A DNA stretch of 64,000 nucleotides from an uncultured Candidatus Binatia bacterium (lineage in GTDB: Bacteria; Desulfobacterota; Binatia; UBA9968; JAJDTQ01), in NCBI GenBank assembly GCA_965242525.1, contig OZ251459.1, forward strand, positions 3,872,001 through 3,936,000, read 5' to 3'. This document shows positions 1 through 64,000 of this stretch, piece by piece (position 1 is the stretch's first letter; the number at the start of each line of letters is the position of its first letter). Position numbers and translations under genes: made by a program. The notes under the pieces are model-generated. The model made no database searches and was not told the DNA's origin. It saw nothing but the letters and a program-made list of their open reading frames with translations.

Positions 1-899
1 CAATCTACTTGCTTACCCGCCAGAACGACGAGGCAGGGTTGCTAGACGTCATACGCTGGCGGGGGCGACTCGAAGGCGAACCCGACCCCTGGTGGCTTGT
101 CGAACAGATTCCATCCACCATCCGCATCGAAGGACGCTTCGATGAAGTGTCTAACCATTCGACGAGCTTCGACTTACAGCGCGTGAGCGAGCCTGACGAG
201 GATATCGAAGATCAGACAACCTTCCTCGCCAAGCTCGCCATCGAGTCTAGCTACGCCGGTCATGCCCAAAGCACGGATGTGGCGCTGTTTTCGGATCGGC
301 CCCGCCGCACTGGCTTCCAAGGTCGGCATTGGCTGTGCCGATCCGCTCTCACTAGTCCGTTCTGGGTCAATCGTGTGGACACGCTTGCCGAATCCAACAA
401 GGCTGCGCTAGAGACGGGCACAAAGGTGAAGGTGATCGACTTCATCAAGAAGCATCTCGACGCTCGGATGACGAACATCGAGCTGGCGGACAAGTTCAAC
501 CGGTTCCTGGTGAGCCACCTGGACTTCGACCGGGCACCGGACTTATCATCGTTCGGCGACGGTATGCGACGGATATTCGAGATTGGTTTGCTGTTTGCAG
601 GTGTTCGGGGTGGGGTGCTGCTCATCGACGAGTTCGAGAACGCAATCCACACAGAACTACTTATCCCCTTTACCCGCGTTGTCCAAGAACTTGCTGTGGA
701 ACTCAATGTACAGGTCTTCCTGACCACTCACAGCAAGGAAGCACTGGATGCCTTCATAGAGAACGGATATAACACTGACGACGTCGCCGGCTATGCAATC
801 TGCCAGGGAGACGAAGGTGCCGGCGTTCGACGTTTTGACGGTAACAGACTCCAGCGTCTGAACAGAGCCCTCGATTTTGACCTCAGGGGCATTCGATGA
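1..899 (+). CDS. ABC/AAA_15-AAA_21-type ATPase, 5'-truncated by the window edge; putative defence ATPase
   Basis: Signature-like 'LSSFGDGMRR', Walker B/D-loop 'VLLIDEFENAIH', H-loop 'FLTTHS'. The frame is open to the window start (IYLLTRQND), so Walker A should lie upstream. Confidence 0.8.
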   Translation, partial: IYLLTRQNDEAGLLDVIRWRGRLEGEPDPWWLVEQIPSTIRIEGRFDEVSNHSTSFDLQRVSEPDEDIEDQTTFLAKLAIESSYAGHAQSTDVALFSDRPRRTGFQGRHWLCRSALTSPFWVNRVDTLAESNKAALETGTKVKVIDFIKKHLDARMTNIELADKFNRFLVSHLDFDRAPDLSSFGDGMRRIFEIGLLFAGVRGGVLLIDEFENAIHTELLIPFTRVVQELAVELNVQVFLTTHSKEALDAFIENGYNTDDVAGYAICQGDEGAGVRRFDGNRLQRLNRALDFDLRGIR

Positions 900-1741
900 A
901 GGCGCTTCTGGTCCTCTGTGAAGGTCTCCACGAGATCGTGTTCGTGCAGCGAAGCCTGGGGGCTGTTGCCGGTTGCTGTTGGGTGCAGAAACCCATAAAA
1001 AACCTGCCCTCGCCATTCGGTACTATTCCTGGCACATCGCCCAAAGGGTTGATTGCGAGGCGTATTGAGAGAAACGTCGACGATCTGACCCTTCGGAGCG
1101 CTGCATATCCCCCGCTGCCGCAGTTCCAGTCCGCCGTATCTGATGAGAAGACAGATACCATCTTCTTGCTGATTCGCGCTAATGGCAAGGACCAGCCCAA
1201 CGCCGTCAACGATCTCTTGGGAGATGTTGAAGAATCAATGGGCATAGGCAGCGTAGACGTAACGAAGTATGCTGTGGCGTTCCTGTTCGACGCGAACACC
1301 GTGGGGATGACGGCGACATTGACCAAGTTTCGCGTGCACTACTATAGCCATTTCGGCGATTTGTCGGAGGCTAGACACTCGAAGTGGGTAGCCACGGCCA
1401 AGTGCCCGGTTGGTGTGTTCGTCTTCCACAAAGCAGCGACGGACGAAACGGGTACGCTTGACGATCACCTGGCACCGATGGTCAAGTCAACTTGGCCGGA
1501 CAGATACACCAGCGCATGCGGCTTTATCGACGACAACAGAAAGCCCGGCGACGAAGTGTCCCATAACAGTGCAGGGCGGCTAAAGGCCATCATCACGTCG
1601 GCCGGACAGTTCGATCATCCTGGATCGCCCATGTCGACCATGATCGCCCGAGATGGCATTCCCAAGACGCGATTTGAAACGTCTCCAATGAGCCAAGCGC
1701 TGGTTGACTTCCTTCAGGGAGTTCCGTGGCACAATTATTGA
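896..1741 (+). CDS. TOPRIM-like protein (DUF3226/OLD-TOPRIM-like), partner of the upstream ATPase
   Basis: ATGA overlap with the ATPase; N-terminal 'LVLCEGLHE' TOPRIM-type EG motif; 'AFLFDAN' as a degenerate DxD. Confidence 0.6.
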   Translation: MKALLVLCEGLHEIVFVQRSLGAVAGCCWVQKPIKNLPSPFGTIPGTSPKGLIARRIERNVDDLTLRSAAYPPLPQFQSAVSDEKTDTIFLLIRANGKDQPNAVNDLLGDVEESMGIGSVDVTKYAVAFLFDANTVGMTATLTKFRVHYYSHFGDLSEARHSKWVATAKCPVGVFVFHKAATDETGTLDDHLAPMVKSTWPDRYTSACGFIDDNRKPGDEVSHNSAGRLKAIITSAGQFDHPGSPMSTMIARDGIPKTRFETSPMSQALVDFLQGVPWHNY

Positions 1742-1772
1742 GATTATCAATCTTGCAGTCCGAGGACGTAGC

Positions 1773-4700
1773 ATGAACGAGAACAGTTTCGTACATCTTC
1801 ACTGCCATACCCAGTACAGCCTGCTGGACGGGGCCAACAAGATCGAGCCGCTGATCGAGCGGGCCAGGGGCATGGGGCAGACGGCCATCGCCATGACCGA
1901 CCACGGCAACATGTTCGGCGCGGTGGAGTTCTACCGGGCGGCGGCCGCCGCGGGGGTCAAACCGATCCTCGGGTGCGAGGTCTATGTGGCGCCGGGCAGC
2001 CGCTTCGACCGACAGGGAGGGGTGGACCGGGGCAACAGGGAGTACAACCACCACCTGATCCTGCTGGCCATGGACAACGAGGGCTACCGCAACCTGTGCC
2101 GGCTGGTGACGCTGGGCTTCCGGGAGGGGTTCTACTACAAGCCGCGCATCGACAAGGAGCTGTTGCGGGAGCACAACGCCGGCATCATCGCCCTGAGCGG
2201 CTGCCTGAGCAGCGAGATGGCCAAGGCCCTGACCCAGGGGTCCCTGGACCAGGCCCGGCAGGTGGCGGAAACCTACCGGGCCATCTTCGACGACCGCTAC
2301 TACCTGGAGGTCCAGGACAACAAGCTGTCGCTGCAGCAGAAGGTCAACGACGGCGTCATCGAGCTCGGCAAGGAGCTGTCCCTGCCCATAGTGGCCACCA
2401 ACGACTGCCACTACCTGGAGCCGGAAGACGCCAAGGCCCACGACATCCTCCTGTGCATCCAGACCGGCAAGGGCCACGACGACCCCAACCGCATGAAGAT
2501 GGACACCGAGGAGCTCTTTCTCAAGTCCACCGCGGAGATGGCCGCCGGGTTCGAGGGCATGCCGGAAGCCGTCACGCAGAGCGCGGCCATCGCCGAGCGC
2601 TGCAACGTGGAGATCGAGTTCGGCAAGTACCACTTCCCGCACTACGAGACGCCGGACTCCCAGAGCCTCGACGACTACCTGGACACCCGCGCCCGCAAGG
2701 GGCTCGCCGACCGGCTCGCGGACGCGGGGGAGGTCGATCAGGACGCCTACCGCGAAAGGCTCGAATACGAGCTCGACGTCATCAAGAGCATGCAGTTCCC
2801 GGGCTACTTCCTCATCGTTGCGGACTTCATCAACTACGCCAAGGACGAAGGCATCCCGGTGGGTCCGGGGCGCGGCTCCGCGGCCGGCAGCCTGGTGGCC
2901 TACGCCCTGCGCATCACCGACCTCGACCCCATACGTCACAACCTGCTGTTCGAGCGTTTCCTGAACCCGGAGCGGCGCTCCATGCCGGACATCGACGTGG
3001 ACTTCTGCATCCGCGGGCGGGACCAGGTGATCCGCTACGTGAAGGACAAGTACGGCGACGACAAGGTGGCCCAGATCACCACCTTCGGGACCCTCAAGGC
3101 CAAGGCCGCCATCCGGGACGTGGGGCGCGCCCTGGGGCTCTCGTTCGCGGAGACCGACGCCATCGCCAAGCTCGTGCCGGCGCCCAAGCAGGGGTTCGAC
3201 TGCCCGCTCTCCGAGGCCCTCAAGCAGGAGCCGCGCCTGAACCGGTTGGCGGACGAAGACCCCCGGGTGGCCCGCCTCATCAACCACGCCCTGCGCCTGG
3301 AGGGCCTCACCCGGCACTCTTCGACCCACGCCGCGGGCGTGGTCATCTCCAACCGCCCCCTGGTGGACTACCTGCCCCTGTACGTGGACCGGGAAGGCGG
3401 CATCGTCACCCAGTACGACATGTCGAGCGTGGAGAAGATCGGCCTCGTCAAGTTCGACTTCCTGGGACTCAAGACCCTGACCCTCATCCACGACTGCCTG
3501 GACCTGGTGCGGGAGAGCCGCGGCCAGGCCCCGGACCTGAAGACCCTGCCGCTGGACGACGAAGAGGCGTACCGCCTCCTGGGCAGCGGCGACACCACCG
3601 GGATCTTCCAGTTGGAGAGCACGGGCATCCGCGAGATGAGCGTACGCATCAAGCCCAACTGCTTCGAGGACGTGGTGGCCATACTCGCCCTCTACCGCCC
3701 AGGCCCGCTGGACAGCGGCATGGCCGAGGAATACATCAAGCGCAAGAGCGGCAAGGAGAAGACCACCTACCTGCACCCGGCCCTGGGACCCATCCTGAAG
3801 GACACCTACGGCGTCATCGTCTATCAGGAGCAGGTCATGCAGATCGCCCAGACCATGGCCAGGTACGGCCTCGGGGAGGCCGACATCCTGCGCCGGGCCA
3901 TGGGCAAGAAGGACCCCGAGGAAATGGCCAGCCAGAGGGAGCGGTTCATCCGGGGGGCCCGGGACAACGGCATCCGGGAGGACCTCGCCACCGCCATCTT
4001 CGACCAGATGGAGACCTTCGCGCGCTACGGCTTCAACAAGTCCCATTCCGCGGCCTACGCCCTGGTCTCCTACCAGACGGCCTACCTGAAGGCCCACTAC
4101 CCGGTGGAGTTCATGGCCGCCCTGATGAGTTCGGAGGTCGGCGACATCGACAAGGTGATCAAGAACCTCGCCGACTGCCGCAAGCAGGGCATCGAGGTGC
4201 TGCCCCCGGACGTGAACGAAGGCGGCCCCCGTTTCACCGTGGTGGGCGACCGCATCCGCTTCGGCCTCTCCGCGGTCAAGAACGTGGGGGAAAAGGCCGT
4301 GGAGAGCATCCGGGAGACCCGCGAGCGCACCGGACCGTTCGAGTCCCTGTTCGACTTCTGCCGGCGGGTGGACCTAAACGTGGCCAACCGGCGGGTGCTG
4401 GAGAGCCTCATCAAGTGCGGCGCCTTCGATTCCACCGGGGTCTTCCGGGCGCGCCTCATGGCCTCGCTGGACGACGCCCTCAAGACCGGCCAGTCGTCCC
4501 GGCGGGACCGGGACAGCGCCCAGATCGGCATGTTCGACATGCTCGAAACGCCGGAGGCCAGGGACCCCATGGACGCCTACCGGTCGGTGGACGAGTGGAC
4601 CGGCGGCCAGCTCCTCGCCTTCGAGAAGGAGGCCCTGGGCTTCTACATCACCGGCCATCCCCTGGACCGGTTCGAGGAGTCCCTGAAACGCCTCCACGCG

Positions 4701-5267
4701 CTGCCGGCCAACCGGGTGCGGGAGCACGGCCAGAGCGGCGAGGTCAGCATGGTCGGAGTGGTGACCGCGCTGAAGCTCAAGAACACCAAGAAGGGGGACC
4801 GGTACGCGAACTTCAACCTGGAGGACAAGACCGGGTTCGTGGACACCATCGCGTGGCCGGACACCTACCGCCAGACGGCCGACTCCATCGGCGGCGACGA
4901 CCCCATACGGGTCAACGGCCGGCTCGACGTGGGAGAGGAACGGGTCACGTTGATCGCCAACGAGATCCTCCCCCTGGACCAGGCCTGCGCCCAAGTCATG
5001 GCCGCCCCTTCCGCGACTCCTTCCGCGGCCCCTCCCGCGGAGGTCCACTTCTACCTGAAGGAGGTCACCCGGCGCGAGTTGCAGGCGTTCCACGACCTCA
5101 TCGCGCAGGAGCAGGGGCAGTCCTCGGTCTTCCTGCACATGACCACCGGCGCCCGGGAAACGAAGGTCGTCGGACCCGCCAACTTCCGCATCAACCCGTC
5201 GAGGACGCTCCTGGACACGGTGCACCGGAGGTTCGGCGCCCGCATCACCGCCAGAAGGGGCCAGTAG
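1773..5267 (+). CDS. dnaE: DNA polymerase III alpha subunit
   Basis: PHP motifs [13 protein letters not shown] and TDHGN; GRGSAAGS; catalytic PDIDVDF; FNKSHSAAY; C-terminal OB fold. ATG at 1773 follows GAGGA. Confidence 0.98.
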
Positions 5268-5268
5268 C

Positions 5269-6561
5269 CTGGACCGGGGACCGGACCATTCGGCCGAGCG
5301 CACGGAGCGCGCGGTCCTGGTGGGGGTGGAGACGCCGTCGCCTGCGGGGGACGTGGCCCTGGAAGACAGCCTGGAGGAGCTCCGGGGACTCGCCGCCAGC
5401 GCGGGCGCCGAGGTCATCGGCGTGTTCGGCCAGCGTTCCGCCAGGGCCCATGCGGCCACGCTCGCCGGCCCCGGCAAGGTGGCCGCGGTCCGGGCGTTCG
5501 CGGAGGAGCACCGCCCGGACCTGGTCATCTTCGACAACGACCTCACGCCGGCGCAGCAGCGGAACCTGGAATCGGAGTGGAAGGTGCGGGTCATCGACCG
5601 CACCCAGCTCATCCTCGACATCTTCGCACAGCGGGCCCGGAGCCGGGAAGGCAAGCTCCAGGTGGAGCTGGCCCAGCTCCAGTACCTGCTCCCCCGGCTC
5701 ACCCGGCTCTGGTCCCACCTGTCCCGGCTCGGCGGCGGCATCGGCGCCCGCGGACCGGGCGAGACCCAACTGGAGGTGGACCGCAGGCGCATCCGCGAGC
5801 GCATCGGCCGGCTCAAGCGGCGGCTGGACGGCGTCGCCCGGACCCGGCGGCTCCAACGCAAGGAACGGGAGGCGTTCCCGTACCCCACCGTGGCCCTGGT
5901 GGGTTACACCAACTCGGGCAAATCCACACTCCTGAACCGCCTGACCCGGGCGGGCGCGCTGGTGGAGGACAAGCTCTTCGCCACCCTGGACCCGCGCACC
6001 CGCGCCCTCCGGCTGCCCAACGGGGACCGGGTGATGCTGGTGGACACCGTGGGCTTCATCAACAAGATCCCCCATGCCCTCATGGACGCTTTCAAGGCCA
6101 CCCTGGAAGAGATCGGCCAAGCCGACCTGCTGTTGTGCGTCATGGACCCCACGAGCCCGCTGGCGGAACGGCAGCACGCGGTGGTGGAATCGGTGCTCGA
6201 GGAGATCGGCGCCGCCGACATCCCCCGGTTGCTGGCGCCCAACAAGATCGACGCGGCCCCGCACCTGCCCGCCTACCCGACCGCGGGCCACGAGGGCCTG
6301 TGCCCCATCTCCGCCCGCACCGGCGCCGGCATCGACGGTCTCCTGGATGCCATCGGGAACGTGCTGGACCGCGGCAAACAGAGGATCCGCCTGACCCTGC
6401 GGCAGTCCGAGTCCGTGATCCTGCCGTTCCTGAGGGCCCGCGGGCGGGTGCTCGCCGAGGAATACGGCGAGCACCACGTGCAGGTCACCGCGCTGGTGAC
6501 GGCGAAGGTCTCGGGGCAGATCAAGAAGCTGGCCGCCCGCGGAGCCGCCGGCGAGGGGTGA
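5269..6561 (+). CDS. hflX: GTPase HflX
   Basis: [14 protein letters not shown]1 [27 protein letters not shown]. Conserved 'ERAVLVGV' lies upstream of GTG 5320, which suggests a CTG start at 5269. Confidence 0.95.
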
Positions 6562-6566
6562 CGGAA

Positions 6567-6600
6567 GAGCGTAACGAAGCAAGTCGAAGCACGCGCCCTT
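6567..6600 (+). repeat. Degenerate copy of the REP-like core
   Basis: gagcgtaacgaagcaagtcgaagcacgcg resembles gagcgtagcgaagcgaagtcgaaggacgc. Confidence 0.6.
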
Positions 6601-6721
6601 GACCGGACGTTCCTCTACTTGCTGCCGACGGATGCCGGCGGAGTGGTTGCGTCGGGGGGTCCGAAGGTAATATGGAGGAAGGGTTCGAAGCGCCCGGTTC
6701 CGGCGTGAGGAGGCATCGCCC

Positions 6722-7696
6722 ATGGAAACGCTGTTCAACAGTCCTGACAAGTTCGCCAGCCGTTTCGCCACCGTGGACGGCTACAGGACCCACTACGTCG
6801 AGGCGGGGGAAGGGAACCCGGATCGGTTGCTGCTGGTGCACGGCGGCGCCATCGAGGTGGGCATGGGCTGTTACCGCTGGTACGCCAACGTCATCCCGCT
6901 GGCGAAGAAGTTCCATGTTTTCGCCATCGACGAGCTCGGCCACGGCTACACCGACCCGCCCCGGAACCTCGACGACCTGAGCCACATCCGGGTGCGGGCA
7001 GACCACGTGCTGAGCTTCATCGAGACCTTGGGACTCGGTCCCGTCAACCTGGCCGGCCAGTCCCAGGGGGGCTGGATCGTCACCTACATCACCCTCGAGC
7101 GGCCGGACCTGGTGAAGAAGCTCATACTCATCGACAGCGGCAGCACCGCGGGGCGGCCCGCGGAAGTGGCCTCGGTGGGGTCCACGGAGGTGGATGGCGT
7201 CCCGGTGTCCGGAGACGCCACCGAGCTGCCCTACTACAGGGAGTTGTTCGAGCCCGGCACCATGCGGCCGAAGGAGGGCCTGACCACCACCCGGGAGGGC
7301 GTGCGCAAGTACGCCAGCGCGTTCTTCCACGACAAGTCCATGGTCACCGAAGAGTTCCTGGACCACCTGATGGAGCTGTCGGGCAAGTGGAGCCAGCTCT
7401 ACATGGACCACCGGGGCAAGGACTTCTGGTCCCACACCAGCCTCGCCGACCACCGCCGGCAACTGGAGGTCGATGGCAAGCACATCCGCGAGCACGTGCA
7501 CCGGATCGAAACGCCCACCCTGGTGGTGTGGGGCAAGAACTCCAACAAGGGGCTCGACATGGGCTTCCTGCTCTACAAGCTCTTCCCCAACGCCCAGATG
7601 CACATACTGGACAAGGCCAACCACTTCCTGTGGCTGGACCAATGGCGCGACTTCAACGCGCTGGTGGAGTGGTTCGTTTGCAAGGAGGAGGGTTAG
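6722..7696 (+). CDS. Alpha/beta hydrolase (MhpC/BphD-like C-C hydrolase or esterase)
   Basis: HGG oxyanion region, GQSQGG nucleophile elbow, C-terminal 'ANHFLWLDQ' catalytic His; SD GAGGAGG. Confidence 0.85.
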   Translation: METLFNSPDKFASRFATVDGYRTHYVEAGEGNPDRLLLVHGGAIEVGMGCYRWYANVIPLAKKFHVFAIDELGHGYTDPPRNLDDLSHIRVRADHVLSFIETLGLGPVNLAGQSQGGWIVTYITLERPDLVKKLILIDSGSTAGRPAEVASVGSTEVDGVPVSGDATELPYYRELFEPGTMRPKEGLTTTREGVRKYASAFFHDKSMVTEEFLDHLMELSGKWSQLYMDHRGKDFWSHTSLADHRRQLEVDGKHIREHVHRIETPTLVVWGKNSNKGLDMGFLLYKLFPNAQMHILDKANHFLWLDQWRDFNALVEWFVCKEEG

Positions 7697-7702
7697 GCGA
7701 TC

Positions 7703-7840
7703 ATGGAGACCCTCTTCAACAGCCCGGACGAATGGAGCAGCCGTTCCACCGAGGCCGACGGCTACCGCACCCACTACATCGAGGCCGGGGCGTCCAACCC
7801 GGAACGCCTGCTGTCGCGCTCAAGTCCTTGGCGTCCATGA
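7703..7840 (+). pseudogene. Truncated N-terminal stub of a paralogous alpha/beta hydrolase
   Basis: METLFNSPDEWSSRSTEADGYRTHYIEAGASNPERLL matches METLFNSPDKFASRFATVDGYRTHYVEAGEGNPDRLL of the upstream gene; similarity breaks at ~7813. Confidence 0.85.
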
Positions 7841-7963
7841 GCGTCTTCATCCTTGCAGCATGAACGGAAGTCCGCCTCTGTCCAGTGTCGTTCCCCGTTG
7901 GAATCACGTCCCCCCTTCAGTGGCATCCTGCATTGGACAATCCTGCTGCCCCGAGGCCCTCGC

Positions 7964-10327
7964 GTGGCGCTGACCGAAGCCGACACCTGCCGCAAGTTCG
8001 TCGTCCGGAGGTTGCAGGGGGCCGGATGGGACGACCCTCCCCACGCCATCGACGAGCAGCGGACGTTCACGGACGGACGGGTGGTCTTCGTCCGGGGCGA
8101 GGCCCGGCGCGGCAAGCAGAAGCGCGCCGACTACCTCCTGCGCTACCGCCCCGACTTCCCGATTGCAGTGGTCGAGGCCAAGGCCCGCTACAAGGGGGCG
8201 AGCGACGGGCTCCAGCAGGCCAAGGACTATGCCGAAACCCTGGGCCTGAAGTTCGCCTACGCCACCAACGGGACCGAGGTCGTCGAGTTCGACTATACGA
8301 CGGGCGTCGAACGCAGCGTCGCCGGGTTCCCCGGTCCCGAGGAACTGTGGCGCCGGCTGCGGGAGGCGGAAGCCATCACCGACGACCGCGTGGCCGACAC
8401 CCTGCTCACGCCGAGCCATCCCGACCGGACCCGGCCGCTCCGCTACTACCAGGAAACATCCGTCAACCGCGCGGTGCAAGCCCTCCTGCAAGGCCGCCGG
8501 CGCGTCCTCCTGACCCTGTGCACCGGCGCGGGCAAGACCGCGGTGGCCTTCCAGATCTGCTGGAAGCTATGGAAGGCCGGCTGGAACGCCCGGGGCGGGG
8601 GGCGCAAACCGAAGATCCTGTTCCTGGCCGACCGCAACGTGCTGGTGGACGACCCCATGGCCAGGGACTTCCTCCCGTTCGGCGACGCCCGGCACAAGAT
8701 CGGCGGCGGCGTGGCGGTCAAGAGCCGAGACATGTACTTCGCCATCTACCAGGCCATGGCCCGGGACGAGAACCGCCCGGGGCTGTACCGGGACTATCCG
8801 AGGGACTTCTTCGACCTCGTGGTGGTGGACGAATGCCACCGGGGCAGCGCCCGCGACGACAGCAATTGGCGGGAAATACTGGAATGGTTCGAGCCGGCAT
8901 ACCAGCTTGGCATGACGGCCACGCCGCTCCGTCAGGACAACGCCGACACCTACGCCTACTTCGGCGGCCCCCTCTACGAATACAGCCTCGCCCAGGGGAT
9001 CGACGACGGTTTCCTCGCCCCCTACCGCGTCCACCGGGTCATCACCGACTACGACGCCGCGGGCTGGCGTCCGGCGAAACACGAGCTCGACCGCTACGGA
9101 CGAGAGGTTCCGGACGCCCTGTACGGCACCAGGGACTTCGAGCGGGTGGTGGCCCTCCGCGCCCGCACCCGGGCCATCGCCCGGCATCTCACCGGCTTCC
9201 TCCGGCAGACCGACCGCTTCGCCAAGACCATCGTGTTCTGCGTGGACCAGGAGCACGCCTCGGAGATGCGCCAGGCGCTCGTCTCCCTCAACGCGGACCT
9301 GGTGAAGCAGCACCCGGACTACGTCTGCCGGGTGACCGCGGACGAGGGCGACGTGGGCAGCGCGCACCGCGCCAGGTTCCAGGACGTCGAGACCCGGACG
9401 CCGGCGGTCCTGACCACCTCGCACCTGCTCACCACCGGCGTGGACGCGCCCACCTGCAAGAACGTCGTCCTGGCCCGCGTCGTGGGATCCATGCCCGAGT
9501 TCAAGCAGATCATCGGGCGCGGCACACGGCTGCGCCCCGACTACGGCAAGCTGGCCTTCCACATCATCGACTACACCGGCAGCGCCACCGAGAAGTTCGC
9601 AGACCCGGCCTTCGACGGGGAGCCCGTGGGCGGACAGGAAGCGGTGGTCGATGCCGAGGGCGAGGTGGTCGAGGAGCACGAGGCGCCCGAGGCGGTGTAC
9701 CCGGCGGGCGACCTCGACGATACCCCGGAGATACACGAGCCGCCGGACGCCGAGCCGCGCAAGTTCTACGTGGACGGCGGCGCGGTCGAGGTCCTCCGGC
9801 ACCTGGTCTATGAGTTGGACCTCGATGGGAAACGGCTATCGACCCGCCGGTTGACCGATTACACGGGCGACAGGGTGCGCACGCTCTATCCCCGCGCCGT
9901 CGAACTGCGCAAGGACTGGCTCGATTCCGACCGTCGGGCGCAGGTGGTCGAAGACCTGGAGCAGAGGGGGATCGTGCTGGAAACCCTGGCCGAGGCCGTC
10001 GGCAAGCCGGAAGCCGACCCCTTCGACCTCCTGTGCCATCTCGCCTACAACGCGCCGCTGCGCACGCGCCGGGAGCGGGCCGACCGGCTGCGGCGGGACC
10101 AGGAGGATTTCTTCGACACTTTCGGTCCGCAGGCGCGGGAGGTGCTGGACGCCCTGCTCGAAAAGTACGCCGAGCACGGCAGCGCCCAGTTCAAGCTGCC
10201 CGAGGTCCTGGAAGTGCCGCCGTTCAGCGGCTGGGGCAACGTGGTCGAAATCGCCGACCGCTTCGGCGGCAGCCGGCAGCTTCGCAGCGCGGTCAGCGAC
10301 CTCCAACGCCTGCTCTACGCCGCATGA
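7964..10327 (+). CDS. hsdR: Type I restriction enzyme R subunit (EcoEI/EcoAI-like)
   Basis: Nuclease motif ADYLL...VVEAK; helicase motifs TGAGKT, VVDECHRG, GMTATP, QIIGRGTR; EcoEI-type C-terminus. GTG start at 7964 (ALTEADT). Confidence 0.95.
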   Translation: MALTEADTCRKFVVRRLQGAGWDDPPHAIDEQRTFTDGRVVFVRGEARRGKQKRADYLLRYRPDFPIAVVEAKARYKGASDGLQQAKDYAETLGLKFAYATNGTEVVEFDYTTGVERSVAGFPGPEELWRRLREAEAITDDRVADTLLTPSHPDRTRPLRYYQETSVNRAVQALLQGRRRVLLTLCTGAGKTAVAFQICWKLWKAGWNARGGGRKPKILFLADRNVLVDDPMARDFLPFGDARHKIGGGVAVKSRDMYFAIYQAMARDENRPGLYRDYPRDFFDLVVVDECHRGSARDDSNWREILEWFEPAYQLGMTATPLRQDNADTYAYFGGPLYEYSLAQGIDDGFLAPYRVHRVITDYDAAGWRPAKHELDRYGREVPDALYGTRDFERVVALRARTRAIARHLTGFLRQTDRFAKTIVFCVDQEHASEMRQALVSLNADLVKQHPDYVCRVTADEGDVGSAHRARFQDVETRTPAVLTTSHLLTTGVDAPTCKNVVLARVVGSMPEFKQIIGRGTRLRPDYGKLAFHIIDYTGSATEKFADPAFDGEPVGGQEAVVDAEGEVVEEHEAPEAVYPAGDLDDTPEIHEPPDAEPRKFYVDGGAVEVLRHLVYELDLDGKRLSTRRLTDYTGDRVRTLYPRAVELRKDWLDSDRRAQVVEDLEQRGIVLETLAEAVGKPEADPFDLLCHLAYNAPLRTRRERADRLRRDQEDFFDTFGPQAREVLDALLEKYAEHGSAQFKLPEVLEVPPFSGWGNVVEIADRFGGSRQLRSAVSDLQRLLYAA

Positions 10328-10368
10328 CCCGTTCGTCCCGAGCGTAGCGGAGCGGAGTCGAAGGACGC
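10328..10368 (+). repeat. REP-like core between hsdR and hsdM
   Basis: cccgttcgtcccgagcgtagcggagcggagtcgaaggacgc. Confidence 0.85.
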
Positions 10369-10419
10369 GCCCAGTCAGAGGACGTCCACCGCGGGCTTCC
10401 GCACCCGGGGGGTTCCGCA

Positions 10420-12015
10420 ATGGGCGTTGCCGGAAAGGAAACGAACGGCTTGAGCAAGGACAAGCGCAGGAAAGCCGCGCCCGGACCCATGACCACCGTT
10501 CAGCGGCTCGACGGCATCATCAAGTCCGCGCGCAAGGTCATGCGCAAGGACAAGGGGCTGAACGGCGACCTGGACCGGCTGCCCATGCTCACCTGGGTCC
10601 TGTTCCTCAAGTTCCTGGACGACATGGAACGGATCGAGCAGGGGCGGGCGGAGTTGGCGGGGCGGGAATACCGTCCGATCATCGAGAAGCCCTACCGTTG
10701 GCGGGACTGGGCGGCTCCGGCCGGCGGCGTCAGCGGGCCGGACCTGCTGGCCTTCCTGGCCGCGGAGCGCACGGCCCGGGCCGACGGCAGCGCCGGTCCC
10801 GGGCTGTTCGCCTATCTCCAGGGGCTGCGCGACGACGACGGCCGGCGCGAGCGGCGCGACGTCATCGCCACCGTGTTCCAGCGGTTGACCAACCGCATGG
10901 AGAGCGGCTATCTGCTGCGCGACGTCATCAACCTGGTGGACGGCATCCACTTCGACTCGTCCGACGAGATCCACACCCTGGGCCGCCTGTACGAGAGCAT
11001 GCTCCGGGAGATGCGGGACGCGGCCGGCGATTCCGGCGAGTTCTACACTCCCCGCCCGGTGGTCCGTTTCATGGTGGAGGTCACCGACCCGCAGCTTGGC
11101 GAGACGGTCCTCGACCCGGCCTGCGGCACCGGCGGTTTCCTCACCGAGGCGTTCCGGCATCTGGAGCGCCGCGCCCATACGGTGGAGCAGCGTGCGGTCC
11201 TGCAAGACCGCAGCATCCAGGGCGGCGAGTCCAAGTCGCTGCCCTTCCTGCTGGCCCAGATGAACCTGCTGCTCCACGGGTTGCACGCCCCGCGCATCGA
11301 CCCGGGCAACTCGCTCCGTTTTCGCCTGGCGGAGATCGGCGAGGAACAGCGGGTGAACGTCGTCCTGACCAACCCGCCCTTCGGCGGCGAGGAGGAGGCC
11401 GGCGTCCTCAACAACTTCCCGGAGGACCGGCGCACCACCGAGACCGCGCTGCTGTTCCTGCAGCTCATCATGCGGCGCCTGAAGCGCGGCGGCCGCGGAC
11501 GCGCCGCGGTGGTGGTGCCCAACGGCACGCTGTTCGGCGACGGCCTGTCGGCGCGCATCAAGGCCGACCTGCTGGAGCGCTTCAACCTGCACACCATCGT
11601 CCGTCTGCCCGAAGGCGTGTTCGCGCCCTACACCGACATCCCCACCAACCTGGTCTTCTTCGACACCAACGGCGCCACCGAGACCATCTGGTACTACGAG
11701 CAACCCCGGCCGGAGGGCCGCCGGAAATACTCCAAGACCGCGCCCCTGCTGTACGAAGAATTGGCCGACTGCCTGGCATGGTGGAAGGACCGGAAGGAGC
11801 ACGAACGCGCCTGGAAAGTGGACGCCAAGGGGCTGGTTCGGCGCGACGAGCAGGGCCGGGCGGCGGCCTGCAACCTCGACCTCAAGAACCCCCATTCGGG
11901 CGAGACCGTGGACCACCGCGCCCCTGCCGAAATCGTGGACGGCATCATTGAAAAGGAGCGCCGCATCCTCGCCATCATGGACAAGATCAAGGCGACGCTG
12001 GGGGAGGGGGAGTGA
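10420..12015 (+). CDS. hsdM: Type I R-M methyltransferase subunit (start may be ATG 10489)
   Basis: GEFYTPR, DPACGTGGFL (motif I), NPPF (motif IV). Confidence 0.95.
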   Translation: MGVAGKETNGLSKDKRRKAAPGPMTTVQRLDGIIKSARKVMRKDKGLNGDLDRLPMLTWVLFLKFLDDMERIEQGRAELAGREYRPIIEKPYRWRDWAAPAGGVSGPDLLAFLAAERTARADGSAGPGLFAYLQGLRDDDGRRERRDVIATVFQRLTNRMESGYLLRDVINLVDGIHFDSSDEIHTLGRLYESMLREMRDAAGDSGEFYTPRPVVRFMVEVTDPQLGETVLDPACGTGGFLTEAFRHLERRAHTVEQRAVLQDRSIQGGESKSLPFLLAQMNLLLHGLHAPRIDPGNSLRFRLAEIGEEQRVNVVLTNPPFGGEEEAGVLNNFPEDRRTTETALLFLQLIMRRLKRGGRGRAAVVVPNGTLFGDGLSARIKADLLERFNLHTIVRLPEGVFAPYTDIPTNLVFFDTNGATETIWYYEQPRPEGRRKYSKTAPLLYEELADCLAWWKDRKEHERAWKVDAKGLVRRDEQGRAAACNLDLKNPHSGETVDHRAPAEIVDGIIEKERRILAIMDKIKATLGEGE

Positions 12016-13160
12016 TGGGGTGGCCGGTCGTCAAACTCGAAGAAGTTCTCGATCAAGATCTGGATTTAGTAAACGATCTTGAGCCGAAAATCTACAAGAA
12101 ACTTTCGGTGAAGCTCTACGGCAAAGGAGTGATGCCGGACAAGCCTGTTGATGCTCGTGTCGTTCGCATGAAAAAGCACCAAATTGCCAGGGAAGGACAG
12201 GTAATCGTCTCTGAAATCTGGGCCAAGAAAGGGGCAATCGGAATCGTCCCCGCCGATGGAAGCGGCGCTTTGTGTACAAGCCACTTCTTTCTCTTCAACC
12301 GAAACCCTGATCGAGTTACAGAGGGTTGGCTTCGGTATCTTTTCGTTGCAAACTTCCTTGAACCACAATTGAGTGCTGAGGCCAGAGGAACGACAGGCTA
12401 CGCATCTGTCAGGCCGCGCCACTTCCTTCAGTGTGAAGTTCCCCTCCCGCACCTTGGCGAGCAGCGACGGATCGTCGCCAAGCTGGACAAGGTAGCGGGG
12501 TTGGTGGAGGAACGAAGAAGGGTCATCGAGACAGCCGAGCGCGACGCCCATGCCATGCTGTCCAACGCCTTCCGGGAGGTTATCGACGGCGCGCCGTACC
12601 GTCCAATGGCCGAGGTCGCGCCGCTGGTCCGTCGACCGGTTGTGGTGGAGCCGGACCAACAGTATACCGAGATAGGCGTAAAGAGTTTCTACAATGGTAT
12701 TTTTCACCGGCGCACGATGAACGGGTCTGAATACAGTTGGCAGAAACTCTTCTGGATCAGGGAGGGTGATCTTGTCTTCAGCAACCTGATGGCTTGGGAG
12801 CAAGGGATTGCCGCGGCCTCGGCTGAAGACAACGGTTGTGTCGGAAATCACCGAATGCTGACGTGTGAAGTGAATCGCACCTTGGCAACTCCGCCTTTTC
12901 TGCTTGCCTACTTCAGAACGGAAGAAGGATTCATGCAGGTAGCGGAGCATTCCCCTGGAAGCATCGCCCGCAACAAGACCTTATCATCAAAAAAGTTGCC
13001 AACGATCGAAGTTCCCGTGCCGCCCCTCGACCGGCAACGGTGGTTCGGCCGCTTGCAGGCACAGGTTCACCAGATGGGGGCGATACGGGAAGGCGCCGGC
13101 CAGGACATGGACGCGTTGCTGCCGGCAATGCTACAAGGTGCGTTTCGGAGACGTGGATGA
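12012..13160 (+). CDS. hsdS: Type I R-M specificity subunit
   Basis: Two TRDs separated by conserved 'VPLPHLGEQRRIVAKLD'; second conserved block 'VPVPPLDRQ'; overlaps the hsdM stop. Confidence 0.92.
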   Translation: MMGWPVVKLEEVLDQDLDLVNDLEPKIYKKLSVKLYGKGVMPDKPVDARVVRMKKHQIAREGQVIVSEIWAKKGAIGIVPADGSGALCTSHFFLFNRNPDRVTEGWLRYLFVANFLEPQLSAEARGTTGYASVRPRHFLQCEVPLPHLGEQRRIVAKLDKVAGLVEERRRVIETAERDAHAMLSNAFREVIDGAPYRPMAEVAPLVRRPVVVEPDQQYTEIGVKSFYNGIFHRRTMNGSEYSWQKLFWIREGDLVFSNLMAWEQGIAAASAEDNGCVGNHRMLTCEVNRTLATPPFLLAYFRTEEGFMQVAEHSPGSIARNKTLSSKKLPTIEVPVPPLDRQRWFGRLQAQVHQMGAIREGAGQDMDALLPAMLQGAFRRRG

Positions 13161-14908
13161 GGGTTGACGCCAAGCGTCTGTGGGAGGCGGTGCGCCTCGG
13201 CGAGGACAGCGACCTCGAACTGAAGGAAGCGCGCTTCCGCGGCCGGCGCGTGTCCGCTCCCGCCCACGACGACCTTGCCGACGAATTCGCCGCGTTCGCC
13301 AACGCCCGGGGCGGCCGCCTCCTGCTCGGCGTGAGGGATGATCGAACGCCGCAGTCCCTCGACCCTGCGCAGCTCGATGCGCTGATGGACCTGGTCAAGG
13401 AGGTTTGCGAGGACAGCATCGAGCCGCGGCTGGACTTCGACGCCGTTCGCGTCCCCGTTCCCTCTCCCGGCGATGGCGGCGCCCTTGTTGTCGAGGTTCC
13501 GGCGGGGGACTCCGTCCACCGCTCACCCGGCGGCTACTACCGCCGCCGCGGCGACGCCAAGCGGCAAATGCAGCCGGACGACATTCGCCGCCTGCTGCAA
13601 GCCAGAGGCCAGTCCGCCGCCTCCACGGATACGCAGACGGTCCCCGACACCAGCTTCAACACCTTGCGCCCGGAACTGTGGCGGCGCTACGCGAGTTCGC
13701 GCGCCAGCGAGCCTGCCGAAATCACCCTCTCCAAGTTGAAGTTCGTCAAGACGGACCGGCAGGGAGCGCTCCGCGTTACGGTCGGCGGCGTATTGCTCGG
13801 CTGCGAGGAGCCTCGCGAGTGGCTGCCGAACGCCTACATCCAAGCCGTCTGCTACGACAGCGTTCGCATGGACGGCAACTGGCAACTCGACGCCCAGGAC
13901 ATCGGCGGGCCGCTCGACAGACAGATACGGGACGCCGTGCGTTTCGTGATGCGCAACCGCCGGGTGGCCGCGCACAAGGCGCCGGGACGCAGTGAAGTGC
14001 CGCAATACAGCGAACGGGCGGTGTTCGAGGCGGTGGTGAACGCGGTGGTGCATCGGGACTATGCGGTTGCCGGCTCCCACATTCGCCTGTTCATGTTCGA
14101 AGACCGCCTGGAGCTCTATTCCCCCGGCGGCCTGTGCAACTCCATGACCACGGACGACCTCCGCATCAGCCAATTCACCCGCAACGAACTGCTGGCGTCT
14201 CGGCTTGGCCAATGCCCCGTGGGCGACATTCCCGGCGCCGGCGGCAGGGATTACTTCATCGAGCGGCGCGGCGAGGGCGTCGCCGTAATCGAGGACGAGA
14301 CCTTCGCGCTCACCGGCAGGAAGCCCGTCTTCGAGATGATCGGGGAACGGGAGCTGAAGCTGACGCTGCCGGTGGCCAGCCCGCCGTTGCCGGACGGCAT
14401 CGCCGTGCGCGTGCGGGTGCGCGATGACCGCAGCGGTGAACCGCTGCGGGACGCCCATGTGCTGATGCTCTATCCCGACAAGACCTGTCGCGAGGGGCGC
14501 ACCGACGCCTTCGGCCGTGCGGATTTCACGGTGCACTCCCGGCTGCCGATGACCGTGCTGTGCGCCGCGCCGGGGTTCGCCGCGCGTGTGGCGAGGGACT
14601 GCATTCCGAACGGACCGCTGGAACTGCGCATGGCGCCGCTGCCGGGCGGGGGGTCGCTGATAATCGCCAGTGGAACGGGACGCCTGCCGGGCATCGAAGG
14701 GCGGCTCAACCCCATCCTCGACAACCACGACAGAACCTACCTGTACGCCGGCAACGTCGCCATCAACGACGGCCTGCAGCAGCCGGTCCATTTCGCCTTG
14801 AACGAGCCTGTCCGCTTGACGGACTCGCTGGGCGCCCATGCAACCCTGTGGTTCCGGGAGGTGCTGGGGGAATCCTGCGTGTTCGACTACCGTTTCGAGA
14901 CCGACTGA
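13157..14908 (+). CDS. Schlafen/AlbA_2 + HATPase_c_4 (RecG-C-like) protein with an extra C-terminal beta-rich domain
   Basis: 'GEDSDLELKE' and 'AFANARGGRLLLGVRD' (AlbA_2); 'EAVVNAVVHRDY', 'SPGGL', 'RNELLA', 'ERRGEG' (HATPase_c_4). ATGA overlap with hsdS. Confidence 0.8.
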   Translation: MRVDAKRLWEAVRLGEDSDLELKEARFRGRRVSAPAHDDLADEFAAFANARGGRLLLGVRDDRTPQSLDPAQLDALMDLVKEVCEDSIEPRLDFDAVRVPVPSPGDGGALVVEVPAGDSVHRSPGGYYRRRGDAKRQMQPDDIRRLLQARGQSAASTDTQTVPDTSFNTLRPELWRRYASSRASEPAEITLSKLKFVKTDRQGALRVTVGGVLLGCEEPREWLPNAYIQAVCYDSVRMDGNWQLDAQDIGGPLDRQIRDAVRFVMRNRRVAAHKAPGRSEVPQYSERAVFEAVVNAVVHRDYAVAGSHIRLFMFEDRLELYSPGGLCNSMTTDDLRISQFTRNELLASRLGQCPVGDIPGAGGRDYFIERRGEGVAVIEDETFALTGRKPVFEMIGERELKLTLPVASPPLPDGIAVRVRVRDDRSGEPLRDAHVLMLYPDKTCREGRTDAFGRADFTVHSRLPMTVLCAAPGFAARVARDCIPNGPLELRMAPLPGGGSLIIASGTGRLPGIEGRLNPILDNHDRTYLYAGNVAINDGLQQPVHFALNEPVRLTDSLGAHATLWFREVLGESCVFDYRFETD

Positions 14909-14991
14909 TTTCCCGTTCTTCAGGATTTCGCGTGGACGGTGTCCCACGGAGGGAATCGGACCTCATGGCGTGGGAGGGGAGTGTGGCACAC

Positions 14992-15486
14992 CTACACGAA
15001 ATCGGTATAGACGATGCGGCCGTTCTGCCTTGCCCAGGCTTCGGAGAATCCCACGTGGGAGATCACGTTGCTGCTTTGATCGAGCTGGCGTTCGGTCTCT
15101 TTGAGCACGACGGCCGGATCCATTTCATAGATGCACTTGCACCTTGTCTGTTCGTTCCTGTAGAAGACTGCCAGATATACCATCCTGTTCCGGATGATTC
15201 GCTCGAGGGACTTGGCGCGTTTGTCGCCAGGTTCCCTGAACATGCGGTCCAGTTGTCCCGTTCCGCCTTCTTGACAGGACAGATATTCGTATTGTTCATC
15301 GGGACGATTCGGAGCATGGGCATCCGCGTGGCGTTTTGAATGGACCAGTTCATGTCCCAATATGTCTGCAATGATCATCTCCTTCACCAGTCCTGGCTGA
15401 AGCAGGTTGGTAATGCCAACGGACCTCGCCAGTTTCGTGGCTTCGAGGATCAGTTCGATGATTTTGCGATAGATGGGTCGGGTCAC
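14992..15486 (-). CDS. Putative type II restriction endonuclease, PvuII-like
   Basis: 164 aa, overlaps the MTase end. Collinear similarity to PvuII recalled from memory: LARSVGITNLLQ, ADAH...QYEYLS, IYEMDP, WARQNGRIVY. Confidence 0.6.
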   Translation of the reverse strand: MTRPIYRKIIELILEATKLARSVGITNLLQPGLVKEMIIADILGHELVHSKRHADAHAPNRPDEQYEYLSCQEGGTGQLDRMFREPGDKRAKSLERIIRNRMVYLAVFYRNEQTRCKCIYEMDPAVVLKETERQLDQSSNVISHVGFSEAWARQNGRIVYTDFV

Positions 15487-16280
15487 TGGAAAAGCATCCT
15501 TGCCAGATGTTCATCGATCTTCCGAAGCCTCTCGTTTGCCGCCTTGACAAATTCCTTGTCCCGTTCGATTCCGATGAAATGGCGGTTGAGTCGCTTGCAG
15601 ACAACCGGACACGTGCCGACACCGGCAAATGGATCCAGTACCAAATCATCCTCCGCGGAGCTGGCCTTGACCAGGCGCTCCATGATCTGTTCGGGCTTCT
15701 GGATGGTATTGAGCGCGTCGCGGTTGAGCAGCTCTTTCGATTTGTAGGTCAATTGCTTGATGTCTCCCCACACGTCGCCGGGGTTCTTTCCGTCTCCGTT
15801 GAACTTCGTCTTCCGGTACCGTCCGTTTCTGACGGAAGGCACCCGTTCACAACGCAAGCGGTGGTCCAGTTCGACGAGTTGCGGAACGCGGACGGCGTCA
15901 AGGTCGAAGGTCCTCGGTTTGTCGCCCTTGATGAAGTAGCAGATGACATCATGGTTGTTGGTGTACTTGAGGCGCCCCTGGGCGAGTCGGCTCGGTTGGT
16001 ACCAGATGATCCGTGACCTGAGGTTCAGAAAAGGGCGATAGTCGATGAAGTCGATGCAGTTCGGTTTCCCGAAAAGGTACAAAGCGCCCCCTTCTTTCAG
16101 TTTCCTGGAAAATATGCGGATCAGATCCAGGTTGTATTCCTGGATGTTCTGGATTCTGTCCCATTGATTGCCCGTGACGCCGTACGGGCCGTCGCAGATG
16201 ACCAGGTCGATACTTCCGTCGTCGATCCGGGGAAACAAGTCGAAGGCGTCTGCCTGGTAGATGCGATCCAGCTCGATCAT
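15483..16280 (-). CDS. Beta-class N6/N4 DNA methyltransferase
   Basis: Motif IV 'DLVICDGPY' near the N-terminus; 'IQKPEQIMERLV'; motif I 'VLDPFAGVGT' near the C-terminus. Confidence 0.9.
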   Translation of the reverse strand: MIELDRIYQADAFDLFPRIDDGSIDLVICDGPYGVTGNQWDRIQNIQEYNLDLIRIFSRKLKEGGALYLFGKPNCIDFIDYRPFLNLRSRIIWYQPSRLAQGRLKYTNNHDVICYFIKGDKPRTFDLDAVRVPQLVELDHRLRCERVPSVRNGRYRKTKFNGDGKNPGDVWGDIKQLTYKSKELLNRDALNTIQKPEQIMERLVKASSAEDDLVLDPFAGVGTCPVVCKRLNRHFIGIERDKEFVKAANERLRKIDEHLARMLFQ

Positions 16281-16378
16281 TCGCCAGTTCCTTCCGATTT
16301 ACTTAGAGGTTCAGGTCACGTAATCTGTTTGGAGTCAAGTCAGCTCACGTCCAAGTCAAAACAGGGACAGATACTGTC

Positions 16379-19300
16379 TCACACATCCGGAATGACGAGA
16401 GGGAGAGAGCAGTTCGTCGACACCGGCTCCACTTCGCTCCCATTGTTGCGGCCACAACGAGTCAATTTGAAGTGACGAGTGGTCGCACCGAAGGTGTTTG
16501 CAATGTCGGCGATTGCACGAGACGTGGCGACGACCGCATGCCCTTCGGCTTCCGTGTTGTCAAATACAGGGCCAGCGCGTCCGTACCATCCGTCCACCCA
16601 CCAGATAGTTTCGACCGCAAGCTCCCCAGCCACAGTTCGCCAACAACCCGGTCGGGTAGGATCGGCAATCCATGCCAGCTTTGCTGCAAATTCAGGATTG
16701 AATGAAAGCCAGTCAGCGCGGACCTGATGAAACCGGTCGCCAGAGTTCTCGATGATCAAGGGATCTCCATTTTTCGGCAGTCTTCCGACAGGTGCGGTTG
16801 CGAGGTCCTTCAAGGTCATTGAGTGGCAAGAGGCGAGGATTCGGTCTTCAAGAGACAATTTCGTTCCGATGGTCGTTCCACACTGGAATGTTTCTTCCAG
16901 GTAACCCCAGTTCAAAACTCTCAGACGACTTCTTGCACCGATAAGCACCCGATCCTTGTATATGGACATGGTGAGATATTGCTCAAGCCGATCCTTGATC
17001 TCTTCGCGCCATCGGGCAATGGTCTGGTCATGACCTGCCGGCGGCGCAGGTGGGAGGACCTCCGGGCGGCTCTCCGCAGTGCGGCTCAAGGCATCGATGT
17101 CCAAAGTACGAAGTCGGCGGCACATTTCTGGTGACGCGTCTTCGAGCAAACCCGCGTCTCGTATATCAGCCAGGACTCGGCCGAACGCAGCGCGCGACGC
17201 GGCAATCCTCATAGTTGAGTATCTGAATTGAATCTGGGAGGAGGAATTGAGAGTACTCCGAACGACTTCCGGATCCGGGAGTGTAGCTAGTGCGGTGGAG
17301 GCATAGTGTGCCGCGATCGCTAATAATGTATGGAAGTTCAACCCCAGGTCGTCTGCAAGTATTGCATATTGCTCCAGGTGAGGGATGAGCAATACAGGGA
17401 TGGAACCAATAGGCGTGTCTGCCGGCTGAGGCAAATTCAATTGATACAACGGAGAAAGAGGTCGGTGGACGGATGACGATGAGGGGTCAACAAGATCACG
17501 GATAATTTGGCTAGGGTGGTTCGACAGTATGCATACTAGAGATTGAAGGGAGGCGGGAATGACGTATCCGTCTTGAGATTTGGCTCCAGCAAGGCAGCGT
17601 CCAGTTCGCTCCAAAATCTCGTCGCTTGAGTTAGGTTGGGCAAATCGGGCAAGTGCCTCGGCAACGAATCTGAATTTATTTCCAAGTGCGCGAATAACGA
17701 TGGCGGTAGCGGCGTCACGAACGAGAAAGGCAGGATGCGAAAGGTGTCCTACTGCAAGTTCCGCAAGTGCAGTCTGGGGATTTGATTCAGCGGCGGCCAC
17801 GCGTCGATCTCCATTGGGCGTGGGCATCCACCAGTAACATCCATGGTCTTGGAGAACATCCGGGCCGGGTAGTATTAGGCTTTCCGCGATCCCTTCGATA
17901 TAGCTGCGGACCTCCCGCCATATCGTCGGGGCGTCGAGGTCGGGATCGAGTATCGCGACAAGGTTATCCAGTTCGTTCAGCAACATGGGCGCCAGCCAAC
18001 GGCTTTCGTTAAGGTCATGAACGAGATACTTACACACATTCGCGCGCGCATCTGCATCGCCTAGCCGAATCGCAACGGCGGCTGCGTGTTGGCGGGTTCC
18101 GCCATCATATAGACGTGACCAGGACATACTTTCTGCCTCTTGTAGGATTCTGTTGGCAAACGACAACGCGGTTTTCGGGTATCCGTTTCGCTCGGCGGCC
18201 TTGCCAAGAGAAAGAAAAACTCGCATATTTTCTCTCGATCCGTCGTCAAATAGTTCGGTCAGCTTTTGCAGGTCTTCCTGTGTGAAGGTCAGTTGATCGA
18301 TGATCGGTGCCCAATGGAACAGTGAATCGTCAGTCTCTCTATGGCGAAAGGAGATGATGTCGTCGGCATTCCTTATATGCGAGGCAACATCGTCGCGTGC
18401 TATCCTCTGACCATCGGACAGTACCAGTGCATCGTAATGATGGTTATTTGATTTTTTCAGATTTTTGTGCTTGTATTTCCCGTCCTCGGTCCCGAGGCCG
18501 AGACCTTGCCGCCATTCGTTTCGCGTAGTCGATAGCGCATACTTGTCGGTACGAGTGGTGACCGACTTCGCCAGGATCGTGTGTGTTCCCTTCTTACCAC
18601 CACTTTTGGCCGCCACGATCAGAGACTCGGCGAGCTTTGGATGCGCACGGTTCGCCGCAGGAGCAAGCAACTCGGCAGTGATGTCCGCCGCTAGCTCGAC
18701 AGTGGCGATCTCTTCGGCACCACTATGTGTCAGGAGCCCGTCAATCAAGGCAGCGAGACACTCAAGATGATCGACCGTATGGTGCCGAACGAGAAATTCG
18801 AAAATGCGGACAGCCGCCACCGGATCTGCAGGGACTACTGCCGAGGGAAGATGGACTGCTGCCGATCCAGGAGCCCCTTCGGTCGTTGGGTTCGTCGCTA
18901 CGAGAACGCGGGCGAGCCAAGCGGCATCCTCGACACATCCTTCGCCTTCCGGTTGTGCGAGAGCCTTTGCCAGCCAGGAAACCCAAGTACCGCACTGATA
19001 ATCCTTGTGATATCCGACCCCAAACGCCATTCTTATCAATGAAAGTACGATACGGTATGCGCTTTCCTTCTCACCATTCTTGGAATAACGAACTACGAGG
19101 CTGGCCATATTTGCCACTCGCTCATCCATCGATTCTGAGAATATGGTTTCTTCGACTTCACAGAGTGTCTTCCGATAGAAAGAAACGTTTGCGCCTGCTG
19201 ATTGGAGATAATCGGCCAGTTCAAGTCGTAATGCCATTGGCCACTCGTCCGGATGGTCCTCGAACAGGCGCATGAGAGTATCACTTAAGCGCTGAGGGAG

Positions 19301-22300
19301 GGGATTATGGTAGTTTCTGCTATACCTGTGAGCTACATTGATGGCTATACTAAATAGTTGAGATCTTTTCTGTGTAATCAAACTATGATTAGCGCTACTT
19401 TGGCGTTCCGTTCGCAAAAAGATGGAGAAGACCAAAGTAATTTCTCTCCAGACTTCGTTCGCTGGTACCTGTCGATTCGAGATCGTCTCTGCGTCCAGGC
19501 GCCCCAAGGTTCTGACCGCCGAATCGATGCAGGCAGCGAGTTCGATGGCGTCGACGTCACCATGTACGGAAGCGTCCCGAGATATTCCGCTTCCAGCCGG
19601 AGCATCAGGAGGAACGGACTCCGGAATCTCTTCATCATATGAGGCGAGAAGGTGCCGAAGCCGCCAGTACCGAAAATGGCGACAGATAATATTGAAATCG
19701 TGACTGAAAGCTAACGTTTCCACTGTTAGGGCATTGCTATATGGCGTATGATCAAGCAGGGAAATTGCTTGATCGACATTTCCGTAATAGAAAAGAAGAA
19801 GCTCGGCAGCGTCGATTCTGAGAGTGGAACGTCGGACAGTGTAAATAGCAGGCGATCCAAAGAAGATTTAGCAGCGTCTGTTGTTGAAGCCTGTTCAAGT
19901 AACCTCTGCTGTGCACGGACGCGGAGATGTATTAGCGTCGCGATCTTGGAATTCCCGTCACCGTCTCTATATTCCTCGTCCTCGCAAGCCTCACGCCGAA
20001 GCCGGTAGTCCTTGAGCTGATTTACATGTTCAGCAAGAGCCGAATCGATCATGGTGAGCGCCTTTTCATCACTCTTGGTCGTCATCGCGTCGATAAGCGC
20101 TTTATTCATCCTTCGATAGCGAAGCCATCGCTCGGCTTCTGCGTGCTTGTCGTTTGGCGTATTTTTCGGCTCTTTCTCGACTTGACTCCGGATTGCAGCG
20201 ATGATGTATTCTGGCGGACGAAAAAGCACGGCGGCTCGTGTCCAGGCTAAAGCGGCGTCATCTTCCTGACCGGCCACTGATGTTCGCTTATGGTCATCGA
20301 GGCCATCCTGCTCTATCTGATCAAAGAGTCGTCGTCCTGCGGAATCATCTGCGTCTCCCAGTTTTGCGGCCAGTTCATAGGCATACGCAAGTGGTACTTG
20401 CCGCGTCTCAGATCCACACCAGGAAATGGCCTCCTTGACCAGCCCAGCTTCGTACAGAAGGGCGGGCATATTGACATTCTCAAGAGATGAAGTTCGAGAT
20501 GTCAACTCGACAGAGGCGAGGAGTAATCGAAGTATCCCTAAAACGTCGGTGCGGTTCGCGGCGACGTCCAGTGCGAAAGCGATATCTTGTCGAATGAGAG
20601 CGGGTGAACGTAGGCGTCGATATTGTTCACGAAAAACGCTTTGTTGCGCCAAGCTCATGACTTTGTCGTACTGGTTTCCGCAGTATCGGTGATAAAGTTG
20701 TTCTCCGGCAATGTTGTGGTCGGTTGCATTGGCGCAAAGGTCAGCGATACGTCGGTGAGTTCGGACTTCCATGCGGGGATCAGGGCACTGTTCGTCGCCC
20801 CAGGCAGTGCGGTCGGCGGTGAATTGTCGAAAGGAGTCATGGAAAAATCGCCATCTGTCCTGGTAGCGATTAAACAGATACAGGAATTTATCCCGGAAGG
20901 TTCTCACGGCAGCAGACGGTGCCCAGTCGGAAAGCCACCCCGTTGTGAATCCGTTTCGCAATCGAGAACAGACGGCAAGAATGTCCACGATATCGTTGTC
21001 GTCTCTCACTTCATCCCAAATCGCCCGATACTCGGCCTCGATGTCGCCTGAGTATGCGGGTAGTGCGGCAAGTATTTCCGCGTCATGTCTTTCGCCGCCA
21101 TTGCGGAGACGGTTCAGGAGATAACTTAGTGCCAGCGGATACCCGCGACTGAGTTCGACGATGCGCTGGTGAGTCTCCGCTGCTAGATTCTTCGTGATCG
21201 GCAGGCGGCGGCAGATCTTGAGGATGGCTGTCGGAGGCAGGCAGTGATGCTGAAGGTTGACAATGGTCTCTCGTTCGTGGAGTTGTTGTTGTGCATACGC
21301 GTGAAGAGGCTCCAGAGTCCGACTGCCGACTATAAACAGGACGCCGTCAGGCGTTTCGTCGGGACGAGGCAATTCTGAGAGCAGGTCGTCGTTGCCGGAA
21401 TAGTCGCGCCGGACATGGTCGAGACCATCGACGACAATGATCGTCCGACGACCCGTACGCTGGAACTCGGCACTCGCCGTGTCAAGCTTGTTGGTGAACT
21501 GTTGTCGGAGCGTCTCGATTTCGGTGCTGGGAAGTTCAGGTTCGTTACCGGAATTATCGCCGCCGCTCAGCATGAGCATCATGTCGTGCAGGAAGCCTCG
21601 AGCGCTCAGGCGTGTTTTGGCCGGCGCAGTGCCGGAAATGTAGGCATAATAACGGACGATTCGATCAGTGCTTCCTGAGAGTGATTGGCTCAGCAGTGTC
21701 GATTTTCCGGAGCCTGGTGGGCCGATCACAGCAAAATAGCCGCGGTCATGGCGAGTGATCGATTGGGATAGCTGATCGATTGCGTCGGCAAGCGGCTCAT
21801 AGGTGTCCAGGTCGACGGGAAATTCATGGCGGCTACGCAGACGCGGCCGATTTTCCCAATGCATCAGGTCAAGAACATCGTCGGCATTCATTTCGACGAC
21901 ATCGGATGCTTCCGAGACGCAACGTTTGAGGGTGTCTGAAAGTGCGATGATGTCCGATCGTCGTGTTGATTGTGACGTCGGCAGACCCGACTCGACAGCA
22001 ACATCAATGTGCAGTGACTGGAGGAATCGCTCAAACTTATCGCCCGCGAGCCCGCTGGCGTCTTGAAGCTTCTCAAGAGCTGGCCGCCATTCAGTGGGGA
22101 CGTCTTCGAGAGTTATATTCTTCAAGCGGAGTGGTTTGAGCACTCGGGTGAGGAAGGCGCTGAAGTGATCCGGAGATGGCTGGTTTGCACGACTCCCTAG
22201 TTGATCGTTGACCGAGGCAACCTGATTGGTGACGAGATGGACGTAGCTATCCTTCCTTTCTCTCTGTATAGAAATCCAGCCATCAGAAAGCGCCCGGACC

Positions 22301-22584
22301 AAAGACGCTCCGGATTTTCCGCTACGTGTGCGTTGATTCCGGACGACGTCATTGAAAGTGAGAGCATTGGGGGACTCGACCCTCTTGAACTGATAACCGT
22401 CAACGCGCCCGCGTCGGATGAGCAGCAGATCGTCAACACGCCCGGCGTCAGGGTCCGTCAGCCGCAGAGATTCCAGGTCGTGATTGAGCAGCGCGTCATA
22501 GACAAGTGCTGCGATGTGATCGTATTGCCACTGATATCCGCGAAGAGCGGAGCGTTCACCGGACGCCGGTGGTCTGTTCATCAC
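16379..22584 (-). pseudogene. Nuclease-STAND NTPase-helical repeat protein (Avs/AVAST-like, ~2,070 aa), split by a frameshift near 19,810
   Basis: ORF 19726-22584 has a PD-(D/E)xK-type N-terminus (ALRGYQWQY...VDDLLL...YQFK), Walker A GPPGSGKST, Walker B IVVDGLD and FFHDSFRQF. The frame of ORF 16379-19723 stays open upstream (DAAELLLFYYGNVDQAISLL...) to ~19,868. Lower GC than the host. Confidence 0.8.
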
Positions 22585-22786
22585 CGACCTCCTATTCGCA
22601 TGAAATAGACGGACCCAGTTCGAGGTCCTGACTCCATATCCAGCATCCTGCCTTCAGATAGGTCGAAACGAGATTGAAAGCGTGTCGATCTATACGGACA
22701 ATCCTACCAGAAGGGGCCTGAGAAATCTAGTGATGGCGCGATTTTGAGAGGTGTCGCGCTGGCCGGCAGAGTCACGTATGCCATGT

Positions 22787-23797
22787 GGCTCTTCCGGCTT
22801 TCCTATGGGTAAGGTAGGCGAGGGAGGGTGTGCGACAGGGCAGAGGGAGCGGCAAGGGAGGGAGCAATGCGAGACCGGGAGTTGTACGCGAGGATACTGG
22901 GGATCGAGGCGCCGTGGCGGGTGGAAGGGGTGGAGTTGAACCTGGAGGAGGGAGAGGTGGTGGTACAGGTGGAGCACGCGGGAGGGGGGTTGCGGTGTCC
23001 GGAGTGTGGGCGTGGCGGGAGCCGGTATGACACGCGGCAGCGTCGGTGGCGTCATCTGGACACGTGCCAGTACCGGACGATCCTGGCGGCGGGTGTACCC
23101 CGGGTGGAGTGCGAGGAGCACAAGGTGAAGCAGGTGCGGGTTCCGTGGGGGGAAGAGCGGTCGCGGTTCACGGCGATATTCGAGGCGTTGATCCTGGACT
23201 GGCTGCAACAGGCGAGCATTGCGGGGGTGGCGGCGATGATGGGGCTGAGTTGGATGAGGTGGACGGGGTGAGGCGTCGCGGGGTGGAGCGGGGCTTGGAG
23301 CGGCGGCAGGAACAGCGGAAGCTGCCGGGAGAGGGGGCGCAACGGCTCAAGGGCAGCCGCTACCTGTGGCTGAAGAACCCCCGGCACATGGACTGGCAGC
23401 GATGGAAAGCGTTCGGGGCGCTGCGGGACAGCGCGCTACAGACCGCCCGGGCCTGGGGCTACAAGGAGCACGCCATGACCCTGTGGGAGTACCGCAGCCG
23501 CGCCTGGGCGCGCAAGGCCTGGCTGGCCTGGTATCGCTCGGCCATCCGTTGCCGCCTGGAACCGGTCAAGCGTGTGGCCCGCATGGTTCGGAAGCACCTG
23601 GAAGGCATCCTCACTGCAGTGGTCCAGCGGGTCACCAACGCCCGGGCCGAAGGGATCAACTCCGGTATCCAGTGGGTGAAGTACCGCGCCCGCGGCTACC
23701 GCAACCGTCAACGCTTCCGGGACGCCATCTACTTCCACTTCGGTGGCCTCGATGTCTACCCCCATGGCGTCGCTCGAAGACCCCTTACCCACACGAA
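22787..23797 (+). mobile_element. Degenerate ISL3-family insertion sequence (transposase pseudogene from 22867)
   Basis: Left IR GGCTCTTCCGGCTTTCCTATGGGTAAGG; zf-ISL3 CPECG...WRHLDTCQY; frameshift near 23,250; catalytic middle deleted; C-terminal TNARAEGINS...ARGYRN; partial right IR ccttacccacacgaa. Confidence 0.9.
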
Positions 23798-23970
23798 TGT
23801 TTCCAAGGATACTTCCCGTAGTCGGTTTCTCTACTTGCCCGCGAAAGAGGCCGGCAAGCCCCTTGTCTTCCGTGGCGAAGCCCAGGGACACGTTGCGCTT
23901 CATCGGCGTCCAACCCCTGTCATGGAGTCTATTGAGTGAATCGCGGTCGGTCAAGAGAGCCTGCGGTGCG

Positions 23971-24085
23971 CGTTACACGCCCGCGAGCCGGGTTGCCGGT
24001 TCTCGAACCTCGATGGCCTCCACGTCTTTCGCCATCAGGTAGCGGTCGTCCCCGGCCTACGCCACGAACGCCCGGTCAGGGTCGA
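23971..24085 (-). repeat. Diverged direct-repeat copy of the 3' end of the AAA_14-DUF4143 gene (25621-25735)
   Basis: Shared block ...gcgagccggg...tctcgaac.cgatggcctccacgtctttcgccatc.ggtagcg.tcgtc...tacgccacgaacg... Confidence 0.9.
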
Positions 24086-24166
24086 GCGGTAGATAGGGGG
24101 GTTTTCGGTTGCTGCTCTCCATGATAGACTACGGCAATAACTCGCCATATTTAGCAGGTTGCCGCA

Positions 24167-24802
24167 ATGAAATTTCAGGATCTGGTGGCCATCGTCGCGG
24201 ACGAGCCGGTGTTCGAAACGGGGTTGCTGTTGGCCGGGCCGGGCGACCCCGCCCACGTCCAGCGCCAGCTTTCGCGCTGGACACGGACGGGCCGGATCCG
24301 GCAACTGCGCCGCGGGCTGTACACGCTGGGCCCGCCGTGGCGCAAATGCGTCCCGCATCCTTTCCTGGTAGCCAATCGACTCGTGCCCGGCTCCTACGTC
24401 AGCGGCGTCTCCGTCCTGGCTCATGCCCAGGTGATTCCCGAGTACGTTGCCGAGGTCACCAGCATCACCGGACGGCGGCCGCACGTCCAAAGCTCGTCTT
24501 CGGGGCGGTTCTCGTTCCGCCATCTCAAGGCCGACTTCCGGTTCGGCTACCGCCAAGTGGATCTGGGCGAAGGCCAGCAGGCGTTCGTGGCGGCCCCCGA
24601 GAAAGCGTTGCTGGACCTCGTCCATCTGCAACCCGGCGGCGACGACCAAGCCTACCTGCAGGAGCTGCGCCTCAACTTCGACCCGCTCTGCATGGATACC
24701 CTGAGCGAGTTCGCGGCACGGTGGGGGACGCCGAAGATCACACGGGCCGCCCGCTGCCTCCGCGAGTTGGCCGCCCACGAGCCGAAATACGAGACGTTGT
24801 GA
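24167..24802 (+). CDS. Type IV TA antitoxin, AbiEi-like
   Basis: wHTH 'QLSRWTRTGRIRQLRRGLY', 'GSYVSGVSVLAH', 'APEKALLD'; coupled to the nucleotidyltransferase toxin. Confidence 0.85.
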   Translation: MKFQDLVAIVADEPVFETGLLLAGPGDPAHVQRQLSRWTRTGRIRQLRRGLYTLGPPWRKCVPHPFLVANRLVPGSYVSGVSVLAHAQVIPEYVAEVTSITGRRPHVQSSSSGRFSFRHLKADFRFGYRQVDLGEGQQAFVAAPEKALLDLVHLQPGGDDQAYLQELRLNFDPLCMDTLSEFAARWGTPKITRAARCLRELAAHEPKYETL

Positions 24803-25599
24803 AAGACCACCTCCTGACGTTGGTCCGGGAACGCGAACCCTTGCAGGCGCGAAACCTCGTCCGCGAGTACCTGCAGGCCCGCATCCTCGGCGCCATGCAG
24901 CGCGCCGGCGCAATGACGACCTTGGCGTTCCAGGGCGGCACGTGCCTGCGTTTCCTCTTCGCGTTGCCGCGTTATTCCGAAGACCTCGATTTCACCCTGG
25001 AAGGCGAACCGTCGCAGTACGACCTGCCGCGGTACCTGCGATCCCTTCGCACGGAGCTGTCCGCGGAGCGGTATCAGGTCGATCTCCGCGTCCGGCAACA
25101 CCGCGTGGTGCACAGCGCCCTGGTGGGCTTTCCCGGCCTGCTGTACGAGCTCGGCCTGTCACCGCGCGCCTCGGAAGCGCTGGCGATCCGGATCGACGTG
25201 GACACCCGCCCTCCCGCGGGCGCGGAGACCGCCGTCAGCCTGGTGCGCCGGCACGTGACCCTGAGGCTCTACCACCATGACCGGCCTTCACTCCTGGCCG
25301 GCAAGTTGCACGCCGTCCTTCAACGGCCTTACACCAAGGGGCGCGACCTCCATGACCTGATCTGGTACCTGAGCGACCGCGCCTGGCCGGCGCCCAACCT
25401 GCCGCTGCTGAACGCCTCCCTCCGGCAGACCGGCTGGGCGGGCGCGGAGTTGACGCCGGATTCCTGGCGGCAGACCGTCGCCCGTCGCCTCGATGCCCTG
25501 GACTGGCGGCGCGCCGCCATGGACGTAGCCCCCTTTCTCGAGCGCCAAGAGGACGTAGAGCTGGTCACGAAGGACAACGCAAGGAGCTTGCTCGTCTGA
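24799..25599 (+). CDS. Type IV TA toxin, AbiEii/AbiGii nucleotidyltransferase
   Basis: 'FQGGTCLR...RYSEDLDF', 'KLHAVLQR...KGRDLHD'; GTGA overlap with the antitoxin. Confidence 0.9.
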   Translation: MKDHLLTLVREREPLQARNLVREYLQARILGAMQRAGAMTTLAFQGGTCLRFLFALPRYSEDLDFTLEGEPSQYDLPRYLRSLRTELSAERYQVDLRVRQHRVVHSALVGFPGLLYELGLSPRASEALAIRIDVDTRPPAGAETAVSLVRRHVTLRLYHHDRPSLLAGKLHAVLQRPYTKGRDLHDLIWYLSDRAWPAPNLPLLNASLRQTGWAGAELTPDSWRQTVARRLDALDWRRAAMDVAPFLERQEDVELVTKDNARSLLV

Positions 25600-25622
25600 C
25601 GGCAGGCCGGTCTGCTGGTGCG

Positions 25623-26792
25623 CTACACGCTCGCGAGCCGGGTGGCCAGTTCTCGAACCCCGATGGCCTCCACGTCTTTCGCCATCGGGTAGCGTTCGTC
25701 TCCGGCGTACGCCACGAACGTCCGGTCCGGGTTCAGGTCCTGGCGCGCGGTGTGGAAGCCGCGGCTGACCCTGGCGCTCAGGGAACGCTTGATCTCGACG
25801 GCCCAAGTCTGCCCGTTCGCATGTTCGATCACCAAGTCCACTTCCGCGCCCGCGCTGGTCCGGTAGAAGGAGGCCGACGACGGCCACGGCAGCGCCGAGA
25901 GCAGGGTCTCGATGACCCAACCCTCCCAACTGCGCCCCACCACGGGGTGGCCTGCCAGTTCGATGGACGAGGGAATGCCCAGCAGGGCGTGGACCAGCCC
26001 GCTGTCCCGCACATAGACCTTCGGCGACTTCACCAGGCGCTTGCCCACGTTGGCTCGCAGGGGCGTCAAACGGCGCACCAGCAGCAGGTCCGCCAGCAGG
26101 TCGATGTAGCGCGTCACGGACTGGGCGCTCACCTCCAACGCCTGGGCCAACCACGAGGCGTTCAGGATGGCGCCCTGGTTGTGGGCGAGCATGGTCCAGA
26201 GCCGCTCCAGGGCGGCGGCCGGGACGCGCGGTCCGAACGCGGCGACGTCGCGCTCCAGGTAGGTCCGGATGAAGTCCCTGCGCCACGCCAGGCTCGCCCG
26301 GTCGGAGGCCGCCAAATAGCTGTCCGGGAAGCCGCCGCGCAGCCAGAGCCGCTCCCGGTCCGCTCGCCGGTCCTCCACTTCCAGCACGGAAAACGGCCCC
26401 AGGTGGACGTAGCCGATGCGTCCCGCCAGCGACTCGCCGGACTGGCGCAGCAGGTCCATGGATGCGGAGCCCAGCACGAGGAAGCGGCCCACGCCCTTGC
26501 CCTTGCGCCGTCCGCGGTCGATGACGCCGCGGAGGGTCTGGAACAACTCGGGGGTGCGGTGGATCTCGTCCAGTATGACGAGGCGGTCCTCCAGGCCCTC
26601 CAGGAACAGGTTCGGCTCGCTCAGCCGCCCGCGGTCGTCGCCGTTCTCCAGGTCCAGGTAAACCGCGTCCCGCGTGCGGGCGATTTCCAGCGCCAGCGTG
26701 GTCTTGCCGGCCTGCCGCGGCCCCAGGAGCGCCACCGCTGCCTGGCGGGTGAGGGCCTCCAGGACTTGGTCTTTGACTCCTCGAGGCAGCAT
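25623..26792 (-). CDS. AAA_14 ATPase with DUF4143 (wHTH + PD-(D/E)xK) domain
   Basis: GPRQAGKTT, ILDEIH, ESLAGR, RGGFP, KSPKVYVRDSG, EVDLV...VEIK. Confidence 0.9.
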   Translation of the reverse strand: MLPRGVKDQVLEALTRQAAVALLGPRQAGKTTLALEIARTRDAVYLDLENGDDRGRLSEPNLFLEGLEDRLVILDEIHRTPELFQTLRGVIDRGRRKGKGVGRFLVLGSASMDLLRQSGESLAGRIGYVHLGPFSVLEVEDRRADRERLWLRGGFPDSYLAASDRASLAWRRDFIRTYLERDVAAFGPRVPAAALERLWTMLAHNQGAILNASWLAQALEVSAQSVTRYIDLLADLLLVRRLTPLRANVGKRLVKSPKVYVRDSGLVHALLGIPSSIELAGHPVVGRSWEGWVIETLLSALPWPSSASFYRTSAGAEVDLVIEHANGQTWAVEIKRSLSARVSRGFHTARQDLNPDRTFVAYAGDERYPMAKDVEAIGVRELATRLASV

Positions 26793-26835
26793 AACCTTGC
26801 AATTTATCCATAGAGTGGATAAATTGCAAGGTTAT
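26791..26835. promoter_or_regulatory. Perfect 20-bp inverted repeat at the start codon of the AAA_14 gene; putative operator
   Basis: ataaccttgcaatttatcca-tagag-tggataaattgcaaggttat; AT-rich in a GC-rich context. Confidence 0.75.
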
Positions 26836-26873
26836 TGGGGGAACACGCCTGTTTCAAGGAAAGCCCGTTTCAG

Positions 26874-26941
26874 GGAAACCCTGAACGATCATCCCCGTTC
26901 GTCCTGAGCGTAGCGAAGCGAAGTTGAAGGACGCGGTTTCC
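26874..26941 (+). mobile_element. Short MITE-like element: IS5-like ends around the REP-like core
   Basis: ggaaaccctgaac...ccccgttcgtcctgagcgtagcgaagcgaagttgaaggacgc...ggtttcc. Confidence 0.7.
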
Positions 26942-27035
26942 AGGAGATCCTTCGGTAGTCCTGCCGCACGGCGAAAGGGAAGTCCGTCCGAGTCGGCGGA
27001 TCGTCGCGGGAGGCAGGGCCGGACGGCGTCCGGGG

Positions 27036-27926
27036 TCAGATGACCTTGTTCAGCGGGTACTCGATGACGCCCACGGCGCCGTTGCGGGTCAACTCGGGGA
27101 TGAGCTCGCGGACCACGTCTTCGGCGATGACGCTTTCCAGCGAAAACCATTTCTTGCCGCCCAGGGCCGGGGTCTGGTAGAGGGTCGCCACCGTGGGCGC
27201 GGTCAGGCTGGGGATCAGGTCGATGACCTTCTCCAGGTCCGACTCCATGACGTTCATCTTGATGCCGACCTTGTGTTCCGCGGCCAACGCCCCCTGGAGC
27301 AGCATGCTGATCTGCTCGACCTTGGAACGCTTCCAGGGCTCCCGCCATGCGGACTTGTTGGCGATGAGCTGGGGCGCGGACTCCAGCAGGTCCGCCACGA
27401 TCCGCAGCCCGTGGGCCCGTATGGTGCTTCCCGTCTCGGTCACCTCGACGATGGCGTCCACCAAGCCCTCCGCGGCCTTGGCCTCGGTGGCCCCCCAGGA
27501 GAACTCCACCTCCACCGGCGTGTGGCGCGTCTCGAACAGCCGCCGGGTGAAGTTGACCATTTCGGTGGCGACCTTCTTGCCCTTCAGGTCTTCGATCTTC
27601 CGCACCGGCGAGTCGTGGGGCACCGCCAGCACCCAGCGCGTGGGCCGGAAGCTCGCCTTGGCGTACACCAGCTCGGTGACGAACTCGACCTGCGAGTCGT
27701 TCTCCTGGATCCAGTCCTTGCCGGTGATGCCGGCGTCCAGGGTGCCGGACTCCACGTACCGGGACATCTCCTGGGCGCGCACGACGCTACAGTGGAGGGA
27801 GTCGTCGTCCACGGACGGGAAATAGCTCCGGTCCATGCCGGTGATCTTCCATCCCGACTTTCGGAACAGCTCGATGGTGGCCTTCTCCAGGCTCCCCTTC
27901 GGAAGACCGAGCTTGAGTTGCTTCAC
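27036..27926 (-). CDS. hisG: ATP phosphoribosyltransferase (long form)
   Basis: [40 protein letters not shown]-terminal regulatory domain; GTG overlaps the hisI stop. Confidence 0.96.
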
Positions 27927-28300
27927 TTGCGGTAAACCTCCTCGGGGTCGAAGACCTTCTCGGCGCAGACCTCCCAGTCCGAGCCGGCGTCGTGGCGGTA
28001 GAAGCAGGTCCGGTAACCCATGTGGCAGGCGCCGCCGCCGTGCTGCACCACCTTGAGGATCAGCGTGTCGTTGTCGCAGTCCACCAGCATCTCCCGGACC
28101 TCCTGGACGTGGCCGGACTCCTCGCCCTTGAGCCACAGCTTGTCCCGGGAACGGCTGTAGTAGTGGGCCTTGCCGGTCTTTCGGGTGGCGTTCCAGGCTT
28201 CCTCGTTCATGTAGGCCAGCATGAGCACGTCCAGGGTCTCGTGGTCCTGCACCACCACCGGCACGATCCCTCCGCCCTTGCCGAAATCGATTGCCTCCAT
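27923..28300 (-). CDS. hisI: Phosphoribosyl-AMP cyclohydrolase
   Basis: [31 protein letters not shown]. Confidence 0.96.
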
Positions 28301-28522
28301 CCGGGTCCTACCTCTTTCTCACGGCTGTCGATGGGGATGCGCCAGGATCCCGACAGGCTGCGGGTCCGGCCGGTGGCGGCCCGCGCCATGCGGATGGGCC
28401 GCGGGATACGCAGGACTCGGGCCACCGGGTTGTACTATGCAAAGCACGAAATAAAACATACAAAGGGTAGGCGCGCAACCGGACATGTGCAACGCGACCC
28501 CCAGGGAACCGGGAGCGGCCCC

Positions 28523-28846
28523 ATGAGTGAATTCCTCGTCGTCTTCATCACCGCGGCGCCGGGAGAGGAAGCGCAGCGCTTGGCCGAGGCGCTGGTGCGC
28601 GAGAAGCTGGCGGCCTGTGTGAACCGCATTCCCGGCGTCGAGTCCACCTACGAATGGGAGGGCCGGATCGAACGCGACGCGGAAGACCTGCTCGTGGTCA
28701 AGACCCGGGCCGACCTCTTCGACCGGCTCAAGGCGCGGGTCGAGGCCCTCCACGACTACGACGTGCCCGAGATCATCGCCCTTCCCATCACCGACGGCAG
28801 CGCCGGCTACCTGGAGTGGATGAGGGCCTGCCTGTCCGGGGACTAG
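28523..28846 (+). CDS. cutA: Divalent-cation tolerance protein CutA
   Basis: LVREKLAACVN, STYEWEG, HDYDVPEII, YLEW. Confidence 0.93.
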   Translation: MSEFLVVFITAAPGEEAQRLAEALVREKLAACVNRIPGVESTYEWEGRIERDAEDLLVVKTRADLFDRLKARVEALHDYDVPEIIALPITDGSAGYLEWMRACLSGD

Positions 28847-28946
28847 GACCGCCGCAGGGAACGCAAGGCGTCCCTTCTGGTCCGGACATGGAAGGGCAGC
28901 CCCATGGCTGCCCTTTTCCCGTCGGGCGCTGTCGGATGGCGCGGCG

Positions 28947-30020
28947 CTAATTGCTGCCGGATGCCGCCGGCCCGCGCGACGCGCCGAAGGCTCCGACGAG
29001 ACCGCCGACTTCGTCCTGGCCCGAGGCGGCTACGCCGAACGTGCCGGCGACTTTCGATGGAGAATCCGGGACGGCGCCGTTGCCGAGGAACTGCCCTCCC
29101 CATTTCCCCGCGTACGACCGACCCTCGAACTGCAGGCTCGTGTCGCCCGTGAAGAACCCGCTGTTTGCGCCCCCGATGTCCGCCGCACCCAGGGTCACCT
29201 GCGGGTTCCCCGGGATATCGTCCCCATCCATGTCCTTGACGTTGAAGATGCGTCCCAAGACGCTTCCCAGACCGGCCGCGTCACCGAAATTGGCCGTCAA
29301 CTCAACCGCGGCGTTGAAGAGGTCCGAGTCCTCCGCGTCGGTACCGGAACGGGAATAGTACACGCCGTATGCCTCTCCCCGATAGCTCGCAGTGCCGGCC
29401 AGGGCCTGCAGGTTGCTCTGCGCGAAGGGGTCGCCGCCGTCCGCGAAGGCGCCGAACTCGAAGTCGTTGGCGTTCTGGCTGTTCGGGATGAATCCCCATA
29501 TTCCTGCGGCCATCCAGTCCGTGTTTCCGGCGGCGAGCGCTTCGGGGTCCGCATCCGTGTATATGATGAGCACTCTCTGTCCATCGGTCTCCCGGGACAC
29601 CAGCCCGATGCCGCTGAAGTCTCCGTCACGGGCCGTGCCCAATACCTCGGCCGCGCCGGTGTTGCCGATGGACCAACCTCCGCCCCCTGTCTGGGTTGCC
29701 CGATAGGTGATCTGCTGGGCCGCAGCCGTCAACGTGACCTCGACCTGATCGGTGGTGGTCCTCGTACCGTCGGCGTTCGAGGACTGCGTCACGCTGCCCG
29801 CCCTCGGTGTGTTCGCCGCAGCGATCCTGGCCGCTTGCGACCGGGTTGCGTCCACCGCGCTCAACGTGTCCGCTACCGTAGCGGACACTTGCCCCTGCTG
29901 CGGCTGCTGCGAGCCCATCGAAGGCGCGACGCTCCCGGACTTCTTCCCGCTGCAACCGGACGCGAAGACGACCGCTGCCGCCAATCCAGCGACGATGACC
30001 CTGCAAGTTCGGAAAGACAT
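28947..30020 (-). CDS. Lipoprotein with a transferrin-binding-protein-B-like C-terminal beta-barrel
   Basis: SD AAGGAGG; signal peptide with lipobox ASGC; 'GTASYRGEAYG', 'GKWGGQFLG', 'VAGTFGV', 'LVGAFGA'. Confidence 0.7.
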   Translation of the reverse strand: MSFRTCRVIVAGLAAAVVFASGCSGKKSGSVAPSMGSQQPQQGQVSATVADTLSAVDATRSQAARIAAANTPRAGSVTQSSNADGTRTTTDQVEVTLTAAAQQITYRATQTGGGGWSIGNTGAAEVLGTARDGDFSGIGLVSRETDGQRVLIIYTDADPEALAAGNTDWMAAGIWGFIPNSQNANDFEFGAFADGGDPFAQSNLQALAGTASYRGEAYGVYYSRSGTDAEDSDLFNAAVELTANFGDAAGLGSVLGRIFNVKDMDGDDIPGNPQVTLGAADIGGANSGFFTGDTSLQFEGRSYAGKWGGQFLGNGAVPDSPSKVAGTFGVAASGQDEVGGLVGAFGASRGPAASGSN

Positions 30021-30234
30021 GGCTCGAAATCCTCCTTGCTGCTTCGAAACAACCTGTGTGGAGAGGTGAAACCCGACCGATGAACCTGACCGATCAATCC
30101 TACCAAACGCGCAACCCCGTTTCAATCTCAATCCGGGCGCGGTTCGACCCGGTGGAGCCCCGAGTTCCTTGCGCTCGAACCCGCTTTCGTCTAAGGAACC
30201 CCTGATCGAACGAGACAGGGAGAGGACAGGGAAC

Positions 30235-31614
30235 ATGAGAGACCTCCGGGAATTCATCGCGGCAGAGGAAGAAAGGCGCCCGGGCGCCCTGATCCGGGTG
30301 ACGGACCCCATCGACCCGAACAAGTGCGAGACCATCGCCTTCCTCAAGCACCTGGACGACCGGGGGCTGGAGAAGATGGTGCTGTTCGAGAACGTGACCA
30401 CCCTGGAAGGCAAGCGGTCGCCGTTCCCGCTCTTCTACAACCCCTGGGTGAGCCGGCAGTTCTGCGCGGACGGCATCGGCATGGGCGACCTCCGGTCCAG
30501 CATGGACCTGAGCCTGGAGGTCTCGCGCCTGGAGAAGGAGAGGGGGGATACGGAAATGATCCCGCCCGACGTCGCTCCCTGCCGGGAGGTGGTCCTGAAG
30601 GGGTCCGAGGTGGACTTGGCCCGGTTCCCCATCCCCATGCACCACGACCTGGACGTGGGGCCCTACTGGACCATGGCCTGCATCATGAAGGGGGAGTCGG
30701 CGCCGTTCTACGACATCACCTTCACCAAGAACCTGTATTACGACGCCAGGACCATGAGCTTCTCCGCCCACAAGCACCACCATCTCGAAGCCATCGTCAC
30801 CGAGAACGAGGCCAAGGACCAGCGGGCGCCGGTGGTCATCGTGATGGGCCACCACCCCGCCTTCTACTTCTCGTCGTGCTGCATGACCCCCTACGGCAAC
30901 GACGACTACCAGAGCGCGGCCGCCTTCATGCGCGAGCCGCTGCGGCTCACCCCGTCGGTGACCTGGGGCGAGGACTTCCTGGTGCCCGCGGACGCGGAGA
31001 TGATCGTCGAAGGCGAGGTCCCGCCCCACGTGCGGCGGTCCCAGAACCCCTTCGGCGAGGTCCTGGGCTACTACCAGGTGACCATGGACGTGCCCGTCAT
31101 CGAGGTGACCGCGGTCACCCACCGGAAGCAGGCCGTCATGCAGGACATCTGGGCCGGCCAGAAGGACCACTGGAACCTGGGCGGGGTCACCAAGGAGGGC
31201 AGCGTTTACAACTCCATCAAGCGCAACATCCCCGGCATCCAGGCCATCCACCTGCCTCCCTCGGGCTGCGGCCGGGTGATCTGCTACATCTCCCTCCGGA
31301 AGGAGTTCCCCAACGAGCCGAAGAAGGCGGCCATGCAGGCGTTCACCGACATGCCCAACCTCAAGCTGTGCGTGGTGGTGGACGACGACGTGGACGTGTT
31401 CAACGAACGCGAGGTCCTGTGGGCGGTGGGCACCCGGACCCACTGGGACCGGGACCTGGACGTGATCCGGGAGGTCCAGAACTTCCGCGGCTGGCTCGGC
31501 GACAGCGTGGCGGTGGTGGACGCCACCAAGCCCCTGGAGGGCGAGTTCCCCGTCCGCAACCAGGTGCCCCTGGAAGCCATGAAGCGCGTGGACGTGGGCA
31601 AGTACCTGGGGTGA
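30235..31614 (+). CDS. UbiD-family (prFMN-dependent) decarboxylase
   Basis: DLREFI; APCREVV...VDLARFPIP; VPADAEMIVEG; NPFGE..GYY; VVVDDDVDV...EVLWA; DATKP. Confidence 0.92.
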   Translation: MRDLREFIAAEEERRPGALIRVTDPIDPNKCETIAFLKHLDDRGLEKMVLFENVTTLEGKRSPFPLFYNPWVSRQFCADGIGMGDLRSSMDLSLEVSRLEKERGDTEMIPPDVAPCREVVLKGSEVDLARFPIPMHHDLDVGPYWTMACIMKGESAPFYDITFTKNLYYDARTMSFSAHKHHHLEAIVTENEAKDQRAPVVIVMGHHPAFYFSSCCMTPYGNDDYQSAAAFMREPLRLTPSVTWGEDFLVPADAEMIVEGEVPPHVRRSQNPFGEVLGYYQVTMDVPVIEVTAVTHRKQAVMQDIWAGQKDHWNLGGVTKEGSVYNSIKRNIPGIQAIHLPPSGCGRVICYISLRKEFPNEPKKAAMQAFTDMPNLKLCVVVDDDVDVFNEREVLWAVGTRTHWDRDLDVIREVQNFRGWLGDSVAVVDATKPLEGEFPVRNQVPLEAMKRVDVGKYLG

Positions 31615-31629
31615 CCGGCCCCTGGCTCC

Positions 31630-33678
<2,049 letters not shown>

Positions 33679-33749
33679 TTGAGAGTTTCCTATCGTATTC
33701 GGGCTCCCGGCGTCAAGGAAGCGGAGGGGCCGCAGGCGGTCCCGCGGGG

Positions 33750-34301
33750 CTATTCCGAATCGTAGCGGACCAGCGAGAACAACTCCTGCCGGAGCTTCTC
33801 CCGCGGCTTGAGGAAGCCGAGCTCGATGATGCAGGCGTGCTCGAAGACGGCGCCGCCGAGCCGTTCCACCAAGTCCGCGGCCGCCGCGGCAGTCCCCCCG
33901 GTGGCCACCAAGTCGTCCACCAGCAGCACGTTCGCGCCGGGGGCGAGGGCGTCGCTGTGCACCTCCAGGGCGTCGCTGCCGTACTCCAGCTCGTAGGTGG
34001 CTTGCAGGGTCCGGTAGGGGAGTTTCCCGGGCTTCCGGATCACGCACAACCCCTTGCCCAACCGATAGGCCAGGGCCGCGCCGATGATGAAACCGCGGGA
34101 TTCGACGCCCGCCACCGTGTCCACCGGCGCCGCGGCGTACCGCTCTGCGAAGAGGTCGATGGTGCGCCGGAACAGCGGTCCGTCGCCCAGGAGCGGGGTG
34201 ATGTCCTTGAACACGATCCCGGGCTTGGGGAAGTCGGGGATGTCGCGGATGACGGCCCGGATGTCGTCCACGGGCGCGGCCCCTTGGGTGCTTTGCGTCA
34301 T
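33750..34301 (-). CDS. apt: Adenine phosphoribosyltransferase
   Basis: IPDFPKPGIVFKDITPLL, ESRGF, RKPGKLP, VDDLVATGGT. Confidence 0.97.
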   Translation of the reverse strand: MTQSTQGAAPVDDIRAVIRDIPDFPKPGIVFKDITPLLGDGPLFRRTIDLFAERYAAAPVDTVAGVESRGFIIGAALAYRLGKGLCVIRKPGKLPYRTLQATYELEYGSDALEVHSDALAPGANVLLVDDLVATGGTAAAAADLVERLGGAVFEHACIIELGFLKPREKLRQELFSLVRYDSE

Positions 34302-34320
34302 GGCGCTTGGGCTAACACAC

Positions 34321-35142
34321 TCAGGGCAAATAGGAAAGCGGGTCCCGGGCCACGTTGTTCCTGCGGATCTCGAAGTGGAGGTACGGCGTGGCGGCCCGTC
34401 CGGTGGCGCCGACCTCGGCGATGACCTGCCTGCGGGACACCTTCTGGCCTTGCCGCACCAGGTTCTTGCGGTTGTGGGCATAGACCGAGGCAAAGCCGCG
34501 GCGGTGGCGCAGGATGATGAGGTTGCCGTAGCCACGCAGCTTGTCGCTGTAGATCACCTGCCCGCCCAGGGTCGCGCGCACCGGGGTCCCCGAGGGCGCG
34601 GCGATGTTGATGCCGTCGTTCAGGCTCTCGTGCCGCGAATCGAACTTGGCGGTGACCTTGCCCGCCACGGGCCAGATGAACCCCTGCCTCGAAGGTTTCC
34701 GCTGTCGGGTACGGGTATCGGCTTTGCCAGCGCCGGCTGGAGGGGCGGCGCCGGGCCGAGGCGCCTTGGCCTGGGTTTCCTTCCCGGGAGCGGTCTTGGG
34801 GGTACGGGTCTTGGCGGGGCGGCGGGGTCTTTGCGCAGGTGCCTTGATGGGGGTAATGATCTCCACCGGCAGCCGGCGGGTGGCCCCGGGGACGAAGATC
34901 CGGCGCCCGACCTTGATGTCGCTCGCATCCGGGATGCGGTTGACGCGGGCGAGCCTCACGTGACCGACGCCGTAGGCCTTGCCGATGCGGAAGAGGTTCT
35001 CTCCCTTCTTGACCACGTGGTGGATGCCGGTCCGGTCGGGGTCTCGCCTGGGCGCGCGGTCATCGACGTAACTGCAACCCGCCAGGGCAAGGACGACGAG
35101 GATGTGTATCAGCCCGAGGTTGCGAAAGGCTAACTCGGCCAA
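34321..35142 (-). CDS. nlpD: LysM + M23 lipoprotein (NlpD-like)
   Basis: Lipobox LAGC; LysM HVVKKGENLFRIG; M23 FIWPV...NDGINI...YAHN...LHFEIR; follows pcm. TTG start inferred. Confidence 0.85.
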   Translation of the reverse strand: MAELAFRNLGLIHILVVLALAGCSYVDDRAPRRDPDRTGIHHVVKKGENLFRIGKAYGVGHVRLARVNRIPDASDIKVGRRIFVPGATRRLPVEIITPIKAPAQRPRRPAKTRTPKTAPGKETQAKAPRPGAAPPAGAGKADTRTRQRKPSRQGFIWPVAGKVTAKFDSRHESLNDGINIAAPSGTPVRATLGGQVIYSDKLRGYGNLIILRHRRGFASVYAHNRKNLVRQGQKVSRRQVIAEVGATGRAATPYLHFEIRRNNVARDPLSYLP

Positions 35143-35801
35143 CCGTACCTCCCCAGAAGCTTCACGAACCGGCATCCACCGAGGCTCGTTTCCTGGAGGC
35201 CGGTGGGAGTGCGGCAGGAGAGTTTCAGGGTCTGGGAGCGGTCATCGCCGATGGGGATGATGAGCCGCCCGCCCGCGGCCAGTTGCCGGAGGAGCGGCTC
35301 CGGGACCTTCGGCGCTCCCGCGGCCACGATGATGGCGTCGTAAGGGGCGTGCTCCGACCATCCCAGGGTCCCGTCTCCCACGTGGACCGCCACGTTGTAG
35401 TACCGCAGCTCGTCCAGGACCGTCCGTGCCTGCACCGCGAGGCTCCGTAGCTTCTCCACCGAGAAGACGTTGCCGCACAACTCCGCGAGCAGCGCCGTCT
35501 GGTAGGCGGACCCCGTCCCGATCTCGAGGACCCGTTCGGTCCCCGTCAACTCCAGGGCTTGCAGCATGTAGCCGACGATGTAGGGCTGGGAGATGGTCTG
35601 TTGCCCGCCGATGGGTAACGGGTCGTCGGCGTAGGCGCGGTCCACCAGGGCGGGCTCCACGAAGAGGTGCCGCGGCACCTTGCGCATGGCGTGGACCACC
35701 CGCTGGTCGTGGACGCCCCGGTCCAGCAACTGGGTCTGGACCATTCGCTCCCTGGCGCCCTCGAAAGCGGATACGCTGCGGTAGCTGGAACCCTCGGCCA
35801 T
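35130..35801 (-). CDS. pcm: Protein-L-isoaspartate O-methyltransferase
   Basis: VPRHLFV, QTISQPY, VLEIGTGS, APYDAIIVAA. Confidence 0.96.
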   Translation of the reverse strand: MAEGSSYRSVSAFEGARERMVQTQLLDRGVHDQRVVHAMRKVPRHLFVEPALVDRAYADDPLPIGGQQTISQPYIVGYMLQALELTGTERVLEIGTGSAYQTALLAELCGNVFSVEKLRSLAVQARTVLDELRYYNVAVHVGDGTLGWSEHAPYDAIIVAAGAPKVPEPLLRQLAAGGRLIIPIGDDRSQTLKLSCRTPTGLQETSLGGCRFVKLLGRYGWPS

Positions 35802-35851
35802 CGATGGAGGCAGCGGCGGCCCGTGAGGGGCCGCCACGGTCCGGGTAAGAT

Positions 35852-35928
35852 TGGTCGGGGCGACTGGATTTGAACCAGCGACCACACGCACCCCAAGCGT
35901 GTGCGCTACCAGGCTGCGCTACGCCCCG
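35852..35928 (-). tRNA. tRNA-Pro (GGG)
   Basis: CGGGGCGTAGCGCAGCCTGGTAGCGCA...TTGGGGT...GGTTCAAATCC...CCCCGACCA; 77 nt with encoded CCA. Confidence 0.97.
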
Positions 35929-35943
35929 ACACCGTTGGAAGAA

Positions 35944-35972
35944 GTATTAACACTCTACCGGCAACGGGTCAA
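35944..35972 (-). promoter_or_regulatory. Putative sigma70 promoter of tRNA-Pro-pcm
   Basis: TTGACC-17 nt-TAATAC on the minus strand, just upstream of the tRNA. Confidence 0.5.
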
Positions 35973-36034
35973 TCTCGGCTTCGCCGGGGGACGCCGGAAT
36001 GCGGCGCGTGAAGGCGGGACCAGGGGGGATCCAG

Positions 36035-36144
36035 GGAAACTCTGAACAATTGCCCCCGTTCGTCCTGAGCGTAGCGAAGCGAAGTCGAAGGACGCGCTTT
36101 CCCATAGGGAGAGGCGCCTCGAGCCGGAATTGATCAGTGGTTCC
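36035..36144 (+). mobile_element. MITE-like element (IS5-like TIRs + REP-like core)
   Basis: ccag|ggaaactctgaacaa...core...ttgatcagtggttcc|ctag. Confidence 0.8.
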
Positions 36145-36498
36145 CTAGGAGATCAGGTCGCGGAGCTCGGCCAGGTCGTTCCGTATCTCGCGGAGGACTT
36201 CCACGTGCTCGGGACGCGGCCACGGGCCCGGCGGCGTCCCGTCCTCCGGGGCGTCGCGCTGCTTGAGCTTCTTCCGCGCCCCTTCGATGGTGTATCCTTC
36301 GCTGTACAACAGCCGCTTGATCTGGAGCAGCAGCTCCACGTCCTTGCGCTTGTAGAGTCGGTGGCGCGACGGCGCCTTGCCGGGGTTCAGGAGGTCGAAC
36401 TCGCCTTCCCAGTAGCGCAGCACGTACGGCTTCACGTCCAGGAGGTCGCTGACCTCGCCGATCTTGAAGTAGAGCTTGTCGGGGATGACCACCGCCAC
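36145..36498 (-). CDS. MerR-family transcriptional regulator
   Basis: IPDKLYFKIGEVS...YVLRYWE...HRLY...GYTIEGA; usual position after ihfA. Confidence 0.92.
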   Translation of the reverse strand: MAVVIPDKLYFKIGEVSDLLDVKPYVLRYWEGEFDLLNPGKAPSRHRLYKRKDVELLLQIKRLLYSEGYTIEGARKKLKQRDAPEDGTPPGPWPRPEHVEVLREIRNDLAELRDLIS

Positions 36499-36511
36499 GG
36501 GTCCTGCCGTA

Positions 36512-36829
36512 TCACGGAATGGTGAAGGCGTCCGCGCCCAGGATTCCGACGGAGTCGGAGTTCATGTTCTTCTTGAGGGTCTGGCTCGGCTTGAAGGTCA
36601 GCACCTTGCGGCTGTCGATGGTGATCTCCTCGCCGGTCCGGGGGTTCCGGCCCTTGCGGGGCTGCTTGCCGTGGATGACGAAGTTCCCGAACCCGGAGAT
36701 CTTGACCTTGTCGCCCTGCTCCAGCCGGGACTTGATGACCTCGAAGGTGGCCTCCACCACGTCCGCGGCCTCCTTCTTGGAGAAGCCCACCCTCTCGTAG
36801 ATCCGGTTGACGATGTCAGCCTTGGTCAT
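36512..36829 (-). CDS. ihfA: Integration host factor alpha subunit
   Basis: MTKADIV, VKISGFGNF, GRNPRTGE; follows pheT. Confidence 0.95.
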   Translation of the reverse strand: MTKADIVNRIYERVGFSKKEAADVVEATFEVIKSRLEQGDKVKISGFGNFVIHGKQPRKGRNPRTGEEITIDSRKVLTFKPSQTLKKNMNSDSVGILGADAFTIP

Positions 36830-36868
36830 CGCTGCCCTCCCGGGCCGGCCCGCGGGCCAGGATCCGTT

Positions 36869-39280
36869 CTACCGCAACGTCGCGTCGAACGCGGCGCAGA
36901 GCCTTCGGGTCAGGTCCTCGTGCACGGCGTTGACTTCCTGGTCCGTGAGGGTCCTCTCGGCGGATCGGTAGAAGACCTTGTAGGCGAGGCTCTTCCTGCC
37001 TTCGCTGATGGGGGCACCGGTATATTCGTCGAAGACATCCACCCTTTCGACGAGGGGCTGCTCCAGTCCCCGGACCCAATCGACGACCGTCCGGCTCGGG
37101 AACCCTTGCGCAACCACGATGGCAAGGTCCCGCTCCACCGACGGGAAACGGGGAATGGGCCGCACCTTGAAATCCGCCCGAGCATAGTGGAGCACCGCGT
37201 CGAAGTCAAGCTCGAACAGGAAGCACCCGGGCAGGTCCAATTCCTCACGAACTCGCGGACTTATCTCCCCCACATGGCCCAGCCTGGCGCCCCGGGCGGA
37301 GACCGCGGCGAACCTTTCCGGATGCAGCATGCGGGGGGGGTCTTCCGCGCTCCACCCGGAGTCCGCGCAACCGGCGCTCTCCAGCAGGTTCTCGACGATC
37401 CCCTTCACGTCGGCGAAGGTGAACTCGCGGCTCTCCGCCCCGAGGCCCCGCCGGGGCCGATGGCCGCGGAGGAGTCCCGCCGCGTTCATGCGTTCCGCGG
37501 ACCCGCGGTCACCCCCCAGCGAGAAGACCTTGTTGAGCTCGAAGACCATCGAGCTCCCGCTCCGGCGCTCAGCGTGGCGGCGCAGGTTCTCGGCCAACCC
37601 CGGCAGGAGGCTGAGGCGCATCTCGTCCGTGTCCCGGCGCAGGGGGTTGGCGATGCGTACGGGCGCCGCGTCCCCGCCCCAGAGCCCGGGAAAGGTCCGG
37701 TTCATGCCCGGGGAGCAGAAGGGCAGGGTCACCAACTCGCACAACCCTTCCGCGGCCAGGAGCGAGCGCGTCTTCCGCATCCAGCGCAGCAGCGGGTCCG
37801 CCCGGCCGGCGCCCATGCGGACCGCGGGCAGCGTGGCCGGAATGTTGTCGTACCCGTGGAGCCGGGCCAGCTCCTCCACCATGTCGGCCTCCCGGGTCAG
37901 GTCGAAGCGGAAGGAGGGGGGCGAGACCTCCAGGCCCGCTTCCGAGGAACCCGCGACGCCCATGCCCAGGGACTCGACGATGCCGCGGACCCGTTCCCGG
38001 GGCAGCTCCACTCCCAACGCGCGCTTGACGCTGGCGTAGCGGAGGGCGACGCGCGCGGGCTTGCGCGGGCGGGGATAGACGTCGGCGACCCCCGGGACCG
38101 CCTCGGCGCCGCCCGCGGCCTCCCACAGCGCCGCGGCCCGGTCCATGGCGTAGCGCGTGCCTTCCGGGTCCACGCCCCGCTCGAACCGATGGGACGCCTC
38201 GGTATGCATGCCCATGCGCTTCGCGGTGCGCCGGATGGCCAGCGGATCGAAGTGGGCGCTCTCCAGCAGCACCGATTGGGTCGCTTCTGTGACCTCGGAG
38301 CCGGCCCCTCCCATGACCCCGGCCAGGGCCGCGGGCGTATCGCCGTCGCAGATCAGCAGGTCGTCGGGATGGAGCGCCCGTTCCGACCCGTCCAGGGTCG
38401 TCAACGTTTTCGCCTCGCCCGCGGCGCGCACCACGATCCGCCCGCTGGCGATGCTCCGCGCGTCGAACGCGTGCAGGGGCTGGCCGGTCTCCAGCATGAC
38501 GTAGTTGGTCACGTCCACGATCAGGTTGATGGAGCGGATGCCGCAGGCTTCGAGCCGGAAGCGGAGCCACGGCGGAGACGGCGCCGGCCGGAGCCCGTGG
38601 ACGAGCCGGGCCGAATAGCGCGGGCACAGGGCCGGGTCCGCGATCTCCACGGACACCGGCATGGTCGGGGGGTGGCGCCGGAGATGCTCCGGGACCGCCG
38701 GGGGCCGGAGCCTGCCGCCGGTGAAGGCCGCGGCCTCCCGGGCCAGGCCCAGGACGCTCAGGCAGTCGCCCCGGTTGGGGGTGACGCCCACCTCCAGCAC
38801 CGAGTCGTCCAGCGCCAGGTACCGGTGCAGGGACTCGCCCTCGGGCGCGTCGTCGGGCAGTTCGATGATGCCGCGGTGGTCGTCGGAGAGCCCCATCTCC
38901 TGCTCCGAGCAGAGCATCCCCTCGGAGGGGACGCCGCGGATGGACCGCCGCCCGATGGCCTGCCCGGAGGGCAGCACCGAGCCGGCCCGCAGGAGCGCCG
39001 TCTTCATGCCCTTCCTGACGTTGGGAGCGCCGCACACGATCCGGAGCGGCGCGCCGGCGTCGTGGACCTCGCATACGGACAGCCGGTCGGCGTTGGGATG
39101 GGGCCGGACGTCCTTCACCCGGACGATGACCGCGCCGGCGTCCGCGCCCAGCGGTCGCACCGACTCCACCTCGAGCCCCGCCCGGGTAAGGCCCTCGGCC
39201 AGCTCGCCGGGGCCGAAGGTCTCCGCGGCCCCGGCCGGGAGATCCAGCATCTCCATCAGCCAGTGGAAGGTCAGTTTCAT
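36869..39280 (-). CDS. pheT: Phenylalanyl-tRNA synthetase beta subunit
   Basis: HPNADRL, VCGAPN, TPNRGDCLS, GQPLHAFD, RFERGVD, RFPSVERD. Confidence 0.97.
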   Translation of the reverse strand: MKLTFHWLMEMLDLPAGAAETFGPGELAEGLTRAGLEVESVRPLGADAGAVIVRVKDVRPHPNADRLSVCEVHDAGAPLRIVCGAPNVRKGMKTALLRAGSVLPSGQAIGRRSIRGVPSEGMLCSEQEMGLSDDHRGIIELPDDAPEGESLHRYLALDDSVLEVGVTPNRGDCLSVLGLAREAAAFTGGRLRPPAVPEHLRRHPPTMPVSVEIADPALCPRYSARLVHGLRPAPSPPWLRFRLEACGIRSINLIVDVTNYVMLETGQPLHAFDARSIASGRIVVRAAGEAKTLTTLDGSERALHPDDLLICDGDTPAALAGVMGGAGSEVTEATQSVLLESAHFDPLAIRRTAKRMGMHTEASHRFERGVDPEGTRYAMDRAAALWEAAGGAEAVPGVADVYPRPRKPARVALRYASVKRALGVELPRERVRGIVESLGMGVAGSSEAGLEVSPPSFRFDLTREADMVEELARLHGYDNIPATLPAVRMGAGRADPLLRWMRKTRSLLAAEGLCELVTLPFCSPGMNRTFPGLWGGDAAPVRIANPLRRDTDEMRLSLLPGLAENLRRHAERRSGSSMVFELNKVFSLGGDRGSAERMNAAGLLRGHRPRRGLGAESREFTFADVKGIVENLLESAGCADSGWSAEDPPRMLHPERFAAVSARGARLGHVGEISPRVREELDLPGCFLFELDFDAVLHYARADFKVRPIPRFPSVERDLAIVVAQGFPSRTVVDWVRGLEQPLVERVDVFDEYTGAPISEGRKSLAYKVFYRSAERTLTDQEVNAVHEDLTRRLCAAFDATLR

Positions 39281-39290
39281 GGTCGGTGGC

Positions 39291-40325
39291 TCAGGGAGGG
39301 AACTGCCGCAGGAAGCGGATATCGTTCTGGAAGAACAGCCGGATGTCGTCCATGCCGTACTTGAGCATGGCGATGCGCTCCACGCCCATGCCGAAGGCGA
39401 AGCCCGAGAATTCCTCGGGGTCGTAGCCCACGAAGCCGAAGACGTTGGGGTCGATCATCCCCGACCCGAGGATCTCCAGCCATCCCGACCCCTTGCACAC
39501 GCGGCAGATCCCCGCGTCCTCGGCCTCGCGGCAAAGGATGCAGCCGATATCCACCTCCGCGCTGGGCTCGGTGAACGGGAAGAAGCTCGGGCGGAAGCGG
39601 ACCCGCACCCGGTCCCGGAAGACCTGTTGGAGGAAGTGCGTCAGCACCCCCTTCAGGTCCCCGAAGGTGATGTCCCGATCCACCATGAAGCCTTCGACCT
39701 GGTGGAACACGGGCGAGTGGGTGGCGTCGTCGTCGTGGCGATAGACGGCCCCGGGCGCGATGACCTGGAGCGGCGGCCGGCGCTGCTCCATGACGCGGAT
39801 CTGGACCGGCGAAGTGTGGGTGCGGAGCACCCGGCCGTCCGACACGAAGAAGGTGTCCTGCATGTCCCGGGCCGGATGGTCCCTGGGAATGTTGAGCGCC
39901 TCGAAGTTGTGGTAGTCGTCCTCCACGTCGGGCCCCCGGGCGATCTCGAAGCCCATGCCCGTGAACACGTCGATGATCTCGTCCATGACCCGGGTGAGCG
40001 GATGCGTCCGGCCCCGCTCCAGCCGGTTCCCCGGCAAGGTCACGTCGAGGCGCGGGCCCCCCGATGGGTCCGCCCGGCCTTCCCGCAGGCGCTTGGAGCG
40101 CGCTTCGAGCAGCGCCTCGATCTCTCCCCGCCGCCGGTTGAGCTCCTGGCCGGCGCTCGGCCGCTGGTCGGCCGGCAAGTCCTTGAGCCCGCGCAGCAGC
40201 GCGGTGAGCTTGCCGCCCTTCCGGCCCAGGTAGTCGATGCGGACCTGCTCGACCTCCTGTTCCGAAGCGCACCGCTCCAGGCGTCCGGCCGCTTCCTCGC
40301 GGAGCTTCTCCAGGGTTTCGATCAT
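39291..40325 (-). CDS. pheS: Phenylalanyl-tRNA synthetase alpha subunit
   Basis: HPARDMQDTF, LRTHTS, FHQVEG, FPFTEPS, FAFGMGVER. Confidence 0.98.
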   Translation of the reverse strand: MIETLEKLREEAAGRLERCASEQEVEQVRIDYLGRKGGKLTALLRGLKDLPADQRPSAGQELNRRRGEIEALLEARSKRLREGRADPSGGPRLDVTLPGNRLERGRTHPLTRVMDEIIDVFTGMGFEIARGPDVEDDYHNFEALNIPRDHPARDMQDTFFVSDGRVLRTHTSPVQIRVMEQRRPPLQVIAPGAVYRHDDDATHSPVFHQVEGFMVDRDITFGDLKGVLTHFLQQVFRDRVRVRFRPSFFPFTEPSAEVDIGCILCREAEDAGICRVCKGSGWLEILGSGMIDPNVFGFVGYDPEEFSGFAFGMGVERIAMLKYGMDDIRLFFQNDIRFLRQFPP

Positions 40326-40332
40326 GCGGGCG

Positions 40333-40692
40333 TCAGGCGTCGAGGTGGTCCCTGGCGCACTTGGCGATCTGGTCGAACACGGGCGCGTCCGACGCTGCGA
40401 TGTCGGCGAGGATCTTGCGGTCCAACTCCACCCCGGCCTTCTTCAGGCCGTGGATCAGCCGGCTGTAGGACAGGCCGTTGAGCCGCGCCCCGGCGCTGAT
40501 GCGCACGTTCCACAAGCCCCGGAACGTGCGTTTGCGCACCCGCCGGTCGCGGTAGGCGTAGGCAAGTCCGCGCTCGACGGTCTCCCTGGCGGCGCGGTAC
40601 AGCCTCCGTCGGCCTCCCACGTACCCTTTGGCCAACTTCATGATCTTTCTGCGGCGCCGGCGGGAAGCCGGTCCGCCCTTGACTCTCGGCAT
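40333..40692 (-). CDS. rplT: 50S ribosomal protein L20
   Basis: MPRVKGG...YAYRDRR..KR.FR.LW..RI. Confidence 0.98.
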
Positions 40693-40797
40693 GGCGTGTA
40701 CTCCTCGGACAGACGTGCGACAGGGGCGCCGCCGGGCAGGCTCGCCCGGGTGCCCGGCAGCGGCGGCGTCGGTGGATACCGGCGTCCGGCCCGGTCC

Positions 40798-40995
40798 CTA
40801 CAGGTAGGGGACGAGACGCCGCATGTTCTTCGATTCGCAGCCCGACACGGCCTCGGGCTGTCTCAGCCGGCGTTTCCGCTTGCGGCTCTTGGTGGACAGG
40901 ATATGGCTCTTGAAGCCCCGCCGGCGCATGACCTTGCCGCTCTTGCTGACCTTGAACCTCTTGGCCGCTCCCCTGTTGGTCTTGATCTTGGGCAT
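40798..40995 (-). CDS. rpmI: 50S ribosomal protein L35
   Basis: [15 protein letters not shown]...[13 protein letters not shown]. Confidence 0.97.
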
Positions 40996-41048
40996 CCCGG
41001 ACTTTCCTCGTTTCCTCGTGTTGGGCCGAACCCGCGCGCCGCCGCCCG

Positions 41049-41564
41049 CTAGGCGTTGGCCTTCGGCGTCAGCAGCATGGCCATGTTCCGCCCCTCGAGC
41101 TTCGGCGGCACGTCCAGCTTCGCCGTGTCCTGGACCTGGTCGAAGACGCTGTTCAGCATGGCCCTGCCGAGCTCGGGGTGGGTGATCTCCCGGCCCCGGA
41201 AGAATACCGACACCTTGACCCTCTGGCCCCGCTCCAGGAAGCGCCGGATGTTGCGCACCTTGAACAGCAGGTCGTGCTGGTTGGTCCGGGCTCCCATCTT
41301 GACTTCCTTGACCGCAACGAAGGTGGCGTGGCGCTTGGCCTCCTGCGTCTTCTTCTTCTGGAGGTAGCGGAACTTGCCGTAGTCCAGCAGGCGGCACACC
41401 GGCGGTTGCGCCTCCGGGGCCACTTCCACCAGGTCGAGCTCCCGCTGCTCCGCGATGCTCAGGGCTTCATGCAGCAGCATGACTCCGAGCTGCTCGCTGT
41501 CCGCGCCAATGACGCGGACCTCGCGCGCCCGGATCTGCTGGTTGATTCTCGTGGGCCGCGCTAT
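41049..41564 (-). CDS. infC: Translation initiation factor IF-3 (ATA start codon)
   Basis: SD AGGAGG, 6 nt, then ATA GCG CGG CCC ACG AGA ATC AAC (..[14 protein letters not shown]); [22 protein letters not shown]. Confidence 0.95.
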
Positions 41565-41592
41565 AAAGCACCTCCTGTAGAGATACGTGCGC

Positions 41593-43506
41593 TCATGGGA
41601 CCGGCTCGGTCTCCTGGCGGACGTCTTCCCCGAGCTTCTCCACGAACGCCTCTACCGGCATGGGCGGCAGGTTCTCCCCGCCGCGCCTTCGCGCCGACAG
41701 GGTCCCGTCCTGCACTTCCTTGTCGCCGATGACCACCGCGTAGGGTATCCGGGCCAGTTGCGCTTCGCGGATCTTGAACCCCAGCTTCTCGTTCCGGTCG
41801 TCCAGCTCCACGCGCCACCCGGCTTCCCGCAGCCGGTCGCGGACCCCCGCGGCGTAAGGCTTCTGCAGGTCGGTGACCGTCACCACGCGCGACTGCACCG
41901 GGGCCAGCCACAAGGGGAAGGCCCCGCCGGTGTGCTCGATCAACAGGGCCATGAAACGTTCGATGGAGCCCAGGATGGCCCGGTGGATCATCACCGGGCG
42001 CTCCTCCGCTCCCGAGGATGAGACGTAGGCCAAGTCGAACCGTTCGGGCATGGAGAAGTCGAGTTGGACCGTGCCGAGCTGCCAGCCTCGCTTCATCGCG
42101 TCCTTGACGACGAAATCGATCTTGGGGCCGTAGAAGGCGCCGTCGCCCCGGTTGATCTCATAGGCTACGTTCCGTTTCTCCAGCGATGCGGCCAGTGCAG
42201 CCTCGGCCCGTTCCCAGGTCTCCAGCGCGCCCAGGTACCGGTCCGGTCTGGTGGAGAGGAGGACCTCCAGGTCCTCGAAGTGGAACCTATGATACACCTC
42301 GCGGAGCATGTCAAGCAGCCGGGCGATCTCCTCTTCGATCTGGCCGGGGGTGCAGAAGATGTGGGCGTCGTCCTGGGAGAAGCTGCGCACCCTCGTGAGC
42401 CCCGCGGTGACGCCGGACTTCTCGTATCGGTGCAGCCGTCCGAAGTCCGCCAGCCGCACCGGCAGGTCCCGGTAGGAACGCTTCTTCGACGCGTAGAGGA
42501 ACGTGTGGCCGGGACAGTTCATGGGCTTGACGCCGAACTCGCGCTCGTCCACCTGGGTGAAGTACATGTGGTCCTTGTAGTGGTCGTAGTGGCCCGACCG
42601 GCGCCACAGGCCGGCGTCGAAGATCTGCGGCGTGATCACCTCTTCGTAGCCGTAGCGCAGGTACAGGCTCCTCATGTAGTCCACCAGGGTGTTGTAGAGC
42701 GTGGTTCCCTTGGGGTGGAAGAACGGGCTCGACGGGGCCGCGGGGTGGAAGCTGAACAGGTCCATCTCCTTGCCGAGCCTGCGATGGTCCCGCTTGCGCG
42801 CGGCCTCCAGCAGCGCGAGGTGCTCTTTCAACTGCTTCCGGGACGGGAACGCCGTGCCGTAGATGCGCTGGAGCATCTCGTTCTTCTCGTCGCCGCGCCA
42901 GTAGGCGCCCGCCACCGACGTGAGCTTGAACGCCCGGATGAGCCCGGTGCCGGGCAGGTGCGGGCCGCGGCACAGGTCCACCCAGTCCCCCTGGCGGTAG
43001 AGCGAGACGGTCTCGTCGGGGATCCCCTCGATGATCTCCACCTTGTAGTCCTCGCCCATGCCGCGGAAGAGATCCATGGCTTCGTCCCTGGGCCATTCCT
43101 CGCGCGCGATGGACAGGTCCTCCTCGGCGAGTTCGCGCATGCGCGCCTCGACCTTCTCCACCTCGTCGGGGGTGAACGGCGTGGCGCGCCTGAAGTCGTA
43201 GTAGAAGCCGTCCCGGGTGGTGGGGCCGATGGTCACCTGGGTCCCGGGGAAGAGGCTCTGGACCGCCTGGGCCATGAGGTGCGCGGTGGAGTGGCGGAGG
43301 ATGTCGATGCCCTCCGGGCTGTCGAGGGCGATCCACCGGAAGGCGCAGTCCTCCCGCACCGGCCGCGAGAGGTCCACCGGGGACCCGTCCACGCTGGCCG
43401 CAACCACGCGCCGGTCCGACGGCAACGGCGCCGCGTCGCCGGCCCGGGCGCCCGGCGCGGCCTCGAAGGTCTCCCCTCCGGGCAAGGTTACGCGAATCTT
43501 CTCCAT
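41593..43506 (-). CDS. thrS: Threonyl-tRNA synthetase
   Basis: RHSTAHLMA, DLCRGPH, RDHR, KPMNCPGH, QDDAHIF, IHRAILGS.ERF. Confidence 0.98.
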   Translation of the reverse strand: MEKIRVTLPGGETFEAAPGARAGDAAPLPSDRRVVAASVDGSPVDLSRPVREDCAFRWIALDSPEGIDILRHSTAHLMAQAVQSLFPGTQVTIGPTTRDGFYYDFRRATPFTPDEVEKVEARMRELAEEDLSIAREEWPRDEAMDLFRGMGEDYKVEIIEGIPDETVSLYRQGDWVDLCRGPHLPGTGLIRAFKLTSVAGAYWRGDEKNEMLQRIYGTAFPSRKQLKEHLALLEAARKRDHRRLGKEMDLFSFHPAAPSSPFFHPKGTTLYNTLVDYMRSLYLRYGYEEVITPQIFDAGLWRRSGHYDHYKDHMYFTQVDEREFGVKPMNCPGHTFLYASKKRSYRDLPVRLADFGRLHRYEKSGVTAGLTRVRSFSQDDAHIFCTPGQIEEEIARLLDMLREVYHRFHFEDLEVLLSTRPDRYLGALETWERAEAALAASLEKRNVAYEINRGDGAFYGPKIDFVVKDAMKRGWQLGTVQLDFSMPERFDLAYVSSSGAEERPVMIHRAILGSIERFMALLIEHTGGAFPLWLAPVQSRVVTVTDLQKPYAAGVRDRLREAGWRVELDDRNEKLGFKIREAQLARIPYAVVIGDKEVQDGTLSARRRGGENLPPMPVEAFVEKLGEDVRQETEPVP

Positions 43507-43567
43507 CCTGTCACGGATACCGTTCGTTCGAGATGGACCGCTTGCGGAAGCAGGCAACTGCGGGGAA

Positions 43568-43642
43568 TGGTAGGCACGGGCGGGATTGAACCGCCGACCT
43601 CTTCCGCGTCAAGGAAGCGCTCTCCCACTGAGCTACGTGCCT
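43568..43642 (-). tRNA. tRNA-Val (GAC)
   Basis: AGGCACGTAGCTCAGTGGGAGAGCGC...TTGACGC...GGTTCAATCCC...GTGCCTACCA; 75 nt. Confidence 0.97.
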
Positions 43643-43665
43643 CGATGCGCCTTCGCAAAGGTCCG

Positions 43666-43697
43666 ATTCTACTAGCAATTCACGGGCCTTCTGTCAA
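43666..43697 (-). promoter_or_regulatory. Putative promoter of the tRNA-Val-thrS operon
   Basis: TTGACA followed by TAGTAG/TAGAAT on the minus strand; spacing to TAGAAT is imperfect. Confidence 0.4.
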
Positions 43698-43966
43698 TCC
43701 CGCAGCGGCCTTTCGCAGTTGACTTCGCGGTTCGGGAAACTCCCTCATCCGTGGCTCGGTCGTTCAGGGATTCCCGTACCGGGAGCAAAGCGAGGCGCAG
43801 GGTTGACATCCGCTTGGTAGCGAGGATCAACTATACCAACGCATGGTGGTCGTTCCCGGATGCAAGGGTCCCTGACAACCGAAGCGGACCGAAAGGCCCG
43901 CCTGCAAACAATGAACTCCTTTCGCAACCACCGATTACGCAGCCATGCCATGCCCATGAGAAGGGT

Positions 43967-45292
43967 ATGAAGTTGCGATTCGACCGGAAGCCGGCGCCTC
44001 GACACGCCGGGCGCACGCCCGGATGGCATGGGGTCGGGGCCGTGCAACCGCAGTCAGGGGAACCTTCGGCAAGGCGGCGGCCATGGGCCGCGACCCCGGT
44101 CCGGGGGATCTCCGGGGCCGCGGCCCTGCGTGCGCGCACCGCGGGCTTGCTCGCCGGGATCGCGCTGCTCGGCGCCGGGGCAACGGTCTTCGCCGCGGAC
44201 CGGAGCTTCTCGCAGTACCCCGGTTTCGCGGAGTACTTTGCGGCGAACCCGCCGGCCGGGGCCGCGGACGAGGACCACCGGGCGATGGCCCGCGGCCATG
44301 CCCCGCGCTTCCACCTGCCCGCGGGGCACGAGGGTCCCATCGACTTCTACCGCGACTACATCGCCCACGGCTACCTGGTGACCGGCCGCGGCGACCGCAT
44401 CGAGAACCCCGGCCCCGCGGAGTTGAACCGGCGCCGGGACGACCCCCGAGCGGAGTTCACGCACGTGCCGGGAGGCGCGCCGCCGCGCCCCCTGGCCTAC
44501 GCCGCGGTGGAGCGCACCGACCTGTGGGCGCCCCGGAAAAGCGGGGGAGCGGCCGAGGAGTTCATCGTCGTCACCTACCACCTGACGTTCCGGGTGAGCG
44601 GCCTGCCTGCGGGGTTGTCCCTGGCCCTGGCCATCCCGCTGGGCCTCGTGGCGGACCTGGACGACTGGCACCAGCTCGACCATTACACAGCGGCGTTCGT
44701 GGTGCTCGACGCAGACGAACGTCCCGTGGCCCTCACCTTGCAGCAGCACAACTACCTGCGCACCTACCTGGTGGGAGAAGCGGTGGAGCCCGGTCCGGAC
44801 GGACGCTTCGACATCGACGTGGCCATCCGCTCCAACGAGCTCTACCCGCACGCGCCGGGGCGGCGGTCACGGCGTGCGGTGCGGTCCCTGGACTTCGACG
44901 CCAGAGCCTTCATGATGGGGTTCGGCGAGCGCCCGTTGATGTCCGCGGACGACGTCACCGACCCGGACCGCACGGTGGATTACGAGCTCGCGTTCCTGCC
45001 CGGCGCCGACGCGTTCTATTCGTTCCACGGCTACCTGGGCGAACGCCGCAGCCTGCCCGGCCGCGACGGCCCGCCCGGCGCACGCTACAACACCCTGCCG
45101 GCGCTCAAGCCGCTGCCGGCGCAGATCCTCGACGGCTACTGGCGCGAGGGCAACGCCGGCGACTGGGAGCGGTACCGCCGAAGCCGCGAGGACGGCGCCG
45201 GACCCGCAGGCTTCGCCCGCGCCCAAGCCGCGGTCTTCCACCACAACCTGGCCTGCCTGCGCCAGGGCCGCAGGGGCTGCGCGTTGCAGTAG
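43967..45292 (+). CDS. Hypothetical exported protein (start uncertain)
   Basis: Host-like codon usage from ~44130; hydrophobic signal-like segment 'LLAGIALLGAGATVFA'; no family recognised. Confidence 0.65.
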   Translation: MKLRFDRKPAPRHAGRTPGWHGVGAVQPQSGEPSARRRPWAATPVRGISGAAALRARTAGLLAGIALLGAGATVFAADRSFSQYPGFAEYFAANPPAGAADEDHRAMARGHAPRFHLPAGHEGPIDFYRDYIAHGYLVTGRGDRIENPGPAELNRRRDDPRAEFTHVPGGAPPRPLAYAAVERTDLWAPRKSGGAAEEFIVVTYHLTFRVSGLPAGLSLALAIPLGLVADLDDWHQLDHYTAAFVVLDADERPVALTLQQHNYLRTYLVGEAVEPGPDGRFDIDVAIRSNELYPHAPGRRSRRAVRSLDFDARAFMMGFGERPLMSADDVTDPDRTVDYELAFLPGADAFYSFHGYLGERRSLPGRDGPPGARYNTLPALKPLPAQILDGYWREGNAGDWERYRRSREDGAGPAGFARAQAAVFHHNLACLRQGRRGCALQ

Positions 45293-45320
45293 CGCGGGCG
45301 GGCGCGGGCCGTACGAAAAT

Positions 45321-45616
45321 GGCTCTTCCGGCTTTCGTGCGGCGGGGTCTCACGGCCTATGTGCAAGCCGAACATGGTTCAGGAACCTCTGAACAATCGG
45401 GACAGGGGGCATGAGCGCGTCCTTCGACTTCGCTTCGCTACGCTCAGGACGAACGGGGATAGGGGCGTCAGGGCGAGGGAATCCATCCTGGATGTCTCGA
45501 TTGTTCGGAGGTTCCTTTACAAAATAGACCGGGGACAGCATGGTCGGAACGGGAGGGAAGCGAACATCCTCGCGGGGAGGGGGGTGGTGAGGACCCACAC
45601 GAAATCCTGAAGCGCC
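45321..45616 (+). mobile_element. ISL3-derived MITE containing a nested IS5-like/REP MITE (45382-45515)
   Basis: Left end ggctcttccggctttc is identical to the ISL3 end at 22787; right end cccacacgaaatcctgaagcgcc; inner TIRs GGAACCTCTGAACAATCG / CGATTGTTCGGAGGTTCC. Confidence 0.75.
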
Positions 45617-45638
45617 CGGTTATTCAGACGTTCCCATA

Positions 45639-45805
45639 GGAAACCCTGAACAACGACCCGGTTCATCCTGAGCCTGGCGAAGCATCCCGGTTCATCCTGA
45701 GCCTGGCGAAGCATCCCCGTTCGTCCTGAGCGTAGCGAAGCGAAGTCGAAGGACGCGCTTTCCCACAGGGAGACGGAGTTCCAGCCGGAATCGTTCAGGC
45801 GTTCC
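45639..45805 (+). mobile_element. MITE-like element with two 29-bp variant units plus the REP-like core
   Basis: ggaaaccctgaacaa; (cccggttcatcctgagcctggcgaagcat)x2; core; tcgttcaggcgttcc. Confidence 0.8.
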
Positions 45806-45856
45806 TGTAGCTATAATGGGCGTCATCGGGCAAGATCACCAAGGCGGGAGACGGAC

Positions 45857-47332
45857 ATGGCAGGATACGACTTCGACTTGGTCTGCATCGGCAGCGGACC
45901 CGCGGGACAGCGCGCCGCCATACAGGCGGCCAAGGCAGGGAAGAGGGTGGCGGTGGTGGAGCGGCAGCGCTTCGTGGGCGGCGTGTGCGTGGACCGGGGC
46001 ACCATCCCTTCCAAGACGTTTCGCGAAGCGGTCCGCCGGGTTTACTCCAGGCCCGGCCTGGAGGGGATGGACCCCTTCTCCACCAGCGCCAGGACCCGGC
46101 CCACCATGCAACAGTTGGTGGGCCACGTGCACCGGGTGATCCAGCGGGAGATCGCGGTGGTGGACGACGCCCTGGGCCGGAACGACGTGAAGGTCCTCCA
46201 CGCCCAGGCGGAGTTCGCGGACGCGCACACCATCCGGCTCGTGGGCGACGGGGAACGGCGCGTGGTCACCACCCGAAAGGTCCTGATCGCGGTGGGCACC
46301 CAGGCCGGCAAGCCCCGGGGCATGGAGCCGGACGGTCGGACCCTGATCACGTCGGACGACATCCTCACCCTCGAAGAGTTGCCGCAGACCATGGCGGTGG
46401 TGGGGGCCGGCGTCATCGGCATCGAATACGCTTCCATGTTCGCCGCCCTGGGGGTGCGCGTCACCGTCATCGACGCGCGCGACCGTCCGCTGGAGTTCAT
46501 GGACCACGAGATCATCGACGAGCTGCTGCACCAACTCCGCAAGGAGGACGTGACCTTCCGTTGCGGCGACGCGGTGGAGCAGGTGGAGATCGTCGAGACC
46601 CCGCGCCGCCAGGGGCTGCTGCGGCTGGCGTCGGGCAAGTACCTGGTGGCCGACGTGATACTGGTCTCGTCGGGCCGCCAGGGGGCGTCTTCGACCCTGA
46701 ACCTCGGGGCGGTGGGCATCGAGGCCGACGAACGCGGGCGGCTGCAAGTGGACGAGGACTACCGCACCTCCGCGGACAACATCTGGGCGGCCGGCGACGT
46801 CATCGGCTTCCCCGCCTTGGCGGCCATGTCCTCGGAGCAGGGCAGGCTGGCGGCCTGCCGCATGTTCGACGTGGACGCGGAGCCCATCGGCAGCCACTAC
46901 CCCATCGGCATCTACGCCATCCCCGAGCTCTCCTCGGTAGGGGCCACGGAGGAAGAGCTGACCCGCCGGAGGGTCCCCTACGAGACCGGGGTTGCGCGCT
47001 ACAAGGAGATCTCCCGCGGCATCATCCTCGGCGACGACTCCGGCATGTTCAAGATGCTGTTCCACCGGGACGACGGGCGTCTCCTCGGTTGCCACTGCAT
47101 CGGCAGCGGGGCCACGGAGCTCATCCACGTGGGACAGGCGGTGCTGGGACTGGGCGGGGGGCTGGACTACTTCCTCAAGACCGTCTTCAACTACCCGACC
47201 CTGGCCGAGTGCTACAAGACCGCGGCGTTCCACGCCGCCAACAAGCTGGCCCTGGTCAGCCAGGCCACGACCTTCATCGAAGAAGGCGACTCCGCGGGAC
47301 GCAGCAACGGTCCCGAGTCCGCCGGCTCCTGA
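45857..47332 (+). CDS. sthA: Soluble pyridine nucleotide transhydrogenase
   Basis: GSGPAG; 'GGVCVDRGTIPSKT' lacks the second redox Cys; GAGVIGIEYAS; C-terminal FNYPTLAECYK. Confidence 0.92.
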   Translation: MAGYDFDLVCIGSGPAGQRAAIQAAKAGKRVAVVERQRFVGGVCVDRGTIPSKTFREAVRRVYSRPGLEGMDPFSTSARTRPTMQQLVGHVHRVIQREIAVVDDALGRNDVKVLHAQAEFADAHTIRLVGDGERRVVTTRKVLIAVGTQAGKPRGMEPDGRTLITSDDILTLEELPQTMAVVGAGVIGIEYASMFAALGVRVTVIDARDRPLEFMDHEIIDELLHQLRKEDVTFRCGDAVEQVEIVETPRRQGLLRLASGKYLVADVILVSSGRQGASSTLNLGAVGIEADERGRLQVDEDYRTSADNIWAAGDVIGFPALAAMSSEQGRLAACRMFDVDAEPIGSHYPIGIYAIPELSSVGATEEELTRRRVPYETGVARYKEISRGIILGDDSGMFKMLFHRDDGRLLGCHCIGSGATELIHVGQAVLGLGGGLDYFLKTVFNYPTLAECYKTAAFHAANKLALVSQATTFIEEGDSAGRSNGPESAGS

Positions 47333-47411
47333 CCGCGCCCTCCATCCCGCCCGGTTTCCACTTCCGTTCACCCCGAGCCATGGGCGAGGGCGTTCCCTCA
47401 CCCTCACCATC

Positions 47412-48509
47412 CTATCCCCGTTCGTCCTGAGCGTAGCGAAGCGAAGTCGAAGGACGCGCTTCCTTCCGGGACCCATCGGAGTTTCCTCGATATGGCGACC
47501 GCCAGCGGTCCTCTTCGACGGGTTCGAGCAGCGACACGAACCTCCGGGTCGCCTCCAGCCAAGTGTGTTGGCGGGCGTAGGCCACGCAGTCATCGGGGTC
47601 CAGCTCCAGGGCGCCCAGCACCGCGGCGCGAAGGTCCCGGTCCAGGACACCCGTCTTTCCGTCCTGCACCACGTCCAACGGGCCGGTGACGGGAAAGGCG
47701 GCCACCGGCACGCCGCAGGCCATGGCTTCGAGCAGGACGAGGCCGAAGGTGTCGGTGAGGCTCGGAAAGACGAGCACGTCCGCGGCGGCCACATGGGCCG
47801 CGAGCTCCTCGCCGTGTTTCTGTCCGACGAACCGGACGCCGGGATACCTGGATTCCAGGCGGTGCAGGTCCGGCCCGTCTCCCACCACGTACTTGACCCC
47901 CGGCAGGTCGAGGGCCAGGAACGCCTCGACGTTCTTCTCCGCGGCCACCCGCCCCAGGTACAGGGACACGGGCCGCGGCCCGGGCAGGAAGGACTTGGGA
48001 CCCGGCTTGAACAGCGTCGTGTCCACGCCTCGGGTCCACAGGGCGAGGTTCTCGAAGCCGCGTTCCCGAAGGCGCTCGGCCAGGGAGGGGGTGGCCACCA
48101 GGGTGCGGGCCGCGCTGCGGTGGTGCTTCCGCAGCCAGGAGTAGGACCAGCGCAAGGGCAAAGGGAAGCGCGCGCGGAGGTACTCGGGGAACAGGGTGTG
48201 GAACGCGGTGGTGAAGGGGACGCCGAGGCGGCGGCACACGGACCGGGCGGCGTGGCCGATGGGACCTTCCGTGGCGATATGGACGGCGTGGGGCGCGGAC
48301 TCGCGCAGGGTCCGTTCGACCCCCCTCCCCGGAAAGAGCGCCAGACGGATGGACGGGTAGGTGGGACAGGGCCAAGTGCGGAACTGCAACGGGGTCACGA
48401 ACACGGCCTCGTGCCCCAGCGCCTCCAAGTGCGCGCCCGTCTGCTCCAGGGTGCGCACCACCCCGTTTACCTGGGGATGCCAAGCGTCGGTGACGATCGC
48501 GACTTTCAT
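47412..48509 (-). CDS. Glycosyltransferase family 4
   Basis: IVTDAWHPQVNGV, HIATEGPIG, GRVAAEKN, FPSLTDTFGLVLLEAMACG; C-terminus runs into a repeat element. Confidence 0.93.
   Translation of the reverse strand: MKVAIVTDAWHPQVNGVVRTLEQTGAHLEALGHEAVFVTPLQFRTWPCPTYPSIRLALFPGRGVERTLRESAPHAVHIATEGPIGHAARSVCRRLGVPFTTAFHTLFPEYLRARFPLPLRWSYSWLRKHHRSAARTLVATPSLAERLRERGFENLALWTRGVDTTLFKPGPKSFLPGPRPVSLYLGRVAAEKNVEAFLALDLPGVKYVVGDGPDLHRLESRYPGVRFVGQKHGEELAAHVAAADVLVFPSLTDTFGLVLLEAMACGVPVAAFPVTGPLDVVQDGKTGVLDRDLRAAVLGALELDPDDCVAYARQHTWLEATRRFVSLLEPVEEDRWRSPYRGNSDGSRKEARPSTSLRYAQDERG
47416..47486 (+). repeat. REP-like core with a partial right TIR, overlapping the GT4 3' end
   Basis: ccccgttcgtcctgagcgtagcgaagcgaagtcgaaggacgc...ggagtttcc. 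Confidence 0.85.
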
Positions 48510-48688
48510 CCGTGCGAAGGAAACGTTTGCCAAACAGTCTGTCGGGTTATATGACCTCGCAGGAAGAGTCTCTCGAACGGGCGTGACCCGTGTGGACGTT
48601 ACGGTGCGCAACCCCGCGCAGCGGGCCCGGACCGGCTGAGTCCTCGCCGGCAAGTCCATAGCCACGCACCCGGCAGCCGCCTACACCC

Positions 48689-50764
48689 ATGCCAACCCCG
48701 AGGTCCAGCGCCATTCCGGGTCAACATTGGAACATGCCGGGATGCCCTCCGGATTTTCGGCCCCAACGCCTGCCCCTGCTGTTGCTGCTGCTCGCGCTGT
48801 CCACGTCGTTCCTGTACGTGGTGGACAAGGGATACTTCTACCGTCCCGGCTTCCATAGTGATAATTCTTCCAAAGCCTTGGCCATCGCCGAGAACCTGTC
48901 CCCCGACCACGGTTTCCGGTTGTTCCTGGAGTTGCGCGCGAGACCGGGCGACGCCCCGATATACCGGATGTACAGCCGCTTTCCCGTCGGCGGTTACGCC
49001 CTCGTCAAGCTCGCCATCCTCCCTTTCGGAAACGACCTGTCGGCCAAGGTCCTGGCCGCCCGCATCCTCATGCTGCTCCTGTTCAGCACCGCCGCCCTCC
49101 TGGCCTTCCGCTCCCTCGCACGCATCACCTCCCGCCCCTGGATCGCACTGGCCGCCACCCTCATGGCCTTCTCCTCCTACTACATGCTCTTCTACGGCGA
49201 TGCGGTCACCACCGAGGGCAGCGTGGACCTGTTCGCGGTCATGCTGGCCTTCCACGGCATGGTGGTGTTCGTGCAGGAGGGACGCTTCCCCCAGTTGCTG
49301 GCCAAGACCGGCGTGGCGCTGCTGCTGGGCTGGCACGTGTACGCCTTCCTGCTTCCCTTCATCCTCCTGGGCCTTGCCCGGGAAGCCCTTCGGGCATGGA
49401 AACACGGAACTGCGCCCTGGCCCCGGCTGCGCTTCACCGCAGTGACGGTGCTGCGCAGCCGCTACACCGCCCTTGGCCTGGCCGCGCTGCTGTTCGGCGC
49501 GGCCCTCCTCACCTTCAACCTGGCCAACGATTACGCCGCCTTCGGAGGCGAGACCCCGGTGACCGAACTGCCGTCGTTCCAGTCCATGCTCCGGCGCACC
49601 GGACTGGACCGGGACTTCGCCCCGGTGGGTTGGTGGCCGGACTTCCTGCGCCAGCAGTTCTTTCGCGTCTGCGTGGCCTCCGTTCCGTTCCTGCTCACCC
49701 ACCGGGCAGTCGATCCGGCGGGATGGCTCCCTTCCCCCGGCCTTTCGGCCCCGGGCATCTCGGGGCCGAAGTTGTCGGCTTACCTCCTGGCCGTGGGAGC
49801 AGCCGCGGCCCTCGTTCGCCTTGCGAGGCCGCTGCTGGAAGGGCGGCAACGCCTCCTGCTGGCCGCCCTTGCCCTGTCCGGGTTCTGCTGGGCCCTGCCC
49901 ATGCGCCACAATTCCATACACCACAACCACGAAGCCCTGTACTACGTGGGCGTCCCGCTGGCGCTCTACTCGCTGCTCCTGCTGTACTTCCGCGAGCGAT
50001 GGGGGCATCGTCCGGTAGCCGGCCTCGCCGCCGCGGCCCTGCTCGCCTTCGCGGCCTCCGCCTTCCAGATGGACCAACGATGGGGACCGGACCCACGGGC
50101 GGCCGAACTCCAGCAGACCGCCATGGCCGAACTCGGAGCCATCCGCGAAACCACCCGGAGGAAGGTGGTCCTGGTGCTCGAGTCCGTGCAGCCGGAATGG
50201 TCCACGCAGGCCACACGGCCGCGCCACGCATGGAAATACTACCTCGCCGGAAGCGTCCTGACGCACTCCCCCGACGTGGAAGCCGCCGCCCGCAGCGCGG
50301 ACTTCCTCGTCACCCGCGACCGCGTGGAGAGCCGCGCCCTGCTCACCCCCGACAACCAACGGGTGTTCCTGTACGACGCCGCGGGTATCGACGACCTGGT
50401 GGAGTCGTACCGGGCCGCGTACCAACGGGTCGTGTCCTCCGGAGACCCCGCAGCGCACTCCCGCTTCGACGTCTATCTCGGTGACCACACGCTGGCCTAC
50501 GTCAAGCAGCCCTGTGTCCGGGACGATCTGAGACCGAGCCGGATCTTCGTGGACGTGACCCCGGAAGACCCGAAGGACCTGCCCCGACAACACAAACGGC
50601 ACGGCTCGGACAATCCCAGCATCCCGTTCGTCACGTACCCCATGCTATTCGAAGGAAAGTGCATCGCTGTCCTTTCACTCCCCGGTTATCCTGTCTCCCA
50701 CATCAGGACGGGACAGGAAAATAGCCCAACACAACGCCTCTGGGTAGTAGAGATGGACCTCTGA
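48689..50764 (+). CDS. Polytopic membrane protein, possibly a GT-C (ArnT/PMT-like) glycosyltransferase, with a soluble C-terminal domain
   Basis: Many hydrophobic segments, a loop after TM1 followed by 'YSRFP.G', hydrophilic C-terminus; divergent from GT4. Confidence 0.6.
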   Translation: MPTPRSSAIPGQHWNMPGCPPDFRPQRLPLLLLLLALSTSFLYVVDKGYFYRPGFHSDNSSKALAIAENLSPDHGFRLFLELRARPGDAPIYRMYSRFPVGGYALVKLAILPFGNDLSAKVLAARILMLLLFSTAALLAFRSLARITSRPWIALAATLMAFSSYYMLFYGDAVTTEGSVDLFAVMLAFHGMVVFVQEGRFPQLLAKTGVALLLGWHVYAFLLPFILLGLAREALRAWKHGTAPWPRLRFTAVTVLRSRYTALGLAALLFGAALLTFNLANDYAAFGGETPVTELPSFQSMLRRTGLDRDFAPVGWWPDFLRQQFFRVCVASVPFLLTHRAVDPAGWLPSPGLSAPGISGPKLSAYLLAVGAAAALVRLARPLLEGRQRLLLAALALSGFCWALPMRHNSIHHNHEALYYVGVPLALYSLLLLYFRERWGHRPVAGLAAAALLAFAASAFQMDQRWGPDPRAAELQQTAMAELGAIRETTRRKVVLVLESVQPEWSTQATRPRHAWKYYLAGSVLTHSPDVEAAARSADFLVTRDRVESRALLTPDNQRVFLYDAAGIDDLVESYRAAYQRVVSSGDPAAHSRFDVYLGDHTLAYVKQPCVRDDLRPSRIFVDVTPEDPKDLPRQHKRHGSDNPSIPFVTYPMLFEGKCIAVLSLPGYPVSHIRTGQENSPTQRLWVVEMDL

Positions 50765-50908
50765 ACGAACCGGTTCCGCTGACGCTTTCGGACCCGGCGG
50801 CACACCTGCATTGGACGATCCTGCGAGTTGACAGGCGTGGGGCCGGACCCTATCATGGTCCGCCGCGGGGCCGTCCGGCCAGCGAACATCGGCTTCGGCC
50901 CCAACGGT

Positions 50909-50950
50909 CCCCGTTCGTCCTGAGCGTAGCGAAGCGAAGTCGAAGGACGC
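50909..50950 (+). repeat. REP-like core upstream of Rieske alpha copy 1
   Basis: Exact 42-bp core. Confidence 0.9.
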
Positions 50951-50993
50951 AATGGGGCAGCGTCCAAAGCGTCCGTCTTGGGGAGGCAGCGAG

Positions 50994-52220
50994 ATGCACG
51001 GCATGAACGGTCTCGTGGATACGGAACAAGGGTTGCTCGACCGCAGCATCTTCGTCTCCCAAGACATCTACCAGCAGGAACTGGAGCGCATTTTCGCGCG
51101 ATGCTGGCTCTTCCTCGGACACGAAACCCAGATCCCCGACCCCAACGACTTCCTCGCCACCTACATGGGGGAAGACCCGGTGCTGCTCTGTCGGGGCGGC
51201 GACGGGATCATCCGGGCATTCCTCAACATGTGCCGCCACCGGGGCAACCGGGTGTGCCGGGCGGACCGGGGCAACGCCAAGTCGTTCATGTGCACCTACC
51301 ACGGCTGGAGCTACGACAACGACGGTCGGCTCACGGGCGTTCCCGGCATGAAGGAGATCTACGGCGGCGAGTTGGACATGGCGCAGTGGGGCTTGGTGGA
51401 AGTGGCCCAACTGGACGTGCACAGGGGGTTGATCTTCGGGACCTTCGACCCCGATGCGCCGGCGCTGCTGGACTACCTCGGGGGCCAGGAGCGGGAGTTG
51501 GGGGTCATGTTCGACCGCCGGGCCGGCGGTACGGAGGTAATCGGCGGGGCGCACAAGTGGGTGATGCACGCCAACTGGAAGTACGCCGCGGACAACTTCT
51601 TCGGCGACGACGGCCACCACACCGTCACCCACGCGTCGGTCCGCCGCGTGCCCGTGGACGTGAGGTACTACCCTCGCACCAACGACGAGGCGCGGCCCGA
51701 TACGGACCGGGGGCTGTCCAGGATCGCCGAAGGAGTCATACGCGACTACCATGAGGAACACTTCGACGAGCTGGTCCGGCGAATCGGCCCCGAGCTTGCC
51801 GACCGCCCCGGCTTGGTCACCACCGTCTTCCCCAACGTGTCCCCGAACTTCACCCGGCACATGATCCGCGTGTGGCATCCCAAGGGGCCGGACAAGACCG
51901 AGATATGGTCGTACTGCGTGGTGGACAGGGACGCGCCCCCGGAGGTCAAGGACGCCATGCGGTTGCACCTGACCCAGACCTTCGGCCCCAGCGGGAACCT
52001 GGAGCAGGACGACATGAACAACTGGGTCCAGTGCACCGACACGGCCCGGGGCTTGGTGGCCCGGCGCTATCCACAGAACATCCAGGCCCACCTCGGACGC
52101 GAGGAGCGATGCGGTCCCATCGGCGGCGGTCGGCGCCTGCGGGCTTTCTACGCCCGCTGGGCCATGATGATGGCGGCCGAAGATTGGTCCCGCGTGGATC
52201 TGGGGACCCGGTACTACTGA
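50994..52220 (+). CDS. Aromatic ring-hydroxylating (Rieske) dioxygenase alpha subunit, HcaE/BphA-like
   Basis: Rieske motif CRHRG...CTYHG; iron ligands DGHHTVTH and EQDD. Confidence 0.95.
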
Positions 52221-52248
52221 CGGTCCTCCGGGGCAAGGCGGCAACCAC

Positions 52249-52761
52249 TTGACCGACCACGACCTCTGGCACGAGATCCACGATTTCCTCGTGCAGGAAG
52301 CGAGGCTCCTGGACGATCGATCCTTCGATCGCTGGCTGGACCTCTTTACCGACGACGTCGTTTACTGGATGCCGGAACGGCTGAACCCGTGGGAGAGCAG
52401 CGACCCCGCGGACAGCGTGTCCAAGCCCGGGGATCTCGCGCTGTTCGAGGAGACCAAAGAGACCCTGCGGACCCGGGTGGCCCGGCTCGCCACCGGCATG
52501 GCGTGGTCGGAAGTGCCGCCCTCCCGCACCCGGCACTTGGTCACCAACGTGCAGGTGGAGCCCGGCGCCAACGACGCCGAGGTGCGGGTGCGGTCTTACT
52601 TCATGGTCTATCGGACCCAACTGGAGCACGACCGGCACGTCTTCGTGGGCGAGCGGGACGACGTGCTGCGAAAGGTGGACGGCCAGTGGAAGATCGCCCG
52701 CCGGACCATCCTGCTGGACGAGGCCGTGCTGTCGTCGCCGAACCTGAGCATCTTCTTCTGA
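52249..52761 (+). CDS. Ring-hydroxylating dioxygenase beta subunit
   Basis: EARLLD...[38 protein letters not shown]. Confidence 0.95.
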
Positions 52762-52800
52762 CCGGTCCCGGCCGGCGGGAGGGGCGGCGAATCCAACGTT

Positions 52801-52837
52801 CCCCGTTCGTCCTGAGCGAAGCGAAGTCGAAGGACGC
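52801..52837 (+). repeat. REP-like core (5-bp shorter) upstream of Rieske alpha copy 2
   Basis: ccccgttcgtcctgagcgaagcgaagtcgaaggacgc. Confidence 0.9.
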
Positions 52838-52880
52838 GATGGGGCAGCGTCCACAGGTCCGCCTTGGGGGAGGCAACGAG

Positions 52881-54110
52881 ATGCACGGCATGAACGGTTT
52901 CGTGGACACGGAACAAGGGCTGCTGGACCGCAGCATCTTCGCCTCCCGGGACATCTACCAGCAGGAACTGGAGCGCATTTTCGCGCGCTGCTGGCTGTTC
53001 CTCGGTCACGAAACCCAGATCCCCGACCCCAACGACTTCCTCGCCACCTACATGGGGGAAGACCCGGTGCTGCTCTGTCGGGGCGGCGACGGGACCATCC
53101 GGGCGTTCCTCAACATGTGCCGTCACCGGGGCAACCGGGTATGCCGGGCGGACCGGGGCAACGCCAAGTCGTTCATGTGCACCTACCACGGCTGGAGCTA
53201 CGACAACGACGGTCGGCTCACGGGCGTTCCCGGCATGAAGGAGATCTACGGCGGCGAGTTGGACATGGCGCAGTGGGGCCTGGTGGAAGTGGCCCAACTG
53301 GACGTGCACAGGGGGTTGATCTTCGGGACTTTCGACCCCGAGGCGCCGCCTCTGCTGGACTATCTCGGAGGCCAGGAGCGGGAGTTGGGCGTCATGTTCG
53401 ACCGCCGGGCGGGCGGCACGGAGGTAATCGGCGGGGCGCACAAGTGGGTGATGCACGCCAACTGGAAGTACGCCGCGGACAACTTCTTCGGCGACGACGG
53501 CCACCACACCGTCACCCACGCGTCGATCCGGCAAGTGCCGGTGGACGACCTGTCCTACCCCCGCACCAACGAAGAGCCGCGTCCCCATGCCGACGACAGC
53601 GGGCTCGCCAAGGTCGCCGGAGGCGTCGTACGGGACTACCTCCTGGACCACCACCACGAGGCGGTGGAGCGAATCGGCCCTGAACTCGCCCAACAGGCCG
53701 GGCTGGTCACCACCGTTTTCCCCAACGTGTCCCCGAATTTCATCCGGCACATGATCCGCGTGTGGCATCCCAAGGGGCCGGAGAAGACCGAGATATGGTC
53801 GTACTGCGTGGTGGACAGGGACGCGCCCCCGGAGGTCAAGGACGCCATGCGGCGGCACCTGACCCAGACCTTCGGCCCCAGCGGGAACCTGGAGCAGGAC
53901 GACATGAACAACTGGGTCCAGTGCACCGGCACGGCCCGGGGCTTGGTGGCCCGACGCTATCCCCAGAACGTCCAGGCCCACCTCGGACGCGAGGAGCGAT
54001 CCGGCGCGTTCGGCGGCGGCAAGCGCCTGCGAGCCTTCTACGCCCGCTGGGCGGCGATGATGGCCGCGGAGAGATGGTCCGACGTGGACCTGACGACCAA
54101 GTACTACTGA
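52881..54110 (+). CDS. Second, near-identical Rieske dioxygenase alpha subunit
   Basis: Same motifs as copy 1; differs mainly in one central segment and at the C-terminus. Confidence 0.95.
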
Positions 54111-54131
54111 CCGCCCCTCGGACGTCCACCC

Positions 54132-54240
54132 CGTCATTCCCGCGAAAGCATGTCCCCGCGGAAGCGGGGAGGGAATCCATCCATTCTCATGAAAAATCGC
54201 ATCCTTCGACTTCGCTGCGCTACGCTCAGGATGAACGGGG
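54132..54240. repeat. dRS3-like palindrome with an internal insertion, followed by an inverted REP-like core
   Basis: cgtcattcccgcgaaagc[atgtccccgcggaagcgggga]gggaatcca; gcatccttcgacttcgctgcgctacgctcaggatgaacgggg. Confidence 0.85.
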
Positions 54241-54277
54241 GTACATCTTCTCCACGCCAAGCTCAGGATGGACGGAA

Positions 54278-54359
54278 ACAGGATTTCCGGCGTCCACCGC
54301 CCGGGAAGGCAAGCTGGACAGGGACAGGACTTCCGGCGTCCACCGCCGGAAAAGGCAAG
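54278..54359 (+). repeat. Direct repeat with a 46-bp period
   Basis: acaggatttccggcgtccaccgcccgggaaggcaag / acaggacttccggcgtccaccgccggaaaaggcaag. Confidence 0.8.
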
Positions 54360-54534
54360 GTGCGCCGCCGGAAGGCAGGTTGGCGAACGGCGGCTGCGGA
54401 CCTCTCTGCAAGCCTCTATCCGGCGCGGGCGGCTCCGAGCGCTCCCGATGGGGTTCGCCCGTTGTCAAGGGTCAGCGTAAGCGCTATAAACCGGGCGGAC
54501 GCTGGCGGGCGGTCCGCCGGGGATCCCATCGGCC

Positions 54535-55395
54535 ATGACCATTCCGGCTTTCGATCTCTTGAGACCCCGCACCGTGGCCGAAGCCGGCCGCATGCTGCTG
54601 GACCACGGCGAGGAGGCGAGGCCCATCGCCGGGGGGACGACCCTGGTCATCCTCATGAAGCAGCGGGCGCTGCGCTTCTCCCGTCTGGTGGACCTCCGGA
54701 CGATCCCCGGTCTGGACCGGATCGTCGAGAGCGACGGCTGCCTGAGCATCGGGGCGCTGGCCACCCACCGGTCGGTGGAACGCTCGCCCGCGGTGCTCCG
54801 GCGCGCTCCGGCCCTGGCCCGGGCCTTCGGTTGCGTGGGGAACGTGCGCATCCGCGAGACCGCGTCCGTGGGCGGCAACCTGGCCCACGCGGACTGCCGG
54901 CTCGACCCCCCGCCGGTGCTGCTCGCCCTCGGCGCCGAGGTGGTCCTGTCCGGGCCCCGGGGGACCCGCGTGGTGGCTCTCGCGGACTTCTACCGCGGCA
55001 TGTACGAGACCGCGCTGGAGCCCGGCGAGATCCTCCTGGAGGTGCGGACGCCGCGCCTGCCGGCCGCCGCGGGGGCCGCCTACTCGCGCTTCAGCTCCCT
55101 GTCGGCCAACGACTGGCCCTGCATCGGCGTGGCGGCGCTGTTGCGCCGGGAGGGAGAGCGTGTGGGCGAGCTTCGGATCGGGCTCGGCGGGGTTGCGGAA
55201 ACCCCCCTGCTGGCGGCCGGCCTGGACCGGTTCCGGCAGGAGCGCTGCTCCGAGGACCTCTGGGAAGCGGTGTGCGCGGCCATCGACCCCCAGATCGCGC
55301 CCGTGTCCGACCTTCGCGGCGCCGCGGACTACAAGCGCGAGATGACCCGGGTGTTCGTCAAGCGCACGTTGCGGGAGTTGGCCGCGTCCGGGTGA
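54535..55395 (+). CDS. Mo-hydroxylase (xanthine dehydrogenase family) FAD-binding subunit, CoxM-like
   Basis: IAGGTTL, IGALATH, IRETASVGGNLAHAD, DLRGAADYKR. Confidence 0.92.
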   Translation: MTIPAFDLLRPRTVAEAGRMLLDHGEEARPIAGGTTLVILMKQRALRFSRLVDLRTIPGLDRIVESDGCLSIGALATHRSVERSPAVLRRAPALARAFGCVGNVRIRETASVGGNLAHADCRLDPPPVLLALGAEVVLSGPRGTRVVALADFYRGMYETALEPGEILLEVRTPRLPAAAGAAYSRFSSLSANDWPCIGVAALLRREGERVGELRIGLGGVAETPLLAAGLDRFRQERCSEDLWEAVCAAIDPQIAPVSDLRGAADYKREMTRVFVKRTLRELAASG

Positions 55396-55449
55396 AGGGC
55401 GCCCCGATAGATCGAGGCACGGATGGAGGTATTCCCCCACGCCGACCCT

Positions 55450-55648
55450 CCCATCCCCGTTCGTCCTGAGCGTAACGATACGATGAGACTCGTATGCGCA
55501 TTGATTGGCTCCCATCCCCGTTCGTTCCGAGCGAGTGACATGATGAGATTCATATCCGCATTGATTGGCCCCATACCCGTTCGTCCTGAGCGTAGCGAAG
55601 CGAAGTCGAAGGACGCACGCGCTCTCTCCGGGATGGATCAGGGTTTCC
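55450..55648 (+). repeat. Tandem array of ~60-bp units built on the REP-core head, ending in a full core and right TIR
   Basis: cccatccccgttcgt..gagcg...gatgaga.tc.tat.cgcattgattggc x2, then a full core and tggatcagggtttcc. Confidence 0.8.
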
Positions 55649-55650
55649 TG

Positions 55651-55987
55651 ACTCTTCAGGCTTTCGTGTGGGTAAGGCAGGAGGGGAAGGAGAGTGAAAA
55701 GGACCACGCCGTCATTGCTCCGCAGACACCTGCCCGTCATTCCCGCGAAAGCGGGAATCCAGTATGCAAGGCGCCATGGGGTTGAGTCGGAAGGGTGGAA
55801 ACACGGGGAGTTTTCATAGGAACGGATGGATTCCCGCCCCCGCTTCCGCGGGGACATGCTTTCGCGGGAATGACGGGAGTGGGGCGTCCGCGACGCCAAA
55901 CCGGGAACGGCATGGTCGGAATGGGAGGGAAGCGGCCCTCATCGCGTGAGCGGGAGTGTCACAACCCACACGGATTCCGGAAGGCCC
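55651..55987 (+). mobile_element. ISL3-derived MITE with target-site duplication, carrying an inverted pair of dRS3-like palindromes
   Basis: Ends (g)actcttcaggctttcgtgtgggtaagg / acccacacggattccggaaggccc; flanked by gtttcctg on both sides; dRS3-like units at 55735-55761 and 55827-55875. Confidence 0.8.
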
Positions 55988-56005
55988 GTTTCCTGAAGCA
56001 GGTAC

Positions 56006-58348
56006 ATGGAAGGCTACTCCACAGTCGGCAAGTCCGTTGACCGCAGGGACGCGCTCCAGAAGGTGACGGGCCGGGTGCGGCACGTGGGCAGCATGGAGCC
56101 TCCCGGGCTGTTGCACGTGGCGGCGCTCCGGAGCCCCCACGCCCACGCGCGCATCGTGCGCATCGACAAGGAACGGGCCGCGTCCCGGGCCGGCGTGGCC
56201 GCGGTGCTCACGGGCGCGGACATCGCCGCCATGCCGGGGGTGGTCCCCTACCACGGGCCGGCGTTCGCCGACCAGCCGGTGCTGGCGGTGGACCGGGTGC
56301 GGCACGTGGGCGAGCCGGTGGCGGCGGTGGCTGCGGAGAGCCTGCGCGCCGCGGAAGAGGCGCTGGAACTCATCGAGGTGGAGTACGATCCCCTGCCGGT
56401 GGTGCTGGGCGTGCTCGACGCCATGGAGCCGGACGCCCCCATCATCCACGACGAGCTCCGACCCTCGGGGGCGTTCGCGGACCTGGCCCACGTGAAGGCC
56501 GGCGAGCGCTCCAACGTCTGCTACCACTACAAACTCCGCAAGGGCGACGTGGAACGGGCCTTCGCCGAAGCCGACCGCGTCTTCGAGGACGTGTTCACCG
56601 CGCCGCCGGCCCAGCACGTGCCCATGGAGGCCCACGTCTCGCTGGCCTACGTGGACGAGGCCGGGCGCATCAACCTGTACACCGCCAGCCAGTCGCCATC
56701 CTTCGTCCGGGGGGAGCTGGCGCGCATGCTCGGCGTGCCCATGAACCGCATCCGCGTGCGCGTGCCGTACCTGGGCGGCGGCTACGGCGCCAAACTCTAC
56801 AACAAGCTGGAGCCGCTGGTGGCGCTGCTGGCCCTGGCCACCCGCCGGCCGGTGAAGTACGGCCTGAGCCGGGAGGAGGAGTTCCACACCGTGACCAAGC
56901 ACGGCGTGGTGGTGAAGCTCGAGACCGCGGTCAAGGGATCGAACCTGACCGCGCGCAAGTGCGAGGTCTATTGGGACACGGGCGCGTTCGCCGAGATCGG
57001 CCCGAGGATCGTCCACAAGTCGGGCTACACGTCCTCCGGCCCCTACCGCATCCCCAACGTGTGGATCGACTCCTACTGCGTCTATACCAACAAGCCCCCC
57101 GCGGGGCCGTTCCGCGGCTTCGGCGTGCCGCAGGTGATCTGGGCCTACGACTCCCAGATGGACATCATCGCCCGGGGCCTCGGGGTGGATCCGGTGGAGT
57201 TCCGCCTGCGGCACGCGCTGGAGGAGGGGGAGCCCTTCGTCACCGGGACGCCGGTGCACGCCTGCGGCCTGAAGGAGTCCGTGCGGCGGGCCGCGGACGC
57301 GGTGGGGTGGGGCCGGCCCGGAAAGACGGCCGCCGCGGGCGCGAAACGCCGGGGCAAGGGCATCGCCTGCGGGGTCAAGGCGGTGCTCACGCCGTCCATC
57401 TCCGGCGCGGTGGTCATCCTGAACGCCGACGGCAGCGCCAACGTCCTGAGCAGCACCGTGGAGATGGGCCAGGGATCCGAGAGCGCGCTGGCGCAGATCG
57501 CGGCCGAAGAGCTGGGCGTCCCCTTCGACCGGGTCCACGTGGTGCAGCCGGACACGGACGTGACCCCCTACGACACCATCACCGCGGGGAGCCGCTCCAC
57601 CTACCACATGGGCAACGCGGTGCGCGCGGCCGCGGCCAAGGTCAAGGCGGAGCTCTTCGACACGGTGGCCCGGGCCCTGGAGATCGACGCCGGCGACCTG
57701 GAAGCGTCCGGCGGCCGGGTGTTCGTGCGCGGCGCCGAGGAGCGGGGCATGACCGTGACCGAGGCGTTCCTGGCCCGGTTCGGGAGTCTCGGCACCACCA
57801 TGACCGGCGAAGGCGTGTGCCAGCCGACGGTGGCGCCCATGGACCCGGAGACCGGCCAGTCGGAGAAGTGCACCGAGTACTGGTTCGCCTCGGCCAGCGC
57901 GGTGGAGGTGGAGGTGGACACGGAGACGGGCCGCGTGGAGGTGCTGCAATTCCACTGCGCCGGCGACGCCGGCACGGCCATCAACCCCAAGTACTGCGAG
58001 CAGCAGCTCGTGGGGGCGGCCGCCATGCACCTGGGCCTCACGTTGTTCGAGCAGATGGTGTTCGAGGAAGGGCGGCTCCTCAATGGTTCGCTGCTGGACT
58101 ACCAGATCGCCTCCATGGAGGACGTGCCCGCGGCCTTCCACCCCATCGTGGTGGAGGTCCCGCACAAGGACGGCCCCTTCGGGGCCAAGGGCATCGGCGA
58201 GACCGGCGCCCTGACCGTGGCCGCGGCCGTGGCCAACGCGGTGGAGGACGCGGTGGGCGTGCGCATACGCGACGTCCCGCTGACCGCGGAGCGGATCTAC
58301 CGGGCGCTGAAAGCCGCGGGGAAGACATGGAACGGGCCGTCAGCCTGA
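56006..58348 (+). CDS. Mo-hydroxylase molybdopterin-binding large subunit (xanthine dehydrogenase family)
   Basis: LRSPHAHARI, LGGGYGAK, PFRGFG, EMGQG, AKGIGE. Confidence 0.93.
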   Translation: MEGYSTVGKSVDRRDALQKVTGRVRHVGSMEPPGLLHVAALRSPHAHARIVRIDKERAASRAGVAAVLTGADIAAMPGVVPYHGPAFADQPVLAVDRVRHVGEPVAAVAAESLRAAEEALELIEVEYDPLPVVLGVLDAMEPDAPIIHDELRPSGAFADLAHVKAGERSNVCYHYKLRKGDVERAFAEADRVFEDVFTAPPAQHVPMEAHVSLAYVDEAGRINLYTASQSPSFVRGELARMLGVPMNRIRVRVPYLGGGYGAKLYNKLEPLVALLALATRRPVKYGLSREEEFHTVTKHGVVVKLETAVKGSNLTARKCEVYWDTGAFAEIGPRIVHKSGYTSSGPYRIPNVWIDSYCVYTNKPPAGPFRGFGVPQVIWAYDSQMDIIARGLGVDPVEFRLRHALEEGEPFVTGTPVHACGLKESVRRAADAVGWGRPGKTAAAGAKRRGKGIACGVKAVLTPSISGAVVILNADGSANVLSSTVEMGQGSESALAQIAAEELGVPFDRVHVVQPDTDVTPYDTITAGSRSTYHMGNAVRAAAAKVKAELFDTVARALEIDAGDLEASGGRVFVRGAEERGMTVTEAFLARFGSLGTTMTGEGVCQPTVAPMDPETGQSEKCTEYWFASASAVEVEVDTETGRVEVLQFHCAGDAGTAINPKYCEQQLVGAAAMHLGLTLFEQMVFEEGRLLNGSLLDYQIASMEDVPAAFHPIVVEVPHKDGPFGAKGIGETGALTVAAAVANAVEDAVGVRIRDVPLTAERIYRALKAAGKTWNGPSA

Positions 58349-58800
58349 CCGTCAACGGCCAGCCCCGGGAGCTGCGGGTCAACGACGCCGACACCCTGCT
58401 GGAGGTCATGCGGGACCGGCTCAAGCTCTGGAGCGTGCGGGAGGCGTGCGGCGTGGGCGCCTGCGGGAGCTGTACCGTGCTGCTGGACGGAAGGCCGGTG
58501 AGCGCGTGCTTCCTGCTGGCGACGCGCCTGGACGGCAGCGCGGTGGAGACCGTCGAGGGCCTCGGCGGCCCCGACGACCTGCACCCCCTCCAGCAGGCGT
58601 TCCTGGAGCACGACGCGGCCCAGTGCGGCTACTGCACCCCGGGCTTCCTCATGGCCGCCAAGGCGTTGCTGGCGGAGCGCAGCGACCCCACCGAGGACCA
58701 GATCCGCGAGTACCTGTCGGGCAACCTGTGCCGTTGCGGCGGCTACCCCAACATCGTGCGGGCGGTCCGCGCCGCCGCGGCCCGGACCCGCGAGGGATGA
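58327..58800 (+). CDS. Mo-hydroxylase [2Fe-2S] small subunit, CoxS-like
   Basis: CGVGACGSC...C, QCGYCTPG, NLCRCGGY. Confidence 0.95.
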   Translation: MERAVSLTVNGQPRELRVNDADTLLEVMRDRLKLWSVREACGVGACGSCTVLLDGRPVSACFLLATRLDGSAVETVEGLGGPDDLHPLQQAFLEHDAAQCGYCTPGFLMAAKALLAERSDPTEDQIREYLSGNLCRCGGYPNIVRAVRAAAARTREG

Positions 58801-61028
58801 CCCGGCCCATGGAACCCGGCCCCCGCGGTGACCCCCTGGCGGCGTTGCTGGAACCCCGGAGCATCGCCGTGGTCGGGGCGTCGGAACGGGCGCCCCACGC
58901 CGCGGCGCTGGTGCGGAACCTGCTGCGGTTCGGCTTCCCCGCGGAGCGTATCCACCCGGTCAACCCCCGCTACCCGCGGCTGTTCGAGCGGCCGTGCTAC
59001 CCCGCGGTGGGAGACGTGCCCGAAGACGTGGACCTTGCGGTGCTTGCGATCCCCCGCCGCGGCGTGGTCCCGGCCATGGAGGAATGCGCCGCCAAGGGGG
59101 TTCGGGCCGCCCTCGTGGTGGCCACCGGCTTCGGCGAGTTCGACCGCGAGGGACGGCGCCATCAGGCCGAGCTGGCCCGTCTCGTGCGCGCCCACGACAT
59201 TGCGCTGTGCGGTCCCAACACCCTGGGGTACGTGGCCCTCCCGGGCGGCGCCGCGCTCTGGACCTCGCCGCTCCCCGAGCACCTGGCCGCGGGCCCGGTG
59301 AGCGCGGTGTTCACCAGCGCCGGCCTGCTCAACCTCTTCTTCCACACCGCCGCGGACCGCTGCCTGGGCTTCCGGTACGCCGCGGCTCCGGGCAACCAGG
59401 TGGGCGCGGGCTTCACCGACTACTTCCGGGCCGCGGTGGACGACCCCGGCACCCGGGTCATCGCCGCGGTCATCGAGTCCGTGAGCCGGCCCGGGGAGAT
59501 GGCCGGGCTCCTGGACCGGGCCCGGGAACGCGGGAAGACGGTGGTGGCGCTGCGGCTCGGTAGGTCCCGGAAGGGCGAACGCGCGGTCACCTCCCATTCG
59601 GGCAACATGGCCACTTCCGGAGCGGTGTGGGACGGGCTGTTCCGGCAGAAGGGCGTCATCCCGGTGGACAACATGGACCAGATGCTGGAGGCAACGGCCC
59701 TGGCCGCGGCGGACCCGGACGCGCGCCGCTTCGCCGGTTCCGGCGGCGTGGGCATGGTCACCATCTCGGGCGGGGATTGCAGCTTCCTGGCCGACGTCTG
59801 CGAGCGCAACGGAGTCCCCCTGCCGGAGCCGTCGGAGGCCACCTACCAGGCATTGCGGAGCTGCTTCGACAAGGAGCGCTTCAACGGCAACCCGCTGGAC
59901 ATCGAGGACCTGCACGTGGCGGACCCGGACAAGTACCTGGAGTGCCTGGAGACGTTCGTGAAGGACGAGAACTTCGCCGTGGTCTGTTGCCGCCTGAGCC
60001 TGCCCGGGAGTCCCAACGACCGGCTCCGGGAGTTGTACCGCCAGTCCGCGGCGGTGGCCCGGCGCAACCGCAAGCCGGTGGTGTTTTTGTCCCGGGCCAG
60101 CGAGTTGCTGGACCGGTCCTGGTTCCGGTTCTTCCACGAGTTGGGCGCGCCTTTCCTGATGGAGTACGAGAAGTCGCTCCGCGCGGTGAAGGAGGTCCTC
60201 GCGCTGTCGCAGCGGAGTCCCGCGGGCGGCCCGGACGCAACCGTTGCAAACGATGCAACGGAGACAGCCGCGCCCGCCCCCTCGGAGGTCGCTGCGTTGC
60301 GGCGTCTCATGGCCGGCGGCGACCCGTCCCACGCCGCGGTGCAACGGCTCCTCGACGCCTACGGGATCCCGGTTGCGCCCGAGCGCCTGGTCCATGACCG
60401 GGACGAGGCCGCAGCCGCGGCCGGCGACCTGGGTTTCCCCGTGGCCCTGAAGGTCCGGTCCCCGGACCTGCCCCACAAGACCGAGGCGGGCGGGGTGCTG
60501 CTGAACCTGGGGAGCCGCGGGGAAGCGGCCTCGGCCTACGACCGGTTGCTCCGACGGGTGGCCGGGAGCGCGCCCCATGCCCGTATCGAAGGGGTGCTGG
60601 TGCAGAAGATGGTGGAGGGGGCGGTGGAGGTCATAATCGGGACGTCGCGCACGCCGGACCTGGGGGTCTGCCTCGCGTTCGGCCTGGGCGGCATCTACAC
60701 CGAGGTGCTGAAGGACGTGTCGTTCCGGCTGCCGCGGCTGGACCTGCAGGAAGCCCACCGCATGATCCGGGAGATACGCGCCTACCCGCTGCTCACCGGC
60801 GTCCGGGGCCAGCCCAAGGCCGACGTCCCGGCGCTGGCGCGGGCCATCGCGGCCCTTTCGCGGTTGGCCGCGGACCTGGGCGAGGAAGTGGACGAGGTCG
60901 AGTTCAACCCCCTGTTGGTCCTGCCGGAGGGACGAGGGGTCCTGGCGGTCGATACCCTGGTGCGATGCGCCCGCGGGGAAGCGGGCCCGGGGGCGGCGCG
61001 GAACGAGCCGCTCGGTCTGGAGGAGTGA
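58797..61028 (+). CDS. ADP-forming acyl-CoA synthetase (acetate-CoA ligase family, fused alpha/beta)
   Basis: PRSIAVVGAS, GPNTLG, SHSG phospho-His, NPLD, GFPVALK...HKTEAGGV ATP-grasp, NPL. Confidence 0.92.
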   Translation: MTRPMEPGPRGDPLAALLEPRSIAVVGASERAPHAAALVRNLLRFGFPAERIHPVNPRYPRLFERPCYPAVGDVPEDVDLAVLAIPRRGVVPAMEECAAKGVRAALVVATGFGEFDREGRRHQAELARLVRAHDIALCGPNTLGYVALPGGAALWTSPLPEHLAAGPVSAVFTSAGLLNLFFHTAADRCLGFRYAAAPGNQVGAGFTDYFRAAVDDPGTRVIAAVIESVSRPGEMAGLLDRARERGKTVVALRLGRSRKGERAVTSHSGNMATSGAVWDGLFRQKGVIPVDNMDQMLEATALAAADPDARRFAGSGGVGMVTISGGDCSFLADVCERNGVPLPEPSEATYQALRSCFDKERFNGNPLDIEDLHVADPDKYLECLETFVKDENFAVVCCRLSLPGSPNDRLRELYRQSAAVARRNRKPVVFLSRASELLDRSWFRFFHELGAPFLMEYEKSLRAVKEVLALSQRSPAGGPDATVANDATETAAPAPSEVAALRRLMAGGDPSHAAVQRLLDAYGIPVAPERLVHDRDEAAAAAGDLGFPVALKVRSPDLPHKTEAGGVLLNLGSRGEAASAYDRLLRRVAGSAPHARIEGVLVQKMVEGAVEVIIGTSRTPDLGVCLAFGLGGIYTEVLKDVSFRLPRLDLQEAHRMIREIRAYPLLTGVRGQPKADVPALARAIAALSRLAADLGEEVDEVEFNPLLVLPEGRGVLAVDTLVRCARGEAGPGAARNEPLGLEE

Positions 61029-61033
61029 CGCCC

Positions 61034-62098
61034 ATGAAGATCACGGAACTGCGGGTCGAGACCCTCGACCTGCCGTACAGGAAGCCGCTCATCACCGCCA
61101 CCAACCAGTTCTACACGGCCCGGGGTTTCCTGGTCCACGCGGAGTCGGACGGGGGCCTCACCGGATACGGTTACATCGACGTGTTCCCGAGGACCGGGGA
61201 GACCGTCGGCTCGGCCCGGTACGCCATCGAAGAGGTCATCCGGCCGCTGCTGGTGGGGCAGCCCATCGAAGAGCTGGCGCGGCTGAGCCGCCTGATGAAC
61301 GAGAAGATCACCGACAACCGCCGGGCCAAGGGGGGCGTGGAGATGGCCCTCTACGACCTCCTGGGCAAGCGCTTCGACGCGCCGCTCTACGCGCTGCTCG
61401 GGGGGTTGGCGCGGACCGAGGTCACGGTCATCAAGATGGTCGGCCTGGGGCCGCCGCTGGAGATGGCGCGCCAGTGCCGGGAGCTGGTGGACCAGGGCTA
61501 CCGCGCCCTCAAGCTCAAGATCAAGGGCGAGGTAGGTCTGGACCTCGCCCGGGTGGCCGCGGTCCGCGGCGTGGTGGGCCCGGACATCTTCCTCAAGGTG
61601 GACGCCAACGAGGCCTTCGACGCCAAGTCTGCCGTCCGCATGGCCGCGGGCATGGCCGACCTCGGGGTGGCGGTGTTCGAGCAGCCGGTGCCGCGGCACC
61701 ACCACGAGGCCCTGGCCGAGGTGAGGCGCCGGTCGAGCATCCCCATCGAGGCCGACCAGTCCGCGGGCTCGGTGCACGAAGCCTTCCGGCTCCTCCGGGA
61801 CGGCGCCTGCGACGCCGTCAACACGGGCATACTCAAGGCCGGCGGGGTGCAGCAGGCCCGGCAGATCATCGACCTGTGCGCCCTGACCGGGGCCAAGTGC
61901 GGCCTGAGCAACATCGCCGCCTGCATGGTGGGAGACGCGGCCCTGCTGCACTTGGCCCTGAGCTCCCCCGGCGTCTCCGAGTTCTGCGAGATCGGGGAGT
62001 GCGAGGCCATCACCGGCGACCCCTTCACCGGCATCCGCGTGGTGGACGGAAAGCTCCACGCCCCGGAAGGCCCGGGCCTGGGCGTCGTCAACGACTGA
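61034..62098 (+). CDS. Enolase-superfamily enzyme (mandelate racemase/muconate lactonizing family)
   Basis: EMALYDLLGK...PLYALLGG, KLK, VDANE, EQP, AD(Q)S, PEGPGLGV. Confidence 0.9.
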   Translation: MKITELRVETLDLPYRKPLITATNQFYTARGFLVHAESDGGLTGYGYIDVFPRTGETVGSARYAIEEVIRPLLVGQPIEELARLSRLMNEKITDNRRAKGGVEMALYDLLGKRFDAPLYALLGGLARTEVTVIKMVGLGPPLEMARQCRELVDQGYRALKLKIKGEVGLDLARVAAVRGVVGPDIFLKVDANEAFDAKSAVRMAAGMADLGVAVFEQPVPRHHHEALAEVRRRSSIPIEADQSAGSVHEAFRLLRDGACDAVNTGILKAGGVQQARQIIDLCALTGAKCGLSNIAACMVGDAALLHLALSSPGVSEFCEIGECEAITGDPFTGIRVVDGKLHAPEGPGLGVVND

Positions 62099-62141
62099 AG
62101 CCGTGGACTGCGGCTCCGTCGCCGGTGGTCCCATGCAATAT

Positions 62142-62214
62142 CCCCGTTCGTCCTGAGCGTAGCGAAGCGAAGTCGAAGGACGCGCTCATGCTCCCTCGAT
62201 TGTTCGGAGGTTCC
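62142..62214 (+). repeat. REP-like core with right TIR
   Basis: Core followed by gctcatg...gattgttcggaggttcc. Confidence 0.85.
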
Positions 62215-62247
62215 CCCGGTCGCCTGACGGTGTTGGGGAGGTAGTGC

Positions 62248-63366
62248 ATGGCTTCGCCGCGGACACCGGGCCGCTCCGGCTTCTTGCCCCGCTTCCCGTG
62301 GCTGGGCAGCGACCTGCAGACGCTCCGTTACTATTTCTTTCCACCCCGCGCGGACCTGTCCGCCTGGCCCCCCCGGCGAGTGAGTTTCCCCCTCCAAGAC
62401 ACCGGAGGCGACACGCTGCTGGCGGCGTTGCACCGCCCGGCGAGCGACGCGGCCCGGCCGCTGGTGGTCCTGGCGCACGGGCTCACGGGATGCGAGGGCA
62501 GCTCCTACATGCTGGAGACCGCGCGCTTCTTCCTCACCGCGGGCTATCCGGTCATGCGCCTCAACCTCCGAGGCGCGGGTCCGTCCCGGGACACGTGCCG
62601 CGGCAGCTACTGTGCCGGCTCCGGCGGCGACATCGGGGCGGTGCTTGCGGCGCTGGACGCGGAGGACGCCCGTCGAGGGGTGGCGCTGGTGGGATTCTCC
62701 CTGGGCGGCGCCATCGTCCTGGACTTCCTCGCCCGGCGCGTGCAGTCGGCGCGGCCCCGGGGGTCCGGTCCCGGTATCGACGCTGGAAGCGCCGTGGGCG
62801 AAGGCCATCTCCAGGCCACGGCGCGGGAGTCCGGTCTTGGCATCGACGCCGGAAGCGCCCGGCGCGGGCGCGCGGCTCTGCCCATCTGCGCGGTCACGGT
62901 CTCGGCGCCCCTCGACCTCGGGGCCGCGGTCCACAGGATGATGCGTCCCCGCAACGTCCTCTACCACCGGTGGCTGCTCGCGCGCATGAAGGACGCGGTC
63001 AGCACCGGCGCCCTCCGGGTCTCCGGGCGGGAACGCGACGCGGTCCGGGCCGCCCGCAGCATCCGCGAGTTCGACGACGCCTTCACCGCCCCCCGGAACG
63101 GCTTCGCGGACGCCGACGACTACTATGCGCGTTGCTCCGTCCAGGGAGTCCTGGACCGCGTGGAGACGCCGACGCTGCTCCTCCACGCCAGGAACGACCC
63201 CTGGATACCCTCCGCGGCCTACGAGGAGGCCAGCCGCAACGCGCAGGCCCACGTGACCCTGACCAACGACGGCGGCCACGTGGGGTTCCACGGCCGCGGC
63301 AACCCCACGCCCTGGTACAACACCGTCATCCAAGCGTTCCTGGAGCAGCAGGCAGCCTGTCCCTGA
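62248..63366 (+). CDS. YheT-family alpha/beta hydrolase
   Basis: LQTL, HGLTGCEGSSY, GFSLGG, EFDDAFTAP..GF....DYY, NDPWIP, GGHVGF. Confidence 0.9.
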   Translation: MASPRTPGRSGFLPRFPWLGSDLQTLRYYFFPPRADLSAWPPRRVSFPLQDTGGDTLLAALHRPASDAARPLVVLAHGLTGCEGSSYMLETARFFLTAGYPVMRLNLRGAGPSRDTCRGSYCAGSGGDIGAVLAALDAEDARRGVALVGFSLGGAIVLDFLARRVQSARPRGSGPGIDAGSAVGEGHLQATARESGLGIDAGSARRGRAALPICAVTVSAPLDLGAAVHRMMRPRNVLYHRWLLARMKDAVSTGALRVSGRERDAVRAARSIREFDDAFTAPRNGFADADDYYARCSVQGVLDRVETPTLLLHARNDPWIPSAAYEEASRNAQAHVTLTNDGGHVGFHGRGNPTPWYNTVIQAFLEQQAACP

Positions 63367-63696
63367 ACACGACACGCCCGGGCCAGGCAGAGGGAGAGCG
63401 CGTCCTTCGACTTCGCTTCGCTACGCTCAGGACGAACGGATATGGGAGGTCTTCAGCGTATGGAGAAGCCACAACGGGCGCCCTATGTTCAGGACGAACG
63501 GGGATAGGAGGTCTTCAGCGCACGGAGAAGCGGCAACCGCGTTCTCGTCGGCGTAGCCGCCGATCTGGTCTCGGGATAGGAGGTCTTCAAGCGTACGGAG
63601 AAGCCGCAACGGGCGCCCTACGCTCAGGACGAACGGGGATAGGGGGGTCACGTGAGGGAATGCCTCTCGTCCACGGATCGATTCTTCAGGGTTTCC
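63361..63696 (-). repeat. Inverted REP-like core plus tandem composite units within TIR-like ends
   Basis: ccctgaaca...gcgtccttcgacttcgcttcgctacgctcaggacgaacgg; units ggaggtcttcagcg.a.ggagaagc..caac x3; ttcttcagggtttcc. Confidence 0.8.
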
Positions 63697-63759
63697 GCAA
63701 GAGGGAAAGGGAAGCGACAGGGGTCAGGCCGTCATGGCTCCGCGGCCGCCCACCCCGTC

Positions 63760-63929
63760 CCTCCCGCAGACGCTCGCCGGTCCTTCCCGCGAAAGCCCAC
63801 GCCCCGTCATTCCCGCAGACGCCTACGCGGTCATTCCCGCGGCCGCTCGCCCCCTCCTTCCCGCGGCCGCCCGCCCCGACATTCCCGCAGACGCCCACGC
63901 CCCGTCATTCCCGCGAAAGCGGGAATCCA
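63760..63929 (+). repeat. Degenerate tandem array of dRS3-like half units ending in a full GTCATTCCCGCGAAAGCGGGAATCCA
   Basis: About seven repeated (gtc)attcccgc.../ccttcccgc units spaced 21-26 bp apart. Confidence 0.8.
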
Positions 63930-64000
63930 TTGTCTGCATCGCTCCCGTTGCACAAACCTCTCCAAGTCGGACGATTCTCGTGTTGCCAGATCCGCGGAAT

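Follow-up and report, generated by a model that had tools for sequence, protein, structure and literature searches.

A Schlafen-ATPase with a two-domain beta tail, encoded by the last gene of a type I restriction-modification operon: the tail is probably a reusable module for sensing or regulation and not a dedicated guard

Described Schlafen systems and the protein at this locus

It was only in 2026 that bacterial Schlafens were shown to be phage-activated tRNases. The accessible text of the report on RorSlfn5 (pSlfn5) describes such an enzyme, in which an immunoglobulin (Ig)-like domain sets the specificity of the trigger, and a bacterial Schlafen whose Ig-like C-terminal domain senses the tail assembly chaperone of phage T5; it also defines the Schlafen catalytic motif as E-x4-(E/D)-x-K and records that two plain Schlafen-HisKinase proteins (pSlfn1) gave no protection in E. 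coli against a phage panel (PMC13056530, 2026). A Schlafen nuclease is joined to a GHKL domain in RzAgo, an SLFN-GHKL-Argonaute protein for which ATP-driven tetramerization and tRNA cleavage are described, and the Schlafen-GHKL core has already been named “Schlatpase” in the same 2026 preprint, whose available part assigns an HTH to more than 90% of Schlatpase proteins, mentions Ig-like C-terminal tails, and refers to Schlatpase modules that are fused to HsdS or stand alone in type I restriction-modification (R-M) operons (bioRxiv 10.64898/2026.05.29.728809). The precedent for a guard of a type I R-M system is PrrC, as presented in the accessible part of a further paper (PMC12707154). Since the core is already named, and both Ig-like tails and type I R-M operons are mentioned in the preprint, the first-pass annotation of the present locus overstated its case in calling it an undescribed system.

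The gene considered here, which sequence and homologues identify as genuine and as the last gene of a type I R-M operon (Table 1), lies in a window of 64,000 nucleotides, the whole stretch of DNA that was analyzed. The upstream operon that had been proposed was confirmed, as hsdR, hsdM, and hsdS are each recognized by Pfam. The ATGA coupling to hsdS that had been read from the letters was also seen (the hsdS stop codon, TGA, occupies 13158-13160), and the Schlafen gene of locus L003 starts with an identical ATGA. Because homologues align from residue 1, the start is the ATG at 13157 and not the GTG upstream at 13040. The 583-residue query is matched at E<=1e-3 by 4020 of 8000 scored candidate proteins, with 99-100% of the query covered in the best 120 of these matches, which is far beyond chance. 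The whole architecture is common to at least 120 protein clusters at 71-92% identity and the tail occurs in 511 clusters, so that a one-off fusion is ruled out. The VRVRVRDDRSGEPL stretch was confirmed in the translation of the protein. Close homologues are named “predicted HTH transcriptional regulator” or “putative DNA binding domain-containing protein” by their sources. A scan of positions 7300-16500 for promoters and terminators gave none above shuffled expectation.

Three sequence features of a Schlatpase were found in the protein, namely an SLFN_AlbA_2 (PF04326) domain above threshold, the catalytic motif, and a HATPase_c_4 domain C-terminal to it; the intact motif and the ATPase domain had both been noticed at first reading. 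Of the 128 members of the family alignment, 125 retain E16, 123 retain E21, and 120 retain K23. Among 120 close clusters, conservation is highest in the HATPase_c_4 domain (mean identity 85%), and the nuclease domain has a mean identity of 69%. The columns that are at least 99% conserved (E291, N295, A296, H299, R300, Y302, S322-P323-G324, and R371-G372-G374) are taken by us to belong to the ATP-binding boxes. Positions 225-432 of the PADLOC pAgo model match residues 201-402 of the protein, and tail-less relatives that are 45-48% identical stop directly behind the GHKL domain, which implies that the core is modular. The likeness to Schlatpase and RzAgo thus covers both core domains and their order, together with conserved Ex4ExK and GHKL motifs. 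However, the window protein has neither an Argonaute core nor an HTH, and its C-terminus is a specific two-domain module that is also found on non-Schlafen effectors.

Table 1. Coordinates of the Schlafen-ATPase gene, its domains, and the cassette around it (positions in the window).
Feature	Position	Strand	Basis
Cassette hsdR-hsdM-hsdS-Schlafen/ATPase gene, 6.96 kb	7952..14914	+	blastn
hsdR (type I restriction subunit)	7964..10327	+	Pfam ResIII 1.1e-31, EcoEI_R_C 4.1e-28, HSDR_N
hsdM (type I methyltransferase subunit)	10420..12015	+	Pfam N6_Mtase 5.4e-57, HsdM_N
hsdS (specificity subunit)	12012..13160	+	Pfam Methylase_S 2.9e-7, residues 44-166
ATGA start/stop overlap of hsdS and Schlafen gene	13157..13160	+	Sequence
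Schlafen-GHKL ATPase (“Schlatpase”) gene with beta tail (P0001)	13157..14908	+	ORF, 583 aa; Pfam; homologues
SLFN_AlbA_2 nuclease domain, residues 16-138	13202..13570	+	Pfam E 5.5e-14, 53.2 bits (cut-off 25.3)
E-x4-E-x-K motif, residues 16-23	13202-13225	+	EDSDLELK, giving E16-x4-E21-x-K23
HATPase_c_4 (PF13749, GHKL-type ATPase), residues 306-402	14072..14362	+	Pfam E 1.2e-15, 57.7 bits (cut-off 26)
Tail domain 1, transthyretin-like/CarboxypepD_reg-like beta-sandwich, residues 412-497	14390..14647	+	AF2, VIA, Foldseek
Tail domain 2, conserved beta domain without known family, residues 498-583	14648..14905	+	AF2

Fold and distribution of the C-terminal tail

Beyond residue 402, the AlphaFold2 (AF2) model contains nothing HTH-like and consists of 179 all-beta residues (405-583), predicted as two domains with a confident fold (pLDDT 95.9, pTM 0.88). 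The modeling shows the predicted tail to be a rigid two-domain beta module in place of the usual C-terminal wHTH. The AlphaFold/Foldseek check that had been suggested for this region therefore agrees with the first reading, in which the wHTH was replaced by a carboxypeptidase-regulatory/transthyretin-like sandwich followed by a second beta-rich domain. It is very improbable that the protein is a DNA-binding regulator or another non-defense protein, for example one that controls expression of the R-M operon. Such a role would agree with the source names of close homologues and with the HTH carried by more than 90% of Schlatpase proteins according to the available part of the preprint (bioRxiv 10.64898/2026.05.29.728809), but residues 405-583 are all-beta and the window protein has no HTH, its nuclease motif is conserved, the gene lies within a defense island, and relatives are shown to be nucleases in the accessible texts (bioRxiv 10.64898/2026.05.29.728809; PMC13056530).

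Tail domain 1 has the fold of the carboxypeptidase regulatory-like or transthyretin-like class. It aligns to the transthyretin-like domain of carboxypeptidase D (5aq0_B) with a VIA Z score of 12.7 and an rmsd of 1.5 Å over 78 residues, and reaches a Foldseek TMt of 0.74, although CarboxypepD_reg (PF13620) scores only 21.8 bits at residues 417-480, under the Pfam cut-off of 32.3; in addition, the conserved domain 2 invariably comes after it. With a mean identity of 62.5% in the 120 close clusters, it is the most variable domain of the family. As part of the broad Ig/prealbumin-like sandwich class, it recalls pSlfn5, which is likewise a single-gene system with an Ex4(E/D)xK Schlafen nuclease and a C-terminal beta-sandwich in the sensor position. 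By contrast, about 270 residues, including the GHKL domain, separate the Schlafen domain from the sandwich in the window protein, and pSlfn5 has no ATPase there. The profile of the tail (A1), compared with a single pSlfn5 member (from a B. thuringiensis plasmid, L066), gave an hhalign probability of 0.5%, so that the analogy is one of fold class and position only. The pSlfn5 rows in the accessible Supplementary file 21 of that report carry the label “pSlfn.Immunoglobulin-related,” and the string “His_Kinase_A.Immunoglobulin-related” is absent from its architecture table (PMC13056530).

Tail domain 2 bears the motif G-R-L-N-P-I-L-D...R-T-Y-L-Y-A...Q-P-V and was modeled by AF2 with a pLDDT of 95.3 even when taken alone. 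A G, D522, R526, and P543 are invariant among 32 sequences. The mean identity of the domain within the family (76.5%) is above that of the nuclease domain, and 35-50% identity is retained across unrelated architectures. It had zero Pfam matches even at E<=10, no PADLOC match, and nothing at E<=1e-3 in Foldseek; a profile search of the PDB returned six weak rows (best E 0.058, over flanking profile positions), the best VIA Z score was 7.1, which is inside the stated noise range of the tool, and no score in the ESM Atlas was above 0.87 or 0.78. Two known folds were considered, of which FHA was rejected and an HmuY-like fold was not adopted. FHA (PF00498) chains appeared only at VIA Z scores of 4-6, and the domain-2 profile, compared by hhalign with 24 FHA domains from genomes of the window's phylum, gave a probability of 0.8%; the window's own genome had no FHA match at E<=1e-5. 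An HmuY-like fold was reached only at Z scores of 5-7.1, a range that is common by the tool's own account. Neither this domain nor the portability of the whole tail was found in print in a literature search. The locus offers a defined Schlafen-ATPase variant whose putative input domain, which folds confidently, is conserved, and is absent from Pfam and PADLOC, can be studied as a unit.

The tail alone matches 511 representative clusters at E<=1e-3 and 353 at E<=1e-10, and domains 1 and 2 are always consecutive, as one unit, in tail-bearing sequences. A Pfam scan of 81 proteins among the top 150 tail matches found TIR-type domains in 17 and SLFN and/or HATPase_c_4 in 18, together with caspase (2), trypsin (2), Pkinase (3), HipA (1), PIN_8 (2), and AAA_14/DUF4143 (4) domains, and the tail is C-terminal in these partner proteins. 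Domain matches thus show the predicted two-domain module joined in other bacteria to at least 10 other effector types. When tail proteins are matched by the PADLOC models for ThsB, bSEFIR, PycTIR/CBASS TIR effectors, caspase, PD-T4-6, and PDC-S01, the match is confined to the N-terminal part, which implies that the tail occupies the place of those systems' own sensor parts. In the one such locus whose neighborhood was examined, on a Sinorhizobium plasmid, a TIR-tail gene lies amid five annotated TIR genes and AbiEii/AbiEi, and no R-M gene is annotated nearby. The distribution is patchy: a survey of the phylum found the tail in one of 401 genomes, the window's own. None of 24 candidate stretches in viral contigs was confirmed as a viral relative, BFVD gave generic sandwich matches to domain 1 only, and a metagenome scan with the whole protein yielded five loci, with the tail in none. 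The PycTIR/CBASS-type TIR carriers had also raised the idea that the tail is a second-messenger receptor; this idea was set aside because no cyclase gene was present in 11 loci.

The tail may instead be a constitutive module for assembly, scaffolding, or localization, with, for example, a glycan, a small ligand, or a conserved structure of the cell as its binding partner in place of a foreign molecule. It would bring its enzyme to one place or oligomer while the nuclease is regulated otherwise, for example by nucleotide levels. The strong conservation of domain 2 across architectures, with its invariant G, D, R, and P, is unlike what would be expected of a fast-evolving sensor of phage proteins and would be better explained by a conserved ligand or partner or by a structural role. 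The greater conservation of domain 2 than of the nuclease is also consistent with such a module. Some proteins carry two or three tail copies in tandem, and some stand-alone tails have signal-peptide-like or membrane-like N-terminal segments, with one tail behind a dockerin; the module is therefore not restricted to cytoplasmic immune proteins. Moreover, secreted and envelope proteins often have transthyretin-like or CarboxypepD_reg folds, and one stand-alone tail adjoins a gene for a TonB-dependent receptor that itself has a CarboxypepD_reg domain. However, the great majority of the N-terminal partners are domains of immune or conflict effectors, for which pairing with a sensor is the rule, and no conserved partner gene was seen across the 11 loci; a scaffold of this kind is accordingly considered improbable.

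Linkage to restriction-modification genes

Positions 7952-14914 of the window align by blastn with positions 4556-11758 of L003 in the same order and at 89-92% identity, except for a divergent specificity region of hsdS, and in L001 the same genes are circularly permuted, with the Schlafen gene (9986-11743) followed by hsdRMS (11794-16965). The window's hsdR and hsdM are 92-94% identical to those of L003 and L001, and its hsdS is 50-63% identical. As judged from these alignments, the Schlafen gene, putatively coupled to hsdS in translation, is shown to travel with hsdRMS as a 7-kb cassette in this lineage. Homology with L001 and L003 also suggests that hsdR starts near 7964 (GTG), and not at the mechanical ORF start, 7853.

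Linkage to hsd genes is recurrent, but it is not a family trait. It was found at five of 11 loci, in two lineages (the window, L001, L003, a paralogue in the window's own genome, and L062), whereas the other six (L002, L004, L006, L007, L008, and L013) have no hsd gene within about 6.5 kb, and the claim of an R-M “guard,” taken as a property of the family, does not hold for this reason. In the six hsd-free orthologues the tail is complete, at 62-80% identity. Members of a second subfamily (48% identical) have hsd neighbors in two phyla: the own-genome paralogue has hsdS downstream and no hsdM nearby, and a gammaproteobacterial gene is flanked by hsdM and hsdS. The window's genome has 25 N6_Mtase matches in 4.2 Mb, and four of its 13 SLFN_AlbA_2 genes are no more than 7 kb from hsdS or hsdM.

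PrrC combines an ATPase of the ABC type with a nuclease that is HEPN-like, and its folds are unrelated to those of the window protein. In EcoprrI, PrrC is an anticodon nuclease embedded in a type IC R-M locus (PMC12707154). The window gene likewise belongs to a type I R-M operon, and its product likewise pairs an NTPase domain with a nuclease, whose target is putatively tRNA. In a guard of the PrrC type, contact with HsdRMS would keep the Schlafen-ATPase off, and a phage protein that disables the complex, an anti-restriction factor like Ocr, ArdA, or Stp, would free it to cut tRNA. The PrrC precedent itself, the ATGA overlap with hsdS inside a type I R-M operon, the inheritance and movement of four genes as one cassette in three Binatia genomes, once in permuted form, the hsd neighbors of the second subfamily, and the four of 13 linked genes in the window's genome are all consistent with such a guard. 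So are the Schlatpase modules that either form a fusion with HsdS or occur by themselves in type I R-M operons (bioRxiv 10.64898/2026.05.29.728809, in the part available) and the published tables, in which prokaryotic Schlafen genes commonly have type I R-M genes nearby (on one page, 18 rows out of about 122). In all five other tested genomes with a tail-bearing gene, type I genes are also present elsewhere, so that action in trans would be possible. Nevertheless, a guard is unlikely, as the tail is kept whole at the six hsd-free loci and is also carried by TIR, caspase, kinase, and PIN proteins, including the one on the Sinorhizobium plasmid, and as the own-genome paralogue lacks a nearby hsdM. 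The genomes are dense in R-M genes, and defense islands cluster in any case; in the accessible text on pSlfn genes, 69.6% are within 10 kb of a defense gene (PMC13056530).

Proposed mechanism

The most likely reading, to which we give a probability of roughly 55%, is that the protein acts on its own in abortive infection, as a tRNase gated by ATP and sensed or regulated through its portable tail. The lack of protection by the two plain Schlafen-HisKinase proteins in E. coli counts against this reading (PMC13056530). The tail would be the input part, and the enzyme would be held off until the tail binds its cue, which is most likely a phage protein or assembly, as for the Ig-like domain of pSlfn5. 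The Schlafen domains would then be assembled into an active RNase, tRNA would be cut, and translation would stop in the infected cell. The variable transthyretin-like domain may set the specificity, and the conserved domain 2 may relay the signal. An ATP-gated tRNase with a beta sensor, as first envisaged, has a precedent in the relatives RzAgo and RorSlfn5, as far as the available accounts of them go; the other part of that proposal, that the tail is dedicated to sensing the R-M complex or anti-restriction proteins, is unlikely because TIR, caspase, kinase, and PIN effectors, which are not tied to hsd genes, carry the same tail. The tail thus probably serves as a module for infection sensing or regulation that can be reused on different effectors, and not as a dedicated guard of a restriction enzyme.

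It is also tempting to speculate, with less confidence, that the transthyretin-like and “GRLNPILD” domains form an undescribed portable immunity input module, through which one type of cue is connected to at least 10 effector chemistries, and that in the hsd-coupled copies the Schlafen-ATPase backs up a mobile type I R-M cassette as its abortive layer. The chemistries in question are the Schlafen RNase, TIR NADase, caspase, trypsin-like protease, Ser/Thr and HipA kinases, PIN, AAA_14-DUF4143, and DUF4062. If the tail is a sensor, its ligand would explain at once the triggering of many otherwise unannotated single-gene systems.

With the ATP-gated tRNase as the preferred reading, one operon could provide a layered defense, with restriction first and abortive infection second, in which the Schlafen protein would not be an obligatory physical guard of the restriction enzyme. 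The 7-kb cassette with hsdRMS offers a clean case for the question of whether restriction and Schlafen-mediated abortive infection cooperate. The island in which the window gene lies is low in GC (0.52-0.62, against about 0.68) and also contains a type II methyltransferase, an Avs1b-like STAND NTPase, AbiEii, and an ISL3 transposase.

The Schlafen-ATPase core and its relatives

The best-supported account of the Schlafen-tail gene, at a probability of roughly 0.55, is that it encodes an abortive-infection-type Schlafen-GHKL effector with a portable β module as its input, co-expressed and mobile with a type I restriction-modification (R-M) system. Every part of what the first-pass annotation had observed at this locus was confirmed, as the ORF, the sharing of ATGA between its start ATG and the TGA of the preceding hsdS, the Schlafen E-x4-E-x-K motif (EDSDLELK, residues 16-23), the HATPase_c_4 domain and the type I R-M families 5′ of the gene were all found.

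Features around the Schlafen-tail gene in the window (residue numbers refer to its protein)
Feature	Position	Strand	Details
hsdR	first of three genes 5′ of Schlafen-tail gene		Pfam ResIII, EcoEI_R_C
hsdM	5′ of Schlafen-tail gene		Pfam N6_Mtase, 5.4e-57
hsdS	directly 5′ of Schlafen-tail gene		Pfam Methylase_S
Schlafen-tail gene	13157..14908	+	ORF, 583 aa
SLFN_AlbA_2	residues 16-138		Pfam E 5.5e-14
HATPase_c_4	residues 306-402		Pfam E 1.2e-15
Small ORF	14992-15486	-	unassigned; accompanies N6_N4 methyltransferase
N6_N4 methyltransferase	15483-16280	-	3′ of Schlafen-tail gene
1114-aa protein	16379-19723	-	no Pfam, NCBIfam or PADLOC family
STAND NTPase, 952 aa	19726-22584	-	Avs1b match over NTPase part, residues 270-699 (PADLOC 4.8e-29)
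ISL3 transposase	23046-23939		beyond STAND pair
AbiEii protein	24109-25599		beyond STAND pair
AAA_14-DUF4143 (PADLOC PDC-S01 family)	25623-26792	-	followed by hisG

Of 8000 candidates scored against the whole protein, 4020 matched at E≤1e-3; the 120 best-matching clusters share 71-92% identity with the query across 99-100% of its length and measure 573-595 aa. The architecture is therefore widespread, and with at least 120 full-length clusters the earlier concern that the tail might be a one-off fusion can be set aside. In an alignment of 128 sequences (the query, its 48% identical own-genome paralogue, these 120 clusters and six less similar proteins), the catalytic residues are kept in 125 (E16), 123 (E21) and 120 (K23) members, and 63 of the 583 columns are ≥99% conserved, including E291, N295, A296, H299, R300, Y302, S322-P323-G324 and R371-G372-G374 in the GHKL domain. 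Averaged over the 120 close clusters, identity to the query is 69.0% in the Schlafen domain, 76.2% in the middle region, 85.0% in the GHKL domain, 62.5% in the transthyretin-like domain and 76.5% in the second tail domain.

The combination of SLFN and GHKL domains was named “Schlatpase” in a 2026 preprint, which counts 60,692 such proteins and gives, in a figure legend, an HTH for more than 90% of them, with TPR and Ig-like tails next in frequency (10.64898/2026.05.29.728809). Both the core and the underlying concept were thus published in 2026, and the proposal of an undescribed system is overstated. For RzAgo, the same preprint reports that tetramers form upon ATP binding and that tRNA is cut by the Schlafen domain (10.64898/2026.05.29.728809), and phage defence by bacterial Schlafens has been reported (Nature Microbiology, PMC13056530). 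Residues ~190-400 of the Schlafen-tail protein match the PADLOC pAgo model (positions 225-432) and two Argonaute-associated models. By comparison with these relatives, the effector would be gated by ATP, and its Schlafen domain would cut tRNA in an abortive-infection type of response.

Tail-less relatives from Latescibacterota MAGs (45-48% identical) match only residues 6-404 of the query, and the one that was read (L009) stops directly after the GHKL domain; thus, the tail is an add-on module to a core that is complete without it. This closest tail-less Schlatpase is flanked by two large proteins (L009:7225-13282), one upstream of 922 aa with a PHP-like motif at its start and one downstream of 668 aa.

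Predicted fold and distribution of the tail

The AlphaFold2 model of residues 405-583, built with a 32-row alignment, is all β and comprises two domains (pLDDT 95.9, pTM 0.88), which bears out the earlier view that the tail is β-rich and not a wHTH. The transthyretin-like start proposed for it also stands: domain 1 (residues ~412-497) is predicted to be a transthyretin-like sandwich, with a VIA match to the carboxypeptidase D domain 5aq0_B (Z 12.7, rmsd 1.5 Å, 78 residues), further matches at Z 8-12 to many prealbumin-like, pilin and macroglobulin domains, and Foldseek TMt of 0.74-0.75 to 5aq0 and 9hfj. The Pfam match to CarboxypepD_reg (residues 417-480) is sub-threshold, at 21.8 bits vs a cut-off of 32.3. 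Domain 2 (residues 493-583; pLDDT 95.3 when modelled alone) gave no PDB match at E≤1e-3 in Foldseek, no PDB sequence-profile match beyond six weak rows (best E 0.058), and no Pfam match at E≤10 in the 10 proteins scanned, apart from a few weak rows outside the domain. Its best VIA score (Z 7.1, 4gbs_B) and its numerous FHA matches (Z 4-6) lie in a range common for models without a true match. An FHA identity was rejected on a profile probability of 0.8%. The window's genome has no FHA domain at E≤1e-5, although such a domain occurs in 22 of the 41 genomes sampled from the phylum. Domain 2 has the consensus stretch GTGYIPGLxGRLNPILDxxxRTYLYAxNIAINxGxxQPVxF and the invariant residues G, D522, R526 and P543.

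When the full library was searched with the 179-residue tail alone, 511 representative clusters matched at E≤1e-3, of which 353 pass E≤1e-10 and 51 pass E≤1e-30; the tail usually occupies the C-terminus of proteins of 170-760 aa, sometimes in two or three copies. Among 81 of the top 150 matches surveyed with Pfam, mainly short proteins being left out, the N-terminal partners were SLFN_AlbA_2 and/or HATPase_c_4 in 18 (one also with DUF4062), TIR-type domains (TIR_2, TIR, SEFIR, CAP12-PCTIR_TIR) in 17, AAA_14/DUF4143 in four, Pkinase in three, Caspase, Trypsin_2 and PIN_8 in two each, and HipA, Dockerin and Fic-like_C only in one each; three had weak matches only (M48, HEPN, Nuc_deoxyrib_tr) and 27 nothing but sandwich-type matches. 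Fic-like_C, which we take to be a winged helix, lies C-terminal to the tail in three proteins. In 25 tail-bearing proteins, PADLOC models for ThsB, bSEFIR, PycTIR/CBASS TIR effectors, caspase, PD-T4-6 kinase, PDC-S01 and RT-protease matched the N-terminal parts only, and eight, including both stand-alone tails, had no PADLOC match. Source names are “hypothetical” or “TIR domain-containing”. The one example found in a cultured strain, from a plasmid of Sinorhizobium chiapasense, is a TIR protein of 734 aa (tail 36.8% identical, E 4e-19), whose gene neighbours are five genes annotated as TIR, one for a UvrD-like helicase, and AbiEii/AbiEi.

A published survey lists 55 bacterial Schlafen architectures, including His_Kinase_A.pSlfn (34%) and Ig-like pSlfn5 (3.9%); its architecture table lacks the string “His_Kinase_A.Immunoglobulin-related” (PMC13056530). 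There, RorSlfn5 senses the T5 tail assembly chaperone through its Ig-like domain, trigger specificity travels with that domain in chimeras, and neither of the two plain pSlfn1 proteins assayed was protective (PMC13056530). The position of the tail, its partners and this pSlfn5 analogy suggest that the β tail acts as a sensor. A scaffold or ligand-binding role is less probable but would fit the strong conservation of domain 2 and the secreted look of stand-alone tails; several of the latter carry signal- or membrane-like N-terminal segments, which count against a purely cytoplasmic role. In the literature searched, which lay mostly outside subscription journals and preprint figures and supplements, where the tail may be listed, no description was found of the second domain or of a two-domain tail that different classes of effector have in common, and neither “CarboxypepD_reg” nor “transthyretin-like” occurs in this context.

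At L065:8320-12652 (G405), the gene for a stand-alone tail of 171 aa and that for a TonB-dependent outer-membrane receptor are arranged head-to-head; the receptor carries its own N-terminal CarboxypepD_reg domain. An AAA_14-DUF4143 gene neighbours the Schlafen-tail gene at three loci: in the window, in the related Binatia locus L003 and, independently, in L013 (L013:5293-6453). Elsewhere among bacteria, this architecture itself carries the tail (P0194, P0232); chance may account for the association.

Linkage to type I R-M genes and the cassette

The count covers eleven loci at which the Schlafen-ATPase-tail gene is full-length or nearly so, leaving out L005 (cut by a contig end), L063 and L064 (broken copies) and L065 (stand-alone tail). 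Flanking hsd genes occur in five: hsdRMS precedes the gene in the window and L003 and follows it in L001, another Binatia locus; the own-genome paralogue is followed by hsdS with no hsdM nearby; and a near-identical gammaproteobacterial copy of the latter (L062) lies between hsdM and hsdS. At the other six (L002, the frameshifted L004, L006, L007, L008, L013), no hsd gene was found within ~6.5 kb, judged by Pfam on the neighbours and genome-wide Methylase_S and N6_Mtase positions. Linked copies occupy two places in a maximum-likelihood tree, the Binatia trio being nested in a subfamily whose other six members are unlinked, and the second group being a pair that forms a second subfamily (support 100/100). 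The window's genome (4.2 Mb), in which the window occupies C1:3872001-3936000, is very rich in defence genes, with 25 N6_Mtase and 10 Methylase_S matches, and 4 of its 13 SLFN_AlbA_2 genes lie ≤7 kb from hsdS or hsdM. In the published neighbourhood data, type I R-M genes appear in 18 of ~122 Schlafen rows of one part of the table, and “RM__Type_I_MTases” occurs 643 times in the file (PMC13056530); Poribacterial type I operons contain Schlatpase modules alone or fused to HsdS (10.64898/2026.05.29.728809). Thus, the proposed co-occurrence with hsd genes is real and recurrent, yet inconstant and unspecific to the tail. Because type I genes are present in all five other genomes tested, a PrrC-like guard of type I R-M, the role originally suggested, could also act in trans, but we consider such a guard improbable.

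Window positions 7952-14914 (6.96 kb) correspond by blastn to 4556-11758 of L003 at the same chromosomal place, with AAA_14-DUF4143 and hisG as the common right flank. In L001, the corresponding 6.98 kb is found at a different genomic position and in circularly permuted order; a short stretch 5′ of its Schlafen gene matches the end of the L003 hsdS, so that the hsdS-to-Schlafen junction looks ancestral. On these alignments, the four genes hsdR-hsdM-hsdS-Schlafen have moved together, with hsdS specificity regions diverged (50-63% identity) and the remainder 92-94% identical to L001 and L003. DNA runs labelled “sponge metagenome” contain a third to a half of the window's sampled words; RNA runs are absent from those listed.

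The region around the gene is a defence island, with a G+C of 0.52-0.62 across ~12-24 kb vs ~0.68 elsewhere. The Schlafen and AAA_14-DUF4143 genes are only 1.6 kb apart in the otherwise collinear L003; between them the window contains a further 10.7 kb (14915-25608), which looks like a recent insertion and carries the type II methyltransferase and small ORF, the STAND pair, the ISL3 transposase and AbiEii. The STAND NTPase, with a weak nuclease-like match at its N-terminus (PD-(D/E)xK/SAVED_PDDEXK-like), and the 1114-aa protein encoded only 2 nt behind it (16379-22584, minus strand) may together form a two-gene Avs-like system not yet described. At 1973-5935 (+) and in overlapping frames, very long ORFs (among them one of 1320 aa) matched nothing in Pfam, NCBIfam or PADLOC, and part of them may be spurious, given the ~68% G+C.

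A second defence island surrounds the own-genome paralogue (L022:9193-17276 and L023:236-1954; C1 ~2.183-2.193 Mb), in the order AAA_15/AAA_21-DUF3696, paralogue, orphan hsdS, SDH-type ClpP-like protease, AAA_21 and DUF4276, AAA-ATPase_like-PDDEXK_9. At L062 (G401:C1:686000-704000), the type I operon is broken up by inserted genes: hsdM, a 308-aa protein, the Schlafen-tail gene, a YhgA-like transposase or small ORFs, two NTase_sub_bind (HEPN-like) genes, and hsdS with a fused Polbeta nucleotidyltransferase domain; HATPase_c_3, a C5 methyltransferase and Vsr come after it.

Follow-up and report, generated by a model that had tools for sequence, protein, structure and literature searches.

A frameshift-broken nuclease-STAND gene related to Avs1 and Avs3 in a Candidatus Binatia genome and its intact relatives

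The locus and its neighbourhood

The window, that is, the whole stretch of 64,000 nucleotides analysed here, carries two consecutive open reading frames on the minus strand, ORF1 (22584-19726, 952 aa) and ORF2 (19723-16379, 1114 aa). Together they represent one gene of ~2,060 aa that has been broken by a frameshift. The likely start codon of ORF1 is an ATG at 22581, which is preceded by an AGGAGG site, and the GC content of the gene is 54%, compared with 66% for the window. ORF1 contains the nuclease motifs VDDL (22437-22426, minus strand) and QFK (22392-22384, minus strand), followed by a Walker A motif, GPPGSGKS (21723-21700, minus strand), and a Walker B motif, IIVVDGLD (21441-21418, minus strand). 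Its Pfam matches were AAA_16 and AAA_22, with an N-terminus of the PD-(D/E)xK type. Against the PADLOC and NCBIfam models, it matched Avs1b over residues 270-699 only, with 91 bits for a cutoff of 1,500. No meaningful family match was obtained for ORF2 in the Pfam, PADLOC and NCBIfam scans.

The gene lies in a defence-island setting, with restriction-modification (RM), AbiE and PDC-S01 neighbours. It is flanked on one side by a type I RM operon, an AlbA_2/HATPase gene and a type II methylase gene, and on the other side by a broken ISL3 element, AbiE and a PDC-S01-like ATPase. The type I operon is EcoEI-like (R, M, S) and is followed by the gene of a single AlbA_2 / HATPase_c_4 / carboxypeptidase-regulatory-like protein (7853-14908, plus strand). 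Positions 14992-16280 (minus strand) hold a type II N4/N6 methylase gene together with a 164-aa ORF that overlaps its end, and the two are probably a type II RM pair. This small ORF had no sequence match in Pfam, PADLOC, NCBIfam or PDB; it may resemble PvuII-type endonucleases. The ISL3 element (22788-23800, plus strand), ~200 bp upstream of the gene, is frameshifted and internally shortened, and several partial copies of it occur elsewhere in the genome. In the sequencing data sets X1 and X2, contigs connect an end of ISL3 (23798) with position 16135, inside the methylase gene, and their depth resembles that of the main genome. The probable source of this join is a co-occurring relative into which an IS has inserted; the 7.6-kb segment might alternatively exist as a circle. 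Beyond ISL3, the region 24167-26792 contains an AbiEi/AbiEii pair and a PDC-S01-like AAA_14-DUF4143 ATPase.

Domain anatomy and the frameshift

Motifs, AF2 models (pLDDT 85 for the N-half and 91 for the C-half) and fold matches all agreed with the predicted succession of a Cap4-like nuclease, a STAND NTPase, helical repeats and a beta-rich C-terminal domain, which is the general effector-STAND-repeat sensor architecture of Avs proteins. The nuclease effector (residues 1-247; 21841..22581, minus strand) was assigned by structure match: it aligned with Cap4 (7yib) over 205 residues in VIA (Z 14.4, rmsd 3.6, model residues 12-247), and its match to the PADLOC model SAVED_PDDEXK was weak (E 7e-5). 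The catalytic residues, D50/D51 and QxK (Q64-x-K66), are near-invariant across the family, as are the Walker motifs; in an alignment of 90 rows, D50/D51 were invariant and Q64 was conserved in 98%. The STAND NTPase (20722..21840, minus strand; Pfam AAA_16/AAA_22) comprises NBD, HD1 and WHD with intact Walker A and B motifs, and matched the Avs1b HMM with E-values of 5e-29 and 3e-26.

The sensor begins with a helical, TPR-like N-terminal part (19810..20721, minus strand), which was recognized from AF2 secondary structure and by hhalign to Avs1b (E 8e-9). The remainder of the helical solenoid (16961..19810, minus strand) was delimited using the AF2 model (pLDDT 91), an alignment to SeAvs3 residues 900-2087 and collinearity with Avs1b; it contains the conserved motifs FGVGY[R/H]KDYQ (19021-18995), TEGA and HLSHP. 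According to AF2, the helical repeats occupy ~1,270 aa, beginning in the N-half near residue 600 and ending in the C-half near residue 950. The protein ends in a beta-rich domain of ~190 aa (16379..16960, minus strand; DSSP strands at C-half model residues 954-1137), whose position and fold match the 'C-terminal sensor' of Avs3 within the alignment of the whole C-half, which extends to model residue 1143 and 8dgc_A residue 2087.

When intact homologues were compared with the window by tblastn, the frame changed at 19807-19816 (minus strand) with an overlap of ~10 nt, which implies a small deletion that leaves the gene ~10 nt short. Past this point, the first frame continues through ~28 off-frame codons to a TAA at 19728-19726. 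The break might be an assembly or sequencing error in a gene that is actually intact, and it should be noted that the adjoining ISL3 is frameshifted too in this near-complete assembly of seven contigs. However, Logan contigs of X1 (depth 212) and X2 covered 16577-23334 without a single difference or gap, although both may represent the source sample, and an X4 contig from a second study was identical over 19348-19886 (depth 3.9). No indel near 19810 was listed in the contigs of X1, X2 and X4, which as contigs hide rare alleles; X5 lacked coverage of the junction. An error is largely refuted by these matches and appears highly improbable, and the break is real because it is identical in assembled contigs from two studies. 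The lesion is also recent, judging from the strongly conserved columns, of which one half has retained 120 of 124 and the other 60 of 64. With the sensor cut near residue 925, the window copy is most likely a pseudogene and thus probably inactive, a point that the original prediction had not raised. Selection for gene loss by a resident terminase acting as a self-trigger was considered as a cause and rejected, as searches of the genome itself with three terminase Pfam families gave no match.

Distribution of intact relatives and of split sister receptors

An unbiased scan of GTDB genomes identified 31 loci of this family (L006-L036), of which 23 are intact, 4 are broken and 4 run off the end of their contig. 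Each of the 23 intact loci consists of a single ORF of 1,936-2,129 aa; the view that the two ORFs are one frameshifted gene was confirmed in this way, and the possibility that they are separate in all homologues was removed. In a further search that was limited to long proteins, and hence favoured fused forms by design, 801 of the 7,996 scored proteins matched; the best 120 of these 801 are all single chains across the junction, and the beta-rich C-terminal domain is included in 116 of them. A profile search with ORF2 retrieved 603 representatives at E<=0.001. The family was found in Proteobacteria, Actinobacteria, Chloroflexi, Bacteroidetes and others, with full-length members on plasmids of E. 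coli, Vibrio cholerae, Nitrosococcus and Sinorhizobium. A homologue was present in only 1 of 24 genomes of the same genus as the window, and 11 of 5,426 E. coli genomes carried a member. Existing annotation calls these proteins 'ATP-binding protein' only. ESM Atlas returned unnamed clusters only, and no match was found in the phage collection. The intact relatives make up a widespread subfamily that is not captured by standard annotation models, and a new HMM for it would improve defence annotation. The family is of modestly greater interest than the window copy, which is probably dead.

Clustering of the neighbours of 29 loci (255 ORFs) revealed no conserved partner gene, only scattered recurrences such as RM genes, in agreement with the original remark that no small partner gene is evident. 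A PADLOC match at E<=1e-25 was seen in 13 of 25 genome loci, a count based on 76 hand-picked neighbours and no background control. The homologue on a Nitrosococcus plasmid (L003:285-10955) adjoins Dsr1. Another relative (L025:7620-13508) has the full sensor and no score against the nuclease profile, and its effector may have been swapped or truncated.

A conserved split was ruled out for this family: the four broken relatives and the sole homologue from the same genus are interrupted at other positions than the window gene, breaks in the relatives lying near residues 320, 465/730, 820/1600, 1200 and 1900. Natural splits do occur in sister Cap4-STAND receptors. Seven such loci (L043, L044, L047, L048, L053, L055 and L058) have a two-gene sensor, in which a gene of ~1,450 aa is followed by an overlapping gene of ~480 aa carrying the C-terminal end of the sensor, with overlapping stop and start. 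The second ORFs match the last ~430 columns of the window family (E 6e-8). We infer that these receptors correspond to the split-TPR Avs1 variant mentioned in PMC13601566. They belong to a different NTPase clade from the window family and are split near residue 1,450, whereas the break at ~925 is a lesion unique to the window copy.

The existence of such sisters and of the published variant raises the question of whether the window copy could still work as a two-chain receptor, in which ORF2 re-initiates at a GTG and its product assembles with that of ORF1. The GTG lies two bases past the ORF1 stop, at a stop-start spacing (TAACAGTG) that permits coupling, and conserved residues are kept in both halves. 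However, the GTG has no Shine-Dalgarno sequence, the natural split lies ~480 aa from the C-terminus and not at ~925, and no relative breaks at the window site. Moreover, ORF1 would carry ~28 off-frame residues, ORF2 would lack ~29 residues, and a broken ISL3 lies ~200 bp upstream. A functional two-chain receptor is accordingly improbable, and we favour a gene inactivated by a recent frameshift.

Sensor relationships and comparison with known Avs systems

Structure comparison placed the sensor close to SeAvs3. With the N-half model, the top Foldseek match was terminase-bound SeAvs3 (8DGC; E 1.2e-17, next entry 6.4e-10), and VIA aligned 622 residues to it (Z 19.0, rmsd 24.6). SeAvs3 was also the top Foldseek match of the C-half (E 6.3e-11, TMq 0.50; next entry E 1.8e-4, TMq 0.10), and VIA superposed C-half model residues 1..1143 on 900..2087 of 8dgc_A (960 aligned, rmsd 7.8, Z 15.4; next row 9.9). 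Identity to SeAvs3 was 11-15%, and the rmsd of the C-half ranged from 7.8 A (VIA) to 13 A (Foldseek). Thus, as modelled, the whole sensor, including the beta-rich domain, has the SeAvs3 terminase-sensor fold. PDB sequence searches with either ORF or with a 97-row profile found no Avs protein; fold searches alone did. Avs4, Avs5 and Avs7 were absent among the C-half fold matches listed, from a library that may lack Avs7 and Avs2 structures.

Sequence profiles pointed to Avs1b. The sensor profile aligned with four operon-verified Avs1b proteins over 824 columns (hhalign probability 97.4, E 1.3e-11, 12% identity), and the separate segments were all collinear with Avs1b (STAND E 2e-34, TPR-N 8e-9, mid 1e-5, late 2e-4), leaving the nuclease and the beta-rich domain as the unmatched parts. 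An HMM of the family C-half matched three of four Avs1b sensors (E 5e-8 to 7e-7) and none of four Avs3a sensors, these four sequences being the whole of each reference alignment. Against the Avs3a profile, built from four Avs3a-like proteins that fall below the cutoff of that model, only the STAND segment matched (E 4e-6). By sequence, therefore, the sensor is remotely homologous to that of Avs1b and collinear with it, and the family is nearer to Avs1b than to Avs3a. No sequence signal was detected between the Avs1b and Avs3a sensors either. The beta-rich domain alone gave no match to the Avs1b, Avs2 or Avs3a profiles (E 0.1-0.6), and hhalign against three Avs2-like proteins gave weak scores only. 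As an aside, the GVGYRKD loop was compared with the terminase-contacting basic residues of SeAvs3; the alignment was non-significant (E 0.52) and no correspondence is claimed.

No Avs model reached its cutoff. Avs1b (cutoff 1,500) scored 91 bits for the window gene and 67-138 bits for 17 intact homologues, Avs3a gave no match at E<=0.1 for the window or at E<=0.001 for the 17 homologues, and the Avs2, Avs4 and Avs5 models of PADLOC and NCBIfam gave none; genome searches supplied no Avs4 or Avs5 reference proteins. In NTPase trees, the family formed its own branch, apart from the protease-type Avs1b and from Avs3a, with support of 94/93 in the first tree, from which a Walker A pattern had dropped seven rows including all four Avs3a, and of 87/97 in the second. 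The second tree included Avs3a on a branch 6.6 long, so that the position of Avs3a is unsure and the deeper order is not resolved. The initial statement that the sensor could not be assigned to a named Avs type thus holds as far as HMM cutoffs are concerned, but not in view of its SeAvs3 fold and remote Avs1b homology. For the same reasons, the suggestion of an unfamiliar sensor that may recognize a new phage ligand was not supported.

A sensor with the SeAvs3 fold and remote homology to the Avs1b sensor has the large terminase as its default expected ligand. Avs1-3 are described as activated by terminase in PMC11564622, and PMC13601566 reports that the predicted structure of Avs1 is strongly similar to Avs3 and that a beta-rich C-terminal sensor common to Avs2 and Avs3 binds the terminase ATPase. 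The intact gene is therefore likely to encode a single-protein, nuclease-armed receptor of the Avs1/Avs3 type, most probably sensing the large terminase, with the window copy probably inactive. If the receptor works like SeAvs3 as described in PMC13601566 and PMC11564622, a monomer of the phage large terminase would be wrapped by the helical solenoid and the beta-rich domain, and the STAND domain would then oligomerize, probably into a tetramer. The N-terminal Cap4-like nucleases would thereby be brought together, cut DNA and abort the infection; in the window copy, the frameshift of ~10 nt severs the sensor near residue 925. A complex prediction with C-half sensor residues 560-1140, T7 terminase 1-345, ATP and Mg scored 0.00, which is evidence neither way.

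An unlikely alternative is that the same scaffold senses a phage protein other than terminase; the family would then be one of Avs11-24, such as the portal-sensing Avs11, or a separate sensor cluster. The separate NTPase clade and the 12% sensor identity to Avs1b are consistent with it, as is the existence of Enterobacteriaceae members, the type of homologue cloned by Lee et al. (PMC13581612). On the other hand, Avs3 and, by prediction, Avs1 are the known carriers of the fold, and they sense terminase. For the E. coli homologue, identity with EcAvs19 was rejected: the Q70/K72 numbering fits when counted from its second Met, but the C918/C920 pair is absent under either start. The corresponding numbering for CkAvs11 is Q71/K73. 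Rather less probable is that the family is a widespread single-gene class of Avs sensors which escapes current HMMs and uses a retained Avs1/3 solenoid to recognize a different phage ligand. Extra triggers are possible within one Avs family, such as KpAvs2, according to PMC13601566. The 2026 catalogue of Lee et al. (PMC13581612) comprises 589 STAND clades and 684 sensor clusters (TM 0.40) and names Avs7-24. The family is common enough that it is probably included, possibly inside the cluster of Avs1 or that of Avs3. A search of seven source-data files of that paper, which hold no cluster listing, found none of six family accessions. Our literature search found no paper specifically on this subfamily. 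The terminase-sensing reading can be addressed directly, as the intact E. coli member (WP_072643907.1) makes the ligand testable.

Compared with Avs3a (8DGC, NF041816), the family has the same size class and the same order of Cap4 nuclease, STAND, TPR solenoid and beta-rich C-terminal sensor, and SeAvs3 is the best structural match for both halves. It differs in a sensor sequence without detectable relation (E 0.12) and in having no small partner gene. Compared with Avs1b (AVAST type 1 protease-STAND, NF041810 / PDLC02159), it shares the closest NTPase by HMM and profile, together with matching motifs (FGVGYRKDYQ versus SMGPSWYKEDQ in Avs1b, and HLxHPxW versus a similar HPxW). It has, however, a Cap4-like nuclease where Avs1b has a trypsin-like protease, and its 29 examined loci are without the avs1a and avs1c genes that true Avs1 operons have. 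These proteins thus constitute a distinct subfamily: their NTPase and sensor are related to those of Avs1b, but the protease is replaced by a nuclease, and Avs1a and Avs1c are missing. With an NTPase and a sensor related to Avs1 on the one hand and a nuclease like that of Avs3 on the other, the family links two terminase-sensing types that share no detectable sensor sequence.
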